In this document: in pieces, positions 1 through 64,000 of the stretch
Numbering within the stretch: the stretch's first letter is position 1
How the letters are laid out: every line of letters starts with the position of its first letter
Origin: a virus
Direction: 5' to 3' (one strand)
IMG/VR virus record: IMGVR_UViG_3300028384_001046
Location: 1-64,000 of that record
DNA: 64,000 nt
Made by a program: the position numbers and the translations under genes
The notes under the pieces: model-generated
The model's database searches: none
What the model saw: the letters and a program-made list of their open reading frames with translations, nothing else
Told to the model about the DNA's origin: nothing

Positions 1-540
1 GCTAACATTCGTGAGAGTTTAGACAACCCACACAAATTCTATGAGAACAATGTAACAAAAGCACGTAAGTTGTTCGATTGGTGTAGAGAAACTGGCACAC
101 TGTTGATGTATGCTTCATCGAGTGCAGTTGATGGAGAATACTGGGAAAATCCATACGCAATGAGCAAATGGATCAATGAAATCATGGCGCCTCCTAACTC
201 TATCGGAATGAGATTCACCACGGTATATGGTGAGAATAGTCGCCCAGACATGATGTATAGAATGCTGGAGGATAAGAGGGCCACTTATGTAACAAACCAC
301 ACTAGAGATTGGATTCATGTTGAAGATGTATGTTCTGCCATTCGTTGTCTTTCTTCTAGTACGATTAGAGGTCCTGTATCAGTTGGGACTGGCGTCTCAG
401 TTAGTGTAAAAGAGTTGGCAAATAAAATGGGTATGGGTCACCTACCAGTTAAAGAATTAACCCCAGGTGAGAGACAAGATAACACGGCAGATACTACGCT
501 ATTGTGTAGCACTGGATGGTATCCTAGGCACAAACTGTAG
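1..540 (+). CDS. NAD-dependent sugar epimerase/dehydratase (extended SDR), 5'-truncated by window edge
   Basis: Frame open from base 1; YASSSAV, catalytic YAMSK (YxxxK), RFTTVYG and RDWIHVEDV motifs. Confidence 0.85.
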   Translation, partial: ANIRESLDNPHKFYENNVTKARKLFDWCRETGTLLMYASSSAVDGEYWENPYAMSKWINEIMAPPNSIGMRFTTVYGENSRPDMMYRMLEDKRATYVTNHTRDWIHVEDVCSAIRCLSSSTIRGPVSVGTGVSVSVKELANKMGMGHLPVKELTPGERQDNTADTTLLCSTGWYPRHKL

Positions 541-558
541 CGAATGGAGTCGTAGCGA

Positions 559-632
559 GTGCCAGTGCCCGTAGTGTCCACTATCGGTTGAAATGGACCC
601 GTTGGCCTGTATTCTATAAGAGTCAAAGGAAC
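559..632 (+). promoter_or_regulatory. Early promoter cassette, copy 1 (dyad + TTGAAA/TATTCT + AAAGGA RBS)
   Basis: 74-bp unit repeated at 1323-1394 and 2570-2643; -35 588-593, -10 610-615; ATG at 641. Confidence 0.8.
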
Positions 633-640
633 GCAACTCA

Positions 641-871
641 ATGACCGTCATTCTTCAACCTCGCAAGATCAACAACACAATGTACGATATGCCCACGGTT
701 GGTGGACTTGACCGCTGCGAGATTAACACCAAACTACACTATCTCAACGTGGAAATGGATAAACTGAAGATGAAGCAATCATCACTGATTGCTATGCGTG
801 ACCAACTCGATCGACATGCAGAAATGCAGGAGATGGATGATCTTTTCGATCAAATGTTCGGAGGTGAGTGA
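641..871 (+). CDS. Early hypothetical protein
   Basis: ORF directly after promoter cassette and RBS. Confidence 0.75.
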   Translation: MTVILQPRKINNTMYDMPTVGGLDRCEINTKLHYLNVEMDKLKMKQSSLIAMRDQLDRHAEMQEMDDLFDQMFGGE

Positions 872-873
872 TA

Positions 874-1014
874 ATGACATTTACTGACCGACAATTAGAA
901 CTAATTGCTGAGGCCATTGAGGATTATGGTGTTCTGGTAGATGAAGAAACCGCAGATGAATGTGGTGAGATTCTAGACATTATTGAAGCACATTTTCAAA
1001 ACAAACGTTACTAA
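874..1014 (+). CDS. Small acidic hypothetical protein (46 aa, MTFTDRQLELIAEAIEDYG...)
   Basis: Translated by hand; GGAGG upstream; tiles between neighbours. Confidence 0.65.
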   Translation: MTFTDRQLELIAEAIEDYGVLVDEETADECGEILDIIEAHFQNKRY

Positions 1015-1023
1015 CTCTACATT

Positions 1024-1152
1024 ATGTCAAATCAACAAAACGATGAAATCTTCGAGTATTTGTTTGAACAAGTACAGGAAGAATATCCCGAATTGACTGA
1101 AATTCAACAGGCCACAATCGCTTCACAACGTTTCTGGAGTCTTGCTCAGTGA
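1024..1152 (+). CDS. Small hypothetical protein (42 aa)
   Basis: Translated by hand; TGATG coupling to next ORF. Confidence 0.6.
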   Translation: MSNQQNDEIFEYLFEQVQEEYPELTEIQQATIASQRFWSLAQ

Positions 1153-1319
1153 TGATTCGTTCTAAATCACAAATGATCAAAGTGATGTCACAATGCGCCG
1201 GCGCAGACACACTCACCCGTGAAGAAAAGTTTCAAGTCTTTGTCAACGTGTGCGACAACATGTTGAAGGAAGGTAGAATCACCAAAGCAAATCATAGTCG
1301 CTGGACTAACATCTGGTGA
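1152..1319 (+). CDS. Small hypothetical protein (55 aa, MIRSKSQMIK...RWTNIW)
   Basis: Translated by hand; stops 1 bp before the copy-2 dyad at 1321. Confidence 0.65.
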   Translation: MIRSKSQMIKVMSQCAGADTLTREEKFQVFVNVCDNMLKEGRITKANHSRWTNIW

Positions 1320-1320
1320 G

Positions 1321-1394
1321 GTGTGCCAGTGGACGTGGTGTCCACTATCGGTTGATTTGGTCCCGTTTTCCTGTATTCTATAAGAGTCAAAGGA
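1321..1394 (+). promoter_or_regulatory. Early promoter cassette, copy 2
   Basis: 64/72 identical to copy 1; contains perfect AGTGGAC/GTCCACT hairpin; -10 TATTCT 1374-1379. Confidence 0.8.
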
Positions 1395-1403
1395 GTTCAC
1401 CCC

Positions 1404-1631
1404 ATGCAACTTACTTCCAAACGTCATTCCATGGTTGTTGAGTTTCGCCCTCATGCCATTCTGACTGATAAGTTTGTCTACACTTTGAAGTTCAAAGGTG
1501 AAGCACAATCCATGCGATTGTTCACTAAAAAAGAGATGATTGAAACGTGCAATTCTCGTCTCGACATTCATGGTTATCAGGTCACAGATTTTCTGACTGA
1601 ACCACAACAGTACATGCCTGCTTCTTGCTGA
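1404..1631 (+). CDS. Early hypothetical protein
   Basis: ORF after cassette with AAGGAG RBS. Confidence 0.75.
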   Translation: MQLTSKRHSMVVEFRPHAILTDKFVYTLKFKGEAQSMRLFTKKEMIETCNSRLDIHGYQVTDFLTEPQQYMPASC

Positions 1632-1633
1632 TC

Positions 1634-1825
1634 ATGTTAGAACAAACGACACCAACTTATTCAGAATTGCTTCAAATTCTGATTCGACTTTCTCCAGAAC
1701 AGTTGAAGCAGAACGTCACAATCTACGACATCGAAAATGATGAGTATTTTCCTTGTTTTCGGTTTGAAACTCTTCATCAATCCGATGACGTTCTTGACAC
1801 CGACCATCCCTACATTGCTTTTTGA
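1634..1825 (+). CDS. Hypothetical protein
   Basis: Tiling ORF; ATG at 1634 preferred to TTG 1625. Confidence 0.65.
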   Translation: MLEQTTPTYSELLQILIRLSPEQLKQNVTIYDIENDEYFPCFRFETLHQSDDVLDTDHPYIAF

Positions 1826-1831
1826 TTGACT

Positions 1832-2020
1832 ATGCCAATGCACACTTCCTATACTGATCGCTACTCGTCCGATGAAGCATTTGATGGTGATTGGGATGAC
1901 ATTATGTCACCAGATGAATATGAAGATTATATTGACCGAGTACAATATGCTAAGAGTATGGGTCTGAAACGTCCCGTATATCGTCCACAACGTAATCTAA
2001 ACCCTCTCAGCGATTATTGA
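1832..2020 (+). CDS. Hypothetical protein (acidic N-half)
   Basis: Tiling ORF; start uncertain. Confidence 0.6.
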   Translation: MPMHTSYTDRYSSDEAFDGDWDDIMSPDEYEDYIDRVQYAKSMGLKRPVYRPQRNLNPLSDY

Positions 2021-2205
2021 TGACTACTTACGAAATTGACACCATTGTAGATGGTTTAAGAGATGCTATTCGCATCTGTGCCGATGTTGATGGAATGAGT
2101 GAAGATTACGAGAAAAGTTATCCCTATGCTGCGGGATATGCTCGTGCTTCAATGCAACATGCTGTAAAAACCTTAATTGAACTAAAGGAGAGAGATTATG
2201 CCTGA
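2020..2205 (+). CDS. Hypothetical protein
   Basis: Coupled to upstream stop. Confidence 0.65.
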   Translation: MTTYEIDTIVDGLRDAIRICADVDGMSEDYEKSYPYAAGYARASMQHAVKTLIELKERDYA

Positions 2206-2404
2206 TTCATGGAGAGAACACTGCCGAGGTTTGCTTTCTGATGTGATTGCAGAGTATCTAAATGATGAGAATTTTACGCCCGATGATTTGATCGATGATT
2301 TTAGGGCTGAACTTAAATCATGGATGGACTATCATCGAGAACAAGAGATGAAAGCATCACAAATGTACTGTAAAACTGTCGGATTGACTAATAGTAAACT
2401 ATGA
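2198..2404 (+). CDS. Hypothetical protein
   Basis: AAAGGAG RBS, overlapping start. Confidence 0.7.
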   Translation: MPDSWREHCRGLLSDVIAEYLNDENFTPDDLIDDFRAELKSWMDYHREQEMKASQMYCKTVGLTNSKL

Positions 2405-2565
2405 AGAATGAATTAATCAAAGCATACGGAGGTCGTGTACTTATGTCGCCTGGTTGTCTCAATGATCCTGTAATCGTTGCAGCATTAGAGTCACTGAGTC
2501 AACGCAACTTTGAACAACAAAATGTAGTAAATGGCGAGGTCTGGTGGATTAGCGATAGGCACTAG
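2401..2565 (+). CDS. Small hypothetical protein (54 aa)
   Basis: ATGA overlap; ends just before cassette copy 3. Confidence 0.6.
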   Translation: MKNELIKAYGGRVLMSPGCLNDPVIVAALESLSQRNFEQQNVVNGEVWWISDRH

Positions 2566-2567
2566 GG

Positions 2568-2643
2568 GTGTGCCAATGCCCGTAGTGTCCACTTTTTGTT
2601 GAAATGGACCCGTTGGCCTGTATTCTATAAGAGTCAAAGGAAC
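2568..2643 (+). promoter_or_regulatory. Early promoter cassette, copy 3
   Basis: 70/74 identical to copy 1; ATG at 2651. Confidence 0.8.
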
Positions 2644-2650
2644 ACACCTC

Positions 2651-2833
2651 ATGCTCAATTCTCAAGAGACTTCCGCCGTTATCTACAAGCAACTGTTTAC
2701 TGGCGCCGAATGGGATGCCATTGCTTTTGCTATGAAAGATTATGGTGATTTTCATGGCGGAATGGATGAAACGATTGCTAACAATGTTCAAGCAAAGATC
2801 TCTAAAATCTTTGAACTGACCTCTGCTAAGTGA
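2651..2833 (+). CDS. Early hypothetical protein, paralog of 3813..3983
   Basis: Shared SAxIYKQLFTxxEWDAIxxAMKDY motif. Confidence 0.8.
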   Translation: MLNSQETSAVIYKQLFTGAEWDAIAFAMKDYGDFHGGMDETIANNVQAKISKIFELTSAK

Positions 2834-2838
2834 TTCAC

Positions 2839-3063
2839 ATGAGTTACACTGATCCCTGCACAATCGCTCTTCAATCTGATAAAGAACTCATGGCCATTCA
2901 TGAAGAACCGATGTTTATTCTTCACGGAGAATTTCATCGTGACAATGGTTGGGTGATGCGAGATTCTCTCTCTTATATTAAACCAACTGTTGAGGAAGCG
3001 ATTGCTACATGTAATCGACTCAATCCCAACTTTGTGATTCACTCTGTAACGATTGAAGATTGA
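2839..3063 (+). CDS. Hypothetical protein
   Basis: Tiling ORF. Confidence 0.65.
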   Translation: MSYTDPCTIALQSDKELMAIHEEPMFILHGEFHRDNGWVMRDSLSYIKPTVEEAIATCNRLNPNFVIHSVTIED

Positions 3064-3266
3064 TGAAAACAACAACAGCAACTTACATCGTCAATGTAAC
3101 AACCGACGATGAAAACATCATCACATTTTACAAGACAATGCCCACACGTCCAACAACACCGAAAGGGATTAAATCGCAGAATAATAAGATTGAACAATGG
3201 GTGATGAAAACTTATCCTAACTGGCAGGAAATTAATGTTAAATTGCAGCAGGAAGAGTTAGTGTAG
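3063..3266 (+). CDS. Hypothetical protein
   Basis: TGATG coupling. Confidence 0.65.
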   Translation: MKTTTATYIVNVTTDDENIITFYKTMPTRPTTPKGIKSQNNKIEQWVMKTYPNWQEINVKLQQEELV

Positions 3267-3273
3267 AGAAATA

Positions 3274-3332
3274 GTGTGCCAATCAACAAACCGCACACAA
3301 AACCTACCATTCCCCGCCAGAGGCCTTATATT
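3274..3332 (+). promoter_or_regulatory. Divergent early promoter cassette, copy 4 (GTGTGC-N13-GCACAC dyad + TATATT -10)
   Basis: Same 53-bp dyad-to--10 spacing as copy 2; no canonical -35. Confidence 0.6.
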
Positions 3333-3382
3333 AGGTACATGGGAGGGACACCACCCAATTCACTTCACTAACTTCACTCATC

Positions 3383-3733
3383 ATGCGTAAGATCGAACAA
3401 CAAATGTGTGCTGCTGTTCAGAAGAACATCAACTGGCAGTCTGGTAACACTTCTGTTCACTTTGACGAAGAATCTGGCGTCTCTGTTGTTCGCCTTCACG
3501 GTAACAAGATTGCCGAGATTAGTGACAACGACATGACCATTTTTGATGGTGGTTGGCAGACTGTCACAACTAAGTCTCGTTTGAATGCTCTTTGCGAGGA
3601 GTTTTGCATCGCTGGTGAGGGTGTTTTTCAGAAAGATTTTCAGTGGTTTGTTCGTAAGTTTGTCGCAGAATCTTCCATCACTGGTAAGGTCTACAACGTC
3701 GATGATTTCACCAATGGGTATGTTTTTGCCTGA
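3383..3733 (+). CDS. Conserved phage early hypothetical protein (LHGNKIA...GGWQTVTTKSRLNA family)
   Basis: Motif recurrent in cyanophage early regions; phage-like codon usage. Confidence 0.8.
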   Translation: MRKIEQQMCAAVQKNINWQSGNTSVHFDEESGVSVVRLHGNKIAEISDNDMTIFDGGWQTVTTKSRLNALCEEFCIAGEGVFQKDFQWFVRKFVAESSITGKVYNVDDFTNGYVFA

Positions 3734-3812
3734 TATGATTACAGACGCAACAGAGAAGGACTGGAACGACTTTTGGCACGGTCCTGACATTAACTCCGAC
3801 ACACAAACTAAC

Positions 3813-3983
3813 ATGACAGATCAACAAATGTCCGCGACAATCTACAAACAACTGTTTACAGATTCAGAGTGGGATGCTATCTCTTCTGCAATGAAAGATT
3901 ACGCCGATTATGGTGACGATGAATCAAACATTGCTGATTCGATTGATGCTAAAATCTCTGCCATTTACAACCTCACTAAGTGA
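3813..3983 (+). CDS. Early hypothetical protein, paralog of 2651..2833
   Basis: Similarity starts at MTDQQMSATIYKQLFT; upstream extension in ORF track overlaps previous gene. Confidence 0.7.
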   Translation: MTDQQMSATIYKQLFTDSEWDAISSAMKDYADYGDDESNIADSIDAKISAIYNLTK

Positions 3984-3985
3984 AC

Positions 3986-4147
3986 ATGAACGAACTCCAA
4001 CTGCAAGCGATTGAAGTGATGCAAACGGTTGAAGATACCGTTGCTTATTTGTGTTCTGAAAATCAACTTTCTGGTGAGAAAGTATGGACAATGATCGGTG
4101 CTCTTGCTGATGCAAAACTCACAGAATTTCCCGATCATGATGAATGA
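3986..4147 (+). CDS. Small hypothetical protein (53 aa)
   Basis: Translated by hand; tiles. Confidence 0.6.
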   Translation: MNELQLQAIEVMQTVEDTVAYLCSENQLSGEKVWTMIGALADAKLTEFPDHDE

Positions 4148-4460
4148 CTTCCTGGATAATCTTGCTGCTAATCTTCATCACAAGTCACAACCTAAAATGA
4201 AACTCACCAAATCACAATTAGAACAGTTCAAAGCGAACTATGCCGAGTTGATTGTTGATGGGATGGATATGAAAACTCTCGAACAATTTGCTATTGAGAG
4301 TATCGAACAAAACATCAAAGATTGGACTGAAGATGAAATCAAGGATGAGATTCTTGATTACTATGGTGAAGAAACTCTGAATGATCTCATTCCATATGAA
4401 ATGAGATATAATGCTCTTGAAACTAATACTCCTCAATATGGAATGGGGGTGGGTAAGTGA
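4140..4460 (+). CDS. Hypothetical acidic protein
   Basis: ORF; start uncertain (4137/4140/4197). Confidence 0.65.
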   Translation: MNDFLDNLAANLHHKSQPKMKLTKSQLEQFKANYAELIVDGMDMKTLEQFAIESIEQNIKDWTEDEIKDEILDYYGEETLNDLIPYEMRYNALETNTPQYGMGVGK

Positions 4461-4633
4461 CAAGTATTGTCTATGCGTCAGATGTAAAGACAAAGGAAAA
4501 ACAGTACGTTGTTCGCTTTAGTAATGGCACTTACATCTACTCTAATTCTGTTCTCCCTATTCTCCCGTTTTTCCAAGATCCTTATTCACATTTCCCAGGT
4601 GAAAACGCGCCGCCCCATTATTACTTTCCGTAA
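4457..4633 (+). CDS. Small hypothetical protein (58 aa, GTG start)
   Basis: GTGA overlap upstream and TAATG coupling downstream. Confidence 0.5.
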   Translation: MTSIVYASDVKTKEKQYVVRFSNGTYIYSNSVLPILPFFQDPYSHFPGENAPPHYYFP

Positions 4634-4764
4634 TGCCAACTGATTCACAAACCCGTAAAGTGTTTAATTATTATGCAAAATTACCAGTACAATCCCGAGA
4701 GCGATTGTATAAGGAAATCGTCAAGTATTATCAGGACGAAGAGTTACAAAAGATTGACAAATAA
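4633..4764 (+). CDS. Small hypothetical protein (43 aa)
   Basis: TAATG coupling. Confidence 0.5.
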   Translation: MPTDSQTRKVFNYYAKLPVQSRERLYKEIVKYYQDEELQKIDK

Positions 4765-4782
4765 TCCCATTTAATATAAAAT
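4754..4782 (+). promoter_or_regulatory. sigma70-type promoter
   Basis: TTGACA-17 bp-TAAAAT upstream of 4806 ORF. Confidence 0.7.
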
Positions 4783-4805
4783 AGAACAGTTCAACTTTCT
4801 CCATC

Positions 4806-5012
4806 ATGATTCTCTCCAACCCGCCACTTACTCGTTACCGTGTTACCCTAGATTTCACAGTAGATGATACTAACTGTGTTCATCCTAAAGATTGGAATTG
4901 GAATGAACTTCTAGAGTTAAAGAATGAAGAAAAGATTCGTGAGGTTTATGTAGAAAACCTCGGATATATTAACTCTAAGAAAGGTAAGCGGAAGGAGAGG
5001 AAAAATGGATGA
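4806..5012 (+). CDS. Hypothetical protein
   Basis: ORF after promoter. Confidence 0.7.
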   Translation: MILSNPPLTRYRVTLDFTVDDTNCVHPKDWNWNELLELKNEEKIREVYVENLGYINSKKGKRKERKNG

Positions 5013-5121
5013 AGAAGAGTACACAATGCTCACTGAATCAGAAGAGGAACAGTATAGGGAACACCTAACAGATTGTCCTGAGTATGATGATGCTATGGAG
5101 TGTGATTATACTTACGATTAG
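5005..5121 (+). CDS. Small highly acidic protein (38 aa)
   Basis: AAGGAG RBS; overlapping start. Confidence 0.5.
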   Translation: MDEEEYTMLTESEEEQYREHLTDCPEYDDAMECDYTYD

Positions 5122-5140
5122 TGCTCTAATACACTGTCAA

Positions 5141-5188
5141 GTGCCTTCGGATATGCTTCACAGTATCTCTGAAGGTGCTTTTCTTTGC
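5141..5188 (+). terminator. Probable intrinsic terminator ending early transcripts
   Basis: GTGCCTTCGGA...TCTGAAGGTGC imperfect stem followed by TTTTCTTT. Confidence 0.5.
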
Positions 5189-5285
5189 TATTAGTTAAAT
5201 GGTTAAAAAAACATACTTGAGTGTTGTATCTCTTGAAGATGTATGCGTGAATTAAATGCTCTCAGGAGTCGTTATCTTGGACCTC

Positions 5286-5314
5286 AGGCTATCACAAACT
5301 CGGAGAAATGTCAA
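5286..5314 (-). promoter_or_regulatory. Leftward sigma70-type promoter
   Basis: Minus strand TTGACA-17 bp-TAGCCT with TGn extended -10. Confidence 0.5.
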
Positions 5315-5371
5315 GACCCTCGGAGCAATGTTATGGACCCCGTATAAGAGATTCTGATGGTAGCAAATGAC

Positions 5372-5400
5372 TTGACAATCCTCGGAGCATTCGTTATACT
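5372..5400 (+). promoter_or_regulatory. sigma70-type promoter
   Basis: TTGACA-17 bp-TATACT; AAAGGA RBS then ORF 5427. Confidence 0.8.
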
Positions 5401-5426
5401 AACTCTGTAAGGGTTCAAAGGACAGA

Positions 5427-5633
5427 ATGCTTCACATGACTCCGAACACTCTGAACGTTGCTACTGCATCCCGTGAAGATCTTCTGATTGCTGATGCTCG
5501 TGGACAGGTTAAGTACACTGTGCTTAAAGCTCAACGTCCTCGGAAAGATCTGCTGGTCTTGACACAAACTAAGGGTCTCCGCACTAACACTAACCGTGGT
5601 AAGATTAACACTAAGATGGCTTCAGTGATCTGA
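5427..5633 (+). CDS. Small basic hypothetical protein
   Basis: Own promoter, RBS and downstream hairpin. Confidence 0.7.
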   Translation: MLHMTPNTLNVATASREDLLIADARGQVKYTVLKAQRPRKDLLVLTQTKGLRTNTNRGKINTKMASVI

Positions 5634-5643
5634 GAGGATATGT

Positions 5644-5682
5644 GAGGGGGTGCTTGACACTCCCTCTGATATCTGATAGAAT
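5644..5682 (+). promoter_or_regulatory. Hairpin-embedded sigma70 promoter
   Basis: GAGGGGGTG/CACTCCCTC stem with TTGACA (5654-59) across the loop; TGA-TAGAAT -10 at 17 bp. Confidence 0.75.
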
Positions 5683-5877
5683 GACAGTAGCGAATTAGCA
5701 GGGTTTTTGCGGTTCTTATATGTTAATGTCCGATCCGATGGGTTTTAAAAACAGCTAACTACCCTAACCTACAACGAACCAAAATCGAGAGAGTGATTTC
5801 GTGTTCATTAAAAAAATTTTTCAGGTATAAAAAGTCCCTCAGGGTCGAGCATAGATAAGGAGGTATTTAAAGAACTG

Positions 5878-6075
5878 ATGGCTACGTATCATATTAACGA
5901 AATGATCTTCCATGTATATGAGAAGAATACTGTAGGTGAAACTAGATTACTCAATTGTTGTTTAACTGTAGATGAACTTGAAAAGAAGTTAGAGAATGGA
6001 GAGATTGATCTAGGCAAAGTAGAGATTGAATGTTTGCCACCCAATAGAGAAGAATGTGAAGATGCAAGTTATTGA
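5878..6075 (+). CDS. Conserved cyanophage hypothetical protein
   Basis: AAGGAGG upstream; ends in DASY. Confidence 0.65.
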   Translation: MATYHINEMIFHVYEKNTVGETRLLNCCLTVDELEKKLENGEIDLGKVEIECLPPNREECEDASY

Positions 6076-6727
6076 TTTACCTAACTTTGGTATTATTGAG
6101 ACACAATTAACTGAACAACATGTAGATCTTCTGTATAAGGATTTGATTCGTCAAGCACCTAAGGGATGGGAGTTTGACGGTCATAAAATCATAAAGGGTA
6201 CAGAAGTATCTCAGTGGGACTTTGATTGGTCTTCAGAGACCTATGAGAAGTTTATGGGAGAGTGTCTTGGTCCATGTATCAGCACGTATGCCGAAAAGTA
6301 TGGTAAACATACTCTTATGTGTACATCACAGATGCATGGAATTAATGTAAGTCGGTGTTGGGTAAGATGTAGCAAACCAGGAGAATATCTTTCAGTACAT
6401 GATCATAGTGCTCTATGGTCTTTTGCAGTATGGTTAAACATTCCATATGACTATAAAGAAGAACAGAAAGATAATGAAGCGTTCACACCATATGCAGGAG
6501 ATTTTCAATTAATATATCCAGCAACTACTGGTATTATGTTAAAGAAGAATTGGAGACTCGATAGATCTATGGAAGGTCGTATGATCTTCTTCCCGAGTCA
6601 GATTAGTCATATGGTGTATCCTCATCATACCACTAGCGGCGCGGCGTTTGACGGTGAGTATCGTGTATGTGTTGCAGGTAATATCTCATTGGATAGTTAC
6701 CAAGTATTGGATAACGTAGCTTCTTAA
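6062..6727 (+). CDS. 2OG-Fe(II) oxygenase superfamily protein (TIGR02466-like)
   Basis: HDH, FFPSQISHMVYP and RVCVAGNI motifs; ATG at 6062. Confidence 0.8.
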   Translation: MQVIDLPNFGIIETQLTEQHVDLLYKDLIRQAPKGWEFDGHKIIKGTEVSQWDFDWSSETYEKFMGECLGPCISTYAEKYGKHTLMCTSQMHGINVSRCWVRCSKPGEYLSVHDHSALWSFAVWLNIPYDYKEEQKDNEAFTPYAGDFQLIYPATTGIMLKKNWRLDRSMEGRMIFFPSQISHMVYPHHTTSGAAFDGEYRVCVAGNISLDSYQVLDNVAS

Positions 6728-6770
6728 AGTGTTAAATGTATAGATATGGAGAACACTATATCTGTGTAAA

Positions 6771-6920
6771 ATGGAAATTCACATTGAACCTTACCACCTA
6801 GACTTGCTAATTGAGACAATTTCGTTTAGACTAGAAGAGGATCAACAATTACATTTTTTACCTGATGTGCGTTCTGATTTAGAAGAACTAATTGCAATGT
6901 TTGAAGATGAATATCTATAA
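6771..6920 (+). CDS. Small hypothetical protein (49 aa)
   Basis: Translated by hand. Confidence 0.5.
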   Translation: MEIHIEPYHLDLLIETISFRLEEDQQLHFLPDVRSDLEELIAMFEDEYL

Positions 6921-7074
6921 CGTCTATCTCGGTCAAGATATAATTATTCGTGAGTGCCGAGAAGAAGATTTAGAACATAAACTTGTATTTGTCAAAGAAT
7001 ATTTTGACTGGCATCAGGACGATGAACTACGTCATCAGAAGTTAAAAATAGTAAAGGTTGAGACTTCTAAATAA
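6907..7074 (+). CDS. Small hypothetical protein
   Basis: ATG at 6907. Confidence 0.6.
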   Translation: MNIYNVYLGQDIIIRECREEDLEHKLVFVKEYFDWHQDDELRHQKLKIVKVETSK

Positions 7075-7136
7075 ACCGTAACCATTGCAATGATTGATTT
7101 GCCGTGGTATAATAATTTCGTAAAACATTCACTGTT

Positions 7137-7889
7137 ATGGCTAAAGGATTTACCGTAAAAGCTAAGGCTCCTACACCGAAAAAAGTAGAAGATGATTTTG
7201 ATATCGCAGCAGCAAAGGAGATGGTAAAAGGCAAGAGTATTGTCTTCTGTCTCCCTGGTCGTGGTGTCTCCTATATTTTCCTCAAGGCATTTGTTCAACT
7301 ATGCTTTGATCTCGTTCAAACTGGTGCAAGTATTCAGATTGCACAAGATTACTCCTCCATGGTCAACTTTGCACGTTGTAAAGTGCTTGGGGCTAATGTC
7401 CTTCGTGGACCTAAACAGATTCCCTGGGATGGTAAGTTGGAGTATGATTACCAACTGTGGATTGACTCGGATATCGTCTTCGATGTTGAGAAGTTCTACC
7501 GTCTTGTGTGGATGCAGAAGGATATTGCAGCTGGTTGGTACATGACTGAGGATGGTAAGACCACCTCTGTTGCACACTGGTTGGAAGAAGATGACTTCGC
7601 TAAGAATGGTGGTGTCATGAATCACGAAACTGGTGAGTCCATCTCTCGTCGTCGTAAGCCTTTCACCGTAGACTACACTGGCTTCGGTTGGGTTCTGATC
7701 AAGAAGGGTGTATTTGAATCTCTTGAGTACCCCTGGTTTGCTCCTAAGATGCAGGTCTTTGAATCTGGTGATGTTCAGGATATGTGTGGAGAAGATGTTT
7801 CGTTCTGTCTCGACGCAAAAGAAGCAGGTTATGAGATCTGGTGTGATCCCAAGATTCGTGTTGGACACGAAAAGACTCGCGTGATCTGA
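7137..7889 (+). CDS. Conserved cyanophage GT-A fold glycosyltransferase-like protein
   Basis: WIDSDIVF (DxD), GFGWVLIK, GEDVSFC, VGHEK motifs. Confidence 0.75.
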   Translation: MAKGFTVKAKAPTPKKVEDDFDIAAAKEMVKGKSIVFCLPGRGVSYIFLKAFVQLCFDLVQTGASIQIAQDYSSMVNFARCKVLGANVLRGPKQIPWDGKLEYDYQLWIDSDIVFDVEKFYRLVWMQKDIAAGWYMTEDGKTTSVAHWLEEDDFAKNGGVMNHETGESISRRRKPFTVDYTGFGWVLIKKGVFESLEYPWFAPKMQVFESGDVQDMCGEDVSFCLDAKEAGYEIWCDPKIRVGHEKTRVI

Positions 7890-8044
7890 TGTTATACAAG
7901 GTCATGGAGTTAGGTACAGATGGTTGGGGGATTAATGACCCCCATCGTGATCGTAACCTGACCAAAGAACAAGCTAAAGAGAGACTTGAACATTATATTA
8001 ATGAGGGAGTCTCTCCTCAAAGACTTCAGGCTACTCCAGAATAA
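7889..8044 (+). CDS. Small hypothetical protein (51 aa)
   Basis: TGATG coupling; translated by hand. Confidence 0.6.
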   Translation: MLYKVMELGTDGWGINDPHRDRNLTKEQAKERLEHYINEGVSPQRLQATPE

Positions 8045-8106
8045 AAACTCTACCGGCGCGTTTTACCCGCGTCCGACCGCGAAAAACCTCTAAGTATTAC
8101 TAAATA

Positions 8107-8253
8107 ATGGCTGTAAGGAAAATGAGCAAGAGTGGTTCGACTTTTATCGAATCATCTCCCAAGAAAACTAGGCAAGGTAGTGGAAAAAACACAAAGTATT
8201 CTGCTACATCTGCAAACAATAAACGTAAACGTTATCGAGGACAAGGAAGGTAA
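8107..8253 (+). CDS. Small very basic protein (48 aa, ends KRKRYRGQGR)
   Basis: PKKTRQG...RYRGQG motif typical of cyanomyoviruses; TAAATA just upstream. Confidence 0.7.
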   Translation: MAVRKMSKSGSTFIESSPKKTRQGSGKNTKYSATSANNKRKRYRGQGR

Positions 8254-8408
8254 TGGAAGAAATTAAGTCTGGACCTAACGCATCTGATAGTGCTCCAAAT
8301 ATTGAAGGCACTAAAACATTTGGTTATGATGTTTCTGCTCAAGCTAAAAAGAAATCAGAAGAGTCCAGAAACGAAAAGAATCCCAACTCTCCTTTAGCCG
8401 CAGGATAA
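8253..8408 (+). CDS. Small hypothetical protein (51 aa)
   Basis: TAATG coupling. Confidence 0.55.
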   Translation: MEEIKSGPNASDSAPNIEGTKTFGYDVSAQAKKKSEESRNEKNPNSPLAAG

Positions 8409-8413
8409 CACAT

Positions 8414-9070
8414 ATGAGTTCATTAATTGTTAATCTCCCTGCACAAAAAGTGTGGGTTCGCAAAGAGTATTTGAGAGATTTACAAGATGGACATGGTGAA
8501 TTTGTTGAAGGCGTCTGGGTGTCGGCTAAGTCGATACCTGGACGTTCTTTTTATTTTGAGACATACTTGCCTGAATATGGTGCTATGTTTGATAAGTTAC
8601 CTATCAGTGCATTTGTATCTGAACCAAAGACTCCAGATCCTGATTTAGATCTTCCCAATTTGCAGTTTTGGAACTGTATGGATTATGGAGTTGTCAACGT
8701 GTGTAAACAATTTGTTGCATCAATGGATTGGCAAGTCAGAACAAGACACTTTGGGACAATTATGGGTACATATATTTGTACTCTAGATAATTATCACTCG
8801 GACTGTGACACTATTGACTACTCAACGAGCGAAATTCCACAGGAACATAAGTCATTTAACTTGATTGAATTGTCAAATGGTCAGTTTGCTTTGTATCCAA
8901 ACAACAGATGTCGTATTTTTGATGTGAGTTTAACACCCCAAGAGCCAAAAATACCCGATTTTAAAGTATCCACAGAATATTATCAGGTAGAAAATGGTGT
9001 TGATTGGGGTAGATTGGGTGATACTGATGAATATTTTTGGGAAACACCCGAAGAAAAGAGTAATAAATAA
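8414..9070 (+). CDS. Conserved cyanomyovirus hypothetical protein
   Basis: Long ORF with VRKEYL, LPISAF, EHKS and PNNR motifs. Confidence 0.8.
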   Translation: MSSLIVNLPAQKVWVRKEYLRDLQDGHGEFVEGVWVSAKSIPGRSFYFETYLPEYGAMFDKLPISAFVSEPKTPDPDLDLPNLQFWNCMDYGVVNVCKQFVASMDWQVRTRHFGTIMGTYICTLDNYHSDCDTIDYSTSEIPQEHKSFNLIELSNGQFALYPNNRCRIFDVSLTPQEPKIPDFKVSTEYYQVENGVDWGRLGDTDEYFWETPEEKSNK

Positions 9071-9128
9071 AAGGCAGAGATGGAACCTCTTAAAAAGTTC
9101 TGTTTATCAGAACTAATTTGGAGGATTT

Positions 9129-9290
9129 ATGTCAAATCACCCGATTCCCGACTCCTCTATGGAGCATATGATGGAAATGTGGGGTACTAGATACCTTATC
9201 ACTGATCCAAAATCAGATTATTATTTGAAACTGAATGAAAAAAAATCAGTAAAATCTGAAAATAATGGCATTGTCAAAAGGTCAAAATAA
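9129..9290 (+). CDS. Small hypothetical protein (53 aa)
   Basis: GGAGG RBS; WGTRYLITD motif. Confidence 0.55.
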   Translation: MSNHPIPDSSMEHMMEMWGTRYLITDPKSDYYLKLNEKKSVKSENNGIVKRSK

Positions 9291-9681
9291 AATATCTAGA
9301 GTTTTTAAGGACATTAGTCTCTCTTTTATCAAGCATCCTGTCACAAACGACATTGGAACGTTTAATGATCAGGATGCCATCAAAAGAGCTGTGACAAATT
9401 TGGTAAGAACTAAGCTTGGTGAGAGATTTTTTCAAAATTTGATCGGCAGTAATGTTGAAAATTCTATTTTTGAACAACCTTCGGAAGATTTGGCTGTAGG
9501 AATTGAGGAAGAAATTAGTTATTTGCTCGATAATTTTGAATCTAGAATCTCTAGTCCCAGAGTAAAGGTGACTTATCCACCAGATACCAATGATTTGTTA
9601 GTTCATATATCATATGAGATCGTAGGATTGCCCTTACCCACACAGAAAATCGAGTTTATTCTCCAATCTACTAGGATATAA
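9265..9681 (+). CDS. gp25: Baseplate wedge subunit gp25-like
   Basis: FKDISLSF..HPVTND, AIKRAVTNLVRT..GERFF motifs; synteny with gp6. Confidence 0.9.
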   Translation: MALSKGQNKISRVFKDISLSFIKHPVTNDIGTFNDQDAIKRAVTNLVRTKLGERFFQNLIGSNVENSIFEQPSEDLAVGIEEEISYLLDNFESRISSPRVKVTYPPDTNDLLVHISYEIVGLPLPTQKIEFILQSTRI

Positions 9682-10112
9682 TGTCATTTAATCAATTTAC
9701 AAACCTAGATTTTGATAGCCTTAAAGTTCAAATTAGGGATTATCTTCGTGCAAATAGCAATTTTACTGATTTTGACTTCGAGGGATCTAATTTTTCGGTT
9801 CTTATTGATCTTTTAGCTTATAATTCTTATGTCACGTCATATAATACCAATATGGCGGTCAATGAATGCTTTCTTGATAGTGCTACTTTAAGAGAAAATG
9901 TCGTTGCACTCTCAAGAAACATTGGATATGTACCTAGATCTAGCAGATCTTCCCGTGCAGTCATCAATTTTTCTGTAGATTTGGGTACAAATGATACCAG
10001 AATCGTAACTTTGAAGGCAGGAACCGTTGCACTCGGCGCTCAAGTCAACGGACAGTACGTATTTTCAATTCCTGACGACTTTGTTACAACAGTTGATAAT
10101 GGCATTTTTTGA
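9681..10112 (+). CDS. gp6: Baseplate wedge gp6, N-terminal part (frame breaks at ~10107-10112)
   Basis: LDFD...FTDFDFEGS..SVLIDLLAYN...FLDSATLRENVV motifs. Confidence 0.85.
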   Translation: MSFNQFTNLDFDSLKVQIRDYLRANSNFTDFDFEGSNFSVLIDLLAYNSYVTSYNTNMAVNECFLDSATLRENVVALSRNIGYVPRSSRSSRAVINFSVDLGTNDTRIVTLKAGTVALGAQVNGQYVFSIPDDFVTTVDNGIF

Positions 10113-11544
10113 AAATTTAAACATTTATGAGGGTGTTTATCTCACAAAAACATTTACGGTTGACTATTCTCTTCCAAATCAGAGATTTATTCTTCCAAAT
10201 TCCAATATTGATACAACTTCTATTCGTGTAAATGTAGAATCTACCACAAATGAAATTTATGAGTTATATGATAATATTCTGAGAGTTGATAATACCTCCA
10301 GATTATTCCTTGTTCAGGAAATTGAAGATGAAAAATATGAACTTCTTTTTGGAGATAATATTTTAGGCAAGAAACCTCCAGCAGGAGCTAAAATTACTGT
10401 AAGTTATATTGTTACGAATGGATCAACTGCTAATGGAGCATCAAATTTTACATTTAGCGGTATTCTAAAAGACGATACTGGATCTACAGTTACTGATGGC
10501 ATCTCTTTAATCTCTACAGAACAGTCATCAGAGGCCGGTGACGACATAGAGACTATCAATTCAATCAAATATTTGGCTCCTCGTATCTACGCAGCACAAT
10601 ACCGTGCAGTGACTGCAAACGACTATAGAGGTATTATTCCCTTCATATATCCTAACGTTGAATCTGTGACCGCCTACGGGGGTGAGGAGTTGAATCCACC
10701 CGAGTACGGTAAAGTGTTTATTTCCATAAAACCAAGAAATGGTTCTTTCTTATCTCAGGTAACAAAAGACCAGATTACTAGACAACTTAAACAATATTCT
10801 ATTGCTGGCATTAAACCAGAAATTGTTGATTTGAAATATCTTTATGTTGAAACTGATTCTGCAGTTTACTTTAATACTAACTCCGTTTTTGATCCTTCTG
10901 CATTGAGAACCAAAGTTTTTAATTCTCTTACTTTCTATTCTCAGTCTACTGACATCAATAGTTTCGGTGGGAGATTTAAATATAGTAAAATCGTTGGACT
11001 TATCGATGATACTGATCAAGGCATTACTTCCAATATTACAAAGGTAAAAATTAGAAGAGATTTGAATCCTGAAATTGGATTATTTGCAACTTATGAATTG
11101 TGTTTTGGTAATGCGTTTTTTGTTAATTCTGACGGGTACTCCGTAAGATCAACCGGCTTTGAAGTTAGTGGTATTGGTGGAAAGTTATATCTTGCCGACA
11201 TTCCTATCAGTAAAACTAGAGGAAAAATTATTTTCTTCAAATTGGAAAATAATGAACCAATTATTGTCAAAAATAATGCGGGAACGGTTAAGTATGACGA
11301 AGGAGAGGTTCTTTTAGATGTGGTAAATATAACAGGAACTTCTTTAAGTAACGGAACAGTTCAAGTAGAAGCTATTCCAGAGTCTAATGATATCATTGCT
11401 TTGAAAGACATTTACTTACAATATGATATTGCAAATAGCAAAGTAAGTGCTCTTAATGATGTTGTTTCCTCTGGTGAAAATACTTCTGCTACATCATATG
11501 TCGTAACTTCCAGTTATTCCGACGAAGGATATATCAGATCGTAA
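10099..11544 (+). CDS. gp6: Baseplate wedge gp6, C-terminal part (+1 frame)
   Basis: YELLFGD, APRIYAAQYRAVTANDY, GGEELNPPEYGKVFISIKP motifs; in-frame ATG at 10099. Confidence 0.85.
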   Translation: MAFFENLNIYEGVYLTKTFTVDYSLPNQRFILPNSNIDTTSIRVNVESTTNEIYELYDNILRVDNTSRLFLVQEIEDEKYELLFGDNILGKKPPAGAKITVSYIVTNGSTANGASNFTFSGILKDDTGSTVTDGISLISTEQSSEAGDDIETINSIKYLAPRIYAAQYRAVTANDYRGIIPFIYPNVESVTAYGGEELNPPEYGKVFISIKPRNGSFLSQVTKDQITRQLKQYSIAGIKPEIVDLKYLYVETDSAVYFNTNSVFDPSALRTKVFNSLTFYSQSTDINSFGGRFKYSKIVGLIDDTDQGITSNITKVKIRRDLNPEIGLFATYELCFGNAFFVNSDGYSVRSTGFEVSGIGGKLYLADIPISKTRGKIIFFKLENNEPIIVKNNAGTVKYDEGEVLLDVVNITGTSLSNGTVQVEAIPESNDIIALKDIYLQYDIANSKVSALNDVVSSGENTSATSYVVTSSYSDEGYIRS

Positions 11545-11545
11545 A

Positions 11546-14500
11546 ATGCCTGAACTAAACAAAGTTAAAATCTCTCAACTAATTGAGTCGCAGATTCCTT
11601 CTTTTCTTAATGAGGAATCTCCTCTTTTTGCCGAGTTTTTAAAACAGTATTATATTTCTCAGGAACATCAATCTGGTGTTACGGATATTGCTGTCAATCT
11701 TCCAGATTATAAAAAGATAAGTAGTTTTAATAATGAAACTCTTGTTCCATATAATGTCCTATTAGAAGATATTTTTGCTGCGGATGATACTATCACGGTT
11801 CAGTCTACTGTTGGATGGCCAGATAGTTATGGACTTTTAAAAATTGATAATGAAATTATTACATATAAATCAAAAACTAGTAATCAGTTTTTGGATTGTA
11901 GCAGGGGTTTTAGTGCAATCAATAAAATTAAACAGGATGTTAATTCTGAGTTTTTAGAATTTTCTGATTCTGAAGCTGAAGAGCATTCTTCTGGGTCTTT
12001 AGTATATAATTTAAGTAACTTATTTTTGCAAGAATTCTTTTCTAAGTTTAAGAAAGAATTCTTACCTGGATTTGAGAATAGATCTTTTGTTACTGGAACT
12101 TCGGTTCAAAATATTCTTACAAGAGCTAAGGACTTTTATTCTGCAAAAGGAACAGATTCTTCATATCAGATTCTTTTCAAACTTCTGTATGGAGAAGAAA
12201 TTCAACTAATTAAACCTATTGATGATACTATTGCTGCTTCATCAAACGTATATTTTAAAACTAAAAATGTTCTTGTAGAGAATCTTTTTGATGGAGATCC
12301 TCTAAGAACGGTAGGTAACTTCTTATTCCAGGATGTAAGCGGAATTGGAACGGTAAGTGCTTCGATTTATAACGTAGAATATAGACCAATTGATAGGAAA
12401 GATTTTTATGAAATTTCTTTAGACTCTTCTTCTTTCTCTGGAAATTTTGAGGTTCCTGGCAAAACAAAAACATTAGAAGGAATCCCTCAGTTTTCAAACA
12501 ATATTCTTGTAGACTCTACCATTGGATTTGATCAACAGGGATCACTTCTAATTAAACCAACTACAGATTCTAATTTTATTGAAGTATCTTATACAGACAA
12601 GACAATTAATCAGTTTCTGGGTGTTAGTGGTATTTCTACTGATTTGGTTTTTGGTGCTGAGATTTTTGAAGACAAATTAGCTTTTGCATATGCTGGACTT
12701 GGGCAGACATCTCTAGCACAGTTGAGAATTGTCAATATAATTGATAGTATTGATACAAATGATACTGCCAATATGTCAGTTGGTGATAGTTTGAAACTAT
12801 CTACATTTGGCGTTAATAGAGGAAAAGATTCTCAATTTAATAGTTGGATCTACAATATCCCCACTATTCACAATATCAAAAGTGTCGATCAACTCAATGT
12901 TAACACATTCAGAATTACTCTTTTTGACTTTGTTGTATTTTACATTGGAGAGAAACTTAATATTTCTGATGGTATAAGAGAAATACAATCAGAAGTTAAG
13001 GATATTGAATATGATTCATCTAATGATGAGAAAAGATTAAGCGATAAAGTTGTAGTCCAGGTTTCCTCTAATATTCCATCTAATCCCACTCTTCTTAAGA
13101 AAACTATTGTTAAGGCAGAGCATAATCTAGGAAGATTTCCAGAAATAACTAAGTTTCCTATTGGAATTCAAAATAGTTACATATCTGCAGATGGACAGGA
13201 TTATTTTATTACATCTGCGGGCATTCCTAACTATCCGATATTTGCAACTGATAATAGAAAGTTTGTTAAGACTGATATTAATGAGTCAACCGATGATAAT
13301 GGGACACCTATCAATGGTGGCGGATTTACATACTTATTCAAATCTGTTGATCCTGGATCATCTGAAGCAGAGGGAACTCTTGCTTTAAATGCTGGTGATG
13401 TTTCAATCAGACATAATTATAAAACTGGAGAAAAAATCTTCTGGGATAACATTTACAACAGTGGAATTCAAACAGGCGTTTATTTTGTTACTGCTATAAG
13501 TGAAACTGAGTTTTATTTGTCCTTTAGCGGGTCTGATGTTTTTTCTAAAAAGTATATTCCAGTAAGAACTGATTCTAGGGGGCAGTTTATTGTAAAATCT
13601 GGATATGAGGGACGAGAACTATCGCATCAAAAAATTCTAAGAAAATTTCCATATGAGAGAAAGGTTGATTTCTTTGATGATCCAAATAAACGAAGTGTTA
13701 AAAACAGACCTATTGGTATATTAGCAAATGGTGTTGAAATTTTTCCACCAACAGTATTTGATGAGCAGATTTATTACGGTGATGTTGTTAATATTAAAGT
13801 AACTAATAGAGGAAAAGACTATGATGTAATAAATGGACCAGAATTAGTAATTCAAGATCAGAATGGTAGTGGATGCGAAGCTTTTGCAAATGTTAGTGGG
13901 TCTTTTCGTGAAGTAAGATTGGTTTCTCCTGGAATTGGATATCAGGAGAAACCAAAGATTACTATTGAGGGTGGAAATGGAACTGGTGCTGTTCTTGAAT
14001 CTAATTTTGTAAAAGGAAAACTTACTGTCAATTTTAAAGCTGATGGATCATCTGTAAATTCAAACTCGGAAACTATAGATTTCCCAACTAGACACAACTT
14101 CGAGATTGGCGAAGAAGTTTTTTATGATTCTAGAGGCAACACTCCTATTGGTAATTTAATTAGTGGTGCTACTTATTTTGTTAGACCAGTTGACGACCAA
14201 ACAATATCTTTATATGAGACTTTTAGGGATGCTGTTAATGGATCCAATGTTGTTAATATTGGATCTCCAAGTTTTGGTTTCCATAAATTTACATCTACTA
14301 AATCTAGAAATACTATTACGAGAGTCTACGTAAGAGAACCAGGACAAGGATATTCAAACAGAAAAGTTATTGTTCCATCTAGAAATACTGCTGCTGGAAC
14401 AAGATCTGGCATTGACACTTCTGATAATTATGTCTATGCCCGTGAACATAATTTCAAAACTGGAGATGTAGTTAGGTATTCATCAACTGAATCTTTAATT

Positions 14501-17500
14501 AGTGGATTAAGTTCTACTACGGAATATTATGTACGAGTGCTTGATGATAATAGATTCAAGTTATATGATGTTGGAATTGGCACTACAAGAGATACTACTA
14601 ATTTTACAAAAAATAAAGAATCTATTTTTGGTGATTTTGGATCTGGAGATCATAAGATTTATTATCCTCCCATTGTAGTAAAAGTGGAATCTATTTCTGC
14701 TATTGGTGCTACAACTATTATTCAACCACAACTGGATCCAGTTGTTCTCGGTGAAATCGATAGTGTTTTCTTGCGAGAGGGTGGAATTGGATATGGATCT
14801 ACAAATATTGTAGATTTCCATAGAAGACCAAATGTTGGAATTTCTACGATTATCTTTAGATCACTTCTAAAGCCCGTTATTGTCGGTGGAAGTATTGTAG
14901 ATGTCCAAATTCTTGCAAGTGGAAGGGGATACAGAAAAGACTCTGACATCTTTGTTTTTGGAAAAGGCGATTTTGCTCAAATTAATCCAATCATCGAAGA
15001 TGGTGGAATTATTGGAGTCAAAATTCTTGACGGCGGTGCTGGATATGATGATAATACTGTTTTGGATCTTCAGAATCGAGGAACCGATGCCAAATTCATT
15101 GCCGATGTCAGAGAGTGGAAGTTAAATCAAGTAGTTACTTCTTCCGAGGTTATTAGTGAGGAAGATGGTTGTTTGCTTAGACCATCTACCGATCCAGATC
15201 TTGGTCTTCAACCCATTTCGATGTATCCTCCAAGAAAATTGAGATATCAACTTGGGGATAATATTGATGCTGGTAATTTGGAACTATCTCAAAATGCTAT
15301 CCACTCTCCGATTCTTGGGTGGGCATATGATGGCAATCCAATTTATGGTCCGTATGGATATGAAAATGAAACTGGGGGTTCTATAGTAAGACTTACCAGT
15401 GGGTATATTTTAAACGATGAAAATCTTGATGGATTAAGACCTCCAGGATACTCTTTGGGTTATTTTACAAATGATTATATTTTTAATAATTCTGGAGATC
15501 TTGATGTGCATGGAGGAAGATATTGCGTAACACCGCAATTCCCCAATGGAACATATGCATATTTTTATAGTATTGATGTTGATTCAAGTGGCGTTGCTGA
15601 ACCCAGATATCCATATCTCCTTGGAACAAAATTCAAAGATTCTCCTGTTGAGGAAAATTTTAATACGTTTTTTAATCAGGACATTGATATTTTCAATAAT
15701 AATTTATCTAGGAATACTGGTCCATATTTTCTTGAATTTGGAAATTCCAACTATGATTTGATTGATCGGGTTGATGATTCATATAACCAAAAATTCTATG
15801 TTGAAAACGTAAAAACATCTGGCATAGGATCTGTGAGTATATTCAGTAGAGGAACTGGATATAAAGTAAATGATGTTTTGAATATTGATAATACGGGAAC
15901 AGATGGATCTAGTGCTAGTGTTATAGTATCATCTATTTTGGGTAAAGATATATCAAATATATCTGTTGGAATTTCAACTTATGTTGATACGGAACTTAGA
16001 GTTAATGGTAGGAGTATTGTTGGAGTCACTACGGTTCCACATGATATCAATAATGGCGAAACTGTTATTTTATCTGGTATTACGACGGCTAGATTTTCTC
16101 CATTTTTTGGAGAACAAAAAGTTTCTGTCCCATCTAGACGTGTTGGGCTTTCTAGTTTTGTTCCAAATGTTAGTACAACAGGAATAACGACATTCATATC
16201 TGTAACTGATACTTTTGGGTTTAGACCTGGTGATCACATTGGTGTTGGAACAGAAACAATGGTGATTACGGATATTGATTTGAAATTTAAGAGATTTCGG
16301 GTCAATCGTGAAAATTATGTTGGAATGGCAGTTACTCATTTACCTTCAGACAACTCAGTTTTTCTGAAACCAGTTGAGTTTGAATTTAGTGCTGGAGAAA
16401 ATGTATTTTCATATTCAGTGAAACCAAATAGAGTTTTATATTTCTCTCCAGAGGAAACAGTTGGTATAGGCTCTACTGGATCGATTTATGATGTAATTAA
16501 TACGGGAATTGGTAGTGTTGTTTCTCAAAGTTATGATACTAGATATGTTAGGGAAAGATCAATTTTTATTCCCAATCATGGATTAAAAACTGGACAACCA
16601 ATAGAGTATAATATTGGTATTGGTGGAACTTCAATTGTAACAGCTAAAACATCCGCAGGATCTACTTCTGGTGTTGGAACAAGTAGATTGCAGAATGGAT
16701 CCACCGTATATGCTGTTAATTTTGGTACAAACTATCTTGGTTTATCTACGACTGGATTTACTACTATTGGGGATGCTTTATATTTCTTTGACATAGCATC
16801 TAACATTGGATATGCCCATTCGTTTACTACAAAATTTCCAAGAGTTAATGCTCGTGTAGAGAGATACTATACTGAAGTTACTACTGTTGATAATCATGAA
16901 TTAGTTGATAATGATATTATTAAATTAGATTCTTCACCAGTTCAGGTAGAGAATGAAAAAATTGTGTTTGATCCCATAATTGGGAAAATTACAACTGGCA
17001 AAGTTAGCTTTGGAAATACAGATGTTTCTGCAGATTTAACTTCAATTAATATTGATGATGAAACATTCCAGAGTGGCGACAAAGTAGTATTTTATGCTAC
17101 TGATGGAAATGTTATTGGTGGACTTGAAAACAACCAAACTTATTTTGTTCTTCGTGAAGATCCAAAAAATATTAAGTTGGTAAAATACAAATCAGATGTT
17201 GTAGATTCAAATCCCATTGTATTTACTTCCGTTCCAATCGGAACATACCAAATTGCTAAAATAAATCCACCACTGAATTTTACCAAAGGAAATACAATAA
17301 TCATTGATGTATCTGATGTTTCCTTGAGTGAAATGAAATTTGAGGTTTTCTCTGATATCAATTATCTCAATAACTTGGAAGTTACTAATGATAATGGATT
17401 TGCTATCAAACGAGAGGGAGAACCTGGTGAAGATGGTTCTACAGTAACGATTGATACTAGGAGAGGATATCCCAATAAAAGTTTCTATACATTAACTCCT

Positions 17501-20500
17501 GTTATTCCATCTGATGATAGAAAACTAAGTGTTATTTCTGATATTGATGTTTTGGGTAGAAACAGCATTACTTTAAATGAATTGGTGATGAATGGATTTA
17601 AACCTGTTACTGTTATTGACAATAAAAAATTCACATATAATCTTGATAGAAAACCTCTGGAAAGTCAAAAGTATTTTTCTAGATTGGGTGTTAGTACCAT
17701 TTTTTATGAAACGACTTCCAGAAATGCTACTGGACCAGTATATTCAACTAAGACTACTTTTCCTGGTAGGGGATACAAATCTATTCCTTCTACTAATGGA
17801 TTTTCTAGTCAATCTGGAATTAATGCGGCTGTTAAAATTATTTCTAATGAAATTGGACAAATTGAATCTTTAGGCAGAATTAAGGATGGATTTGATTATC
17901 CAACTGATCCAACTTTGCTTCCATTTTTGAGTGTTCCAGCGATTATTGATGTTGGAGGTATTCAAAGAATTGGTAACATTGATGTTATTGATGGAGGTGT
18001 AAATTATACTCAACCTCCCAATTTAGTTGTGAGGGGTAATGATACTGTTGATTTGCAAGCGAGGTTAAATGGAAGCTCTATTGATAAGGTATTTGTTCTT
18101 CAGAATGCTTTTGAATTTGATGAACCGCTAAGTATTATTCCAGTACAAAACTCTAATGGATTTGATATTGATCAAATTACTCACAATGGAGACACTGTAA
18201 CTCTTGAACTTCTTTTGGATGCTCAGTTCAATATTCCAGTCAGAACTGGATATGGATCAACTGATATTGAATTCCCATTTGAAGTTGGAGACTCTATTTT
18301 TATTGAGGGATGTAGATTGACACCCGAATCTTTTGATGCTGGTGACATTAACTTCAACTCAGAAAGATTTGATTATAGATTCTTTACTGTTACTGGAGTT
18401 GATACTAATAATTTTACTCTCACATATAGTCTTGCTGGAATTAACACGGGAATATTGGGTGCTTATGATGATGATTTTGGACTTGGATATGTTGTTAATT
18501 ATAAGGACATGGCTAAGTTCCGAATGAATCTTGTTAACGATGCAAAGTTCTTATCGGAAGAAAGAATTACTTCTAACACATTTGAAGGATTTGTATCTCC
18601 TAATGGTTGGAATAGTAGATTGAATCAACTTAGACTCTCTAATTCTTCTGGCAATTTATCTGTTGGTGATATCATTTATGGAGAACAATCTACTATTTTG
18701 GGTAGAGTAGAAGCTGTTAACAAATTTAATGTAAGAACTACATTAGGAGTTAGTAGAGAAAAAGTTGCTAAAAATGATAATAGTTCTGGAATTCTAAATG
18801 ATTTTAGTCAAAGAATTTCTGACAACGCATATTATCAGAAATTCTCATATTCTATTAAAGGTAGAGTTCCATATAATACTTGGAGAGAATCTGTAAGATC
18901 TATTGTTCATCCATCGGGATTTCAAGAATTTTGTGATCTTGAGGTTATAAGCACGCCGACTGATAATGTTGGAAGTGCTAGATCTACAACAATGAAAGTG
19001 AAACCCGATTCTACTTCAGTTGAATTGCTTGTAAATATTGATAATGATATTTACTTGCAGGAGAGACAAAATTTTGCTCTTGTAACCGAAGATGATCAAG
19101 CTAGGGATGGAAGTATTCAACGTATTTTCTTTCCAGAAGGCAGACCAATTAAAAGTTATATTTTAAATAAGACCAATAAAGTTTTGTTGATAGATGATAT
19201 TTCTGATGGATTTAATGGTGATCATGATAGAACAGGAACATTGGTAGGAAATACTGGATTCAAACTTAAAAGTAATGGTAAACCATTATTCAAAGCAGTA
19301 TTTGATGCTTCTGATAGTAAAGTCGTTGATATTACAGATAACATTATTAATATACAAAATCACAATTTCCAAACTGGTCAAGAACTATTTTATGATCGCC
19401 AAGGTGGAGGTGAAATTGGAATTGCAACAACATCTCATGCTTCGGGAGTCCGAGATATTGTGATGAATGTTGAATCTGCATTGGCTGGTTCTGGAGCAAT
19501 GTTTGAGAATGGTTATAATATAGAAATTCCAGAAGGTGGTGTTACTGGTGTTGGTACTATAGTCAATCCCATTGTCACATTTGTTGTATATGGATTTGGA
19601 AGTCCTGATGGTGGACTTCCTGGTATTTCGACCAGAGGAACTGGTGCTAGATTCCAAGTCAAATTCACTTATGAACAAAGCACAGGTCAACCTATTTCTA
19701 CAAATGTTATTCTTACTAAAGGTGGAACTGGATACTATGTTGGTGACAATGTAAGTATTGCTGGTACACATCTTGGCGGAACAACTCCTGCAAACGATCT
19801 TACATTCCCCGTAACACGTATTACTGGTACTAGAACTGGTATTACCACTACTTACCTAGACGTACCATCTACTAGTGATTTGAGCGGTACTGGGGCACGT
19901 TTTAACGTTACTCGCGATTCCAACTTGGATGTCGAAAGTATTGTCGTTGTTAGTGGTGGTAGTGGTTATGTAAGCACCGAAACTATTTCCATTGCTGGAA
20001 CTTATATCGGAGGCAGCGGATCCCTTGACGATCTTCTTTGCACACCAGTTGAACTGGGAACTACTACTATTCCTGAAATTGTTTTCTGTCAGAAAATTGA
20101 TGATGTTAAGTTTAAGATTAGTGGATTGTCTACTTCTTTGCCTCTTAATTTTACTGGACTTGGTACGGGAACTCACAAGTTCAGAATTTCAGATCCTACT
20201 TCAGATGCATTAATTTTAATTGATAATATTATTCAGAGCCCTATTAGAAATAAAAAACTTGAAGTTGGCATTGGATCTCCTATTGGAATCTTTGACCAGA
20301 GTATTGTTGTCAGTTCTGGAATTGGTTCACTCGCTTCTGGTGATATTATTAAATCTGGTGATGAGTTCATGAAGGTTAAACAGATTGGCGACAGTGTTTT
20401 TGTTCAGGGTAGAAGAGCTGAAATTGAAAATACTGTGGATAATAATTTTTATTATGATGTAAATAGAATGAATTCTACTATTACTAGTACTGATGAAACT

Positions 20501-20533
20501 GTCGTAACTCACGATGATAACCCTCCATATTAA
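11546..20533 (+). CDS. gp7: Baseplate wedge initiator gp7-like giant protein, N-terminal part (contains YHYH-like domain)
   Basis: IESQIPSFL..FLKQYY, KDFYSAKGT, HSPILGWAYDGNPIYGPYG, YYQKFSYSIK..VHPSG; position between gp6 and gp8. Confidence 0.8.
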   Translation: MPELNKVKISQLIESQIPSFLNEESPLFAEFLKQYYISQEHQSGVTDIAVNLPDYKKISSFNNETLVPYNVLLEDIFAADDTITVQSTVGWPDSYGLLKIDNEIITYKSKTSNQFLDCSRGFSAINKIKQDVNSEFLEFSDSEAEEHSSGSLVYNLSNLFLQEFFSKFKKEFLPGFENRSFVTGTSVQNILTRAKDFYSAKGTDSSYQILFKLLYGEEIQLIKPIDDTIAASSNVYFKTKNVLVENLFDGDPLRTVGNFLFQDVSGIGTVSASIYNVEYRPIDRKDFYEISLDSSSFSGNFEVPGKTKTLEGIPQFSNNILVDSTIGFDQQGSLLIKPTTDSNFIEVSYTDKTINQFLGVSGISTDLVFGAEIFEDKLAFAYAGLGQTSLAQLRIVNIIDSIDTNDTANMSVGDSLKLSTFGVNRGKDSQFNSWIYNIPTIHNIKSVDQLNVNTFRITLFDFVVFYIGEKLNISDGIREIQSEVKDIEYDSSNDEKRLSDKVVVQVSSNIPSNPTLLKKTIVKAEHNLGRFPEITKFPIGIQNSYISADGQDYFITSAGIPNYPIFATDNRKFVKTDINESTDDNGTPINGGGFTYLFKSVDPGSSEAEGTLALNAGDVSIRHNYKTGEKIFWDNIYNSGIQTGVYFVTAISETEFYLSFSGSDVFSKKYIPVRTDSRGQFIVKSGYEGRELSHQKILRKFPYERKVDFFDDPNKRSVKNRPIGILANGVEIFPPTVFDEQIYYGDVVNIKVTNRGKDYDVINGPELVIQDQNGSGCEAFANVSGSFREVRLVSPGIGYQEKPKITIEGGNGTGAVLESNFVKGKLTVNFKADGSSVNSNSETIDFPTRHNFEIGEEVFYDSRGNTPIGNLISGATYFVRPVDDQTISLYETFRDAVNGSNVVNIGSPSFGFHKFTSTKSRNTITRVYVREPGQGYSNRKVIVPSRNTAAGTRSGIDTSDNYVYAREHNFKTGDVVRYSSTESLISGLSSTTEYYVRVLDDNRFKLYDVGIGTTRDTTNFTKNKESIFGDFGSGDHKIYYPPIVVKVESISAIGATTIIQPQLDPVVLGEIDSVFLREGGIGYGSTNIVDFHRRPNVGISTIIFRSLLKPVIVGGSIVDVQILASGRGYRKDSDIFVFGKGDFAQINPIIEDGGIIGVKILDGGAGYDDNTVLDLQNRGTDAKFIADVREWKLNQVVTSSEVISEEDGCLLRPSTDPDLGLQPISMYPPRKLRYQLGDNIDAGNLELSQNAIHSPILGWAYDGNPIYGPYGYENETGGSIVRLTSGYILNDENLDGLRPPGYSLGYFTNDYIFNNSGDLDVHGGRYCVTPQFPNGTYAYFYSIDVDSSGVAEPRYPYLLGTKFKDSPVEENFNTFFNQDIDIFNNNLSRNTGPYFLEFGNSNYDLIDRVDDSYNQKFYVENVKTSGIGSVSIFSRGTGYKVNDVLNIDNTGTDGSSASVIVSSILGKDISNISVGISTYVDTELRVNGRSIVGVTTVPHDINNGETVILSGITTARFSPFFGEQKVSVPSRRVGLSSFVPNVSTTGITTFISVTDTFGFRPGDHIGVGTETMVITDIDLKFKRFRVNRENYVGMAVTHLPSDNSVFLKPVEFEFSAGENVFSYSVKPNRVLYFSPEETVGIGSTGSIYDVINTGIGSVVSQSYDTRYVRERSIFIPNHGLKTGQPIEYNIGIGGTSIVTAKTSAGSTSGVGTSRLQNGSTVYAVNFGTNYLGLSTTGFTTIGDALYFFDIASNIGYAHSFTTKFPRVNARVERYYTEVTTVDNHELVDNDIIKLDSSPVQVENEKIVFDPIIGKITTGKVSFGNTDVSADLTSINIDDETFQSGDKVVFYATDGNVIGGLENNQTYFVLREDPKNIKLVKYKSDVVDSNPIVFTSVPIGTYQIAKINPPLNFTKGNTIIIDVSDVSLSEMKFEVFSDINYLNNLEVTNDNGFAIKREGEPGEDGSTVTIDTRRGYPNKSFYTLTPVIPSDDRKLSVISDIDVLGRNSITLNELVMNGFKPVTVIDNKKFTYNLDRKPLESQKYFSRLGVSTIFYETTSRNATGPVYSTKTTFPGRGYKSIPSTNGFSSQSGINAAVKIISNEIGQIESLGRIKDGFDYPTDPTLLPFLSVPAIIDVGGIQRIGNIDVIDGGVNYTQPPNLVVRGNDTVDLQARLNGSSIDKVFVLQNAFEFDEPLSIIPVQNSNGFDIDQITHNGDTVTLELLLDAQFNIPVRTGYGSTDIEFPFEVGDSIFIEGCRLTPESFDAGDINFNSERFDYRFFTVTGVDTNNFTLTYSLAGINTGILGAYDDDFGLGYVVNYKDMAKFRMNLVNDAKFLSEERITSNTFEGFVSPNGWNSRLNQLRLSNSSGNLSVGDIIYGEQSTILGRVEAVNKFNVRTTLGVSREKVAKNDNSSGILNDFSQRISDNAYYQKFSYSIKGRVPYNTWRESVRSIVHPSGFQEFCDLEVISTPTDNVGSARSTTMKVKPDSTSVELLVNIDNDIYLQERQNFALVTEDDQARDGSIQRIFFPEGRPIKSYILNKTNKVLLIDDISDGFNGDHDRTGTLVGNTGFKLKSNGKPLFKAVFDASDSKVVDITDNIINIQNHNFQTGQELFYDRQGGGEIGIATTSHASGVRDIVMNVESALAGSGAMFENGYNIEIPEGGVTGVGTIVNPIVTFVVYGFGSPDGGLPGISTRGTGARFQVKFTYEQSTGQPISTNVILTKGGTGYYVGDNVSIAGTHLGGTTPANDLTFPVTRITGTRTGITTTYLDVPSTSDLSGTGARFNVTRDSNLDVESIVVVSGGSGYVSTETISIAGTYIGGSGSLDDLLCTPVELGTTTIPEIVFCQKIDDVKFKISGLSTSLPLNFTGLGTGTHKFRISDPTSDALILIDNIIQSPIRNKKLEVGIGSPIGIFDQSIVVSSGIGSLASGDIIKSGDEFMKVKQIGDSVFVQGRRAEIENTVDNNFYYDVNRMNSTITSTDETVVTHDDNPPY

Positions 20534-20534
20534 C

Positions 20535-20542
20535 TATAAATA
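20535..20542 (+). promoter_or_regulatory. T4-type late promoter
   Basis: Exact TATAAATA upstream of 20563. Confidence 0.8.
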
Positions 20543-20562
20543 ACAGAAAAAGTATTTGATCA

Positions 20563-21588
20563 ATGGCAAAACAAGGCATTAATACTGGTACTGCCCCTAA
20601 TGATGGCACTGGAGATACCCTGTTGGCGGGAACTCTAAAGATCAACGCAAACTTTGATGAAGTTTACGATGTTTTTGGTGATGGGGATAATCTTATCAGT
20701 TTTGTTTCTTTTGCTACTACTGCTGGGTATTCTACCAATGCTGGTATTGCATCTACGTCTACCTATGCTCAGACTGCAAGATATGTAACGTCAGATATTG
20801 ATATCAACACATCTGGTGTTGTTACTACATCATATGCCGATATCGGTAAGATTACTATTCAACAACCAGGAGCTATTACAGACGGTCCTATTGAGGTTGG
20901 ATTTGCAGCCACCATGTTTAGGATTAAAGCCGACGGCATGGTTGGAATTGGAACTTCTCTTCCAACATCTCAACTCCAAGTTGCATCATTCTCTTCCAGA
21001 CCTGCATTATGGGTTATTGCAAAAGATCAAGGACCCTCTTTTAGAGCTTCTGACGAAGATATTACTCCAGATAAGACTTTTATTGTCACAAAAGACGCCA
21101 ATATTGGCATTGGTACAAATGTTCCTGCTGCCAACCAAAGACTTGATGTTAGGGGCAATGTGACTACTCAAGGCATTGTTACTCTTGATGGCACTGTTGA
21201 CTTCAATAGTGATATTACTGAAACGGTAGTTAATGACTTTAATGATAATATAACCGTATCTGCTGCAGGAACACTTACCGTTGATTTGTCTCAGGGAACT
21301 GTGGTTCTTGGTGGAATTACTACTTCTATCAATACTTGGAATTTCACTAATGTTACTGCATTAAATAGTAAGGCAACTACGGCAACTCTTGTTATTAATG
21401 CTGGCGTTGGATACACTTACGGTGATGCTGTAAATGTAAATGGTGGACCTATCGCTGGTGGTGTTAGATGGGTTGGTGGAAATCCGCCACCTGCTTCAGA
21501 TGGAGAAGACATTTTAACATTCAGTATCATTAGAGATTCTACGGGTCTAACAAGAGTCTATTGTAGTAGTTCCATTAATATTAGCTGA
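20563..21588 (+). CDS. Baseplate/short-fibre protein with T4 gp9/gp10-like N-terminus
   Basis: MAKQGINTGTAPNDGTGDTL..KINANFDEVY; GxVGIGT fibre repeats. Confidence 0.75.
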   Translation: MAKQGINTGTAPNDGTGDTLLAGTLKINANFDEVYDVFGDGDNLISFVSFATTAGYSTNAGIASTSTYAQTARYVTSDIDINTSGVVTTSYADIGKITIQQPGAITDGPIEVGFAATMFRIKADGMVGIGTSLPTSQLQVASFSSRPALWVIAKDQGPSFRASDEDITPDKTFIVTKDANIGIGTNVPAANQRLDVRGNVTTQGIVTLDGTVDFNSDITETVVNDFNDNITVSAAGTLTVDLSQGTVVLGGITTSINTWNFTNVTALNSKATTATLVINAGVGYTYGDAVNVNGGPIAGGVRWVGGNPPPASDGEDILTFSIIRDSTGLTRVYCSSSINIS

Positions 21589-21596
21589 TACGATAA

Positions 21597-24500
21597 ATGC
21601 CAAGAACAACACCTGGATCTGGAGCTCTTCTAAGACCCGTATTTAACTCTTCATATGGAGTTGAATTAATTGAGGTTATTGATGGAGGAAACGGTTATAG
21701 TAAAGCAGATCCCCCCAAAATTGTTATTGAAGGCACCGAAACTCCAGTAGTTGAAGGTGTTTTTTATCCAGTAATCACTGGAGTTGGAACTATTAGCGAA
21801 GTGATTATTTTTAACACTGGTGCTGGATATTATCCAGTATTTTCAACAACTACTTCGTCGGAGGTTGTTGTTGAAAGAGCAGCTTTTGGTTCTATTTCTA
21901 CTACTCATGGTCTTGGGGTATCTTCTGTATTTTCTGGGGATTTTAATATTGTTGAAGATGAAATTTTCTTCACCGATGCTCCATATGGAAAAAGAGGTCC
22001 AGTTGGATTGGAGACTGGATCGACATTTAATGGTAGATTATTTTCAAGAAAATTTGATCCATTTGAACCACAAGATAAGAATTTAGTTTTAGATGATATT
22101 TCTTTGGAGTTTACTGGAGTTGCTGGAACAGAATTTGCAGTAACAGAAAATCTTGGTATAGTATCATCTTTGTATAATAGTGTTAATTCTGGTGTAGATA
22201 TTAATAATAACCCGTTTATTTTAATTAATAACATTGTCCAAACTCCTAATTTAGATTTTAATTTTTCTGATAACTCAAGTAATAAACTAAATTTTTTGAG
22301 TGGGACTCCAAGAGCAGGAAGAATTAATAAAGTCGCTATTCAAACTGGTAGTGGATATTATGTTCCACTCAGAGCGGCAGCCATTGCAGGTGTAAATTCT
22401 TCTGGATCTGTGAGTTTTATTGAAATGCGTGGTGGAGGACAAGGATATAGGACTCCGCCCAAGGTTGAGATTAGAGGAATTGAAGGAACGGGTGCTGCTG
22501 CTACTGCCGTTCTCGGAACAAAGGTAAATACCCCCGTTTCTATTTCTACTGCTACATTTGATATGTTCAGTGGCATTGGAACATTTACGACATCTTCGCC
22601 ACATGATTTTTATGACGGGGATAGAGTTGTTATTACTGGAGCCGGATTTACATTTACTGCTTTATCTGCGGTAAGAAATATTAGTGAATTTGGATATGAC
22701 TATATTACTGGTATTGCCACTCTCAGTGTTTATGGTGGTCACTATATCGGTACTGGGGATAATCAATCTAGACATCTGTTGATTCAAGGTGTTCAGGTAA
22801 CTGATGGAATTAGTACTTTTACTCTTAGAGAAGATTCTTATCCTATTATTTCTGTTGGTAATAGTAGAGAAGCTACAGTTAATATTGGTATTGGATCTAC
22901 AGGATTGCAGTATGTCTCTGCTGGTACAGTTCAGGCTGGTGTTGACACCAATATTCTCGAAGCAAGAAATGTAATTGGTTTTGACGTTCTTGATACTCCA
23001 ACTGATGATACTTTTGAAGTATTTCTTGGAATTACTACTTTCCCACACAATTATGTGAGTGGTGGAGTCGTTCAGAGGGACCAGACGGGTATTGTAACTT
23101 CTATCGAAATAACTTCTGGTGGATCTGGGTATTTTCCACCAGCTAAAGTAGTTTATTCCAATCATACACAAGAATCTGGAATTACAACGTTTACTGCTCA
23201 TGGGGAACAAGTTGGTGTTCCAACTTCTGTGGGAAGTGTATATTACAATCCAATTGTTGGTATATTAACAGTTAGAACAAGTTATTTTCATAATCTTACG
23301 GACGATAATGTTGTAAAACTGGAAGGATTGAAAATTGATACTATTAATGGTCAAATAACTTTTCCATCTGGAAAGAGGAAATTTTTTGGAATCACTACGG
23401 CTAACAATGTTGACATTGAAATTGACGTAAAGGAAGACATGTATGATCTTACTAGAAATGTAGGAGTTTATACAGGACAAGTTCTTAAAGGAACTTTAAC
23501 AAGATATAAAGGTCATGGATTGGATACTGATGATTATGTTCTTATTACTGGAGTCGGACAAACCACGAGTAGTTCTGTAGATTTAAGACTTTCTGACGTT
23601 GAATATGACAATGCTAGTGGATTGGCAACAATTACTACACGAAGAAATCACAATTTCTCCAAAAATGATTTCGTAATTCTCAGTGGAATTGCATTTACAT
23701 GTGATTATTCTCCGTCAATTGGCATTACTACTGCTGAATATGATAATATCAGCGGTATTATGACAATTACTACTGCTGCTCCACATGGATATACTGAGGG
23801 TGGTAAAGCAGGAACTGTTGTTTTGAGTGGTCTTGGATTTACTTGTGATATTGATAACGGATCATCTATCCATTATTATCCAAGAGGTAGAGACGAAGCA
23901 TATCAGAAGTCAATTTCCATCGCTTCTACAACAAATACTACAATTACTCTTGATGTTGGTAAAACTTCCAAAAAAGATTCCTATCCCTATACCTTTGATT
24001 CTGCAACAACTGGATCTGTAGTTTCTGGCGGTGACTATCCACATACTTTTGTTGGATCTGCATCTAGTGCAATTATTTTTGGTGGTGATTATAATTATAA
24101 TTTTATAAGTGCAGACCCTCAAGGAATTACAATTGGTGGTGAATATGACCACAACTTTGTAAGTTCTGGATCTACTGCTCTGTGGAGAGGTGGTGGATAT
24201 CCACACACTTTTGTCAGTGCTGGAGCAACTGCTGTTATTACTGGTGGTGATTACACATATACATTTGTTCCAGACAACAATAATTCGGGAGCTGTTGCAA
24301 AGTATAGTTGGGCTGGTCCATTCCTAACTCCAACTAATGCTTCATACATTCCATCTACGGGTGTATTGACACTCCAATTCAATCAACCTCACTTCCTTAC
24401 AATCAACGATACTATCGGTATCGCAACGGGAGGCCTCACATTTACTTGTGATATGGATGGCAATGCAACTGAGCACAACTATCCCAGATTTAGAGATCCT

Positions 24501-27500
24501 ATCCACGATAGATCAGATATCCCAGTTGCCAGTGTTGTCAATGCGACTACGATTACCGTAAATGTTGGAGCAACTCCAATTGTCTATCAACAACCAACTA
24601 ATGCGGTTTATTACCCAGATCTTGGCGAGTTGGTTGTTACTGTACCAAATCATGGACATGTAAGAGGAGAGACACTTAAACTAACTGAGAATTCTTTCAC
24701 ATTTACTTGTGCTCAGGATAATTATCAAACTGAACATACATATCCAAGATCAACTGATCCCGCCGGCGGTGGATATGCTTCTACTACTAATACAGTTGCA
24801 ATTACAACCCACACCAATGATACATTTACTATTCCTGTCGGGGCTTCTCCATTAGAATATTTTGCAGCCACAGATGCTCAATATAATGCAACAACTGGCA
24901 TTCTGACAGTTACTTCACCAAGTCATGGATATGTCAATGGTGATTTTGCTAGATTCACAGACAGTTCTTTAGTATTTACTTGTAGTCTAGACAATTATGC
25001 AACAGAACACGCATATCCAAGACCTACAGATCCCGCATCTGGAATTGCACTTACAATTAGTAACGTAACTACAAACACCTATGAAGTTAATGTTGGAACA
25101 TCAACTAACTCATATATTCAAGCCGTTACTGCAAGTTATTATCCCAAAACAGGTATTTTTGAAGTTGGTACTGGAAATACAGCACATGGATTATCAACTA
25201 CAACTGGAAATGTATTAATTCCAGATGGGTCATTCACATTTACTTGTGATATGGACAACAATCAAACACAACATTCATATCCAAGATCAACTGATCCAGC
25301 ATCCTCTAAAGCTCTCACTATTGTTGGATATACAACAAATACTTTCCAAGTTAATGTTGGAACATCTACTCATATCTTTAGACCCGCTACGGAGGCATAT
25401 TATACTGCTTCTACAGGAATTCTTACCGTAACATGTCCCAATCATGGCATGAGAGTTGGTAGATCTATTAGATTTACCAACGATACTTTATCATTTACTT
25501 GTGGAATGGATGATCATTCTACGGTTCATACTTATCCTAGGTCTACCGATCCATATTCTGATACCAGAGTTGCTATTTCTGCAACAACTGTAGATACATT
25601 TACAGTTAACGTTGGTCCAACTACCAGTTATTTCTGGGATGTTAGTGGCGCCAATTATGTTCCAGATACTGGAATAATTGAGTTAACAGTTGGTGCTGGA
25701 CATACTTTATATGCAGGTAAGTCGATAAGAATTCAACCAGAATCTTTGATCTTTACATGTACTAAAGATGGTAACTCTACGACACATAGATATCCAAGAA
25801 AAGGAGATCCATATTGGATTTCTGCTAATATTGAATCGGTATTGAATTCGACCAATGTTAGTGTTAATGTTGGTCCTTCCACAACACCATCATATTATGT
25901 CGGTGGTGGAACCATTCAAGGTTCACGTATTGCTCCTAAAGAACAAAATAATTCTGATAGTGGAATGGATTTCTCATTCTCTGGTACTTTTGTGGAAAAG
26001 GTTGGTGGAGCAACTACATTCACTGTTCAGGTAGGTCCTTCTACAACACCACACAACTATAATAGAGGTGGTACTGTTTCTAGAGCACAAAGATTTGCAG
26101 ATTCCTTAGATGATGGATATGATGGTGTATATGTTGGAGAAAAATTATCTGGAGCCACATTTAGAGTCCAAACGGGAGTCGTAACTGAGAAAAATTACTA
26201 CTCTAGACCTGGATCTGCACAGAAACCTGTTAGAGTTGAAATTTCAGATCCAAATCCATATTATAATAGAGACCTCATTTATTCGGATGGTTCTTCTGGC
26301 ATTGGAACAAATGCAGTTGTTGATTTTCGCATCAACGCTGATGGGGAAATTCAAGAATATAATATTACTGAAGAGGGCGTTGGATTTAAAGTTGGTAATG
26401 TTCTAACAGTAGCTGGAATTGTTACTGATCCTAGAGTTGGTGTTCATACTGATTTTGAACTCACTGTATCTGAACTTACTAACGATAAGTTTTCAGGGTT
26501 TTATCCTGGCCAGTTTATTGTGTTTGATGATATCAGTAAATTCTTTAATGGATTTAGAACGAAGTTTACACTTTCAGTTACTACTGGCGGAAATACTGAA
26601 ATTTTGAGTTTAAAAACACTTCCTGGAAGTGACATGGACATTAGTAATAATATCTTTATTTACATCAATGATATACTTCAAGTTCCTGGTGAGTCTTACA
26701 TCTTTAAGGGAAGTAGAATTATTTTCTCAGAAGCTCCTAAGTCTGGATCTAAATGTTCTGTATTCTACTTTAGGGGGTCTAAGAGGGATGTTGAGACAAT
26801 CAATCCACCACTAACCGTCAAACCAGGCGATACAGTAACCATTAAAGAAAACAAATTTAATTTGTTTGATATTGATCAATTCCCAAGACAAGCCAAGAGA
26901 ATTGTAGCTTCTGATATTCTTGAAACATTCGCATATAAGAGTGTCGGAATAGATACTAATCCACTTGCAGAAAGACCTTTAACGTGGAAAAAACAAAAAC
27001 GAGATAAGATTCTTTCTGGATCTTTAATTTCTAAACAAAGACCAAGCTTGAAGTCTAGAACTACTCCAACAACTAGAATCATTAATAATGTTAGTGAAAC
27101 CGATAGAGAAATTTATGTAGAAAATGCCTTCCCAATTTTCTCCGATATTGATTTGGTTACTCAAAGTGAAAGAAATGTTTTAATTTTTGATGACAGGGAA
27201 ATAAGAACGGCTATTTCAACTTCTTTTGTAGCAACCTCTTCTAGTATCACTCAGATTAATATTGTTGATGGTGGAGTTGGATATGCAATTACATCTCCAG
27301 ATGTAACAATTTCAGAATCTAAGATCGAGAAGAAAGATCCTATTTTTGACTGGAGTTTCAATGATATTATCACTGGATTTGCCCCAGGGCAATATGATTG
27401 GAATGAACTTGCTCATGGAGATCAAGTGATTGCTGTTGGATCAAGCAGTCGTTATATTAATACCAAAAGTGGACTTTTCTGGGAAAGAGGAGTTGTTGGT

Positions 27501-29075
27501 TTTGGTGGAACTGTCACAATGAACACTGTTGGAATGGGCAAATCGGTATCTTCACCAGTTAATTATGTAAGAACAGCGGGGGACTTCGCAAAAGTTGCTA
27601 AAGGAGTTTCTGTTGGAAATACTATTACTGATTGGGAAGAGGTTTCTCTTTTAGAAGAAAGACAAATTCCTGCAATCCAATCTACGTTAGTATTTCCATC
27701 AGAATATGAAGGCAACTTCAATAAAATTATCTATGAACCAACTAGAGATGCTTGGGTAACTGTTGGAACTGGTGGATCTATTTTCACTGGTGTCGGGATT
27801 AAAACTTCCTCAATGTTTAGTAGATTTTCTAGAACTTTTGATGACTTAAACTCAATAGCATATGGAATGGATGCGTTTATTGCTGTTGGAAATGGTGGTG
27901 CTCTTATTTCTTCAAATGAAGGTTTAATTTGGAGTCCATTAAATAGCAACACTCCAAAAAATATCAGAGATATTGTATTTGATGGCAACCGATTTGTTTT
28001 TGTTGGAGACGATGGACTTATTGGTATTTCTTCAGATAAAAATTTCTGGATGATTTATAGTGATCCAAATGCTATAAATCCACCGACATTTGACTTTGAC
28101 AGAATTCGATATCAAGATGGATTTTATGTTGGCATCGATACTGCAGGATCCCTATACTATTCTTTTGATCTGTCTAATTGGACTTTGCGAGAAATCGATC
28201 ATTCAAATACAATTAGTGACTTAATAAAAACTGATTATGGAATTGAGGGAAGGACAATCGCAGTCGGATCTGCAACAACTGCTTTCTATGCAGATCCAGT
28301 TCTCAATAGAGCAACTGCAACATCTTCTGTTTCTAATGGAATAGTTACCAGTGTGACCATTACAAATGGCGGATTTGGGTACGAAGTTGGATCTAGTCCT
28401 CCAATAGTCATTGAGACAGACTCGACTACAAAGGAAGAACTTCTTTCTATTGATGCTGTTGGTGACTTTGGTGTTATTGTTGGTGTAAATACTTTCCTTC
28501 CTGGAATTGGATTTAGTACTCCACCCACAATGGAGTTTGTACTCAAATCCGAATTTTATGACAATAACAATCTTGGATATGGATATTCTTCGTTAAATAG
28601 CCTTGGAGTTTCTTATTCCGAATTATCAAAAGGAGACTATTTTATCATATATGATAGTCCTCTAATTACTGGACATGCATTGACAGGAATTACTACTTCT
28701 CTTGGCGGATATTTGAATTTTCCAGCTAATAAGATTGCGGAAATTCCTGCGGGAGAAACTTTACAAGGAAGATTCTTTGTTGAAAAAGTAACTCCTGTTG
28801 ATGTTGTTTCAGGATTAGTTACGGTAACTTGCGCTTTCCAACCAAAACCATTTAATAATAGTGATATTGCTGTTGGTTTAGATCCCAATGGTCCATATTT
28901 CTTAGATAATGAATTTTATTATTCTCCATACTATGGAAAATATACTTGGGGCAAAATTAGAAATTACCAAAATAGAGCTGGAGGAAGTCCAAAACAATTC
29001 TTCGTCAATCCAGATAATGGAGCGACTGGATTGTCAACTGCTGCGGTAGTTACCAGAATTCAACCTCTATCTTAA
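21597..29075 (+). CDS. Giant baseplate protein, gp7-like C-terminal part, with FTC..H.YPR..DP repeats and a BNR/Ycf48-like propeller
   Basis: GxGY repeats, LDDIS motifs, beta-propeller repeats at ~27390-28290, C-terminal YYGKYTWGKI; directly precedes gp8. Confidence 0.7.
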   Translation: MPRTTPGSGALLRPVFNSSYGVELIEVIDGGNGYSKADPPKIVIEGTETPVVEGVFYPVITGVGTISEVIIFNTGAGYYPVFSTTTSSEVVVERAAFGSISTTHGLGVSSVFSGDFNIVEDEIFFTDAPYGKRGPVGLETGSTFNGRLFSRKFDPFEPQDKNLVLDDISLEFTGVAGTEFAVTENLGIVSSLYNSVNSGVDINNNPFILINNIVQTPNLDFNFSDNSSNKLNFLSGTPRAGRINKVAIQTGSGYYVPLRAAAIAGVNSSGSVSFIEMRGGGQGYRTPPKVEIRGIEGTGAAATAVLGTKVNTPVSISTATFDMFSGIGTFTTSSPHDFYDGDRVVITGAGFTFTALSAVRNISEFGYDYITGIATLSVYGGHYIGTGDNQSRHLLIQGVQVTDGISTFTLREDSYPIISVGNSREATVNIGIGSTGLQYVSAGTVQAGVDTNILEARNVIGFDVLDTPTDDTFEVFLGITTFPHNYVSGGVVQRDQTGIVTSIEITSGGSGYFPPAKVVYSNHTQESGITTFTAHGEQVGVPTSVGSVYYNPIVGILTVRTSYFHNLTDDNVVKLEGLKIDTINGQITFPSGKRKFFGITTANNVDIEIDVKEDMYDLTRNVGVYTGQVLKGTLTRYKGHGLDTDDYVLITGVGQTTSSSVDLRLSDVEYDNASGLATITTRRNHNFSKNDFVILSGIAFTCDYSPSIGITTAEYDNISGIMTITTAAPHGYTEGGKAGTVVLSGLGFTCDIDNGSSIHYYPRGRDEAYQKSISIASTTNTTITLDVGKTSKKDSYPYTFDSATTGSVVSGGDYPHTFVGSASSAIIFGGDYNYNFISADPQGITIGGEYDHNFVSSGSTALWRGGGYPHTFVSAGATAVITGGDYTYTFVPDNNNSGAVAKYSWAGPFLTPTNASYIPSTGVLTLQFNQPHFLTINDTIGIATGGLTFTCDMDGNATEHNYPRFRDPIHDRSDIPVASVVNATTITVNVGATPIVYQQPTNAVYYPDLGELVVTVPNHGHVRGETLKLTENSFTFTCAQDNYQTEHTYPRSTDPAGGGYASTTNTVAITTHTNDTFTIPVGASPLEYFAATDAQYNATTGILTVTSPSHGYVNGDFARFTDSSLVFTCSLDNYATEHAYPRPTDPASGIALTISNVTTNTYEVNVGTSTNSYIQAVTASYYPKTGIFEVGTGNTAHGLSTTTGNVLIPDGSFTFTCDMDNNQTQHSYPRSTDPASSKALTIVGYTTNTFQVNVGTSTHIFRPATEAYYTASTGILTVTCPNHGMRVGRSIRFTNDTLSFTCGMDDHSTVHTYPRSTDPYSDTRVAISATTVDTFTVNVGPTTSYFWDVSGANYVPDTGIIELTVGAGHTLYAGKSIRIQPESLIFTCTKDGNSTTHRYPRKGDPYWISANIESVLNSTNVSVNVGPSTTPSYYVGGGTIQGSRIAPKEQNNSDSGMDFSFSGTFVEKVGGATTFTVQVGPSTTPHNYNRGGTVSRAQRFADSLDDGYDGVYVGEKLSGATFRVQTGVVTEKNYYSRPGSAQKPVRVEISDPNPYYNRDLIYSDGSSGIGTNAVVDFRINADGEIQEYNITEEGVGFKVGNVLTVAGIVTDPRVGVHTDFELTVSELTNDKFSGFYPGQFIVFDDISKFFNGFRTKFTLSVTTGGNTEILSLKTLPGSDMDISNNIFIYINDILQVPGESYIFKGSRIIFSEAPKSGSKCSVFYFRGSKRDVETINPPLTVKPGDTVTIKENKFNLFDIDQFPRQAKRIVASDILETFAYKSVGIDTNPLAERPLTWKKQKRDKILSGSLISKQRPSLKSRTTPTTRIINNVSETDREIYVENAFPIFSDIDLVTQSERNVLIFDDREIRTAISTSFVATSSSITQINIVDGGVGYAITSPDVTISESKIEKKDPIFDWSFNDIITGFAPGQYDWNELAHGDQVIAVGSSSRYINTKSGLFWERGVVGFGGTVTMNTVGMGKSVSSPVNYVRTAGDFAKVAKGVSVGNTITDWEEVSLLEERQIPAIQSTLVFPSEYEGNFNKIIYEPTRDAWVTVGTGGSIFTGVGIKTSSMFSRFSRTFDDLNSIAYGMDAFIAVGNGGALISSNEGLIWSPLNSNTPKNIRDIVFDGNRFVFVGDDGLIGISSDKNFWMIYSDPNAINPPTFDFDRIRYQDGFYVGIDTAGSLYYSFDLSNWTLREIDHSNTISDLIKTDYGIEGRTIAVGSATTAFYADPVLNRATATSSVSNGIVTSVTITNGGFGYEVGSSPPIVIETDSTTKEELLSIDAVGDFGVIVGVNTFLPGIGFSTPPTMEFVLKSEFYDNNNLGYGYSSLNSLGVSYSELSKGDYFIIYDSPLITGHALTGITTSLGGYLNFPANKIAEIPAGETLQGRFFVEKVTPVDVVSGLVTVTCAFQPKPFNNSDIAVGLDPNGPYFLDNEFYYSPYYGKYTWGKIRNYQNRAGGSPKQFFVNPDNGATGLSTAAVVTRIQPLS

Positions 29076-29116
29076 CCACTAAATACTAAAAGAAAAAACG
29101 TCTCGTTTTCATCAAA

Positions 29117-30712
29117 ATGCCTGCTATTATATCGGAACAGTTTAGAATTCTAAACGCCGAAACCTTTGTAAAGAGTTTCGTTGGCGTTGGGTCTACAGTT
29201 AACAAATATTATGCCTTCATTGGACTGCCCAATGCTTTTGAAACAGAAGCTGGTGGAACAACAGACTGGGCTACCAATACTCCCGCTCCTTTAGATGGAT
29301 TTATTGAAGAAAATCAAATTAAGGAATCCATTATTGCAATGAAAAAAATTACGGACAAGGATGTTCGTAGATTGGTTCGTAAAGTCGAATGGGTTGCTGG
29401 TACAACGTATGAGATGTATAGGCATGATTATACTATCTACAATACCACTCCAATTACTAAACAAGGTAATTTGTATGAAGCAAATTACTATGTTGTTAAT
29501 GAAGATTTAAAAGTCTATATTTGTCTTCAGAACGGATCTGATCCAGAAAACCCAAGCGGTAGACCATCATATGATCAACCGACGTTTATTGACTTAGAAT
29601 CAAGAGCTGCTGGTACTTCTGGTGACGGATACATCTGGAAATATCTTTATACTATCAAACCATCGGAAATTGTAAAGTTCGACTCTATTGAGTATATTCC
29701 AGTTCCAGAAAATTGGGGATTTGATGGGGAATCGATAGCAACTAAAAACAACGCTATTGATGGAAAAATTGAAGTTGTAGTTATTGACTCTAGGGGATCT
29801 AGTTATCAACCTATCTCCACATCATTCTCCAATGTTCCTATTTTGGGAGATGGTATTGGTGGAAAAGCAACCGTAACTATTGATTCTTTTGGCAAGGTAT
29901 CCGAAATCTTTGTTACCGATGGTGGATCTGGATATACACATGGATCTGTTCAATTTTTCCCAGGAGCTCCTGGAAGTGGATCTGGTGGACCTTTAGAAAA
30001 CCTTACTAATACTGGCATCGGCACTACTTCTATTAGCAACTTTAGTGTAATTATTCCACCAAAAGGTGGACATGGATATGATGTTTACAGAGAGTTGGGT
30101 GCATATAGAGCACTCTTATATTCCAGATTTGAAACTATTGAAACTAATCCAGATATTATTGAGGGAAATGATTTTGCTAGAGTTGGAGTTATTAAAAATC
30201 CAACCATTTTCGGTAGTGATGTTGAACTTTTGGAGACTTCTCAAGTCAGTGGGTTAAAAGCAATCAAGATGGGTGGAATTACAACCGCAACAACGTATGC
30301 AGTTGATTCTAAAATTACTCAAACTGTAGGACTTGGATCTACTGCTATTGGATATGTTGCTTCTTGGGATAAAATTACTGGTGTTTTAAAATATTATCAA
30401 CCAATGGGTCTTGCTTCTAGCGAGACGGGATATAAGATTACTAAATTTACATCTAGTCCCGATGCTGGATATGGATTAACTATTTCTGGAGAAACAGTTA
30501 CAGGACCTCTATTATCCATCAATACTGATTTTAGTGGTGTAAGTACCTCAATAAATAATAGGACGTACCAACTTGGTCTCAACTTCGTTGCTGGTATTGC
30601 GTCTGCTGAATATAATACGAAGTCTGGCGAAATTATCTATATCGATAACAGAGCCCCTATTCCAAGATCTGCAAGTCAGAAAGAAGACATCAAGATTGTT
30701 CTGGAGTTCTAA
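29117..30712 (+). CDS. gp8: Baseplate wedge subunit gp8
   Basis: MPAIISEQFRILNA, VYICLQN, DGYIWKYLYTI, SGEIIYIDNRAPI.R...QKEDIKIVLEF. Confidence 0.9.
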   Translation: MPAIISEQFRILNAETFVKSFVGVGSTVNKYYAFIGLPNAFETEAGGTTDWATNTPAPLDGFIEENQIKESIIAMKKITDKDVRRLVRKVEWVAGTTYEMYRHDYTIYNTTPITKQGNLYEANYYVVNEDLKVYICLQNGSDPENPSGRPSYDQPTFIDLESRAAGTSGDGYIWKYLYTIKPSEIVKFDSIEYIPVPENWGFDGESIATKNNAIDGKIEVVVIDSRGSSYQPISTSFSNVPILGDGIGGKATVTIDSFGKVSEIFVTDGGSGYTHGSVQFFPGAPGSGSGGPLENLTNTGIGTTSISNFSVIIPPKGGHGYDVYRELGAYRALLYSRFETIETNPDIIEGNDFARVGVIKNPTIFGSDVELLETSQVSGLKAIKMGGITTATTYAVDSKITQTVGLGSTAIGYVASWDKITGVLKYYQPMGLASSETGYKITKFTSSPDAGYGLTISGETVTGPLLSINTDFSGVSTSINNRTYQLGLNFVAGIASAEYNTKSGEIIYIDNRAPIPRSASQKEDIKIVLEF

Positions 30713-30718
30713 AGAAAA

Positions 30719-33700
30719 ATGCCACAGAATACTAATTTAAATTCATCTCCATATTTTGATGATTTTAATTCATCTAATAATTATCAGAGAGTTCTATTCA
30801 AGCCTGGACTTCCAATTCAATCTAGAGAATTAACAACTTTACAGTCTATTCTACAGAATCAGATTGAAAATTTTGGCACACATTTCTTTAAAGAGGGGTC
30901 GGTAGTTATCCCAGGACAGATTGCATATGATAGTGAATATACTTCTGTTCAAATTGATGAAACTCACTTAGGACTTCCAGTATCTTTATATTTGGATTTT
31001 CTGAAAGGAAAAAGAATTAAAGGGGAAACTAGTGGAGTTAAGGCAAAAATTGAAGATTGCCTTACTAATGCTCAATCTGACAGAGGAAATTATACTCTTT
31101 ATATTAAATATGAAGGTGCTAGTGAGGAGGACTTTTCTGGGACCACTTTTATTGATGGAGAAAACTTGATTGCAGAGGAAGACATTAAATATTCTCTGTC
31201 AAGTATTAGATCTGGATCTAGTTTTGCAACCGCAATTATTTCAAATTCAACATTTGTAGGGTCTGCTGCAAAAATTGCTAATGGTGTATATTTTATTCGT
31301 GGATTTTTCGTAGATGTACCAGACTCCACAGTTATTCTTGATCAATATGATAATCAACCAAACTATAGAGTTGGACTAAGTATTTCCGAAGAACTTGTAA
31401 CAGCTTCGGATGAATATGATGATCTATATGATAATGCTAGAGGATTTTCAAACTTTGCAGCTCCTGGTGCAGATAGATTAAAGATTTCTACAACTTTAAT
31501 TAAAAAGTCTCTAACAGATCTAAATGATGAAAACTTTATTGAGTTGATGCGACTTGAAGATGGAGTCATTAGAAAATTTAGTAATGAAACTACTTCCAAC
31601 CTGATTACTAATGAATTAGCTAGAAGAACCTTTGATGAGTCTGGAGATTATTACGTAACTCCATTTTCTGTTGACATTAAAGAATCTCTTAATGATAGGG
31701 TTGGCAATGATGGAGCTTATTACGCTAATCAAACTACGCAAGAGGGAAATATTCCATCTGAAGATCTGATTTCTCTTACAATCGGACCTGGAAAAGCGTA
31801 TGTTCGTGGATTTGAGGTTGAAACTCTCGATACAACTTCATTAGATATAGACAAGCCAAGAACAACATCAACGGTTGATAATGAAGCTTTGCCATTTTCT
31901 GTTGGTAGAACTATTGAACTTAACAATGTTTATGGATCTCCCGCAGTTGGTATTGGAACAGAAGGGTTAGTAAATCTTTATAAATCTAGAACAGCATCAC
32001 CAGGATCTGCTAGTGGTCTTCACATTGGAGTAGCAAGATTATATGATTTCAGATTAAGGGATGCTGCATATTCCGATGCGTCCACTACATTTAGATCATC
32101 ACTTTATGATATTCAAACATTTACATATTTAAATCTTAATACTACAACTTCAATTAATGTTCCTGCATTTGTTGAAGGCAGAAATAGTAGTGCATCTGGA
32201 TATGTATATGTTGCTTCTGCAAATAGTAATCAACTAATCCTATATCAAGTTACAGGAGAGTTTCAAGTCAATGAAGAAATTACTGTAAATGGGGAATCAA
32301 TTAATAGAAGCATTGTCAGTTTTGATGATTATGGATTTCAAGATGTTCACCAAATTAAAAATGCTAGTGGAGTTGCCTTTACTGCGGACACAAAACTGAC
32401 GAATAGAATTAGATTTGCTGAACCAGGGACTGATTATACTATCTCCGCAGAATCTGCAGGAGTATCTACAATTACATCATCTAATGCTAATTTTGGCGCG
32501 GTTTCGGGTATTTCTACTGGAGATGTTATTGCCTATAGTAAAGCGGCTACTTCTGTACCATCTTATGGTATTGTGAAACAAATTGGTACTAATTCCAGAA
32601 GTATTATTATCGAAGCACCTCCTGCGGCGGTTACCAACGTAAATGGATCATCTCTTCCAACTTCAGAAACAACACTCAGTGACGTAGCAAAAGTTACTCT
32701 AGAAGTTCTCAATAATGGAGAAAATTCTCTTTATTCTGAACTTACTGAACCAAATGTTTCTTCGGTAAATCTCAATAATTCTGAGATTTCATTTAAGAAA
32801 ACGTATTACATTTCCGTCTCTTCTGGTGCATATAGTGCTACCTTGGAATCTGATACCAACTTGACGTTGCAGTCTTTCGATGAAGAGGATTACAACTTAT
32901 CCTTTGATTCTACTGGTACAGTAGAGTCGTTAACGGACCAAAAAGTGTCTGTTTCTGGTAGGACTATCACTCTTTCACAGATAAGTGAAGATGGTTCTGC
33001 TGTTCTTACAGTTACGTGGACAAAGAAAAATCCAAAAGCAAAAAATAAAATATATCGTAGATCACAAATTATCCAAATCAATAAGTCTTCAAAGAATTCT
33101 TCTGGTATCGGTAACTCCACCACAGACGATGGACTTACATTTTCAAACATTTATGGAACCAGGGTTCAAGATAAGAAAATTTCTCTTGGAGTTTGTGATG
33201 TAGCTGCAGTAAGAGCTGTCTTTGAATCCTCCTCTGTCAATAGTCCACAACTTCCAAAAATTGTTTTGGTTGATTTGAATTCTAATCTTACAAATGCTTT
33301 GAGAGGAGAAACTATAGTCGGTGAATCTTCTGGATCTGCTGCCACTTTCGTTGAAACTAATGGAACCAATGAAGCTTCGTTTATATATGAAAATGAGAAT
33401 ATATTTACCTCTGGAGAAAAAATAATTTTTCAGGAGTCTAATATTACTGCAACCGTTCAATCTTTTATTTCTGGTGATCGTGACATTAAAAATAATTTTG
33501 AATTTGATCCTGGACAAAATAGTGATTTTATTGATTTCTCTTCGATTATTAGGTTGAATTCTGCAAATGCTCCTACTAAGAGGTTGACGGTTATTTTTGA
33601 TCGGTTTGAAATTGATACCTCTGACCCAGGAGATCTTGTTTCTGTAGATTCATATGATGCAGATCTTTATGGCAAATCCCTTCCATACATCGGACAAATC

Positions 33701-36700
33701 CCAGTTTCCGATATTATTGATTTGAGACCAAGAGTTGTATCTACGGCATCGACTGTATCTCCATTTGAGTACAAGTCAAGATCGTTTGATCCGTTAACAT
33801 CTTCAACAACTCATGTATTTTCTAGCGAAAAAAATATTAACATAAGTTATGATTATTATTTGGGAAGAATTGATAAAATTTTCTTGACCAGGGATGGAGT
33901 CTTTAGTAGGTCTAAAGGTGTTCCTGCAACATTCCCAGAACCTCCTAATAATGTTGATAATGCTTTAGAAATTGCTACCATCAACATGCCTCCATATCTC
34001 TATTCTATTAGAGATCTTGACGTGCAAGTAAGCACACACAAACGATATCAAATGCAAGATATTGCTGATATTGAAACAAGGTTAACTAATGTAGAGTATT
34101 ATACTAGCCTTTCTCTTCTTGAAAATGAAACTTCCAGTTTAACAATTAAGGATCCAACCACCAATCTTGATAAGTTCAAGTCTGGTTTTTTTGTGGACAA
34201 TTTCAAGTCTAAAAATGGCGGAGGAGATACAGACAATACTCAATTCAGATGCAGTATTGATACCACAGAGGGAGAAGCAAGACCAGAACACTATACTACT
34301 TCTATTGATTTATTATTGGGTTCAGAATCTGTTATTGGTGCTGCAACTTCTTCGTTTCCAGATGCAGACTACAGATTTGTAAATGATCTTGGAGATTCAA
34401 ATGTAGTTAAAAGAGGAGATATTGTTACTCTCAACTATAAAGATGTTGAATATTTAAAGAATTCATTTGCTACTAGAAGTGAAAATGTAAATCCATTTCA
34501 CGTTGTAAACTGGATTGGTGTGTTGGAACTAAATCCAGCTACTGACACTTGGATTGATACTAGAAGATTGCCTGGAAAGGATGTTGATGTTGAGGGTAGT
34601 TATGGCGCTATACAAGGTATGGTTGGTGGAGTTGATAGTAATACTGGGTTGTCTCCCGTTCAATGGAATTCTTGGGAAACAACTTGGACTGGAAGACAAA
34701 GAATAAAAGGACCCGTTATATTCAAGAAAAAGTCAAAAGTCAAAGGAACTGTACGGAAAAGAAAAAGGAGAGGATCCTTTGTGCCTGGTAGAGGAATTCC
34801 CATTACTACAACTAAAAGATGGGTACAAAAAATTAAAAAGGTTAGGGAAGTAACTACTGTACGAACGGGCAATAAGAGTAGAGATGGCATTCAATATAGA
34901 GTTGATGAAAAAATTGACTCTAAGAGCTTAGGTAGTAGTGTTATTTCTAGTGATGTTGCTGCTGTGATGAGATCTAGAAATGTTGAGTTCATTTGTAAGA
35001 GGTTAAAACCAAATACACAACTCTATGCATTTTTTGATAATATCGATATGAATGCATATATTGTTCCAAAACTCATTGAAATTGAGATGGTCAGTGGAAC
35101 ATTTGCTACAGGAGAGATGGTACGGGGTGATGGAATTAATTCCAGAAATAAGAGCATTAGATTTAGACTTGCCCAACAGAATCATAAGTATGGTCCATAT
35201 AACAATCCGACAGAAACATACGTTTCTAATCCATATAATGTAAGTAATTCTATTTCTAATTCATATTCTTCGACTACAACTATTCTTAATGTGGATACCG
35301 CATCTTTAGAACTCCAATCTGCATCTGGATTCTATGGGTGTATTTCTAAAGGTATGAATTTAATTGGCGCATCTAGTGGAGCTATTGCAAAAGTTAAAGA
35401 TATCAGATTGATTACTGATAGAGCTGGCGTTGTTATTGGATCTTTATTCATTCCTGATCCAACTCAAAAGTCTACTCAAGTATTTCAGACTGGTAGCAAA
35501 ACGTTTACTCTTACTTCTAGTAAGACCAATGAAACTATTTCTGGATTTACTGATTCTTCAGCTGAAGCAACATTTATGTCTTCGGGAACAATTAATAATA
35601 CTCAAGAAACAACTCTAAGAATTCGTAATGCTACGGTTGAAAGAGTTCCAAGATCGGAAAGTCAAAATGTTGAAAGAAGACGTACTAGGAGAGTTACTAA
35701 AGTCAAGTTTAGAAATAGAAAGAAGACTCAAACGAGATGGGTTGATCCTCTTGCACAATCATTTGAAGTTCCTGAAGAAAATGGAGTATATCTAACTAAG
35801 TGTGATATTTACTTTAGGACTAAAGATTCTTCTGCTCTTCCAGTAACTCTTCAGGTTCGTGAACTTCAACTGGGATTGCCAACGCAAACTATTCTTCCTT
35901 TTGGTGAAGTTGTTCTCGATCCCCAAAACGTAGTCGTATCTAATGATGGTAGTAAACCCACTACTTTCACTTTCCCCTCCCCAGTATATTGTGAGGGTTC
36001 TAGTCAATTTGCTCTTGTTCTTCTTTCTGCATCCAATGAATATACTGTATTCATCTCTAGGATGGGCGAAGAAGATATTTCTACCGCAAATAAACCAGAT
36101 TCAGAAAAAATTATTGTTTCTCAACAACCACTTCTTGGATCTTTATTCAAGTCGCAAAATGGTGCTACTTGGGATCCAAGTCAATTTGAAGATTTGAAGT
36201 TTAACCTCTATCAAGCAGAATATCTAACAAAAAGTGGTACAGTTAAATTCTATAACCCAGATTTAGATATTGGCAATAAACAAATTGTCACCCTAAGTCC
36301 AAATCCACTTAATATGTTATCCAAGTCTAATATTATTGGTCTTGGCAAGAGTTTGACCTCTAATGAAGTAAATGGATTAATTTCTGGTACAACTATTGAA
36401 CAAGAAAACAATCCAAACTTCTCCGCAAAACTTGTTGGAGTTCTTGGTGCAGTTGGAGTCAATAGCACTTTAAATATAACAGATAGTGGATTAAATTTTG
36501 CAAGTGGAAATCCAACGTATTCTGATGTTCCTCTAGTCAGTTTAACTGGAAGAGGATCTGGAGCAAAAGCAACAATTGTTATTAATAGTGGATCTGTGGC
36601 ATCTGCTACAGTATCTGCTGGTGGCACTGGATATTCGATTGGTGATGTATTAGGAGTAGACCCCTCAGATACTGGAGGGTTTGGTAAAAACTTGAAACTT

Positions 36701-38251
36701 TCTATTCAAAATGAAGTTGGTATTATAAGTGCATTCAACACTCTCCTAGTTGATCAAATTCAAGGTAAACCATCTATCGATGCTTCTTCGTCGGTTATTT
36801 TTACAACAGGAGCTGGATCAACATCTATTTTATCTGGAGCTGATATTCAATATGTAAATGATGTTAGTGATGGTTTAACCTTCATGGTTAAACATAGTAA
36901 TCATGGAATGTATAACCTTCAAGATATGGTTGTTCTTTCTAATATCGAGACTGATGTGAAACCAGAAAAATTAACTGCTGCATATGATTCTTCTACAACA
37001 GATAGTATTTCTGTTACTAATGTTGGAATTTATACAAATTTTGAAAATGTTCCAGTAGATTCAAATAATCCTGGATATCTTAAAATTGGATCCGAAATTA
37101 TTAAGTATACTGGAATTACCACAACCACAAGTTCAATTAGTGGTATTACTAGAGCAATTGATGGTACTAATTCTGCGGCTTTTGCTGTTGATGATTTAGT
37201 TTTTAAGTATGAACTCAACGGTGTTTCTTTAAGAAGAATCAATTGTCAACATAGTTTGAGCAATGTTAATCAAAATCAATACCCAATTGATGTTGATAGT
37301 TACTGGTTAAAAGTTGGTATTTCTAGTAGAGGGGTTGACAGAAGTACTGGAAACCCAAATGGATTCCCAGAATTATTTTGGAATGAAACAAAATCTGCTG
37401 GATCTTATATTACTGAAGATGTAAATACTGGTTCTGGTAATGCTCCAAGAGCAACTCAGAACATTCCATTTAACTTACTCAGACCAAATCTGACCATTTT
37501 GCAACCAGATGGAACCAGCGTTTCTGCTGCTGTTAGAACATTTAGTGGAGATAGTCCAGATGGAAATCTTTCTGCATATGTGGATCAAGGATTTGAATCA
37601 ATATCTCTTGAAGGAAATAACGAATTTACAACTCCAAGAATTGTTGCATCTAAAGTCAATGAACTTACAAGACTTGAAAATTTCCCTGGAAGAAAGTCAT
37701 TCACTTTAGAAGTTACTCTCAATACCGAAGATGAGTTTGTTGCTCCGCAAATTGATTTGGATCGGGTATCTGCATCATTTACTATGAATCGTCTTAATAG
37801 TAAAGTTAAAAATTATGCTACTGATAGAAGAGTAAATTCTCTGGATAATGATCCGAATGCAGCAATTTATTTAACTCAAGTAATTAATCTTGATAAATCT
37901 GCGGATGGATTGAAGGTTATGTTTGATGCATATAGACATAACACAAATGATATTAGAGTTCTTTATAGATCGTTCCGTGTTGATGCTCCTGAGGGGGATC
38001 AATTATTCCAATTATTCCCTGGATATAATAATTTAGATCTTTCTGGTGGAGTTATTGATCCATCCAAATCTGATGGTTTGCCTGATAAATTTGTCCCCCC
38101 ATCGGATAATTATGACGATTTCCGTCCTTTTGAATTTAATGTTTCCAATATCCCGCAGTTTAGTGCTTTTCAAATTAAGGTTTGCATGTCTGGAACTAAT
38201 TACGCATATGTTCCCAGACTAAAAGACTTCCGAGTAATTGCTACTATTTGA
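30719..38251 (+). CDS. VrlC-like (DUF4815) large virion structural protein
   Basis: PYFDDF...RVLFKPG..IQSRELTTLQSILQNQI, APGADRL, LARRTFDESGDY, DPLAQSF motifs. Confidence 0.85.
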   Translation: MPQNTNLNSSPYFDDFNSSNNYQRVLFKPGLPIQSRELTTLQSILQNQIENFGTHFFKEGSVVIPGQIAYDSEYTSVQIDETHLGLPVSLYLDFLKGKRIKGETSGVKAKIEDCLTNAQSDRGNYTLYIKYEGASEEDFSGTTFIDGENLIAEEDIKYSLSSIRSGSSFATAIISNSTFVGSAAKIANGVYFIRGFFVDVPDSTVILDQYDNQPNYRVGLSISEELVTASDEYDDLYDNARGFSNFAAPGADRLKISTTLIKKSLTDLNDENFIELMRLEDGVIRKFSNETTSNLITNELARRTFDESGDYYVTPFSVDIKESLNDRVGNDGAYYANQTTQEGNIPSEDLISLTIGPGKAYVRGFEVETLDTTSLDIDKPRTTSTVDNEALPFSVGRTIELNNVYGSPAVGIGTEGLVNLYKSRTASPGSASGLHIGVARLYDFRLRDAAYSDASTTFRSSLYDIQTFTYLNLNTTTSINVPAFVEGRNSSASGYVYVASANSNQLILYQVTGEFQVNEEITVNGESINRSIVSFDDYGFQDVHQIKNASGVAFTADTKLTNRIRFAEPGTDYTISAESAGVSTITSSNANFGAVSGISTGDVIAYSKAATSVPSYGIVKQIGTNSRSIIIEAPPAAVTNVNGSSLPTSETTLSDVAKVTLEVLNNGENSLYSELTEPNVSSVNLNNSEISFKKTYYISVSSGAYSATLESDTNLTLQSFDEEDYNLSFDSTGTVESLTDQKVSVSGRTITLSQISEDGSAVLTVTWTKKNPKAKNKIYRRSQIIQINKSSKNSSGIGNSTTDDGLTFSNIYGTRVQDKKISLGVCDVAAVRAVFESSSVNSPQLPKIVLVDLNSNLTNALRGETIVGESSGSAATFVETNGTNEASFIYENENIFTSGEKIIFQESNITATVQSFISGDRDIKNNFEFDPGQNSDFIDFSSIIRLNSANAPTKRLTVIFDRFEIDTSDPGDLVSVDSYDADLYGKSLPYIGQIPVSDIIDLRPRVVSTASTVSPFEYKSRSFDPLTSSTTHVFSSEKNINISYDYYLGRIDKIFLTRDGVFSRSKGVPATFPEPPNNVDNALEIATINMPPYLYSIRDLDVQVSTHKRYQMQDIADIETRLTNVEYYTSLSLLENETSSLTIKDPTTNLDKFKSGFFVDNFKSKNGGGDTDNTQFRCSIDTTEGEARPEHYTTSIDLLLGSESVIGAATSSFPDADYRFVNDLGDSNVVKRGDIVTLNYKDVEYLKNSFATRSENVNPFHVVNWIGVLELNPATDTWIDTRRLPGKDVDVEGSYGAIQGMVGGVDSNTGLSPVQWNSWETTWTGRQRIKGPVIFKKKSKVKGTVRKRKRRGSFVPGRGIPITTTKRWVQKIKKVREVTTVRTGNKSRDGIQYRVDEKIDSKSLGSSVISSDVAAVMRSRNVEFICKRLKPNTQLYAFFDNIDMNAYIVPKLIEIEMVSGTFATGEMVRGDGINSRNKSIRFRLAQQNHKYGPYNNPTETYVSNPYNVSNSISNSYSSTTTILNVDTASLELQSASGFYGCISKGMNLIGASSGAIAKVKDIRLITDRAGVVIGSLFIPDPTQKSTQVFQTGSKTFTLTSSKTNETISGFTDSSAEATFMSSGTINNTQETTLRIRNATVERVPRSESQNVERRRTRRVTKVKFRNRKKTQTRWVDPLAQSFEVPEENGVYLTKCDIYFRTKDSSALPVTLQVRELQLGLPTQTILPFGEVVLDPQNVVVSNDGSKPTTFTFPSPVYCEGSSQFALVLLSASNEYTVFISRMGEEDISTANKPDSEKIIVSQQPLLGSLFKSQNGATWDPSQFEDLKFNLYQAEYLTKSGTVKFYNPDLDIGNKQIVTLSPNPLNMLSKSNIIGLGKSLTSNEVNGLISGTTIEQENNPNFSAKLVGVLGAVGVNSTLNITDSGLNFASGNPTYSDVPLVSLTGRGSGAKATIVINSGSVASATVSAGGTGYSIGDVLGVDPSDTGGFGKNLKLSIQNEVGIISAFNTLLVDQIQGKPSIDASSSVIFTTGAGSTSILSGADIQYVNDVSDGLTFMVKHSNHGMYNLQDMVVLSNIETDVKPEKLTAAYDSSTTDSISVTNVGIYTNFENVPVDSNNPGYLKIGSEIIKYTGITTTTSSISGITRAIDGTNSAAFAVDDLVFKYELNGVSLRRINCQHSLSNVNQNQYPIDVDSYWLKVGISSRGVDRSTGNPNGFPELFWNETKSAGSYITEDVNTGSGNAPRATQNIPFNLLRPNLTILQPDGTSVSAAVRTFSGDSPDGNLSAYVDQGFESISLEGNNEFTTPRIVASKVNELTRLENFPGRKSFTLEVTLNTEDEFVAPQIDLDRVSASFTMNRLNSKVKNYATDRRVNSLDNDPNAAIYLTQVINLDKSADGLKVMFDAYRHNTNDIRVLYRSFRVDAPEGDQLFQLFPGYNNLDLSGGVIDPSKSDGLPDKFVPPSDNYDDFRPFEFNVSNIPQFSAFQIKVCMSGTNYAYVPRLKDFRVIATI

Positions 38252-38252
38252 T

Positions 38253-38462
38253 ATGGACAAAATAAGAGTTGAAAATAGCCATTCTCTTTATAGAGATTCT
38301 GAAACGGGGGCTATATTGAATTGCAATGATAGTGAGTATGACTCATATCTTAGAAGCAAGAATATTGCAGCTAAGAAAAAGAACGAAATTGATCAATTGA
38401 AGAGTGATGTGGGAGAGCTCAAAGATATGATGAAAATCATTCTAGAAAAATTGGATAAATAA
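38253..38462 (+). CDS. Small conserved coiled-coil virion-associated protein
   Basis: LYRD..TGAILN motif; usually follows VrlC-like gene. Confidence 0.75.
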   Translation: MDKIRVENSHSLYRDSETGAILNCNDSEYDSYLRSKNIAAKKKNEIDQLKSDVGELKDMMKIILEKLDK

Positions 38463-38484
38463 TTAAAATCTCCCTTTTTGTGTA

Positions 38485-38817
38485 ATGGCAGCTAGAAATG
38501 TCAATTTAGTCATTGAACAAAACGTTGATTTTGAAGCAACCTTCACTATTAGAAATGCGAACAATTCGCCATTAAATTTGACGGGGTATTCTGCTCTTGC
38601 TAAGATTAGAAAACACCCAGATGCAACAAAATACACGGATTTTGTTATTTCTTTTCCGAATAGGATCAATGGAGTTGTAAAAGTTGCTCTTGCAGTAACT
38701 TCTACTGCTACTCTGGAGGGAGGAAGATATGTGTATGATCTGGTTCTCGTTTCTCCAAACAATTATAAGACTAGACCTATCGCAGGAAATGTTTTAGTGT
38801 TGCCTGGAGTATCATGA
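38485..38817 (+). CDS. Virion structural protein (Ig-like, GRYVYD motif)
   Basis: NLVIEQ..DF..LNLTGY..IRKH..GRYVYDLV. Confidence 0.7.
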   Translation: MAARNVNLVIEQNVDFEATFTIRNANNSPLNLTGYSALAKIRKHPDATKYTDFVISFPNRINGVVKVALAVTSTATLEGGRYVYDLVLVSPNNYKTRPIAGNVLVLPGVS

Positions 38818-39491
38818 CTGATTACTTAGTTAATCTCAATAGTTCTGGATCATATTCAGTTGGTGTTGACTATGAAATTCCATCAAAGTCAACACAAAAT
38901 ACAAATTTAATTATTGACAATATTAATGATCAGTTCAATGGTATTGGAGTTACGTTTTCGTTAAATAGTGGAGGCGATCCGTATAATCCATTAAATGACC
39001 AGCAATTGATTGTTTGTAAAAACAATCTGGTCATGGAACCTGGAGAAGATTTTACTATTGCTGGTGATCAGCTCATTTTCTCAGTTCCACCAATTGCTGG
39101 AGATGATGTGTTCATCATCGCTCTTGCAACAACAGCGGATCTAACAAGATCTGTTAATTTTGTTATTGATAGTGGATCTCAAGATATCTCCCCAGGAAGT
39201 AAAGGCAAGGTAACTGTCGATGTTTCTGGAACAATTGAGTCCATTAAAGTATTGAGTGATCAAACTGGAGATATTGTCTTAGAAGTTTCAAAATCCAATT
39301 TCCAAGACTTCCCCACGTTCACAACAATCACCAATAATCAAAGAGTTCAACTACAGTCCCAAAACAAGTACATTGATGATGTACTAAATAACTGGGATAA
39401 GACAATAGTTGCTGGTGATATTTTGGATTTCTCAGTGGTCAGTTCAACAAACATGCGAAGACTGCTGATCTCTTTAAAATTAAAATTATAA
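38814..39491 (+). CDS. Virion structural protein
   Basis: ORF in late operon; DNI..FNG..F.L module shared with gp7-like proteins. Confidence 0.7.
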   Translation: MTDYLVNLNSSGSYSVGVDYEIPSKSTQNTNLIIDNINDQFNGIGVTFSLNSGGDPYNPLNDQQLIVCKNNLVMEPGEDFTIAGDQLIFSVPPIAGDDVFIIALATTADLTRSVNFVIDSGSQDISPGSKGKVTVDVSGTIESIKVLSDQTGDIVLEVSKSNFQDFPTFTTITNNQRVQLQSQNKYIDDVLNNWDKTIVAGDILDFSVVSSTNMRRLLISLKLKL

Positions 39492-39494
39492 ATA
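39487..39494 (+). promoter_or_regulatory. T4-type late promoter
   Basis: Exact TATAAATA. Confidence 0.8.
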
Positions 39495-39536
39495 AGTATA
39501 GTTCTTAAAGTCTAACCCCTACGAGGAGTTGTATCG

Positions 39537-40544
39537 ATGGCATTACTAGTTCCTAATATTGGTGAAATTGAGTCTCTCCGTTATCTGATTGCTCAGAATA
39601 ACTTCGTTGCAGACCTAGAGGATACCTCACCAAGGAATCTCGTACTCAAACTGTTTACGAGTAACACTACACCCGCTGAAGGTGATGTACCTTCCCAAAC
39701 TGCATATTTCGAGCCTTATATTGATGGTAACGTCAATGGTTACGGAACTACTGCAAACACGGGTTATCCTAATTGCGTGGATAACAGAATTGATCAAGAT
39801 TATACCGCACAGTATGGTATTCTACTAAATGGATCTCGCTGGGTTATTAAGAACGTTGGTAGTGGTACAACCGCAACCTATCCAGAACAGACTTTCACCT
39901 TCACTGGACCTGCTGGTAATATCTATGGTTATTATGTAACCAGAGCAAACAACATGCCAGTCTCTGTTCAGGGTGTTAATCATGCGGCTGGTGTTGGTAT
40001 TGGAACAACCGTAACTAAGGGTAACAACACCGATCCCTGTATTGGAGTTGTTGGTAATAGATATTTCAATGTTGATCCACAAGTATCTATTAACGATTTA
40101 ACTCTCGGACAGTATGTTGCTGGTAACGCAGGAGTTCAGACTGGAACAAGAGTTATCGGTCTTGACCGAGCATTGCAAGTTGTTTATATCGATAAACCTC
40201 TGATTGATAACATTCAGGTTGCAACCGACCCCTCCGTTACATTCAGTTTTGGTAAGATTTCCATCACAGATCACGGTCTTAAAAAAGGAGATATCGTTTA
40301 CATTGCTGCTGGTGCAGGTAATACAACTCTTGAATCGAGTGTTTATACTGTCTTTGACGTACCAAACAACGATGAGTTTGTAACTACACCTTCTCTAACC
40401 GCAACATCTAATGGTGTTCTTGGACTGAATACTGCGACTCTCTACTCCAGCATTATGTACGCTGAGAGATTCACAAATGGTCCATACAACATTCAGAACA
40501 ATGGTGACCAAATTAAGATCACCTTGAACGTCGCACTTGACTGA
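39537..40544 (+). CDS. Virion structural protein
   Basis: Own late promoter, GAGGAG RBS and terminator; ERF..GPY.I.NNGDQIKIT C-terminus. Confidence 0.75.
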   Translation: MALLVPNIGEIESLRYLIAQNNFVADLEDTSPRNLVLKLFTSNTTPAEGDVPSQTAYFEPYIDGNVNGYGTTANTGYPNCVDNRIDQDYTAQYGILLNGSRWVIKNVGSGTTATYPEQTFTFTGPAGNIYGYYVTRANNMPVSVQGVNHAAGVGIGTTVTKGNNTDPCIGVVGNRYFNVDPQVSINDLTLGQYVAGNAGVQTGTRVIGLDRALQVVYIDKPLIDNIQVATDPSVTFSFGKISITDHGLKKGDIVYIAAGAGNTTLESSVYTVFDVPNNDEFVTTPSLTATSNGVLGLNTATLYSSIMYAERFTNGPYNIQNNGDQIKITLNVALD

Positions 40545-40576
40545 TACGCATATACAATAAAATATTCGTCATGGTG

Positions 40577-40609
40577 GGGATTGCTTTATTATCAGGCAAT
40601 CCCTTTTTT
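40577..40609 (+). terminator. Intrinsic terminator
   Basis: GGGATTGC/GCAATCCC stem + T6. Confidence 0.8.
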
Positions 40610-40632
40610 CATCTAATGAATAGAACTAAACT

Positions 40633-43600
40633 ATGACCGTTTATGTCTACGATGAAAATAAGGTAGATGTATTCGTTGCAGAAGATGCAGGTTTGGTAAC
40701 CGCCTCTGCGACGATAACGGCTGACTATGGCAATATTTCAGACACCGCTGACGATGATCGCGGCGAAGATAATTTTAATCCTTGGTATTTTGGTCTAATT
40801 ACAGACCTTGATGATGTTCTACCATTTGGTAATTTTGAAGTTGGTGGAGAAGCAGAACCACTAATTTCTCCAAAGATTCCTGGTGGTGGACTATTCCGTA
40901 TAGAAGATATTGCAGAAGTATCGTATGTAACCCCCTGGAGAGGGTCTGGAACCCTCTTCGAGATCGGTGGCGGTCTGGAAAGACTGGTCATCCCAGATTT
41001 GGGTGCCGCAGGACCATCTCCATCCATTTACGGACAAGCCCACGAATCCAATACATTCGTTGAAATCGGATCTGGTACACTCGCTCAACTTTCTGACGAA
41101 GGAGCGACAGCCAAGTTTAATAGGTATCCCTGGGACGCTTCAGGTACTCTTACCCTCAGTGGATACAACTCCACCCAATTTCCAGACGATTTCATTGCGG
41201 TCATTAAAAATGTTGCGAAGGTCAAAGGCACAGGTCCTTCTCGCGTCATTTATGATTATAGTCTGGATCCAGATACAGAATTTGATGCTGAGAATTACGG
41301 ATTCGTTACCCAGGTACAGGGAGGCAAATTCTCAGATAATGATGATCTGACATTTGATAGAATTATTACTAAGAGGAAAGATAGATCCTTTAGTGATAAT
41401 GATCTTCTTGAAAATGAGAATTATGGTGATATTACCGTATCTACCCAAGAAAAAGTTCTCCCAGTTGATATTCTGCCAGATGATCTGGCCAACTATGAGG
41501 TTTCTTACAGTAGAACATCAATCCTAGACAGTGGTTCTGGAACTGGGGCCACTGGTGGATTTGATATCGGAAGACATGTTAAGTTCGGTAATGATGGTGG
41601 ATCTAGAGAGTTTTATTGGAGATTTGACACTACAGATTCCGAATACATCAAAGTCACTGCCATTAGAGGTAATGATGTTAATGGTGGTGAAGATCCAGAC
41701 ACTACTCAGGAAAGTCTATATCTCGATAGATGGACTGGAAGTAGTTGGATAAGAATTGATACAGTCATTGCATTTAATGACACTTCTTTCAATTCTCTCA
41801 AAGAAGTATCGATTCCTCTTACTCCAACGAATAGAGGAAATTATTTCTATAGACTTAGACAAGATAATTCAAGTGGTAGTGCTAGTTGGGATCATTATGG
41901 TATTACTAATATCACCTATGATCTCAGGCAAACCTTCCCAATCGACACCGAAGATGATGGAATAATTCCAAGGAAACTGGGTGGTGGACTCTTTATGCAC
42001 GATTACCAGGCAACTGGTATCAGGGCTCAAGAGTCAATTCCATTCGCATATCTTGGTCTTGGATCTCTATTCTCTCTTGGAGAACTCGATCCAGAGAAGG
42101 ATGTCGATCAGGTATTTGCATATGCAGGTTCTGGTGGATTCAATGTTACTGGAGAGAACTTCTTCAGTCAGGCTCCACAGAGTACAATCTTCGGTGAAGA
42201 AGGTGAGTTCTCCTTCAGTGGATCTGCTGCAGAAGCATTTGTACCTGCAACTGTTGATAATACGGTACTGTTCAATCAGGTTGGATCTGCTGATGATAGG
42301 ATCATCTGGCAGGCTGGTGAACGTAAGGTTACCATCAGACCAATTGGATTTGGTTCTGTACTCCTTTCGGATACTCCGCCAACAAATACGGCAACTTTAT
42401 CCGTATCTGGAGAAGCAACAAGCATTCAAAGGACGTTTGTCGAAGAAAATGTAAGTCTATTCAACATCAGTGGAGATGCCGGCAATCCACTGGATGCAAG
42501 ATTCACTCCCCACTTCAGATCTGCTAGAGGAGATATTATCCTCCCAGATGAGGATTGGGGTCTTATTACTAACTCGGCTACCGAGTTTGAAGATTGGGGA
42601 TATATCAGAGAAGTTGCAACTACTTCTCTCGTATTTGGAGATATTCTTTCTCCATTCAATTACATTCAAATTGGCGGTCAGCATTATCCAAGTACGGATA
42701 CATTCTCTGTTGGGGAGTCCTCTTTTGCCAAACAGACACTTGGAGTTACTGGCATTGCAACCTTCAGACTATCTGAAGATTCCAGTCTGGAAAGAACATT
42801 CGATTACGAATCTTCAGGTATTACTGGTATTGCTACCTACAAGGCTGGTATCAATATCTTCGGTGCAAATTGGTTCAGTCAGGCTCCACAGAGTACAGTA
42901 TTTGGTCTCGAAGGAGAACTTACTCTTAGTGGTTCTGCTGACGAGTCCACCACTCCATTCATTGAACCTCAAGGAACTGATGGTAACTTCAGATTCCTTA
43001 CTGGATCTGCTGAAATTGTTATTGATTCGGTCACAAGAGCAATTGCACCTTCTGTACTTGGTGATGTCTATATTGGTGGAACGGCTGATATTAGATTCAG
43101 TCCTGCTGTCACTGGTGTTGGTATTGCTACATTCCGTCAAGGTAGAGAAGAATTCCAGACATATCTCAGAATCATTGATCCTGATATGGATCTGGTCCTT
43201 ACCACAATTGGTGGTGGACTTATCAATGAGGACTTTGTTAAGAGTTACAATGAGTCTTCCATCTACTATGGTCCTCAGGATGAGGATTATGGATCAATTC
43301 TCGATGCAGCTGCATATGGGATGGGTCTCAACTTCTCTGGGGCTGCATCTGATGTTGAAACCTTTGATGGTGAGACTAATACTTACGACCAAGATGTACT
43401 GTTCAGCAACAACGGTCTAACTTATGACCAGAGCACTGGCGGAACCAGCGTTCTCCCAAGTTTCGACAAAACAGAATCGTATTCTGTTGATTTCTCAACA
43501 ACTGTTGTATCTGAAAATCTTGGTACTATCACCGAAGGTATTCCAATCCCAGGTGGTAAACCATACGATCAATATCTATATCCCTACTATCCTGGATTTA

Positions 43601-45750
43601 TTGATCAGGATATCGATGGCGGTTATGAAGATCATGGATTTATTAATGTTGATACGGATTCTCAAACAAGAGAACCATTTGGAAATCTTGATATTGAACA
43701 ACCACCAACCCTCACGATTACTAGATTCATTCCTCAATGGAATGGTTCTGGTACTATTGTTCCTTCTGGTACTGCAAGAGAAAGATTTATTACTTCGGAC
43801 GGCAATACCGTTCTCTTCGACTTTATTGGAACAACTTCTCCAGAGAAGTTCATTGCTCAGACTCCAGAAGATACAATTCTCCTCACCTTTGCTGGTGCAG
43901 CAGAAGATGAATCGGTAACCTTCAGCGAAGTTGGAATTGGAACCGCATACTTCTCTGATGCTGGTGTCGAGAGGGTTGAATTTGTCGAAATCGGAACTGG
44001 AATTCTTTCCTTCTCTGGTGAGGCAGTCGAGAGATCCTCTATGGATCCCCCAGAAGGAACATATCTCCACGTATTCAGTGGAGAAGATGTTGAACCTTCG
44101 ATTACCTACGCCTCTCAGGCAACCAAACCCACATTACGTTTGGTTGGTCAACTGGTTCATCCACAGATTGATTACACTCCACATTACGGTATTGATAGAA
44201 ATATTGGTATTGAGACTGGCATTACTCTTAACCCTGGAAGTTCTCCTGGAGAATATGGTAATCCTGGTATTGTCACTACCAGATTTATTCCAAATTATGA
44301 TGGTCTTGGCGTTATTTCTCTCAGTGGAAAAGCTATTGGTCGTACAAACGCACCAATCTTTACCTCTGGTACTATTCACATTCTCGGTGTTCACACCGCA
44401 GCTCAAGGAATCAGTTCTGGAAGAGAGACGGGTCTTACCGAAAGTTTCTCTCCTGGAACAATATTTGGTGGTCCTGGACAACTTACCTTCAAGGGAATTG
44501 CTCCAAATCGTCCGATTCAGGTCTTTGGTTATTACGGAGATGATAGAGATCCTGGTGCTGGTACATCTGGAGTTATTTCGATTGATCCTTCTCAGGAAGG
44601 AATCAAAATCAGATCTCTCGAAGATTATATCGGTGTTGGAACTGCATACTTCTCTGGAGCATATTCCGATCTATCTGCAACATTCAGAGAAATTGGAACG
44701 GGAGAACTCTACAAGTTCTCTGCTCTATACGAAAGAAGAACCTTCGATTATGTTGGTTCTGGCACACTTACTGCATCTGGAACAACAGATGCTGCAAGCA
44801 TCTTCCAGACTCCAGACAATACAGTTCTATTCACAGTTTCTGGAGAGGCACAAAAACTTGTCGCCCTCAAGGACGACATGGGTGGAACGATTTCCATCTA
44901 CAATACAGAAAAAATTGTTACTGGAATTACTCTTTCTATTGCAACTGAAGGCACGTTCAGTTTCTTTTCCAGTGGTGCGGAATCTATTGTCATTCCTTCA
45001 GATGCTACTACGGTTCTCTTCGATGTCGAAGGAATTGCCGATACCAGAGAAATTCAAGTCTACGGTTACTATGGAGATGATAGAGATCCTGGTACATCTG
45101 GAACTATCACAGTTGTTGGTGAACTTACACATCCACAGATTGACTTTACACCTGCAGAAACTGGATTTGGAGACATTTCTTTCTCAGGACAATCTAGCAT
45201 CAAGGCGCAACTTTCAGTTGTCGGAAAAGGAATTGCTACTCTTTCTGGATCTGCAACAGAAAAATTTGTCAGTGGCTCTGGATCAGATACAATTCTCTTC
45301 AACATCGATGGAGATGGAGAAACAGCTCTCAATTCTGTATATGGTTATTACGGAGACGACAAGGATCCTGGTACTTCTGGTCAACTCATATTCTCTGGAA
45401 TTGGCGACACAAAACCGATCCAAGTTTATGGATATTATGGAGACGACAAGGATCCTGGTACTTCTGGACAAATTACAATTTTTGGAAGACCTCTTGTCCA
45501 TCCAGAAGTCGATTATACCCCACATATTGGCAAAGACACTGCGATTTTATTCAAAATCGGTGGTGGTGTCAATATCCGAAGAACTTTTCCAGAAGTTATT
45601 GGAGAAGGATCTCTCTTTGGATTCGACTCTGGAGAAGAAGCATATGCAAGATCCACATATGTCGGCATCGGTGTTGCAAACTTCTTCTCGAATGCAGTCA
45701 CGGAAACTTTGGCATTTGAACCGTCTCGCGTATACGTTACTATCATTTAA
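40633..45750 (+). CDS. Large acidic repetitive virion/fibre protein
   Basis: 1705 aa; EDYG/DWG repeats, 4x GYYGDDxDPG..TSG, 3x HPxxDY/FTP. Confidence 0.7.
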   Translation: MTVYVYDENKVDVFVAEDAGLVTASATITADYGNISDTADDDRGEDNFNPWYFGLITDLDDVLPFGNFEVGGEAEPLISPKIPGGGLFRIEDIAEVSYVTPWRGSGTLFEIGGGLERLVIPDLGAAGPSPSIYGQAHESNTFVEIGSGTLAQLSDEGATAKFNRYPWDASGTLTLSGYNSTQFPDDFIAVIKNVAKVKGTGPSRVIYDYSLDPDTEFDAENYGFVTQVQGGKFSDNDDLTFDRIITKRKDRSFSDNDLLENENYGDITVSTQEKVLPVDILPDDLANYEVSYSRTSILDSGSGTGATGGFDIGRHVKFGNDGGSREFYWRFDTTDSEYIKVTAIRGNDVNGGEDPDTTQESLYLDRWTGSSWIRIDTVIAFNDTSFNSLKEVSIPLTPTNRGNYFYRLRQDNSSGSASWDHYGITNITYDLRQTFPIDTEDDGIIPRKLGGGLFMHDYQATGIRAQESIPFAYLGLGSLFSLGELDPEKDVDQVFAYAGSGGFNVTGENFFSQAPQSTIFGEEGEFSFSGSAAEAFVPATVDNTVLFNQVGSADDRIIWQAGERKVTIRPIGFGSVLLSDTPPTNTATLSVSGEATSIQRTFVEENVSLFNISGDAGNPLDARFTPHFRSARGDIILPDEDWGLITNSATEFEDWGYIREVATTSLVFGDILSPFNYIQIGGQHYPSTDTFSVGESSFAKQTLGVTGIATFRLSEDSSLERTFDYESSGITGIATYKAGINIFGANWFSQAPQSTVFGLEGELTLSGSADESTTPFIEPQGTDGNFRFLTGSAEIVIDSVTRAIAPSVLGDVYIGGTADIRFSPAVTGVGIATFRQGREEFQTYLRIIDPDMDLVLTTIGGGLINEDFVKSYNESSIYYGPQDEDYGSILDAAAYGMGLNFSGAASDVETFDGETNTYDQDVLFSNNGLTYDQSTGGTSVLPSFDKTESYSVDFSTTVVSENLGTITEGIPIPGGKPYDQYLYPYYPGFIDQDIDGGYEDHGFINVDTDSQTREPFGNLDIEQPPTLTITRFIPQWNGSGTIVPSGTARERFITSDGNTVLFDFIGTTSPEKFIAQTPEDTILLTFAGAAEDESVTFSEVGIGTAYFSDAGVERVEFVEIGTGILSFSGEAVERSSMDPPEGTYLHVFSGEDVEPSITYASQATKPTLRLVGQLVHPQIDYTPHYGIDRNIGIETGITLNPGSSPGEYGNPGIVTTRFIPNYDGLGVISLSGKAIGRTNAPIFTSGTIHILGVHTAAQGISSGRETGLTESFSPGTIFGGPGQLTFKGIAPNRPIQVFGYYGDDRDPGAGTSGVISIDPSQEGIKIRSLEDYIGVGTAYFSGAYSDLSATFREIGTGELYKFSALYERRTFDYVGSGTLTASGTTDAASIFQTPDNTVLFTVSGEAQKLVALKDDMGGTISIYNTEKIVTGITLSIATEGTFSFFSSGAESIVIPSDATTVLFDVEGIADTREIQVYGYYGDDRDPGTSGTITVVGELTHPQIDFTPAETGFGDISFSGQSSIKAQLSVVGKGIATLSGSATEKFVSGSGSDTILFNIDGDGETALNSVYGYYGDDKDPGTSGQLIFSGIGDTKPIQVYGYYGDDKDPGTSGQITIFGRPLVHPEVDYTPHIGKDTAILFKIGGGVNIRRTFPEVIGEGSLFGFDSGEEAYARSTYVGIGVANFFSNAVTETLAFEPSRVYVTII

Positions 45751-45753
45751 GTT

Positions 45754-45761
45754 TATAAATA
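45754..45761 (+). promoter_or_regulatory. T4-type late promoter
   Basis: Exact TATAAATA. Confidence 0.8.
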
Positions 45762-45794
45762 AATCAGAAGCATATCTTTCATGAGTTTTGAATC

Positions 45795-46253
45795 ATGACA
45801 AAGCAGGTTCAATTTAGAAAGGGAACTACAGCTGAACACTTTAACTTCACTGGAGCCCTTGCTGAAATTACTGTTGATACAGATAAAAATGTTGCTGTTG
45901 TTCATGATGGTGCAACCCCAGGAGGTTTTGAACTTTCAAAATCGAGATGGACTTACGTTGCTGGTGACACCGTAACTGGTACTAACCAAAAATATACGGT
46001 GGACTCAACATATAGTCCAACAGGACTGAATGTTACTCTTCCAACCCCCCGTGCAGTGGGTGACTGGGTTTGGATTGAAGACTTTGGTAATTTTATGAGT
46101 ATCAATCCAGTAAATATTATCTCGGATCAAGAATTTGAGAACGGACATCTCGTTAGAGAAAGCTCACCCTTTATTATGGATGTATCTGGAGCTTCCGTAA
46201 CATTCATTTGGAATGGAAGCCTTTGGAAAGTGTTCAACAATAGAGGCAGCTAA
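45795..46253 (+). CDS. Small fibre-associated protein with Mtd_N/HylP-like N-terminus
   Basis: VQFRKGTTAEH..FTGALAEITVDTDK...VHDG.TPGG; C-terminal TLP..GD domain. Confidence 0.75.
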   Translation: MTKQVQFRKGTTAEHFNFTGALAEITVDTDKNVAVVHDGATPGGFELSKSRWTYVAGDTVTGTNQKYTVDSTYSPTGLNVTLPTPRAVGDWVWIEDFGNFMSINPVNIISDQEFENGHLVRESSPFIMDVSGASVTFIWNGSLWKVFNNRGS

Positions 46254-46255
46254 CT

Positions 46256-46660
46256 ATGGCATTAACCCTAAGTAATTCTATTTCTGGTCGTTTTGAACCA
46301 TCAGAATCATCTGGTTTCTTCGTATATGCATTAAGAAGAGATGCAGAAAACATGCTGTACTTCTCCAAGGTTAGTGCTGCATCTACTGAACTAGGTGAGT
46401 TCTATCGTAACGACGGAACGGCAATTCCCGAGTTTGGTGACGGTATTGATTACGGTACATATGACGTTGGTGTTGGTAAAACATCAGTCATCCGTAATGA
46501 TATTGCTACTGAGAAAAAATCTTTAGATGATCCGAATGATAAATATCAACAGATCCGCTTTGACAGAAGGAACCTCTATTATTACATAGATGATGATGGT
46601 TTTTTCGTCATCAGGTTCAATGGACCAGATTATGATTACAACTCTATCGGACCCAAATAA
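46256..46660 (+). CDS. Conserved virion protein preceding tail fibre
   Basis: YALRRD, KYQQIRFD.RNLYYYIDDDG motifs. Confidence 0.7.
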   Translation: MALTLSNSISGRFEPSESSGFFVYALRRDAENMLYFSKVSAASTELGEFYRNDGTAIPEFGDGIDYGTYDVGVGKTSVIRNDIATEKKSLDDPNDKYQQIRFDRRNLYYYIDDDGFFVIRFNGPDYDYNSIGPK

Positions 46661-46679
46661 TAATTAAAAAGGAGAAACA

Positions 46680-49600
46680 ATGGCTGAGTTTAGACTTGGA
46701 AGAGTAAAATTCAACTGGACGGGCAACTGGGCACCTTCCAAATCCTACCTGATTGACGACATCGCCAAGTTTGGTGGCAATACTTATGTAGCGGTCGCTA
46801 ACCACACTTCCACGGCAAGCACTGCTAACTTCTATACCGACCTTGGAAATTGGAATCTACATATTGAGGGTCTGGAGCAAAGAGGCGAATGGACTACTGA
46901 TACTTATTACAGAGTCAACGATCTCGTCACTTATGCTAACGTAGTATATCGTGTTACTGAGGCACACACTTCTGTTGGTACATTTATCGATGAAACGAAG
47001 GTTGTTCAGTATGTCGCAGGATTTAATGCGGAAGGAGATTGGAGCTTAGAAGAAGATTACCAAAAAGGAGACGTTGTTAACTACAACGGATCGTCCTATG
47101 TTGCAATTACTACTTCCGTAGCAGGATTTGTTCCACCACAATTCATCGGTTTAGGAACAGGTAGCAAGTGGAATATTCTTGCTGATGGCCTTGCTGGTGC
47201 GGCAATCACATATACCGAGGGTACATACTATAGAGGCGATATGATCCTCTATGGTGGTAATACATATCGCCACAAGGTTGGTGTTACTACTAACGTTTCT
47301 CCAATTCAAGTTGGTTTGGGAAGTGTTGGTGATGCTGCTAGAGATGGCTCATCAACTTGGGATCTTTTGGTCAAAGGATTCAGTTTCGTTGGTAATTTCT
47401 CTACAACATTCGCATATCACCCAGGTCATGTTGTTAGATATGGATCTAACTCCTATGTCTCGGTTGGCAATTCCTTCGTAAATATTGACCCAGTTGTTGG
47501 TGTAGGCACCTATTGGGAGACACTGGCTGCTGGTGACTCCGCTGCTGCTCTGAACACTAAGGGTGATCTTCTTACCTATAACGGTGGTCCGGCTAGAATC
47601 GGTATTGGTTCTACTGGTTATGCTCTTGCAGTTCAGTCTAATGGACTACCTGGATACGAAATTGTAGGTAACCAGACTAGAATTTACTATGTTGACTCCG
47701 AGGATGGAATTGATACAAACAACGGTCTTGCACCTAACCTAGCATTTAGAACAATTAAACAGGCTTGTCGTTCTGCACGTCCTGATAACGCTATTACTGA
47801 TTTCGATTATACAGCTGCCACTGGTGTTGCGACAATCACATCTCCTGGTCACGGATTGGCTAACACTGGTACGTTTATCCAGTTGGCTGAAATTGAGTTT
47901 GAGTGTCTGTCTGGTGGTAATGTCTTCAACATCCTGGGCATGACCTACAACAAGTCTGTTGGTCTTGCAACTATCACGGCTATTGGTCTTGGTGCTGCTC
48001 CAGAAATCGGAATCGGTGCTACTGTAAGACTAAGAAACCTTGGTGTTTCGTTCACTGGTAACGCAAACTTCGATCACCAGTTCTCCAGTGCATTGGATGA
48101 TGCAGTTATCACTGGTGGTGATTATATCCACAACTTCGTTGCTGCTACTGCAGGTGCAGTCAACGTTGTGACTGGATCCCTTGCAGGTTCTCAGTTAACT
48201 CCAACAAACGCTGTTTACTCCGCAAATAGTGGTGAATTGGAGATCACAGTTGGTTCTCACGGCCTGTCTATTAGTGACACCATCAGCTTCGACGCCAATT
48301 CCATGACATTCACTTGTCAGATGGACGGTGGTACTGCTAATAAAACATATCCAAGAACAACTGACCCCGCATACGGCGTTAATCTTCCAATTAGTGCAAT
48401 TACTGCGAATACCTTCACAGTTAACGTTGGACCTTCTCCAATTGTAAACTTCAACGTTAGTGATGCAACATATAACCAGACCACTGGTGATATGACAATG
48501 ACCATCGGTATTCACCAACTTGATGTTGGCACATCGGTCAAACTTCTCACTGAAGGTCTGATCTTCAAGTGTTCCATGGATGGTTATCTAACCGACCACG
48601 CATATCCAAGAGCAACTGCTGGTGATGGTTCTCCTGACCCTGCATACAACACTGCTCTGTCAATTACTGCTGCAACAACTACCACCATCACAGTTAACGT
48701 TGGTACTGCAAGTTCTTCTCAGACAATTAACGGTAAGTTCCCTGCAGTTCACACTCAGGCATCTACCTTCCAGTTCCCAGTACAGGCTGTTCCTGATGCG
48801 AACTCTATCGTAGTTAACGTTGGTGCTTCTCAGACTGATTACCTCTACGTTTCTGGTGGTACTGCATTCGTTGGTGTTACTACAACTGTTTATCCTGATA
48901 AGGTTTCCAAGTCTTACTTTGAGGTTCTTCAGGTTATTGACGCTGACACCATCAGAACTAACGTTGGTATTTCTACTATCAACCACACATATGTAAGAGG
49001 TGGTCATCTAACTGACTTGACTCCTGCTATTCTGAAACTATCTGCTTCTCAGTTCTATGAGCAACTGCCAATCAAGGTTCCTCCTTTCACCTCGATTGTT
49101 GGTAACTCTCTAAGAGGTACTCAAGTTCTACCTGCTTCTGGTATTTCTGACGACAGTGTTACTCCTAACAACAGATCTCAGATGTTCCAAATGTCTGATG
49201 CAACTACGCTTCAGGCGCTTTCCATGAAAGGAATGGAAGGATTCTATTATGATCCACAAGCACCCTATGTACTCGATAATGCCAACCTAAGAACTGGTAT
49301 TGGTACTACCGCTTGTGGTGTTGTTTGTGCTCTAAACCCAGATTCTCCAATCAATAACAAGTCTCCTTACGTCAAGGATTGTACCGTATTCTCGGACAAT
49401 GCTTATGACTATGGTCGCTTCGGTGGTGGTGCAGTCGGCGTCTTCTGTGACGGTGGCGTCCATGACGAAGGTGCAAAATCGATGGTCTTTGACTCCTTCA
49501 CCCAGGTATCTTCTGATGGTGCTGGATTCATCCTCGACAAGAGTGCAATTGCTGAGATTGTCTCCTGTTTCACCTACTACTGTCAGTGGGGTTACTACTC

Positions 49601-51113
49601 TGGTGGTGGATCTAGAATCCGTTCTGTTGGTGGTAACAACTCCTATGGTGACTATGGTGTTATTGCATCTGGTTTCTCCACTGAGGAGACCCCAAGAACC
49701 GCAAGAGTCTTTGGTGCCCTGATGGCCGTTAATGGCGCTACTAAGGCAGGTACACTGGCAATCGGTGCTACCATGTTCGGTGCAACATCTGGTGCTCGTG
49801 GATGGTTCCTGAATGACCAAACTGCTGCAGATAAGATCTACTTCAAGTATCATCCTGGTTACGGTTCGGTTGGTCTTGGAACCACTGGATTCGTAGATGG
49901 TGAAGTTGTCTGGTTCGGTGATGGTGGTGAAAATGGTGCTGGTATTGGTTCCATCACGATGTCTGGTGTTACATCTTCTATCAGTGGACAAAAGGGTACA
50001 ATCCTTGAAGTTGATAATGTCTCTTCAACTCTATTGGTTGGTGACGCACTTGGATTCTCCACAACTTCTTACGGTGATGATGATCTCTTCTATATCATCA
50101 ATACCATTACAAATGTCTCTGCCGCGACTACGTACACGTATTACACGACGACTGGCATCGCAACCATAACATATCCAGAACGTGCTACATTGACCATTTC
50201 CCCAGAGAAATCTACTGGAACATGGGATACCAGAGAAGTTACTGGTGCAGGTTCTACTATTAGTATTAGAACTCTCTTCTCACAGTGTCGCCTAACAGGT
50301 CATGACTTCCTGAGTGTTGGTACTGGTAGTAAGGCAGAAACCAACTATCCTGATGTTGATCAAACTAGAATTATTCAGGGTAATGAAACTAATTACTTCG
50401 GTCCTGGTAAAGTCTTCTTTGTCTCTACTGACCAAGGTGGTAACTTCAGAGTTGGTCAATTCTTCTCCGTTGACCAGTTGACTGGTCGCGCCACCCTGGA
50501 CGCCTCCGCGTTCAACCTGTCTGGTCTGACTGAACTGAGACTGGGTGCAATTGGTGGTCAGGTCGGTGAGGCAATTAACGAATTCTCCTCTGACGAATTC
50601 ATGTCTGGTCTGTCCAATAATGCATGTCCTACTGAGGCTGCAGTTGCTGGATTCCTCCGCCACGGTTCGATGGGAACCAAGGCCATGACTCCTCCAGTTG
50701 GTACTACCGCTCAAAGACCTGGAGGCGTTGATGAAGAGTTCAACACTGGTGCTCTAAGATTTAACACCGATCTCGGTGCTCTTGAGTACTACAACGGAAC
50801 CAGTTGGATACAACCTGGAATTCAAGCTTATTCTACCGTGACTACTTCTGGATCAGTTGTATCTGGCACCACTTACTTTGTCAATACCAATGGCGGTCAA
50901 GTCACTCTAGATCTTCCCGCATCTCCTAATCTTGGAGATACCATTAGATTCTATGACGTTGCGAAGACATTCGATTCTAACAACTTAATTGTTGGACGTA
51001 ATGGAAAACTGATTCAGGGTGACGCTGCTAATATGACTGTTGCTCTTGAGGGTGCGTCATTTGAACTCACCTTCTCTGGTGACTCCTATGGTTGGAGACT
51101 GTTCTCCGTCTGA
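46680..51113 (+). CDS. Long tail fibre-like protein
   Basis: MAEFRLGR; W..Y..xDxVxYGG.xY carbohydrate-binding-type repeats; beta-helix-like middle; RLTGHDFL..GTG, STDQ.GNFRVG. Confidence 0.8.
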   Translation: MAEFRLGRVKFNWTGNWAPSKSYLIDDIAKFGGNTYVAVANHTSTASTANFYTDLGNWNLHIEGLEQRGEWTTDTYYRVNDLVTYANVVYRVTEAHTSVGTFIDETKVVQYVAGFNAEGDWSLEEDYQKGDVVNYNGSSYVAITTSVAGFVPPQFIGLGTGSKWNILADGLAGAAITYTEGTYYRGDMILYGGNTYRHKVGVTTNVSPIQVGLGSVGDAARDGSSTWDLLVKGFSFVGNFSTTFAYHPGHVVRYGSNSYVSVGNSFVNIDPVVGVGTYWETLAAGDSAAALNTKGDLLTYNGGPARIGIGSTGYALAVQSNGLPGYEIVGNQTRIYYVDSEDGIDTNNGLAPNLAFRTIKQACRSARPDNAITDFDYTAATGVATITSPGHGLANTGTFIQLAEIEFECLSGGNVFNILGMTYNKSVGLATITAIGLGAAPEIGIGATVRLRNLGVSFTGNANFDHQFSSALDDAVITGGDYIHNFVAATAGAVNVVTGSLAGSQLTPTNAVYSANSGELEITVGSHGLSISDTISFDANSMTFTCQMDGGTANKTYPRTTDPAYGVNLPISAITANTFTVNVGPSPIVNFNVSDATYNQTTGDMTMTIGIHQLDVGTSVKLLTEGLIFKCSMDGYLTDHAYPRATAGDGSPDPAYNTALSITAATTTTITVNVGTASSSQTINGKFPAVHTQASTFQFPVQAVPDANSIVVNVGASQTDYLYVSGGTAFVGVTTTVYPDKVSKSYFEVLQVIDADTIRTNVGISTINHTYVRGGHLTDLTPAILKLSASQFYEQLPIKVPPFTSIVGNSLRGTQVLPASGISDDSVTPNNRSQMFQMSDATTLQALSMKGMEGFYYDPQAPYVLDNANLRTGIGTTACGVVCALNPDSPINNKSPYVKDCTVFSDNAYDYGRFGGGAVGVFCDGGVHDEGAKSMVFDSFTQVSSDGAGFILDKSAIAEIVSCFTYYCQWGYYSGGGSRIRSVGGNNSYGDYGVIASGFSTEETPRTARVFGALMAVNGATKAGTLAIGATMFGATSGARGWFLNDQTAADKIYFKYHPGYGSVGLGTTGFVDGEVVWFGDGGENGAGIGSITMSGVTSSISGQKGTILEVDNVSSTLLVGDALGFSTTSYGDDDLFYIINTITNVSAATTYTYYTTTGIATITYPERATLTISPEKSTGTWDTREVTGAGSTISIRTLFSQCRLTGHDFLSVGTGSKAETNYPDVDQTRIIQGNETNYFGPGKVFFVSTDQGGNFRVGQFFSVDQLTGRATLDASAFNLSGLTELRLGAIGGQVGEAINEFSSDEFMSGLSNNACPTEAAVAGFLRHGSMGTKAMTPPVGTTAQRPGGVDEEFNTGALRFNTDLGALEYYNGTSWIQPGIQAYSTVTTSGSVVSGTTYFVNTNGGQVTLDLPASPNLGDTIRFYDVAKTFDSNNLIVGRNGKLIQGDAANMTVALEGASFELTFSGDSYGWRLFSV

Positions 51114-51180
51114 TACGTGACTATCTTTATTATGATTTTTCTTTATCCTTCGTCTAAATAAAACTAATCTAGGATCGTAA

Positions 51181-51963
51181 ATGGCCAACTATAGATCATA
51201 TAAAAAAGTCACAGCGTCCCAGGTTCCTGATGGGTCTATCACCATTGAAAAACTCGCAAATGGTGTTGGACCCTCTTGGTGCGTAAAAACTTTCTATGGT
51301 GATCCAGGAGTTTGTACTCCTGGTTGTTGCTGTAACTGGACAGTACCAGCGGGAGTTGCTAAACTAACTTGGGAACTATGGGGTGCTGGAGGAAACGGAC
51401 ACGGAGCCTGTTCTTGTAGAAGATGCCATCACTATAGAGGTGCTGGTGGAGGTTCTTTCACAACCAAAACAATCGATACTACCCCAGGATGTTCATATAC
51501 AGTATGTGCTGCTGGAGTTTACAGATGTTGTTCACGAGAATGTGTAGGATGTTACGGATGTGCATCGTATGTTAATGGATATAACTTGACTAACTTCTGT
51601 GCAGTTGGTGGTGGTAGAGGAGAGGCTAATACAGATTGGTCCAACCTCTGTCATTCAACAATTGCTTGTTGCGTTCAACCTGGAAGTTATAATAGTGACT
51701 TTGGAATGAATGCACATTGGCCTGGATTCAGTGGTCACTGGAGTTGCCATTGTGGACTATCTGTAACTCAAACTTGTTCTGGTGGTGCTCCATTTATTGG
51801 AGTTGGTAATAAAACGTATTCTTCACACTGCTGGATTCGTTGTGGTTGCTGGTCCTCTCCATATGGTGCAGGTGGACAGGGTGCAATGACTTCATATTGT
51901 GAGAGATGCTGCGGACAAGGTGGTACAGGTGGATCTGGACTTGTAAGACTCACATACATGTAA
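51181..51963 (+). CDS. Gly/Cys-rich putative fibre-tip adhesin, paralog 1 (28 Cys)
   Basis: WTVPAGV..ELWGAGG...GGTGGSGLVRLTY glycine-rich domain. Confidence 0.7.
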   Translation: MANYRSYKKVTASQVPDGSITIEKLANGVGPSWCVKTFYGDPGVCTPGCCCNWTVPAGVAKLTWELWGAGGNGHGACSCRRCHHYRGAGGGSFTTKTIDTTPGCSYTVCAAGVYRCCSRECVGCYGCASYVNGYNLTNFCAVGGGRGEANTDWSNLCHSTIACCVQPGSYNSDFGMNAHWPGFSGHWSCHCGLSVTQTCSGGAPFIGVGNKTYSSHCWIRCGCWSSPYGAGGQGAMTSYCERCCGQGGTGGSGLVRLTYM

Positions 51964-51975
51964 TAGAGGGAATCA

Positions 51976-52770
51976 ATGGCTAGCTATTTAAGTTACAAAA
52001 AAATTCAAGGCGATCAGTTAGAGGATAATATCCTCGACGCTGCTAAGTTCTCCACATCCCCGACTTCCACGTTTGGAGTGAAGTGGATCTACGGGACAAT
52101 GTGTCGTTGTTCTCCTGGTTGTTGTTGTCTTTGGACTGTACCTACTGGAGTTAAGAAACTCTGGATTCAGGCTTGGGGATCTGGTGGTAATGGTGCAGGT
52201 GCATGTTCTTGTAATAGATGCCAACACTATAGAGGTGCAGGCGGTGGATTTTATAATAGTGTCATGATTGATACTGCTTCAGGATGTCAGTATCGTGTCT
52301 GTGCAGGTGGTGTATATCCATGTCTCTCTATAGAATGTTGTGGATGTATTGGTTGTGCATCATATGTTAATGGATATAACTTGAGCAACTTCTGTGCATA
52401 TGGTGGTTCATGTGGTCACGCTAATAGTAGTTGGTCAACCTCATGTAACGCAACTTGGCATTGCTGTGTAGCACCAACATCTAATGGTGGTCAGTTTGGT
52501 ATGGGTAATCTGCGTGACAGTTGGACCAATGGTGGATATTCCACTAACCGTGGCTGGTGTCACTGCTATGTTCAGATGACTAACCCAACTGCCGCTCCAT
52601 TTATTGGAACAGAAGTTATTCAATCTATTCGTGAGTGCTGGATTCGTTGTGGTTGCTGGATCGTTCCTTATGGTAATGGTGGACAAAATGCAATGACTAC
52701 CTATTGCGGACGTTGCTGTGGTCAAGGTGGTACTGGCGGTGGCGGTCTCGTCAAAATTACGTACTTCTGA
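51976..52770 (+). CDS. Gly/Cys-rich putative fibre-tip adhesin, paralog 2 (28 Cys)
   Basis: Colinear with paralogs 1 and 3. Confidence 0.7.
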   Translation: MASYLSYKKIQGDQLEDNILDAAKFSTSPTSTFGVKWIYGTMCRCSPGCCCLWTVPTGVKKLWIQAWGSGGNGAGACSCNRCQHYRGAGGGFYNSVMIDTASGCQYRVCAGGVYPCLSIECCGCIGCASYVNGYNLSNFCAYGGSCGHANSSWSTSCNATWHCCVAPTSNGGQFGMGNLRDSWTNGGYSTNRGWCHCYVQMTNPTAAPFIGTEVIQSIRECWIRCGCWIVPYGNGGQNAMTTYCGRCCGQGGTGGGGLVKITYF

Positions 52771-52796
52771 TAAATAACTATTAAATAGGACTCCTA

Positions 52797-53594
52797 ATGG
52801 CTAATTACGCTTCTTATAAACAGATTAGTAACTCCCAAATCGTTGATGGGTCTATTACAAACACCCAGTTAGTACAGGGCGCTTTCTCGAACTGGAACGT
52901 CAAATGGATCTATGGTGATGCACAGGCAATGACATCTGGTTGTTGCTGTAATTGGACAGTACCCACTGGAGTCCAAAGGGTTTATTGGGAGCTCTGGGGT
53001 GCTGGAGGAAACGGACACGGAACGTGTTCTTGTAATAGATGTTATAACTGGCATGGTGCTGGTGGAGGATACTATAACTCAAAATCAATGGGTGTCAGTG
53101 CTGGAGACAGTTACACTGTTTGTGCTGCTGGTGTTTATCGTTGTTGTTCCAGAGATTGTGTTGGATGTAGAGGATGTAGTTCCTATGTAAACGGAACTGG
53201 ACTATCTAACTTCTGTGCTGCTGGTGGAACAAGAGGTTGTGCAACTAACTCTTGGAGTACTACTTGTTTCTCTGCATTCCAAGATTGCTGCGTTCAACCA
53301 GGAGCATGGGGTGGAGACTTTGCAATGGGTAACCACGCTGGTGGTACTAGAAAAGGATATGGTGGTGGTGGTTGGAACTGTCACTGTTACTATAACGAAA
53401 GTAGACCCACTGGTGCTCCATTCATGGGTACTATGGGTGTCAACTCTGCTGTTAGACACTGTTGGGTTCGTTGTGGTTGCTGGAGAGTTCCTTATGCACA
53501 TGGTGGTCAGGGCGCAGTTACATCTTACTGTGAGAGATGTTGCGGACAAGGTGGAACAGGTGGTAGTGGTGTTGTTAAAATCAGCTACATGTGA
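52797..53594 (+). CDS. Gly/Cys-rich putative fibre-tip adhesin, paralog 3 (25 Cys)
   Basis: Colinear with paralogs 1 and 2. Confidence 0.7.
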   Translation: MANYASYKQISNSQIVDGSITNTQLVQGAFSNWNVKWIYGDAQAMTSGCCCNWTVPTGVQRVYWELWGAGGNGHGTCSCNRCYNWHGAGGGYYNSKSMGVSAGDSYTVCAAGVYRCCSRDCVGCRGCSSYVNGTGLSNFCAAGGTRGCATNSWSTTCFSAFQDCCVQPGAWGGDFAMGNHAGGTRKGYGGGGWNCHCYYNESRPTGAPFMGTMGVNSAVRHCWVRCGCWRVPYAHGGQGAVTSYCERCCGQGGTGGSGVVKISYM

Positions 53595-53613
53595 TCCATC
53601 ATTAGTATTATTC

Positions 53614-53636
53614 AGACCCCGAAAGGGGTTTTTTTT
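53614..53636 (+). terminator. Intrinsic terminator
   Basis: GACCCC-GAAA-GGGGTT hairpin + T-run. Confidence 0.85.
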
Positions 53637-53645
53637 ATGTTTTTT

Positions 53646-53653
53646 TATAAATA
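53646..53653 (+). promoter_or_regulatory. T4-type late promoter
   Basis: Exact TATAAATA. Confidence 0.8.
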
Positions 53654-53690
53654 ATCGAGAAGGACGTTAACCTGAAAAAATTTAACCACC

Positions 53691-54467
53691 ATGGCAACAG
53701 AAATTATTTCTCACGCTTGGAACATGCCAGTTCCAAATGACTTCCTAAGAGATCACTCTTTTAGTGAAGGTAGAACAAGAGCCGTCAGTTATGACGGACC
53801 AGATAAGATTTGGCTTCAAATCGGTGCAGATGGTACTGAACTGTATGGTCCACTGACTGAAGATGATATGGCTGATGGGCGCCCAGTCCCAGCTGATGTT
53901 ACTCAGATGTTTGAAGTAAACTGTACTGAGTATCCTCTCATCTGTCAGTTAAGAGCACCAGTTATCAACGAAAGACAAGAAGATAGAAGTGTAGATGATG
54001 AAATTCGTCATCCAGATTGTCCTGATATGACTGCCCAAGGTTACAGGACCTTTACTTACAATGAAACTCTTTTTGTGGAAGACATCTATGACGCTTCAAC
54101 TGTCAGAGTTGTTGATGGAGTTCCAACAGTTCATGCCTTTACCGTTAATGAAAAACTGATTGGTAGAGCAGATGATTTAACTTGGGATGATATCAGATCT
54201 CATAGAAACGCTCTTCTAGATGGTAGTGATCAATCTATTGCAGAGGACATGCCTGAAGATATGAAGAATAGTTGGAAAGCATATCGCCAAAAGTTGAGAG
54301 ATCTCCCTGCAGAGCTTGAGGCTGCTGGAGTTAGTCCAAATATTGCATACTATATGTTCCCACAACAGCCATTCTTTACTACTCCACCTTCTGATCCAGA
54401 ACCACCTGCAGATGCAACTGCAGGTTGGGCTCCACCAGAAAGTGGTGTTATGAATGGGGTTTCCTGA
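53691..54467 (+). CDS. Phage tail fibre assembly chaperone-like protein
   Basis: WDDIRSHRNALLDGSD...WKAYRQKLRDLP motif. Confidence 0.8.
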   Translation: MATEIISHAWNMPVPNDFLRDHSFSEGRTRAVSYDGPDKIWLQIGADGTELYGPLTEDDMADGRPVPADVTQMFEVNCTEYPLICQLRAPVINERQEDRSVDDEIRHPDCPDMTAQGYRTFTYNETLFVEDIYDASTVRVVDGVPTVHAFTVNEKLIGRADDLTWDDIRSHRNALLDGSDQSIAEDMPEDMKNSWKAYRQKLRDLPAELEAAGVSPNIAYYMFPQQPFFTTPPSDPEPPADATAGWAPPESGVMNGVS

Positions 54468-54487
54468 ATCTGATATATAATATGATT

Positions 54488-54511
54488 AGGGGGATATAAT
54501 CCCCCTTTTTT
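54488..54511 (+). terminator. Intrinsic terminator
   Basis: AGGGGGAT/ATCCCCCT stem + T-run. Confidence 0.75.
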
Positions 54512-54524
54512 AATGGGAGGAATT

Positions 54525-55157
54525 ATGTTTGAACTGAATGAATCTCGTAAAACAACAGTAAAAAAAGTCTACGATCATGCTAAAAATGAACTGGGACATG
54601 TATGGAGGTATGTAATTACTGTAGATGATTTTTATAAAAACCCAGATGAAGTGAGGGAGTTTGCTTTAAATTGTACCCCCAAAAAAGATAAAAAGTATAC
54701 TGGCAATCTTATTGGGTCTAGAGTTGTTGAAGATGTAAATGGTTTTGATCAGAATTTAAGACAAGTTTTTGAAAAAGCATGTCAATTTGATTTTTGGAAT
54801 CCAGAGTTCGATGAAACTTTTTGGAGAGACACAAAATTTATGGTAAATGTCACCACCTCAGATGATATTGAAACCAGATTTAATGAGAGAAAACACACTT
54901 ATACATTCCATAAAGACTCCACCAGTTATAAGTGGGCATCATTAATCTATCTCAATAAAGAAGAGGAGTGTGATGGTGGAACCAACTTTTATGCGTGGAT
55001 GCCAGAAGATCCTTGCGCTACACCTAGATTGGAATATAGTATAGAAATGAAGTATAATAGAATGGTTTTATATGAGTGTGATCATATGCATGGAGCTGTC
55101 CTAAAAAAAGGTATGTTCAGTGATTTCCCGAGACTAACACAAGTGTTATTCATGTAA
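54525..55157 (+). CDS. DUF6445-like 2OG-Fe(II) oxygenase
   Basis: VDDFYKNPDEVR, HKD, IYLN..GGT, MKYNRMVLY..H, RLTQ; GGAGG RBS before ATG 54525. Confidence 0.75.
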   Translation: MFELNESRKTTVKKVYDHAKNELGHVWRYVITVDDFYKNPDEVREFALNCTPKKDKKYTGNLIGSRVVEDVNGFDQNLRQVFEKACQFDFWNPEFDETFWRDTKFMVNVTTSDDIETRFNERKHTYTFHKDSTSYKWASLIYLNKEEECDGGTNFYAWMPEDPCATPRLEYSIEMKYNRMVLYECDHMHGAVLKKGMFSDFPRLTQVLFM

Positions 55158-55217
55158 TTTTGGTGTACTAAATAAATCAGAATAGATCATTCTTTATCAT
55201 CCCGTTTGGAGTTGTAT

Positions 55218-56372
55218 ATGAGACCCAAGGCATTTTTTATTAATGGAGGAGCTGGCAGAGTACTTTGCTCCATCCCTGCATTTGAAAAATATGCAGAAGA
55301 ACATGATGATTTTATCATTGTTGCTGAAGGAGGCACTGACTTTTTTAAGGGTCATCCCACCTTAGATGGTAAAGTCTATGATGTTTGGCACAAGAATTTG
55401 TTCCAAGAACATCTGAAACACAGAGATTGTGTTTCTCCAGAACCATACAGAATGTGGCATTACTACAACCAGAAGTGTAGTTTGACACAGGCTTTTGATA
55501 TGGAAATCAACGGTCTAGAAGAACCTAGAGAACTTCCCAAACCAACTCTCAACCTCACTAAGATGGAGGTTATTGCTGGTTACAATATGGTTCAGGAAGT
55601 AAAAGCAGTAACTGGTAAAGATAAAGTAGTTGTTATCCAACCCTTCGGTAGAGGTGTCGAACAAGTAGGTGACTTTATTGCAGACGCTTCTTCTAGAAGC
55701 ATGTCTCTAGTAAACACTGTAGACATCATCAATGACCTTAAAAAGGATTATGGTGTCATTGTCATGTCCGAAATTCAATTCCCTGTAGAAGAAAACGAAG
55801 ATAAGTCTAAGTATAAAATTGCAAGACCCCAGATTGAAGACATTCGAGTTTGGGCATCTGTAATTGATGTTGCAGACCACTTCCTAGGTGTGGATAGTAT
55901 TGGTCAACATATCTGTAAGGCTTTAGATAAAAAGGCAACCGTTGTAATCGGATCCACATATCCAGTCAATATTTCTTATCCAGAAGATAAGAACTTTGAT
56001 ATCATTGATATTGGTTTGGATAAGAGAAAATATTCTCCCATTAGATTGACAATGGATGAAGCTGTTGATCGTTATAATGATCAATCAATGGAAATGTCTA
56101 AAGATGATATTAGTAAAGTTCTAAGTTCTGTTAGAAAAGCTATGGGTAAACCCGCTACTTTTAAGGGAACTTACACTCCTGTTCAACAACAGCAAGATTG
56201 TCCTACATGCCCACCAGGAACTAAGACAACTCCCGCCGTTGCACCAGGAAGCGCTGCAATGATGCCGCAACAACAATGGAATCAACCACCAGTTATCGCG
56301 GAGAAACCCAAAAAACCAAAAGTAGGATTCAAACAGGAAGTAAAGAATCTCTTAAAGACTGAAACTAAGTGA
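55218..56372 (+). CDS. GT9-like (ADP-heptose heptosyltransferase-like) glycosyltransferase
   Basis: NGGAGRVLCSIPA, VVIQPFG, ADHFLGVDSIGQHICKAL...VVIGST match RfaC/RfaF-type motifs. Confidence 0.7.
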   Translation: MRPKAFFINGGAGRVLCSIPAFEKYAEEHDDFIIVAEGGTDFFKGHPTLDGKVYDVWHKNLFQEHLKHRDCVSPEPYRMWHYYNQKCSLTQAFDMEINGLEEPRELPKPTLNLTKMEVIAGYNMVQEVKAVTGKDKVVVIQPFGRGVEQVGDFIADASSRSMSLVNTVDIINDLKKDYGVIVMSEIQFPVEENEDKSKYKIARPQIEDIRVWASVIDVADHFLGVDSIGQHICKALDKKATVVIGSTYPVNISYPEDKNFDIIDIGLDKRKYSPIRLTMDEAVDRYNDQSMEMSKDDISKVLSSVRKAMGKPATFKGTYTPVQQQQDCPTCPPGTKTTPAVAPGSAAMMPQQQWNQPPVIAEKPKKPKVGFKQEVKNLLKTETK

Positions 56373-56381
56373 GGTATTTAA

Positions 56382-58178
56382 ATGTCACAATGGATTGCGG
56401 CTATTGCCCGAGGACATAACTCGGGTCTTTGTCTCCTGAAAGATGGAGAAATTGTATTATCGATTGAGGAAGAAAGACTTTCTAGGAACAAGTATGATGG
56501 TGGTCCATATGCTTGTATGACCAGAATCCTGGATTTTACTGACAAACTAGACTATCTTGTTATTGCACATACCCAACCACTAAGTGAGGCTGGTCATTGT
56601 GATTTTAGTGGAGATCCAATCTATGTTGCATTAGCAAGAAAGTTGGGGTTGATTGATAGACATGCAAACCCACATGAACATCCACAAGTTATTGACCTAA
56701 GTTCTACTCATCATAAACTTCATGCAGCATGTGCATTTTATAGATCAGGTTTTGATCGCGCTGCTGCAGTTGTTGTTGATGGTGCAGGCACTTTTATTCC
56801 CATGAATATTAATGGGGAAAATGAAATGACATGGGAACTAGAGTCCATGTTTAATTGTGAGTATCCATCCGAATTTAAAACTGTCTACAAGCACCAAGGT
56901 GGAAGAGGTCCATGGGGATCTATTAGATTTGAAGAGTTTAGTAGTGAGAGAGAAGGTGAAGAAGGCACTCATGAGATGATTCTTGATGAGAGCGCTGGCA
57001 TTACCAAAGCGTATGAAGCGGTAACTCAATATTGTGGTTGGGCACCTATCGAAGCTGGTAAGACTATGGGTTTATTCCCATATGGAAAACCCAACGATCA
57101 TATTCCAGATGTATATACCGATTATAATGGTACTGCAACATGGAAAACATCTAATAGGGACCTTATTGTACCAACCTATCCTAACGGTGCCGTAGTCAAC
57201 CAGGGGCGGTTTAAGTTCCTTCAGACTGACTATGACTATGAAGGAGATAAGACCCTCTTAGAGAACCGTAGAGACATGGCATACGCCATTCAAGTAGAGT
57301 CTCAGCAAATGGTTTTGGATCTTATTCGTAAAGTTGTAGATATGACTGGTCAAACTAATGTTGTATTGACTGGTGGATATGCATTAAATTGTGTTGCTAA
57401 CTATTGGTATCTTGAACAACTCAAAGATGAAGGTATTAACTTATTCGTAGAACCAGTAAGTAATGATGCTGGTACTGCAATTGGAGCAGCACTCCTTCAA
57501 TATCATAGAGTAACGAAAGATGCACAAGTCCGTGAACCACTAAAAACCCTTTATACTGGATTTGAATACATGTATGCAACCGATGAAATTGTAGATACTG
57601 CAGATAAGTATGAGTCTACGAGAGTCTTTGAAGCTACAAACAAAGATGTAATTGATCTAATTACCAACAAAAATATTGTTGCTGTTTTCCAAGGTAGATC
57701 TGAAGCTGGTCCTAGAGCACTGGGCAATCGTTCTATTCTATATGATCCTCGCGATCCTGATGGAAAAGACTTTGTTAATAAGGTAAAACGTCGTGAATAT
57801 TTCCGACCATTCGCTGGGTCAATTCTAAAAGAACATGTTCATGAATGGTTTGATCTTCGTGGCATGGATGAAACTCCATTTATGATGTATGCTGTTAAGT
57901 GTAAGGAGGGTATTGAGGAAAAAATTCCTGCAATTATTCACGTTGATGGAACTTGTAGAATCCAAACAGTCACTGAAGAACAGAACAAAAATTATCATGA
58001 TCTGATTAGAGAGTTCTATGAAGCTACTGGTTGTCCTATTGTCTTCAACACTTCTTTTAATCTGGGTGGCGAGCCTCTCGTTGAAACACTTGATGACGCT
58101 TGCAGAACCCTCGCTAACTCTGATATTGAATACCTGTACTTGCCCGAATATGGTTTGATGATTGAGGTTAAAAACTAA
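56382..58178 (+). CDS. O-carbamoyltransferase (NodU/CmcH/TobZ family), full length
   Basis: GHNS, EEERLSR.KYD, HHKLHA, VVDGAG, GKTMGL.PYG, GGYALNC, DAGTAIG, EAGPRALGNRS, KRREYFRPFA, HVDGTCR.Q, NTSFN. Confidence 0.92.
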   Translation: MSQWIAAIARGHNSGLCLLKDGEIVLSIEEERLSRNKYDGGPYACMTRILDFTDKLDYLVIAHTQPLSEAGHCDFSGDPIYVALARKLGLIDRHANPHEHPQVIDLSSTHHKLHAACAFYRSGFDRAAAVVVDGAGTFIPMNINGENEMTWELESMFNCEYPSEFKTVYKHQGGRGPWGSIRFEEFSSEREGEEGTHEMILDESAGITKAYEAVTQYCGWAPIEAGKTMGLFPYGKPNDHIPDVYTDYNGTATWKTSNRDLIVPTYPNGAVVNQGRFKFLQTDYDYEGDKTLLENRRDMAYAIQVESQQMVLDLIRKVVDMTGQTNVVLTGGYALNCVANYWYLEQLKDEGINLFVEPVSNDAGTAIGAALLQYHRVTKDAQVREPLKTLYTGFEYMYATDEIVDTADKYESTRVFEATNKDVIDLITNKNIVAVFQGRSEAGPRALGNRSILYDPRDPDGKDFVNKVKRREYFRPFAGSILKEHVHEWFDLRGMDETPFMMYAVKCKEGIEEKIPAIIHVDGTCRIQTVTEEQNKNYHDLIREFYEATGCPIVFNTSFNLGGEPLVETLDDACRTLANSDIEYLYLPEYGLMIEVKN

Positions 58179-58585
58179 TGAAGACAGTTTTTGTTAATGG
58201 TACATTTGATATCCTTCATCCAGGACACATTGAATTATTTCGAGTAGCAAAGTCTCTTGGTGATCGTGTAGTCGTCGCTACTGATAGTGATGCTAAGATC
58301 AAAAAAGACAAGGGACCAACTAAACCGATTAATGATTTGTGTTATCGAGTATCAATGCTTAAGTCAATTAAGTATATTGATGTTGTTCATTATTTCCATG
58401 ACAGATCTGGTTTGGAGAGTTTAATTAGGCTCTATAGACCAGATATTCTCCTTTTGGGGGGTGATTGGGAAGGCGGAGATGTTGTCGGTAAAGATCTTGC
58501 CAAAGAAGTTAGATTTCTTCCAAGAGTAGGAGACTACTCATCTAGTGCTGTTATTAATAAAATTCTAACAAATCATTCAACCTGA
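58178..58585 (+). CDS. Heptose-1-phosphate nucleotidyltransferase (HldE domain II/HldC-like)
   Basis: NGTFDILHPGH (HxGH), DSD..IK..KG..KPIN...R, GGDW, YSSS. Confidence 0.85.
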   Translation: MKTVFVNGTFDILHPGHIELFRVAKSLGDRVVVATDSDAKIKKDKGPTKPINDLCYRVSMLKSIKYIDVVHYFHDRSGLESLIRLYRPDILLLGGDWEGGDVVGKDLAKEVRFLPRVGDYSSSAVINKILTNHST

Positions 58586-59370
58586 TGAATTATAATATAT
58601 TAGTTATTGGCGACTCCTGTGAAGATGAATATATCTATGGAGATTGTTCTAGATTAAATCCAGAGGGACCCATTCCCGTTCTTGATAAAACTTCTACAGA
58701 AGTCAAGGCAGGAATGGCAGCAAATGTTAATGCAAACTTGAAGTCACTTGGAATTAAAACTAATCTAATTACTCAAAAAGAGACAATCAAAAAAACAAGA
58801 TTTGTTGATAGAAAGAGTAATTATCAATTACTTAGAGTTGATTCTACACCTGAGGTGACTCCTTTAAGCGCTCCTCAGGTCAAGATGGCATTCATGCACA
58901 GTCGATATGATGCATTAGTAATATCCGATTATAATAAGGGGTTTCTTACAATCCAATCAATGCAGACTATTTGTACGTATTTTAGGGGTCCTATTTTCAT
59001 TGACACTAAAAAGACTAAGTTATTCCAACAATCTAATGTTTTTTACAAAATAAACAAGAAGGAATATGATCTACTTGATAGGGAATATATGCCCAGTGAT
59101 ACTAATCTAATCGTCACTTTGGGAGCAAACGGATGCAAATGGAGTGGTATCCATTTTCAACCAAGAACTGTCAATGTATTTGACGTATGCGGAGCTGGTG
59201 ATACCTTTCTCGCGGCATTAGTTTCTGAGTTTCTTGTTACAAAAGATATGCAAAGGTCTATTGATCTTGCAAATAGAGCAGCTTCTATCTCTGTAGAAAA
59301 CCCAGGAACATATCAACTAACTAGATCTGATATTGAGAGGATTTATAATGAGCGAATTCAAACAACCTAA
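58585..59370 (+). CDS. PfkB-family heptose-7-phosphate kinase (HldE domain I/HldA-like)
   Basis: VIGDSCEDEYIYG...RLNPEGPIPV, GMAANV, KTRF, SDYNKG, DVCGAGDTF. Confidence 0.85.
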   Translation: MNYNILVIGDSCEDEYIYGDCSRLNPEGPIPVLDKTSTEVKAGMAANVNANLKSLGIKTNLITQKETIKKTRFVDRKSNYQLLRVDSTPEVTPLSAPQVKMAFMHSRYDALVISDYNKGFLTIQSMQTICTYFRGPIFIDTKKTKLFQQSNVFYKINKKEYDLLDREYMPSDTNLIVTLGANGCKWSGIHFQPRTVNVFDVCGAGDTFLAALVSEFLVTKDMQRSIDLANRAASISVENPGTYQLTRSDIERIYNERIQTT

Positions 59371-59893
59371 TCCAATATTTTGGATGCCTTTCTTTATCGA
59401 ACCAATCGATGTCGATAAATTAGAATTTAAAGAGGAACCAAACTATAAACCAACGTTTATTTCAAGAACTCCAACTACAATGGAGGAGGATTGTCTCACT
59501 GATGAATCATACAATTATCTTGGTAGATTGATTTGGGAATGTATTGGTCAATATACAGAAAAACCTTTTTTCATTGGTTCTGTTTGGCGTAATAAGTATG
59601 GAAAGACTGATTGGCAAGATCCACATATTCATTCTGGAGCTCAATGGAGTTTTGTAATTTACGTGGATGTTGAAGAGTCCAAGACAGTTTTTCTTTCTCC
59701 AAGCAGACACGATCAGATGAATCAATGGGGATATTTGGGTAACGCATTTCCTATTGATTATTCACCTAAAGTTTCTCCTGGAAATATTATAATTTTCCCA
59801 TCATTCATCGAACACTTTGTTCCCCCTGGAAATGAAGGTATAACTATATCAGGTAACATTTATTATGATCAACCCCCTGGAGGACCATGCTAA
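59348..59893 (+). CDS. 2OG-Fe(II) oxygenase (TIGR02466-like)
   Basis: WQDPHIH, WSFVIY, IIFPSFIEHFV, ISGN. Confidence 0.75.
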   Translation: MSEFKQPNPIFWMPFFIEPIDVDKLEFKEEPNYKPTFISRTPTTMEEDCLTDESYNYLGRLIWECIGQYTEKPFFIGSVWRNKYGKTDWQDPHIHSGAQWSFVIYVDVEESKTVFLSPSRHDQMNQWGYLGNAFPIDYSPKVSPGNIIIFPSFIEHFVPPGNEGITISGNIYYDQPPGGPC

Positions 59894-61044
59894 AAAAACA
59901 AGTAGGGTTTAATCTGACACATGATTCATCGGTATCAGTTTTAGATGAAGATGGTGACATAGAGCTTTTTGTAGAAGAAGAAAGATTAAGCAGAATTAAA
60001 CATGATAGCATTCCATTCAAAGCATGTGATCTTGTTCTTGGTGGACTTACTTTGCAAGAGATTGAAAAATATGAACTGGGTGCAAGTGGATTAATATACA
60101 GAGATGAATATGGAGCAACAAGATTAAATACTTATTATGACCCACTGATTATTAATACTGTTAAATCATTAAAAACTGCCGTACAGGATCGCTCCATTGA
60201 AAACTATGAACTAATAAAGAAAAAATTTGATATATTTTATGAGCATCACTTATTTCATGCTTATTGTGGATTCTATAATTCTGGATTTGATGATGCAGTT
60301 ACAGTTGTAGTTGATGGTATGGGAAATTCTGTAATTGATAATACGGGGTCTTTCAACGAAGATACAAATGAGGTTGCTTCAATATTCGATGCATCTTATC
60401 CAAAGAATATGAATTATTTGGGAGGAATGGCTACACATTCTACTCATAGTCCTTGGGAGAGTCAAAATACAAACCATGATGGTAATTGGACATGTGGAAT
60501 TGGCATGGCATATTCTGCAGTATCTGCTTACATGGGTTTTGGACAACTTGGATCTGGAAAACTAATGGGTCTTGCTCCGTATGGTAAAGAAGATCCAAAT
60601 ATTAGACCTTTTCTTCTTGACAATGGATTTCATGTAAATTCATCTCTTTTTTATAGGACCACAAATGGATGTAATTTTGTTCCATATGATTATTTGCCTC
60701 GATGTGGAGATGGAGAATCTTTCGATATTGAAAATAATTTTGAAAAATTAGCTAATCTTGCTTGGAGGATTCAAGAAGATTTTCAGAAACACATGTTGAA
60801 AATTTTATTGGATGCTCTTAAAATGACAGGACGTAAAAATATTATTTTAACTGGTGGATGTGCTTTAAATTGTGCTGCAAATTACTGGTATTTGGATAAG
60901 TTGCCAAAAGATGTTAAACTATATGTGGAACCCATCAGTACTGATGCTGGAACTAGTCTTGGGATAGCCAAGGCTCAACATTATTCCAAAACTGGTTCCA
61001 TGAAGAAACACCCACTTAAAACCTTATACTTAGGACCCGAATGA
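59887..61044 (+). CDS. Carbamoyltransferase, N-terminal (Kae1-like) domain only
   Basis: HDSS, EEERLSRIKHD, EHHLFHA, VVDGMG, GKLMGLAPYG, GGCALNC, DAGTSLG; ends LYLGPE. Confidence 0.85.
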   Translation: MLKKQVGFNLTHDSSVSVLDEDGDIELFVEEERLSRIKHDSIPFKACDLVLGGLTLQEIEKYELGASGLIYRDEYGATRLNTYYDPLIINTVKSLKTAVQDRSIENYELIKKKFDIFYEHHLFHAYCGFYNSGFDDAVTVVVDGMGNSVIDNTGSFNEDTNEVASIFDASYPKNMNYLGGMATHSTHSPWESQNTNHDGNWTCGIGMAYSAVSAYMGFGQLGSGKLMGLAPYGKEDPNIRPFLLDNGFHVNSSLFYRTTNGCNFVPYDYLPRCGDGESFDIENNFEKLANLAWRIQEDFQKHMLKILLDALKMTGRKNIILTGGCALNCAANYWYLDKLPKDVKLYVEPISTDAGTSLGIAKAQHYSKTGSMKKHPLKTLYLGPE

Positions 61045-61367
61045 GATATAACGTGGATATAGACGGCACTATCTGTATTCCTGGAAAGGGAGAAGGTAGA
61101 TATACTGAAGCTGTACCTATCCCAGAAAGGATCGCTAAAATAAATGATCTATATATTAAAGGACATCAAATAATCTACCATACTGCTAGAGGTATGGGTA
61201 CATTTGATAATGATAGAGAAAAGGCTAAAGAAAAGTATTATGACTTCACCCTAAAACAGCTTCGCAGTTGGGGGTGTATGTTCCACGATCTTTTCCTAGG
61301 GAAACCTGCCGCCGACTATTACATTGACGACAAAGGAGTAAACTCTGATGATTTCTTCAAGACCTAG
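61041..61367 (+). CDS. HAD-superfamily phosphatase (capsule-biosynthesis type)
   Basis: DIDGT, HTARG, GKP.ADYYIDDK. Confidence 0.8.
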   Translation: MRYNVDIDGTICIPGKGEGRYTEAVPIPERIAKINDLYIKGHQIIYHTARGMGTFDNDREKAKEKYYDFTLKQLRSWGCMFHDLFLGKPAADYYIDDKGVNSDDFFKT

Positions 61368-61722
61368 AGCAGGGGAACCGATCAAATTCGTATCCAAAGG
61401 ATGGGGATATGAAAAATGGATCGTTAACTCCGAACAATATTGTGGTAAACTCCTTTTCATTGCAAAAGGAAAACAATGTTCTTGGCACTTTCATAAAAAG
61501 AAAGACGAAGTTTTCTACGTCCAAAGTGGAAAAATTAAAATCTACTATGGATGGGACGACAATATTGAGATGGCTAGTGTATCTGTCTTGGAACCAGGAG
61601 ATAAGTTTCATGTTCCTATTGGAATGAAACATAGAATGTATGGTCTTTCGGATACTGAACTATTTGAGTTTAGTACAGAACACTTTGATGAAGACAGTAA
61701 TAGAATTCAACCTGGGGATTGA
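61348..61722 (+). CDS. Cupin (sugar isomerase-like)
   Basis: KGWGYE, YCGKLL, SWHFHKKKDEVFY, H, EFST.H. Confidence 0.8.
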   Translation: MISSRPRAGEPIKFVSKGWGYEKWIVNSEQYCGKLLFIAKGKQCSWHFHKKKDEVFYVQSGKIKIYYGWDDNIEMASVSVLEPGDKFHVPIGMKHRMYGLSDTELFEFSTEHFDEDSNRIQPGD

Positions 61723-62327
61723 TGAAAGCAGAAAAGATAACTGACCTGATTGTGGTTTTGAAAAATCACATTCCAGATGATACTTGTGATGAAATACTAG
61801 AATGGTTTGAATTAAATAAACATCTACAAACAGATGGATGTGTTTATAGCACAGAAGGAGATCAAGATAAAGGTGCCAAAGTTGACAAAGATTTTAAGAA
61901 TGCTATTCAAACTCTAGTTCCTCCAGGAGCATCTATCTCAGACAAAATGACAGAGATCACCATGTCTGCCTTCAGAGAAGCTGGTTCTAGATATCCAGTT
62001 CCAGAAAATAGTATGACCTTAAATGATTATTGCGTTAGAGTATATCCCAAAGACGAAGGGATATTTAAGACTCATGTGGATCAACACGCATTTGGAACCG
62101 TAAGTAGATTATTTGCTTGCATTATGTATCTTAATGATGTTGAGATTGGTGGGGAAACTGAATTTCCAGACTGGAACATAGCAGTAAAACCAGAGAAAGG
62201 AAAAGTTTTATTGTTCCCATGCAATTATCTTTTCAAACATAAAGGCAATGTTCCTATCTCAAACGAAAAATATATTGCTACAAACTTCATTAACTTTATG
62301 ATGCAAGATATTCCTCTAGTGTCTTGA
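61722..62327 (+). CDS. 2OG-Fe(II) oxygenase, prolyl-4-hydroxylase-like
   Basis: HVD, YLNDV..GGETEF, LLFP..H.G..P..KY. Confidence 0.85.
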   Translation: MKAEKITDLIVVLKNHIPDDTCDEILEWFELNKHLQTDGCVYSTEGDQDKGAKVDKDFKNAIQTLVPPGASISDKMTEITMSAFREAGSRYPVPENSMTLNDYCVRVYPKDEGIFKTHVDQHAFGTVSRLFACIMYLNDVEIGGETEFPDWNIAVKPEKGKVLLFPCNYLFKHKGNVPISNEKYIATNFINFMMQDIPLVS

Positions 62328-63099
62328 GTCTATAATTCAACCATTCCATATCTGCACAGGTGTAGTCTTGATACTTACCTTTCAGATGATCAGGGAAAGG
62401 AATCATTTCGATTTCTCCCCCTTCTTTTTTAGCAATTAACTCTGCAACTCTCTGGAATGACATTGGTTTACCAGTTCCGATGTCATAGATTCCACTAGGA
62501 GCATCATTATTCATGACAATATTGACTATATCATCTACACATACAAAGTCTCGATAAAACTTATCGGATCCTTCAAATAATTTTAGTTTTCCTGTCTCTT
62601 TAATCTGTTTAGTAAACTTTGAAACGGGACTTGCTTGATCTCCCTTATGGTCTTCACCAGTTCCATATACATTAAAATATCTAAATCCTTGGATACTCTC
62701 AAACCGATCTAGATTGTCCAATACGTAATAATCTATGATTAGTTTTGAAATTGCATATTGATTTAAGGGATTTATTTTTCTACATTCTTTTGTTTGATTG
62801 CCATACACAGATGCTGAAGACGCATACTTAATAGGAATCTTGTGTTCTATCGCATGAGAGAAGAGATGAGCAGTAAAGGTTTGGTTGTAGTGGGAGATCT
62901 TCATCCAGTTTTTTTCTGTAGTGGATGAGATTGCTCCATTATGAATGATTAGATCTACATTTTCCCAACCATTGAATTTAGCCATGAAATCCCATGCATT
63001 ATCCATATCAATACCGATAACGTCACGTTCTGCTTCATTTTCAAGATATTTTAAAAAGTGGGATCCAATGAATCCCTTATAACCAGTAAGTAAGATCAT
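62296..63099 (-). CDS. hldD: ADP-L-glycero-D-manno-heptose-6-epimerase-like
   Basis: TGYKGFIGS, GAISSTT, YASSASVYG, PLNQYAISK, FRYFNVYG..E.HKG..AS, RDFV, KYQ.YT.AD. Confidence 0.85.
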   Translation of the reverse strand: MILLTGYKGFIGSHFLKYLENEAERDVIGIDMDNAWDFMAKFNGWENVDLIIHNGAISSTTEKNWMKISHYNQTFTAHLFSHAIEHKIPIKYASSASVYGNQTKECRKINPLNQYAISKLIIDYYVLDNLDRFESIQGFRYFNVYGTGEDHKGDQASPVSKFTKQIKETGKLKLFEGSDKFYRDFVCVDDIVNIVMNNDAPSGIYDIGTGKPMSFQRVAELIAKKEGGEIEMIPFPDHLKGKYQDYTCADMEWLNYRLKTLEEYLAS

Positions 63100-63806
63100 C
63101 AGTATATTATCCTTGGAATAGGTAGAAATATTGATTGAGCGAGTCTATACACCTGTTGATCAAAGTGACCTGGATGTTGATATACACCATGAAGAAAATT
63201 ATCTGGATATACAATCAATCTATTGTATTTCATTTCTGCTAAGTGAACAAGTTCCCAAGGACCAACACTATCTCTTACAATATCTTCGTTCCAGATTCCA
63301 GATTGGTTTACATCAACACAACTCATTCCCTTATAAGTATAAAATCCAGTGCCACCATGACATTCTTCTGGCGTGTTTAAATAAATTACACCTGCCCAAC
63401 CCCTAACTAAATTTTTACTATCTATAGGAGAATCTACGTGTGGAATAAGTACTTGATCTGATGCAGTTACATTTACCGAGAATGTAAGTTGTTTGCATCC
63501 AAAGACAAATCGTTCTTCTTCTTCTTTTGACAATCCATAAACTGATTTGGCTATGTCAATCCAGATTGGAACTAAATGATCAAGATCAAAATTTGCACTA
63601 ACTCTACCACCTGGAACTGCTCCACAAATTCTTCGATTAAAAGTTGGAGGAATTCTTAGAGCCAAATCTCGAACCTGATCGGGATTTTTATAGAAGTTAT
63701 CGATGTATACGATTGGTTTTTCTTCCCACCCCATTAACTCTACTCTTGCATCCAATTCATCATTGATTGCAAAGACTTCGGATTCATTTATAAAGTACTT
63801 TTTCAT
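63099..63806 (-). CDS. DUF6445-like 2OG-Fe(II) oxygenase, paralog of 54525..55157
   Basis: IDNFYKNPDQVR, PHVD, IYLNTPEECHGGT, MKYNRLIVY..H, RL.Q. Confidence 0.75.
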   Translation of the reverse strand: MKKYFINESEVFAINDELDARVELMGWEEKPIVYIDNFYKNPDQVRDLALRIPPTFNRRICGAVPGGRVSANFDLDHLVPIWIDIAKSVYGLSKEEEERFVFGCKQLTFSVNVTASDQVLIPHVDSPIDSKNLVRGWAGVIYLNTPEECHGGTGFYTYKGMSCVDVNQSGIWNEDIVRDSVGPWELVHLAEMKYNRLIVYPDNFLHGVYQHPGHFDQQVYRLAQSIFLPIPRIIY

Positions 63807-63844
63807 GAGACATAAATATGTTGAGAACCCTATTATTATTAGGA

Positions 63845-64000
63845 ATGGCTAAGCCCTCCAGCAGAGAAGAATTGAAGCAATATTGCCTCAGGAAACTTGG
63901 AAAGCCAGTATTGGAAGTTAACGTTGATGATGATCAAATCGAAGATCTGATTGACGATGCAATCCAATTATACCATGAAAGACATGGAGAGGGGATAGAT
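63845..64000 (+). CDS. gp13: Neck protein gp13 (5' part, runs off window)
   Basis: MAKPSSREELKQYCLRKLGKPVLEVNVDDDQIEDLIDDAIQ; CATAAATA late-like promoter at 63811. Confidence 0.9.
   Translation, partial: MAKPSSREELKQYCLRKLGKPVLEVNVDDDQIEDLIDDAIQLYHERHGEGID

Follow-up and report, generated by a model that had tools for sequence, protein, structure and literature searches.

A virus-encoded gene cassette behind tail-fibre genes that resembles an ADP-heptose, transfer and carbamoylation module

Organization of the locus

The window analysed here, from a marine cyanophage, is the 64,000-nucleotide stretch at positions 1–64,000 of the IMG/VR virus record IMGVR_UViG_3300028384_001046. Its sugar cassette spans positions 54513–63806 and consists of 12 close-packed genes, ten on the plus strand (54513–62327) and two on the minus strand (62296–63806), with neighbouring genes overlapping by 1–38 nt and a GC content equal to that of the phage. 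The initial annotation had described 11 tightly coupled genes; the cluster and its tight coupling are confirmed, the count is corrected to 12 and family searches recovered, in place, every family that had been named.

A tail-fibre module on the plus strand precedes the cassette. It comprises a tail fibre protein of 1477 residues (46680–51113; phrog_9851, tail fibre, E = 0) with CBM_5_12 repeats, three adhesin-like Gly/Cys-rich paralogues of 260–265 residues, classed as fibre accessory proteins (51181–53594; Gly_rich_2 domain, PF21722; phrog_4205), and a tail-fibre assembly chaperone-like protein (53691–54467; PF16778, Phage_tail_APC, E = 1e-10; phrog_4912, tail fibre assembly). On the same strand, a terminator-like hairpin (53614–53631) lies 3' of the third paralogue and is followed by a T4-type late-promoter-like motif, TATAAATA (53646–53653), located 38 nt upstream of the chaperone start. 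An intrinsic-terminator-like hairpin with a T-run (54488–54506, plus strand) occupies the gap between the chaperone and the cassette; of 78 related loci, 42 have a hairpin and T-run at the equivalent position, their stem sequences differing. Beyond the cassette, a late-promoter-like ATAAATA core (63812–63818, plus strand) lies upstream of the neck gene gp13. The motif is depleted in the window (ten copies, all on the plus strand, compared with 22.6 expected) and is absent from the 9.3 kb cassette, where 4.2 copies would be expected. The late-module location of the cassette had previously been taken to suggest a virion target; this argument is weakened by the conserved terminator, the lack of an internal ATAAATA core and the two opposite-strand genes, owing to which co-expression of the cassette with the fibre genes is putative. 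Expression probably proceeds by read-through of the post-chaperone terminator, at a level below that of the structural genes.

Candidate ADP-heptose genes

Five genes are candidates for donor synthesis. An HldE domain II-like heptose-1-phosphate adenylyltransferase (58178–58585, plus strand; TIGR02199, E = 1.5e-32; HPGH motif) is followed by an HldE domain I-like PfkB sugar kinase (58585–59370, plus strand; TIGR02198, E = 3e-41). Farther downstream on this strand lie a small HAD phosphatase of the EcbF/BcbF type (61041–61367; TIGR01689; PDB entries 9iqw and 1xpj; DIDGT motif), a candidate heptose-1,7-bisphosphate 7-phosphatase, and a metal-binding cupin (61348–61722; Cupin_2; HxHx4E...H motifs), a candidate sedoheptulose-7-phosphate isomerase replacing GmhA, which has weak matches to the PMI domain and to lyxose/ribose isomerases. 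The minus strand contributes a short-form HldD-like ADP-heptose 6-epimerase of 267 residues (62296–63099; PDB 1eq2, E = 5.5e-49; TIGR02197, 228 bits). The kinase, nucleotidyltransferase and HldD matches fall below the NCBIfam equivalog cut-offs, which counts against the interpretation favoured below.

Homology to the bacterial ADP-L-glycero-beta-D-manno-heptose pathway (GmhA, HldE, GmhB and HldD) extends to the kinase, adenylyltransferase and 6-epimerase, but the cassette splits HldE over two genes, has an EcbF/BcbF-type mini-HAD rather than GmhB, encodes an HldD about 40 residues shorter and carries a metal cupin instead of a SIS-type GmhA. No SIS/GmhA protein was found in four complete module-bearing cyanophage genomes or in the window's own record, and each of the three genome arrangements has the cupin and HAD genes together with those for the kinase, nucleotidyltransferase and HldD.

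The GT9-fold transferase

The gene at 55218–56372 (plus strand; T4-GC 302, phrog_8954), annotated only as 'hypothetical' in cyanophage records, encodes a divergent GT9-fold glycosyltransferase. The protein has no Pfam GT9 match of its own (13 bits); its earlier assignment to GT9 is upheld by 31 of 69 relatives that match PF01075, by a profile match to WaaF/WaaC and by the fold. In comparisons with its structure model (pLDDT 90), the best 11 matches are all GT9-fold proteins, with Z scores of 18.5–22.9, and other GT-B folds follow from 11.8. The GT9-fold matches, also returned by Foldseek, include PDB entry 3tov, WaaF, WaaC, TibC, which is a GT9 enzyme with ADP-heptose as donor (PDB entry 4rb4), and a GT9-like plant NDH subunit.

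With the LPS enzymes WaaC and WaaF and with TibC/AAH of adhesin O-heptosylation, the protein shares the GT-B fold and the DSxGxH donor motif, which is invariant in its subfamily and aligns to WaaF and WaaC. However, its sequence identity to these enzymes is 9–15%, an EPY motif is peculiar to its subfamily, nothing corresponds to the first ~95 residues of TibC and a disordered Q/P/K-rich tail begins at about residue 320. A near-invariant arginine occupies the position of the catalytic Asp13 of WaaC, so that the protein either works by a mechanism unlike that of known GT9 enzymes or may be no conventional transferase, which also counts against the reading favoured below. One relative, P0258, is a GT8–GT9 fusion, and the named isolates that carry relatives are phages in every case.

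The carbamoyltransferases

The next gene (56382–58178, plus strand) encodes a full-length O-carbamoyltransferase of the TobZ/NodU type, with a Kae1-like N domain and a YrdC-like C domain (PF02543 and PF16861), an HxxxH motif and matches to PDB entry 7xb6, NovN, TobZ and GdmN with E values of 1e-45 to 1e-56. A half carbamoyltransferase (59887–61044, plus strand; PF02543 only), encoded in only some of the compared loci, consists of the Kae1-like transfer domain, which shares 37% identity with the full enzyme's N domain, retains the HxxxH motif and stops at the domain border. It lacks the carbamoyl-AMP-forming domain and, where present, would probably be fed carbamoyl-AMP by the full enzyme.

A phage carbamoyltransferase of the TobZ family is known to turn 5hmC into 5-carbamoyloxymethylcytosine (PMC8670742), and the carbamoyltransferase and GT-B enzyme of the cassette might likewise act on hydroxymethylated phage bases, as in T4 glucosylation. 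We regard such DNA hypermodification as very improbable, since the hallmark of the known system is a neighbouring dCMP hydroxymethylase of the ThyA family and, in that study, the contigs on which carbamoyltransferases adjoined glycosyltransferases were unmodified (PMC8670742), PF00303 was not found in the window's record or in the S-SSM7, P-SSM2 and S-CAM3 genomes, and the cassette neighbours are sugar-nucleotide enzymes. Another parallel is the carbamoylated heptose of the Pseudomonas LPS inner core, where GT9 heptosyltransferases and the putative carbamoyltransferase WapO (PA5005) are encoded in one cluster, as here (PMC8005017). The acceptor in that system is Kdo-lipid A, whereas the hosts of the cassette phage lack Kdo-lipid A and the cassette has no WaaP-type heptose kinases.

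The 2OG-Fe(II) oxygenases

Four accessory proteins belong to 2OG-Fe(II) oxygenase families: two DUF6445 proteins (54513–55157, plus strand, PF20043 and PF13640, with HxD at residue 133 and included in our DUF6445 alignment; 63099–63806, minus strand, PF20043, with invariant H123, D125, H206 and R221), a 2OG-FeII_Oxy_5 protein (59333–59893, plus strand; PF13759) and a 2OG-FeII_Oxy_3 oxygenase (61719–62327, plus strand; PF13640, E = 4e-10; HVD motif). Four oxygenases had been claimed; the families are all present, but the Oxy_5 protein, whose gene occurs in only some of the compared loci, has no HxD/E motif. The model of the minus-strand DUF6445 protein (pLDDT 92) matches PolD, OGFOD1, P4H, HygX and KanJ, and by fold the oxygenases are as close to enzymes that tailor sugars and nucleosides as to protein hydroxylases. 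The P-SSM2 cassette contains only one recognised oxygenase, and in that of S-CAM3 none was recognised. The suggestion that hydroxylases create acceptor hydroxyl groups thus loses ground, and optional tailoring is their more probable role.

These enzymes also bear on a different reading, in which the cassette is a supplier or tailoring module that oxidises or carbamoylates a nucleotide-heptose for a larger phage-directed glycan or a natural-product-like small molecule, its linkage to fibre genes being historical. PolD, HygX and KanJ tailor nucleoside or aminoglycoside sugars, the slots between the core genes are variable (the half carbamoyltransferase and 2OG oxygenases occupy them in the window, and S-SSM7 has a tryptophan halogenase and a methyltransferase), the P0258 fusion suggests oligosaccharide building and GT2 and GT4 genes are present elsewhere in the P-SSM2 genome. 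We nevertheless consider this reading rather improbable, as S-SSM7 and S-CAM3 keep the cassette despite having no Pfam matches to GT2, GT4 or GT8, variation among loci is limited to the tailoring genes with the core seven remaining constant, and there are no transporter or scaffold genes.

Conservation across phages

Across 80 viral contigs and three cyanophage genera, the core seven genes are arranged in the same order and follow genes for fibre, Gly-rich adhesin-like and chaperone proteins. The order fibre, Gly-rich paralogues, chaperone, GT9 and carbamoyltransferase holds in S-SSM7 and in all 80 IMG/VR loci, far above chance; these loci are mutually related, so that their synteny is not independent evidence. 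The Cys-rich paralogues, whose co-occurrence with the cassette had been raised as a question by the initial annotation, lie upstream of it in 80/80 loci, as do Gly_rich_2 proteins in S-CAM3. Fibre genes flank the cassette in P-SSM2 and S-CAM3, and the five sugar-synthesis genes of S-SM2 and P-TIM68 are found in a non-structural polysaccharide island with other glycosyltransferases, an arrangement that weakens the case for a virion target. In Vibrio N4-like phages (podoviruses), tail-fibre or tail-spike genes flank a transferase gene of the same PHROG; in the Aeromonas myovirus HJ05, such a gene has a fibre-like gene on one side and the tail sheath gene on the other. Neither has donor genes beside the transferase. 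Linkage to fibre genes recurs in three cyanophage genera and two unrelated phage lineages.

Genes of this cassette have figured among the cyanophage 'LPS genes' since 2005–2010, a label that Sullivan et al. (2010) apply to T4-GC 302–308 (PMC3037559). The T4-GC 302–308 cluster (PMC3037559) of P-SSM2, S-SSM7, S-SSM6a, P-SSM5, S-CAM1 and S-CAM3 has the same gene set and order behind fibre genes, with protein identities of 47–76% to the window cassette, which adds the DUF6445 pair, two more 2OG oxygenases and the half carbamoyltransferase and lacks the S-SSM7 halogenase and methyltransferase. The same authors raised the possibility that LPS genes are functionless stuffer DNA of bacterial origin (PMC3037559). 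For the present cassette this is hardly credible, given that reading frames and gene order are kept in the 80 loci at 58–86% protein identity and in the three genera at 47–63%, that the catalytic motifs are intact and that the GC content is that of the phage.

Hosts and proposed function

Marine Synechococcus LPS is reported to contain neither heptose nor Kdo (PMC4515613). The initial annotation had likewise noted the lack of heptose, and it agrees with our finding of HldD above cut-off in only one of 121 picocyanobacterial genomes. Among five strains searched for the HldE kinase, none gave a match above cut-off, and the phage GT9 subfamily was not found in any of the 121 genomes. The hosts are largely without an ADP-heptose pathway.

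The cassette looks like a home-made ADP-heptose route combined with an unusual attaching enzyme and carbamoylation enzymes behind tail-fibre genes, and this chemistry is well supported. Our tentative best guess is a self-contained glycosylation module that is brought into a heptose-deficient host and acts on a virion protein; the acceptor would most likely be one of the proteins encoded in the neighbouring tail-fibre/adhesin module. Donor synthesis, GT9-fold transfer and carbamoyl tailoring are thereby retained from the earlier interpretation, without its late-module argument and hydroxylase role. What the data show are the family identities, the intact motifs, the synteny and the absence of GmhA; the individual reactions are inferred from homology, and the donor and acceptor are likewise inferred. 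Taking the role of GmhA, the cupin would convert sedoheptulose-7-phosphate to D-glycero-D-manno-heptose-7-phosphate, the PfkB kinase would form the 1,7-bisphosphate, the HAD phosphatase, in place of GmhB, would remove the 7-phosphate, and the nucleotidyltransferase and HldD-like epimerase would yield ADP-D,D-heptose and ADP-L,D-heptose, respectively. The phage-specific GT9-fold transferase would then pass the heptose to the acceptor and the TobZ/NodU-type enzyme would O-carbamoylate it. Virus-encoded glycosylation of the virion occurs on the capsids and tails of mycobacteriophages, in which glycosyltransferase genes adjoin structural genes as in the cassette; those enzymes belong to other GT families and use host-made donors, whereas the cassette phage would bring a full donor pathway and carbamoylation.

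In the classical reading of 'LPS genes', the transferase would instead attach carbamoyl-heptose, during infection, to the LPS of the host or to some other glycan of its envelope, either blocking superinfection or keeping progeny from adsorbing to debris. Most GT9 enzymes are heptosyltransferases of the LPS core, the Pseudomonas core clusters join heptosyltransferases with the putative WapO (PMC8005017), the heptose genes of S-SM2 and P-TIM68 lie away from structural genes, a terminator precedes the cassette with no late promoter inside and Sullivan et al. (2010) class the genes as LPS genes (PMC3037559). Such remodelling of the host surface is conceivable but, in our judgement, unlikely, and virion glycosylation is preferred: neither Kdo nor heptose is available as an acceptor in host LPS (PMC4515613), the phage transferase has arginine in place of the catalytic aspartate of the LPS enzymes, the 121 host-family genomes yielded no member of the phage subfamily, and the GT9–carbamoyltransferase pair always lies beside fibre genes, also in lytic Vibrio and Aeromonas phages.

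Organization and conservation of the cassette

The window virus is a T4-like cyanomyovirus and is represented by an IMG/VR record of 110,915 bases with an estimated completeness of 51%. Among named phages it is closest to Synechococcus phage S-SSM7 (genus Lipsvirus), with ∼50–76% protein identity over the cassette region. Twelve genes, joined by overlaps or separated by gaps of a few bases, lie between a tail-fibre assembly chaperone-like gene (53691–54467) and the neck gene gp13 (from 63818). The first ten are on the plus strand and encode a DUF6445 oxygenase (54513–55157), a GT9-like protein (55218–56372), a full-length carbamoyltransferase (56382–58178), a nucleotidyltransferase (58178–58585), a kinase (58585–59370), a 2OG-FeII_Oxy_5 protein (59333–59893), a half-length carbamoyltransferase (59887–61044), a HAD phosphatase (61041–61367), a cupin (61348–61722) and a 2OG-FeII_Oxy_3 oxygenase (61719–62327). 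An HldD-like epimerase (62296–63099) and a second DUF6445 oxygenase (63099–63806) follow on the minus strand. Every family had been named correctly in the initial annotation, which counted 11 genes instead of 12. Upstream of the fibre gene are four giant ORFs of 2995, 2492, 2510 and 1705 residues (11546–45750); the GC content is ∼35% at these ORFs, 42–45% over the fibre and adhesin genes and again 35–38% in the cassette.

Synteny was analyzed by tblastn of the window proteins against 80 IMG/VR loci, S-SSM7 and P-SSM2; the related loci were found by a single-protein scan, with all relatives at 58% identity or higher. The recurrent order is fibre, Gly/Cys-rich paralogue(s), chaperone, [DUF6445], GT9, full carbamoyltransferase, [variable], nucleotidyltransferase, kinase, [variable], HAD, cupin, [2OG], HldD on the opposite strand and [DUF6445], and it ends with gp13 in loci that extend far enough. 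Co-occurrence of the cassette with the Gly/Cys-rich adhesin-like paralogues, which the initial annotation raised as a question, is seen in this order, in which they precede it. Seven enzymes (GT9, full carbamoyltransferase, nucleotidyltransferase, kinase, HAD, cupin and HldD) form the core, while the oxygenases and the half carbamoyltransferase are variably present across the compared loci. In S-CAM3 (Charybdisvirus) and P-SSM2 (Salacisavirus) the core is flanked by two fibre genes. The notion that the region is stuffer DNA is contradicted by the conserved gene order and the intact motifs. Members of the family are plentiful; one search of public sequence data gave 3140 proteins. In S-SSM7 (locus L001, 15046–20714) the carbamoyltransferase and nucleotidyltransferase genes are separated by insertions encoding a tryptophan halogenase, a methyltransferase (PF05175) and additional oxygenases; this slot resembles an insertion hot spot for tailoring enzymes.

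The GT9-like transferase

The 55218 protein (T4-GC 302, PHROG 8954) is labelled 'hypothetical' in every isolate genome. It has no Pfam PF01075 match at E ≤ 0.01 (13.1 bits versus a cut-off of 22), and phmmer found no match for it in the PDB. PF01075 is matched at this threshold by 31 of 69 diverse relatives, with a best E value of 1.2e-8, and the profile of the family aligns to WaaF and WaaC across the DSxGxH donor motif. An AlphaFold model (pLDDT 90) was compared with known structures using VIA-align, and the 11 best structural matches are all GT9-fold entries with Z scores of 18.5–22.9, among them 3tov, 1psw (WaaF), TibC, WaaC and a GT9-like plant NDH subunit; the next fold class, other GT-B folds, reaches a Z score of only 11.8. 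Structural alignment with the GT9 enzymes 3tov, 1psw, TibC and WaaC gives r.m.s.d. values of 3.3–4.1 Å over 251–280 residues, and the Foldseek probability against GT9 folds is 1.0. The PF01075 matches of the relatives, the WaaF/WaaC profile match and the predicted fold place the protein in GT9, as the initial annotation had supposed.

The donor motif D-S/T-x-G-x-H is located in the C domain, where it aligns with that of WaaF and WaaC; Asp226 and His231 are invariant, and the motif is retained in the Vibrio and Aeromonas homologues. The N-terminal glycine loop of WaaC contains the catalytic residue Asp13. The corresponding segment of the phage protein (GRVLCSIPAF, aligned to GDVLHTLPAL of WaaC) has Arg14 at this position. 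Arg14 is shared by at least 90% of the 69 sequences, and an EPY motif is likewise nearly invariant in the family. The equivalence of Arg14 and Asp13 is drawn from the motif alignment and the aligned ranges rather than from a residue-level superposition, because hhalign against WaaC and WaaF aligned the C domain only. Z scores do not place the model nearer to either group of GT9 enzymes, with TibC (19.7) tied with WaaF (20.5) and WaaC (18.9); the first ∼95 residues of TibC have no counterpart in the phage protein, and the alignment begins at TibC residue 96. We infer ADP-heptose as the predicted donor solely from co-location with the heptose genes. The last ∼60 residues of the 55218 protein are disordered and rich in Gln, Pro and Lys; an Ephrin_rec_like match within the CPTCPPG portion of this tail was treated as spurious. 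In one metagenomic protein (P0258, 558 residues) a GT8 domain (47–212) is fused to the phage GT9-like domain (252–554).

Predicted heptose-synthesis enzymes

By a wide margin, the best models for the kinase and the nucleotidyltransferase are the two HldE domains: TIGR02198 (E = 3e-41, 141.6 bits versus an equivalog cut-off of 345) and TIGR02199 (E = 1.5e-32, 112.4 bits versus 181.5), respectively. The HxGH motif is present in the nucleotidyltransferase. The four best PDB matches of the epimerase are all HldD (ADP-heptose 6-epimerases), including the E. coli enzyme (1eq2; E = 5.5e-49); the phage protein is shorter than HldD, retains YxxxK and scores 228 bits against TIGR02197 (cut-off 274.6).

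The only HAD protein of the cassette is a 108-residue mini-HAD with a DIDGT motif; it belongs to the EcbF/BcbF type of capsule phosphatases (TIGR01689) and matches no GmhB model. An SIS-type GmhA was not found by PF13580 in the record of the window, nor by PF13580 or TIGR00441 in S-SSM7, P-SSM2, S-SM2 and P-TIM68. The cupin carries both metal-binding motifs, and its sole similarities, which are weak, involve sugar isomerases (the GMP/PMI protein in its PMI domain, L-ribose isomerase and D-lyxose isomerase). Lyx_isomer or MannoseP_isomer is matched by some of the viral relatives. Metal cupins catalyze the conversion of fructose 6-phosphate to mannose 6-phosphate, and the required isomerization of sedoheptulose 7-phosphate is the same chemistry. 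Because the cupin and the HAD phosphatase accompany the kinase, nucleotidyltransferase and epimerase in every arrangement, including those of S-SM2 and P-TIM68, they are likely to be the replacements for GmhA and GmhB. Two existing labels were rejected: 'phosphoheptose isomerase' (phrog_1238), which denotes the HAD phosphatase according to TIGR01689 and PDB matches, and 'cysteine dioxygenase', which is a generic cupin label.

This five-gene module is also found within a large glycan island of S-SM2 (locus L084, 9422–19726) and P-TIM68 (locus L085, 9768–13531), from which the GT9-like gene and the carbamoyltransferase are absent. That the cassette supplies or tailors another glycan or a small molecule is a reading that we consider improbable. 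Other genes of the island encode a transketolase-like protein, a Zn alcohol dehydrogenase, an aldolase and further glycosyltransferases, and hli, tRNA and pstS genes lie nearby.

Carbamoyltransferases and oxygenases

The full carbamoyltransferase (598 residues) consists of a Kae1-like N-terminal domain with an HxxxH metal site and a YrdC-like C-terminal domain, and it matches 7xb6, NovN, TobZ and GdmN with E values of 1e-45 to 1e-56. The half enzyme (385 residues) is an N domain alone that ends exactly at the domain border; it shares 37% identity with the N domain of the full enzyme and retains HxxxH. DNA modification by the cassette has a real precedent in a phage carbamoyltransferase that makes 5-carbamoyloxymethylcytosine (PMC8670742). 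The hallmark partner in that 5hmC system is a ThyA-family dCMP hydroxymethylase (PMC8670742), yet PF00303 (ThyA family) is absent from the record of the window, S-SSM7, P-SSM2 and S-CAM3, which argues against DNA as the target.

The DUF6445 proteins show a confident 2OG-oxygenase fold with invariant His123, Asp125, His206 and Arg221. The fold is no closer to the protein prolyl hydroxylases (OGFOD1, PHD2, P4H and LH3) than to the sugar-tailoring enzymes PolD, HygX and KanJ. Since it favours neither class and the oxygenases are optional, the earlier idea that these hydroxylases create acceptor hydroxyl groups is unsupported. A 'minor coat protein' label (phrog_1644) was rejected for a 2OG oxygenase with an intact HxD...H...R motif, as was the label of 'DNA endonuclease V' matches, which are 2OG oxygenases. 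The 59333–59893 protein (TIGR02466-type) has PHIHSG where the HxD/E iron motif is expected and, judging from this sequence, may have altered metal binding or be inactive.

Terminator and promoters

A hairpin followed by a T-run (54488–54506) lies between the stop codon of the chaperone gene and the first cassette gene. A hairpin and T-run occur at that position in 42 of 78 related loci with differing stem sequences. Lineage stems at this site (the window, S-SSM7 as locus L001, and loci L004–L083) include GGGAGC, GGAGGGG, AAGATCC, AAAAGAGACC and ATTCGGGAA, with the position kept. Copies of ATAAATA, the T4-type late-promoter core, are fewer in the window than expected (10 versus 22.6 ± 4.5), and all of them are on the plus strand (9063, 20536, 30551, 38455, 39488, 45755, 46539, 52770, 53647 and 63812). 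The motif TATAAATA occurs four times, each just upstream of a start codon and with 21–43 nt between the motif end and the ATG. The ATAAATA pattern fits T4-type late promoters with selection against stray copies.

ATAAATA precedes both the chaperone gene and gp13, and none is seen in the 9.3 kb cassette versus 4.2 expected; sigma-70-like promoter matches do not exceed the chance level. As there is no promoter room after the hairpin, the simplest reading is that the cassette is expressed at a reduced level by read-through of the terminator. The late-module position, previously taken as a pointer to a virion target, is a weaker pointer than supposed: linkage to fibre genes speaks for such a target, and the terminator before the cassette and the missing internal late-promoter core speak against it or are neutral. 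At 63811–63846, the last ATAAATA core directly adjoins the first ATG in the gp13 frame (63818), and translation of gp13 may in fact begin at the following ATG (63846).

Proposed target and comparison with hosts

The GT9–carbamoyltransferase pair adjoins fibre genes in every locus examined. Outside the cyanophages, PHROG 8954 is confined in the isolate database to three groups: SBP1 and the D5xx/K4xx series, which are N4-like podoviruses of Vibrio, and the Aeromonas myovirus HJ05. Tail-fibre or tail-spike proteins flank the GT9-like gene in the Vibrio phages, and its neighbours in HJ05 are a fibre-like gene on one side and the tail sheath gene on the other. No heptose-synthesis genes adjoin it in any of these phages, as would be expected if, as we assume, the host supplies ADP-heptose. 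Searches of S-SSM7 and S-CAM3 for the GT2, GT4 and GT8 families gave no Pfam matches, and transferases of further GT families may be present beside the GT9-like protein.

Among 121 picocyanobacterial genomes of the family containing Synechococcus RCC307, HldD is above the cut-off in one and strong GT9 matches occur in ∼12; a real member of the phage GT9 subfamily was found in none. No HldE-grade kinase was found in five marine strains. Based on these gene contents, the hosts seem to need an imported heptose pathway. The statement of the initial annotation that marine Synechococcus LPS is reported to lack heptose agrees with the passage of PMC4515613 that cites Snyder 2009, where neither heptose nor Kdo is reported for marine Synechococcus LPS. 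Remodelling of the host surface by the cassette is still plausible, though less likely than not. Our own proposal, made tentatively and held at well below even probability, is that a phage-specific Arg-for-Asp GT9 subfamily O-heptosylates proteins of the tail fibres or adhesins, both in T4-like cyanophages and in N4-like vibriophages and one Aeromonas myovirus. The cyanophages would import a complete ADP-heptose pathway into hosts lacking heptose, with the cupin as a new type of sedoheptulose-7-phosphate isomerase, and the heptose would then be carbamoylated.

Cyanophages boost the host pentose-phosphate pathway. If the sugar is placed on fibre adhesins, this boost would be tied to a structural use of sedoheptulose 7-phosphate, and a new layer of host range and virion stability would be added in viruses that control Prochlorococcus and Synechococcus. 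The proposal, if true, would describe the first heptosylation of a virion protein as well as the first GmhA analogue that is not of the SIS type. Since 2005–2010 this gene set has gone by the name of cyanophage 'LPS genes' (T4-GC 302–308), with a function called unknown (PMC3037559), and genome announcements routinely list heptose genes (PMC7378029). New here are the placement of GC 302 in GT9 at the fold level, the Arg-for-Asp change checked over 69 sequences, the mobile module of five synthesis genes that includes the cupin and HAD, the host survey, the linkage to fibre genes seen in two phage lineages unrelated to the cyanophages, the conserved terminator with the missing late promoter and the case against DNA modification. 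Whatever the target, the cupin for GmhA, the mini-HAD for GmhB and the Arg-for-Asp GT9 subfamily are three enzymological leads.

One 1.8 Mb picocyanobacterial genome (G071:C1:297477-298118) contains an HldD-like open frame of 265 residues (201 bits) that is short, as in the phages, and may have reached this host genome from a phage.
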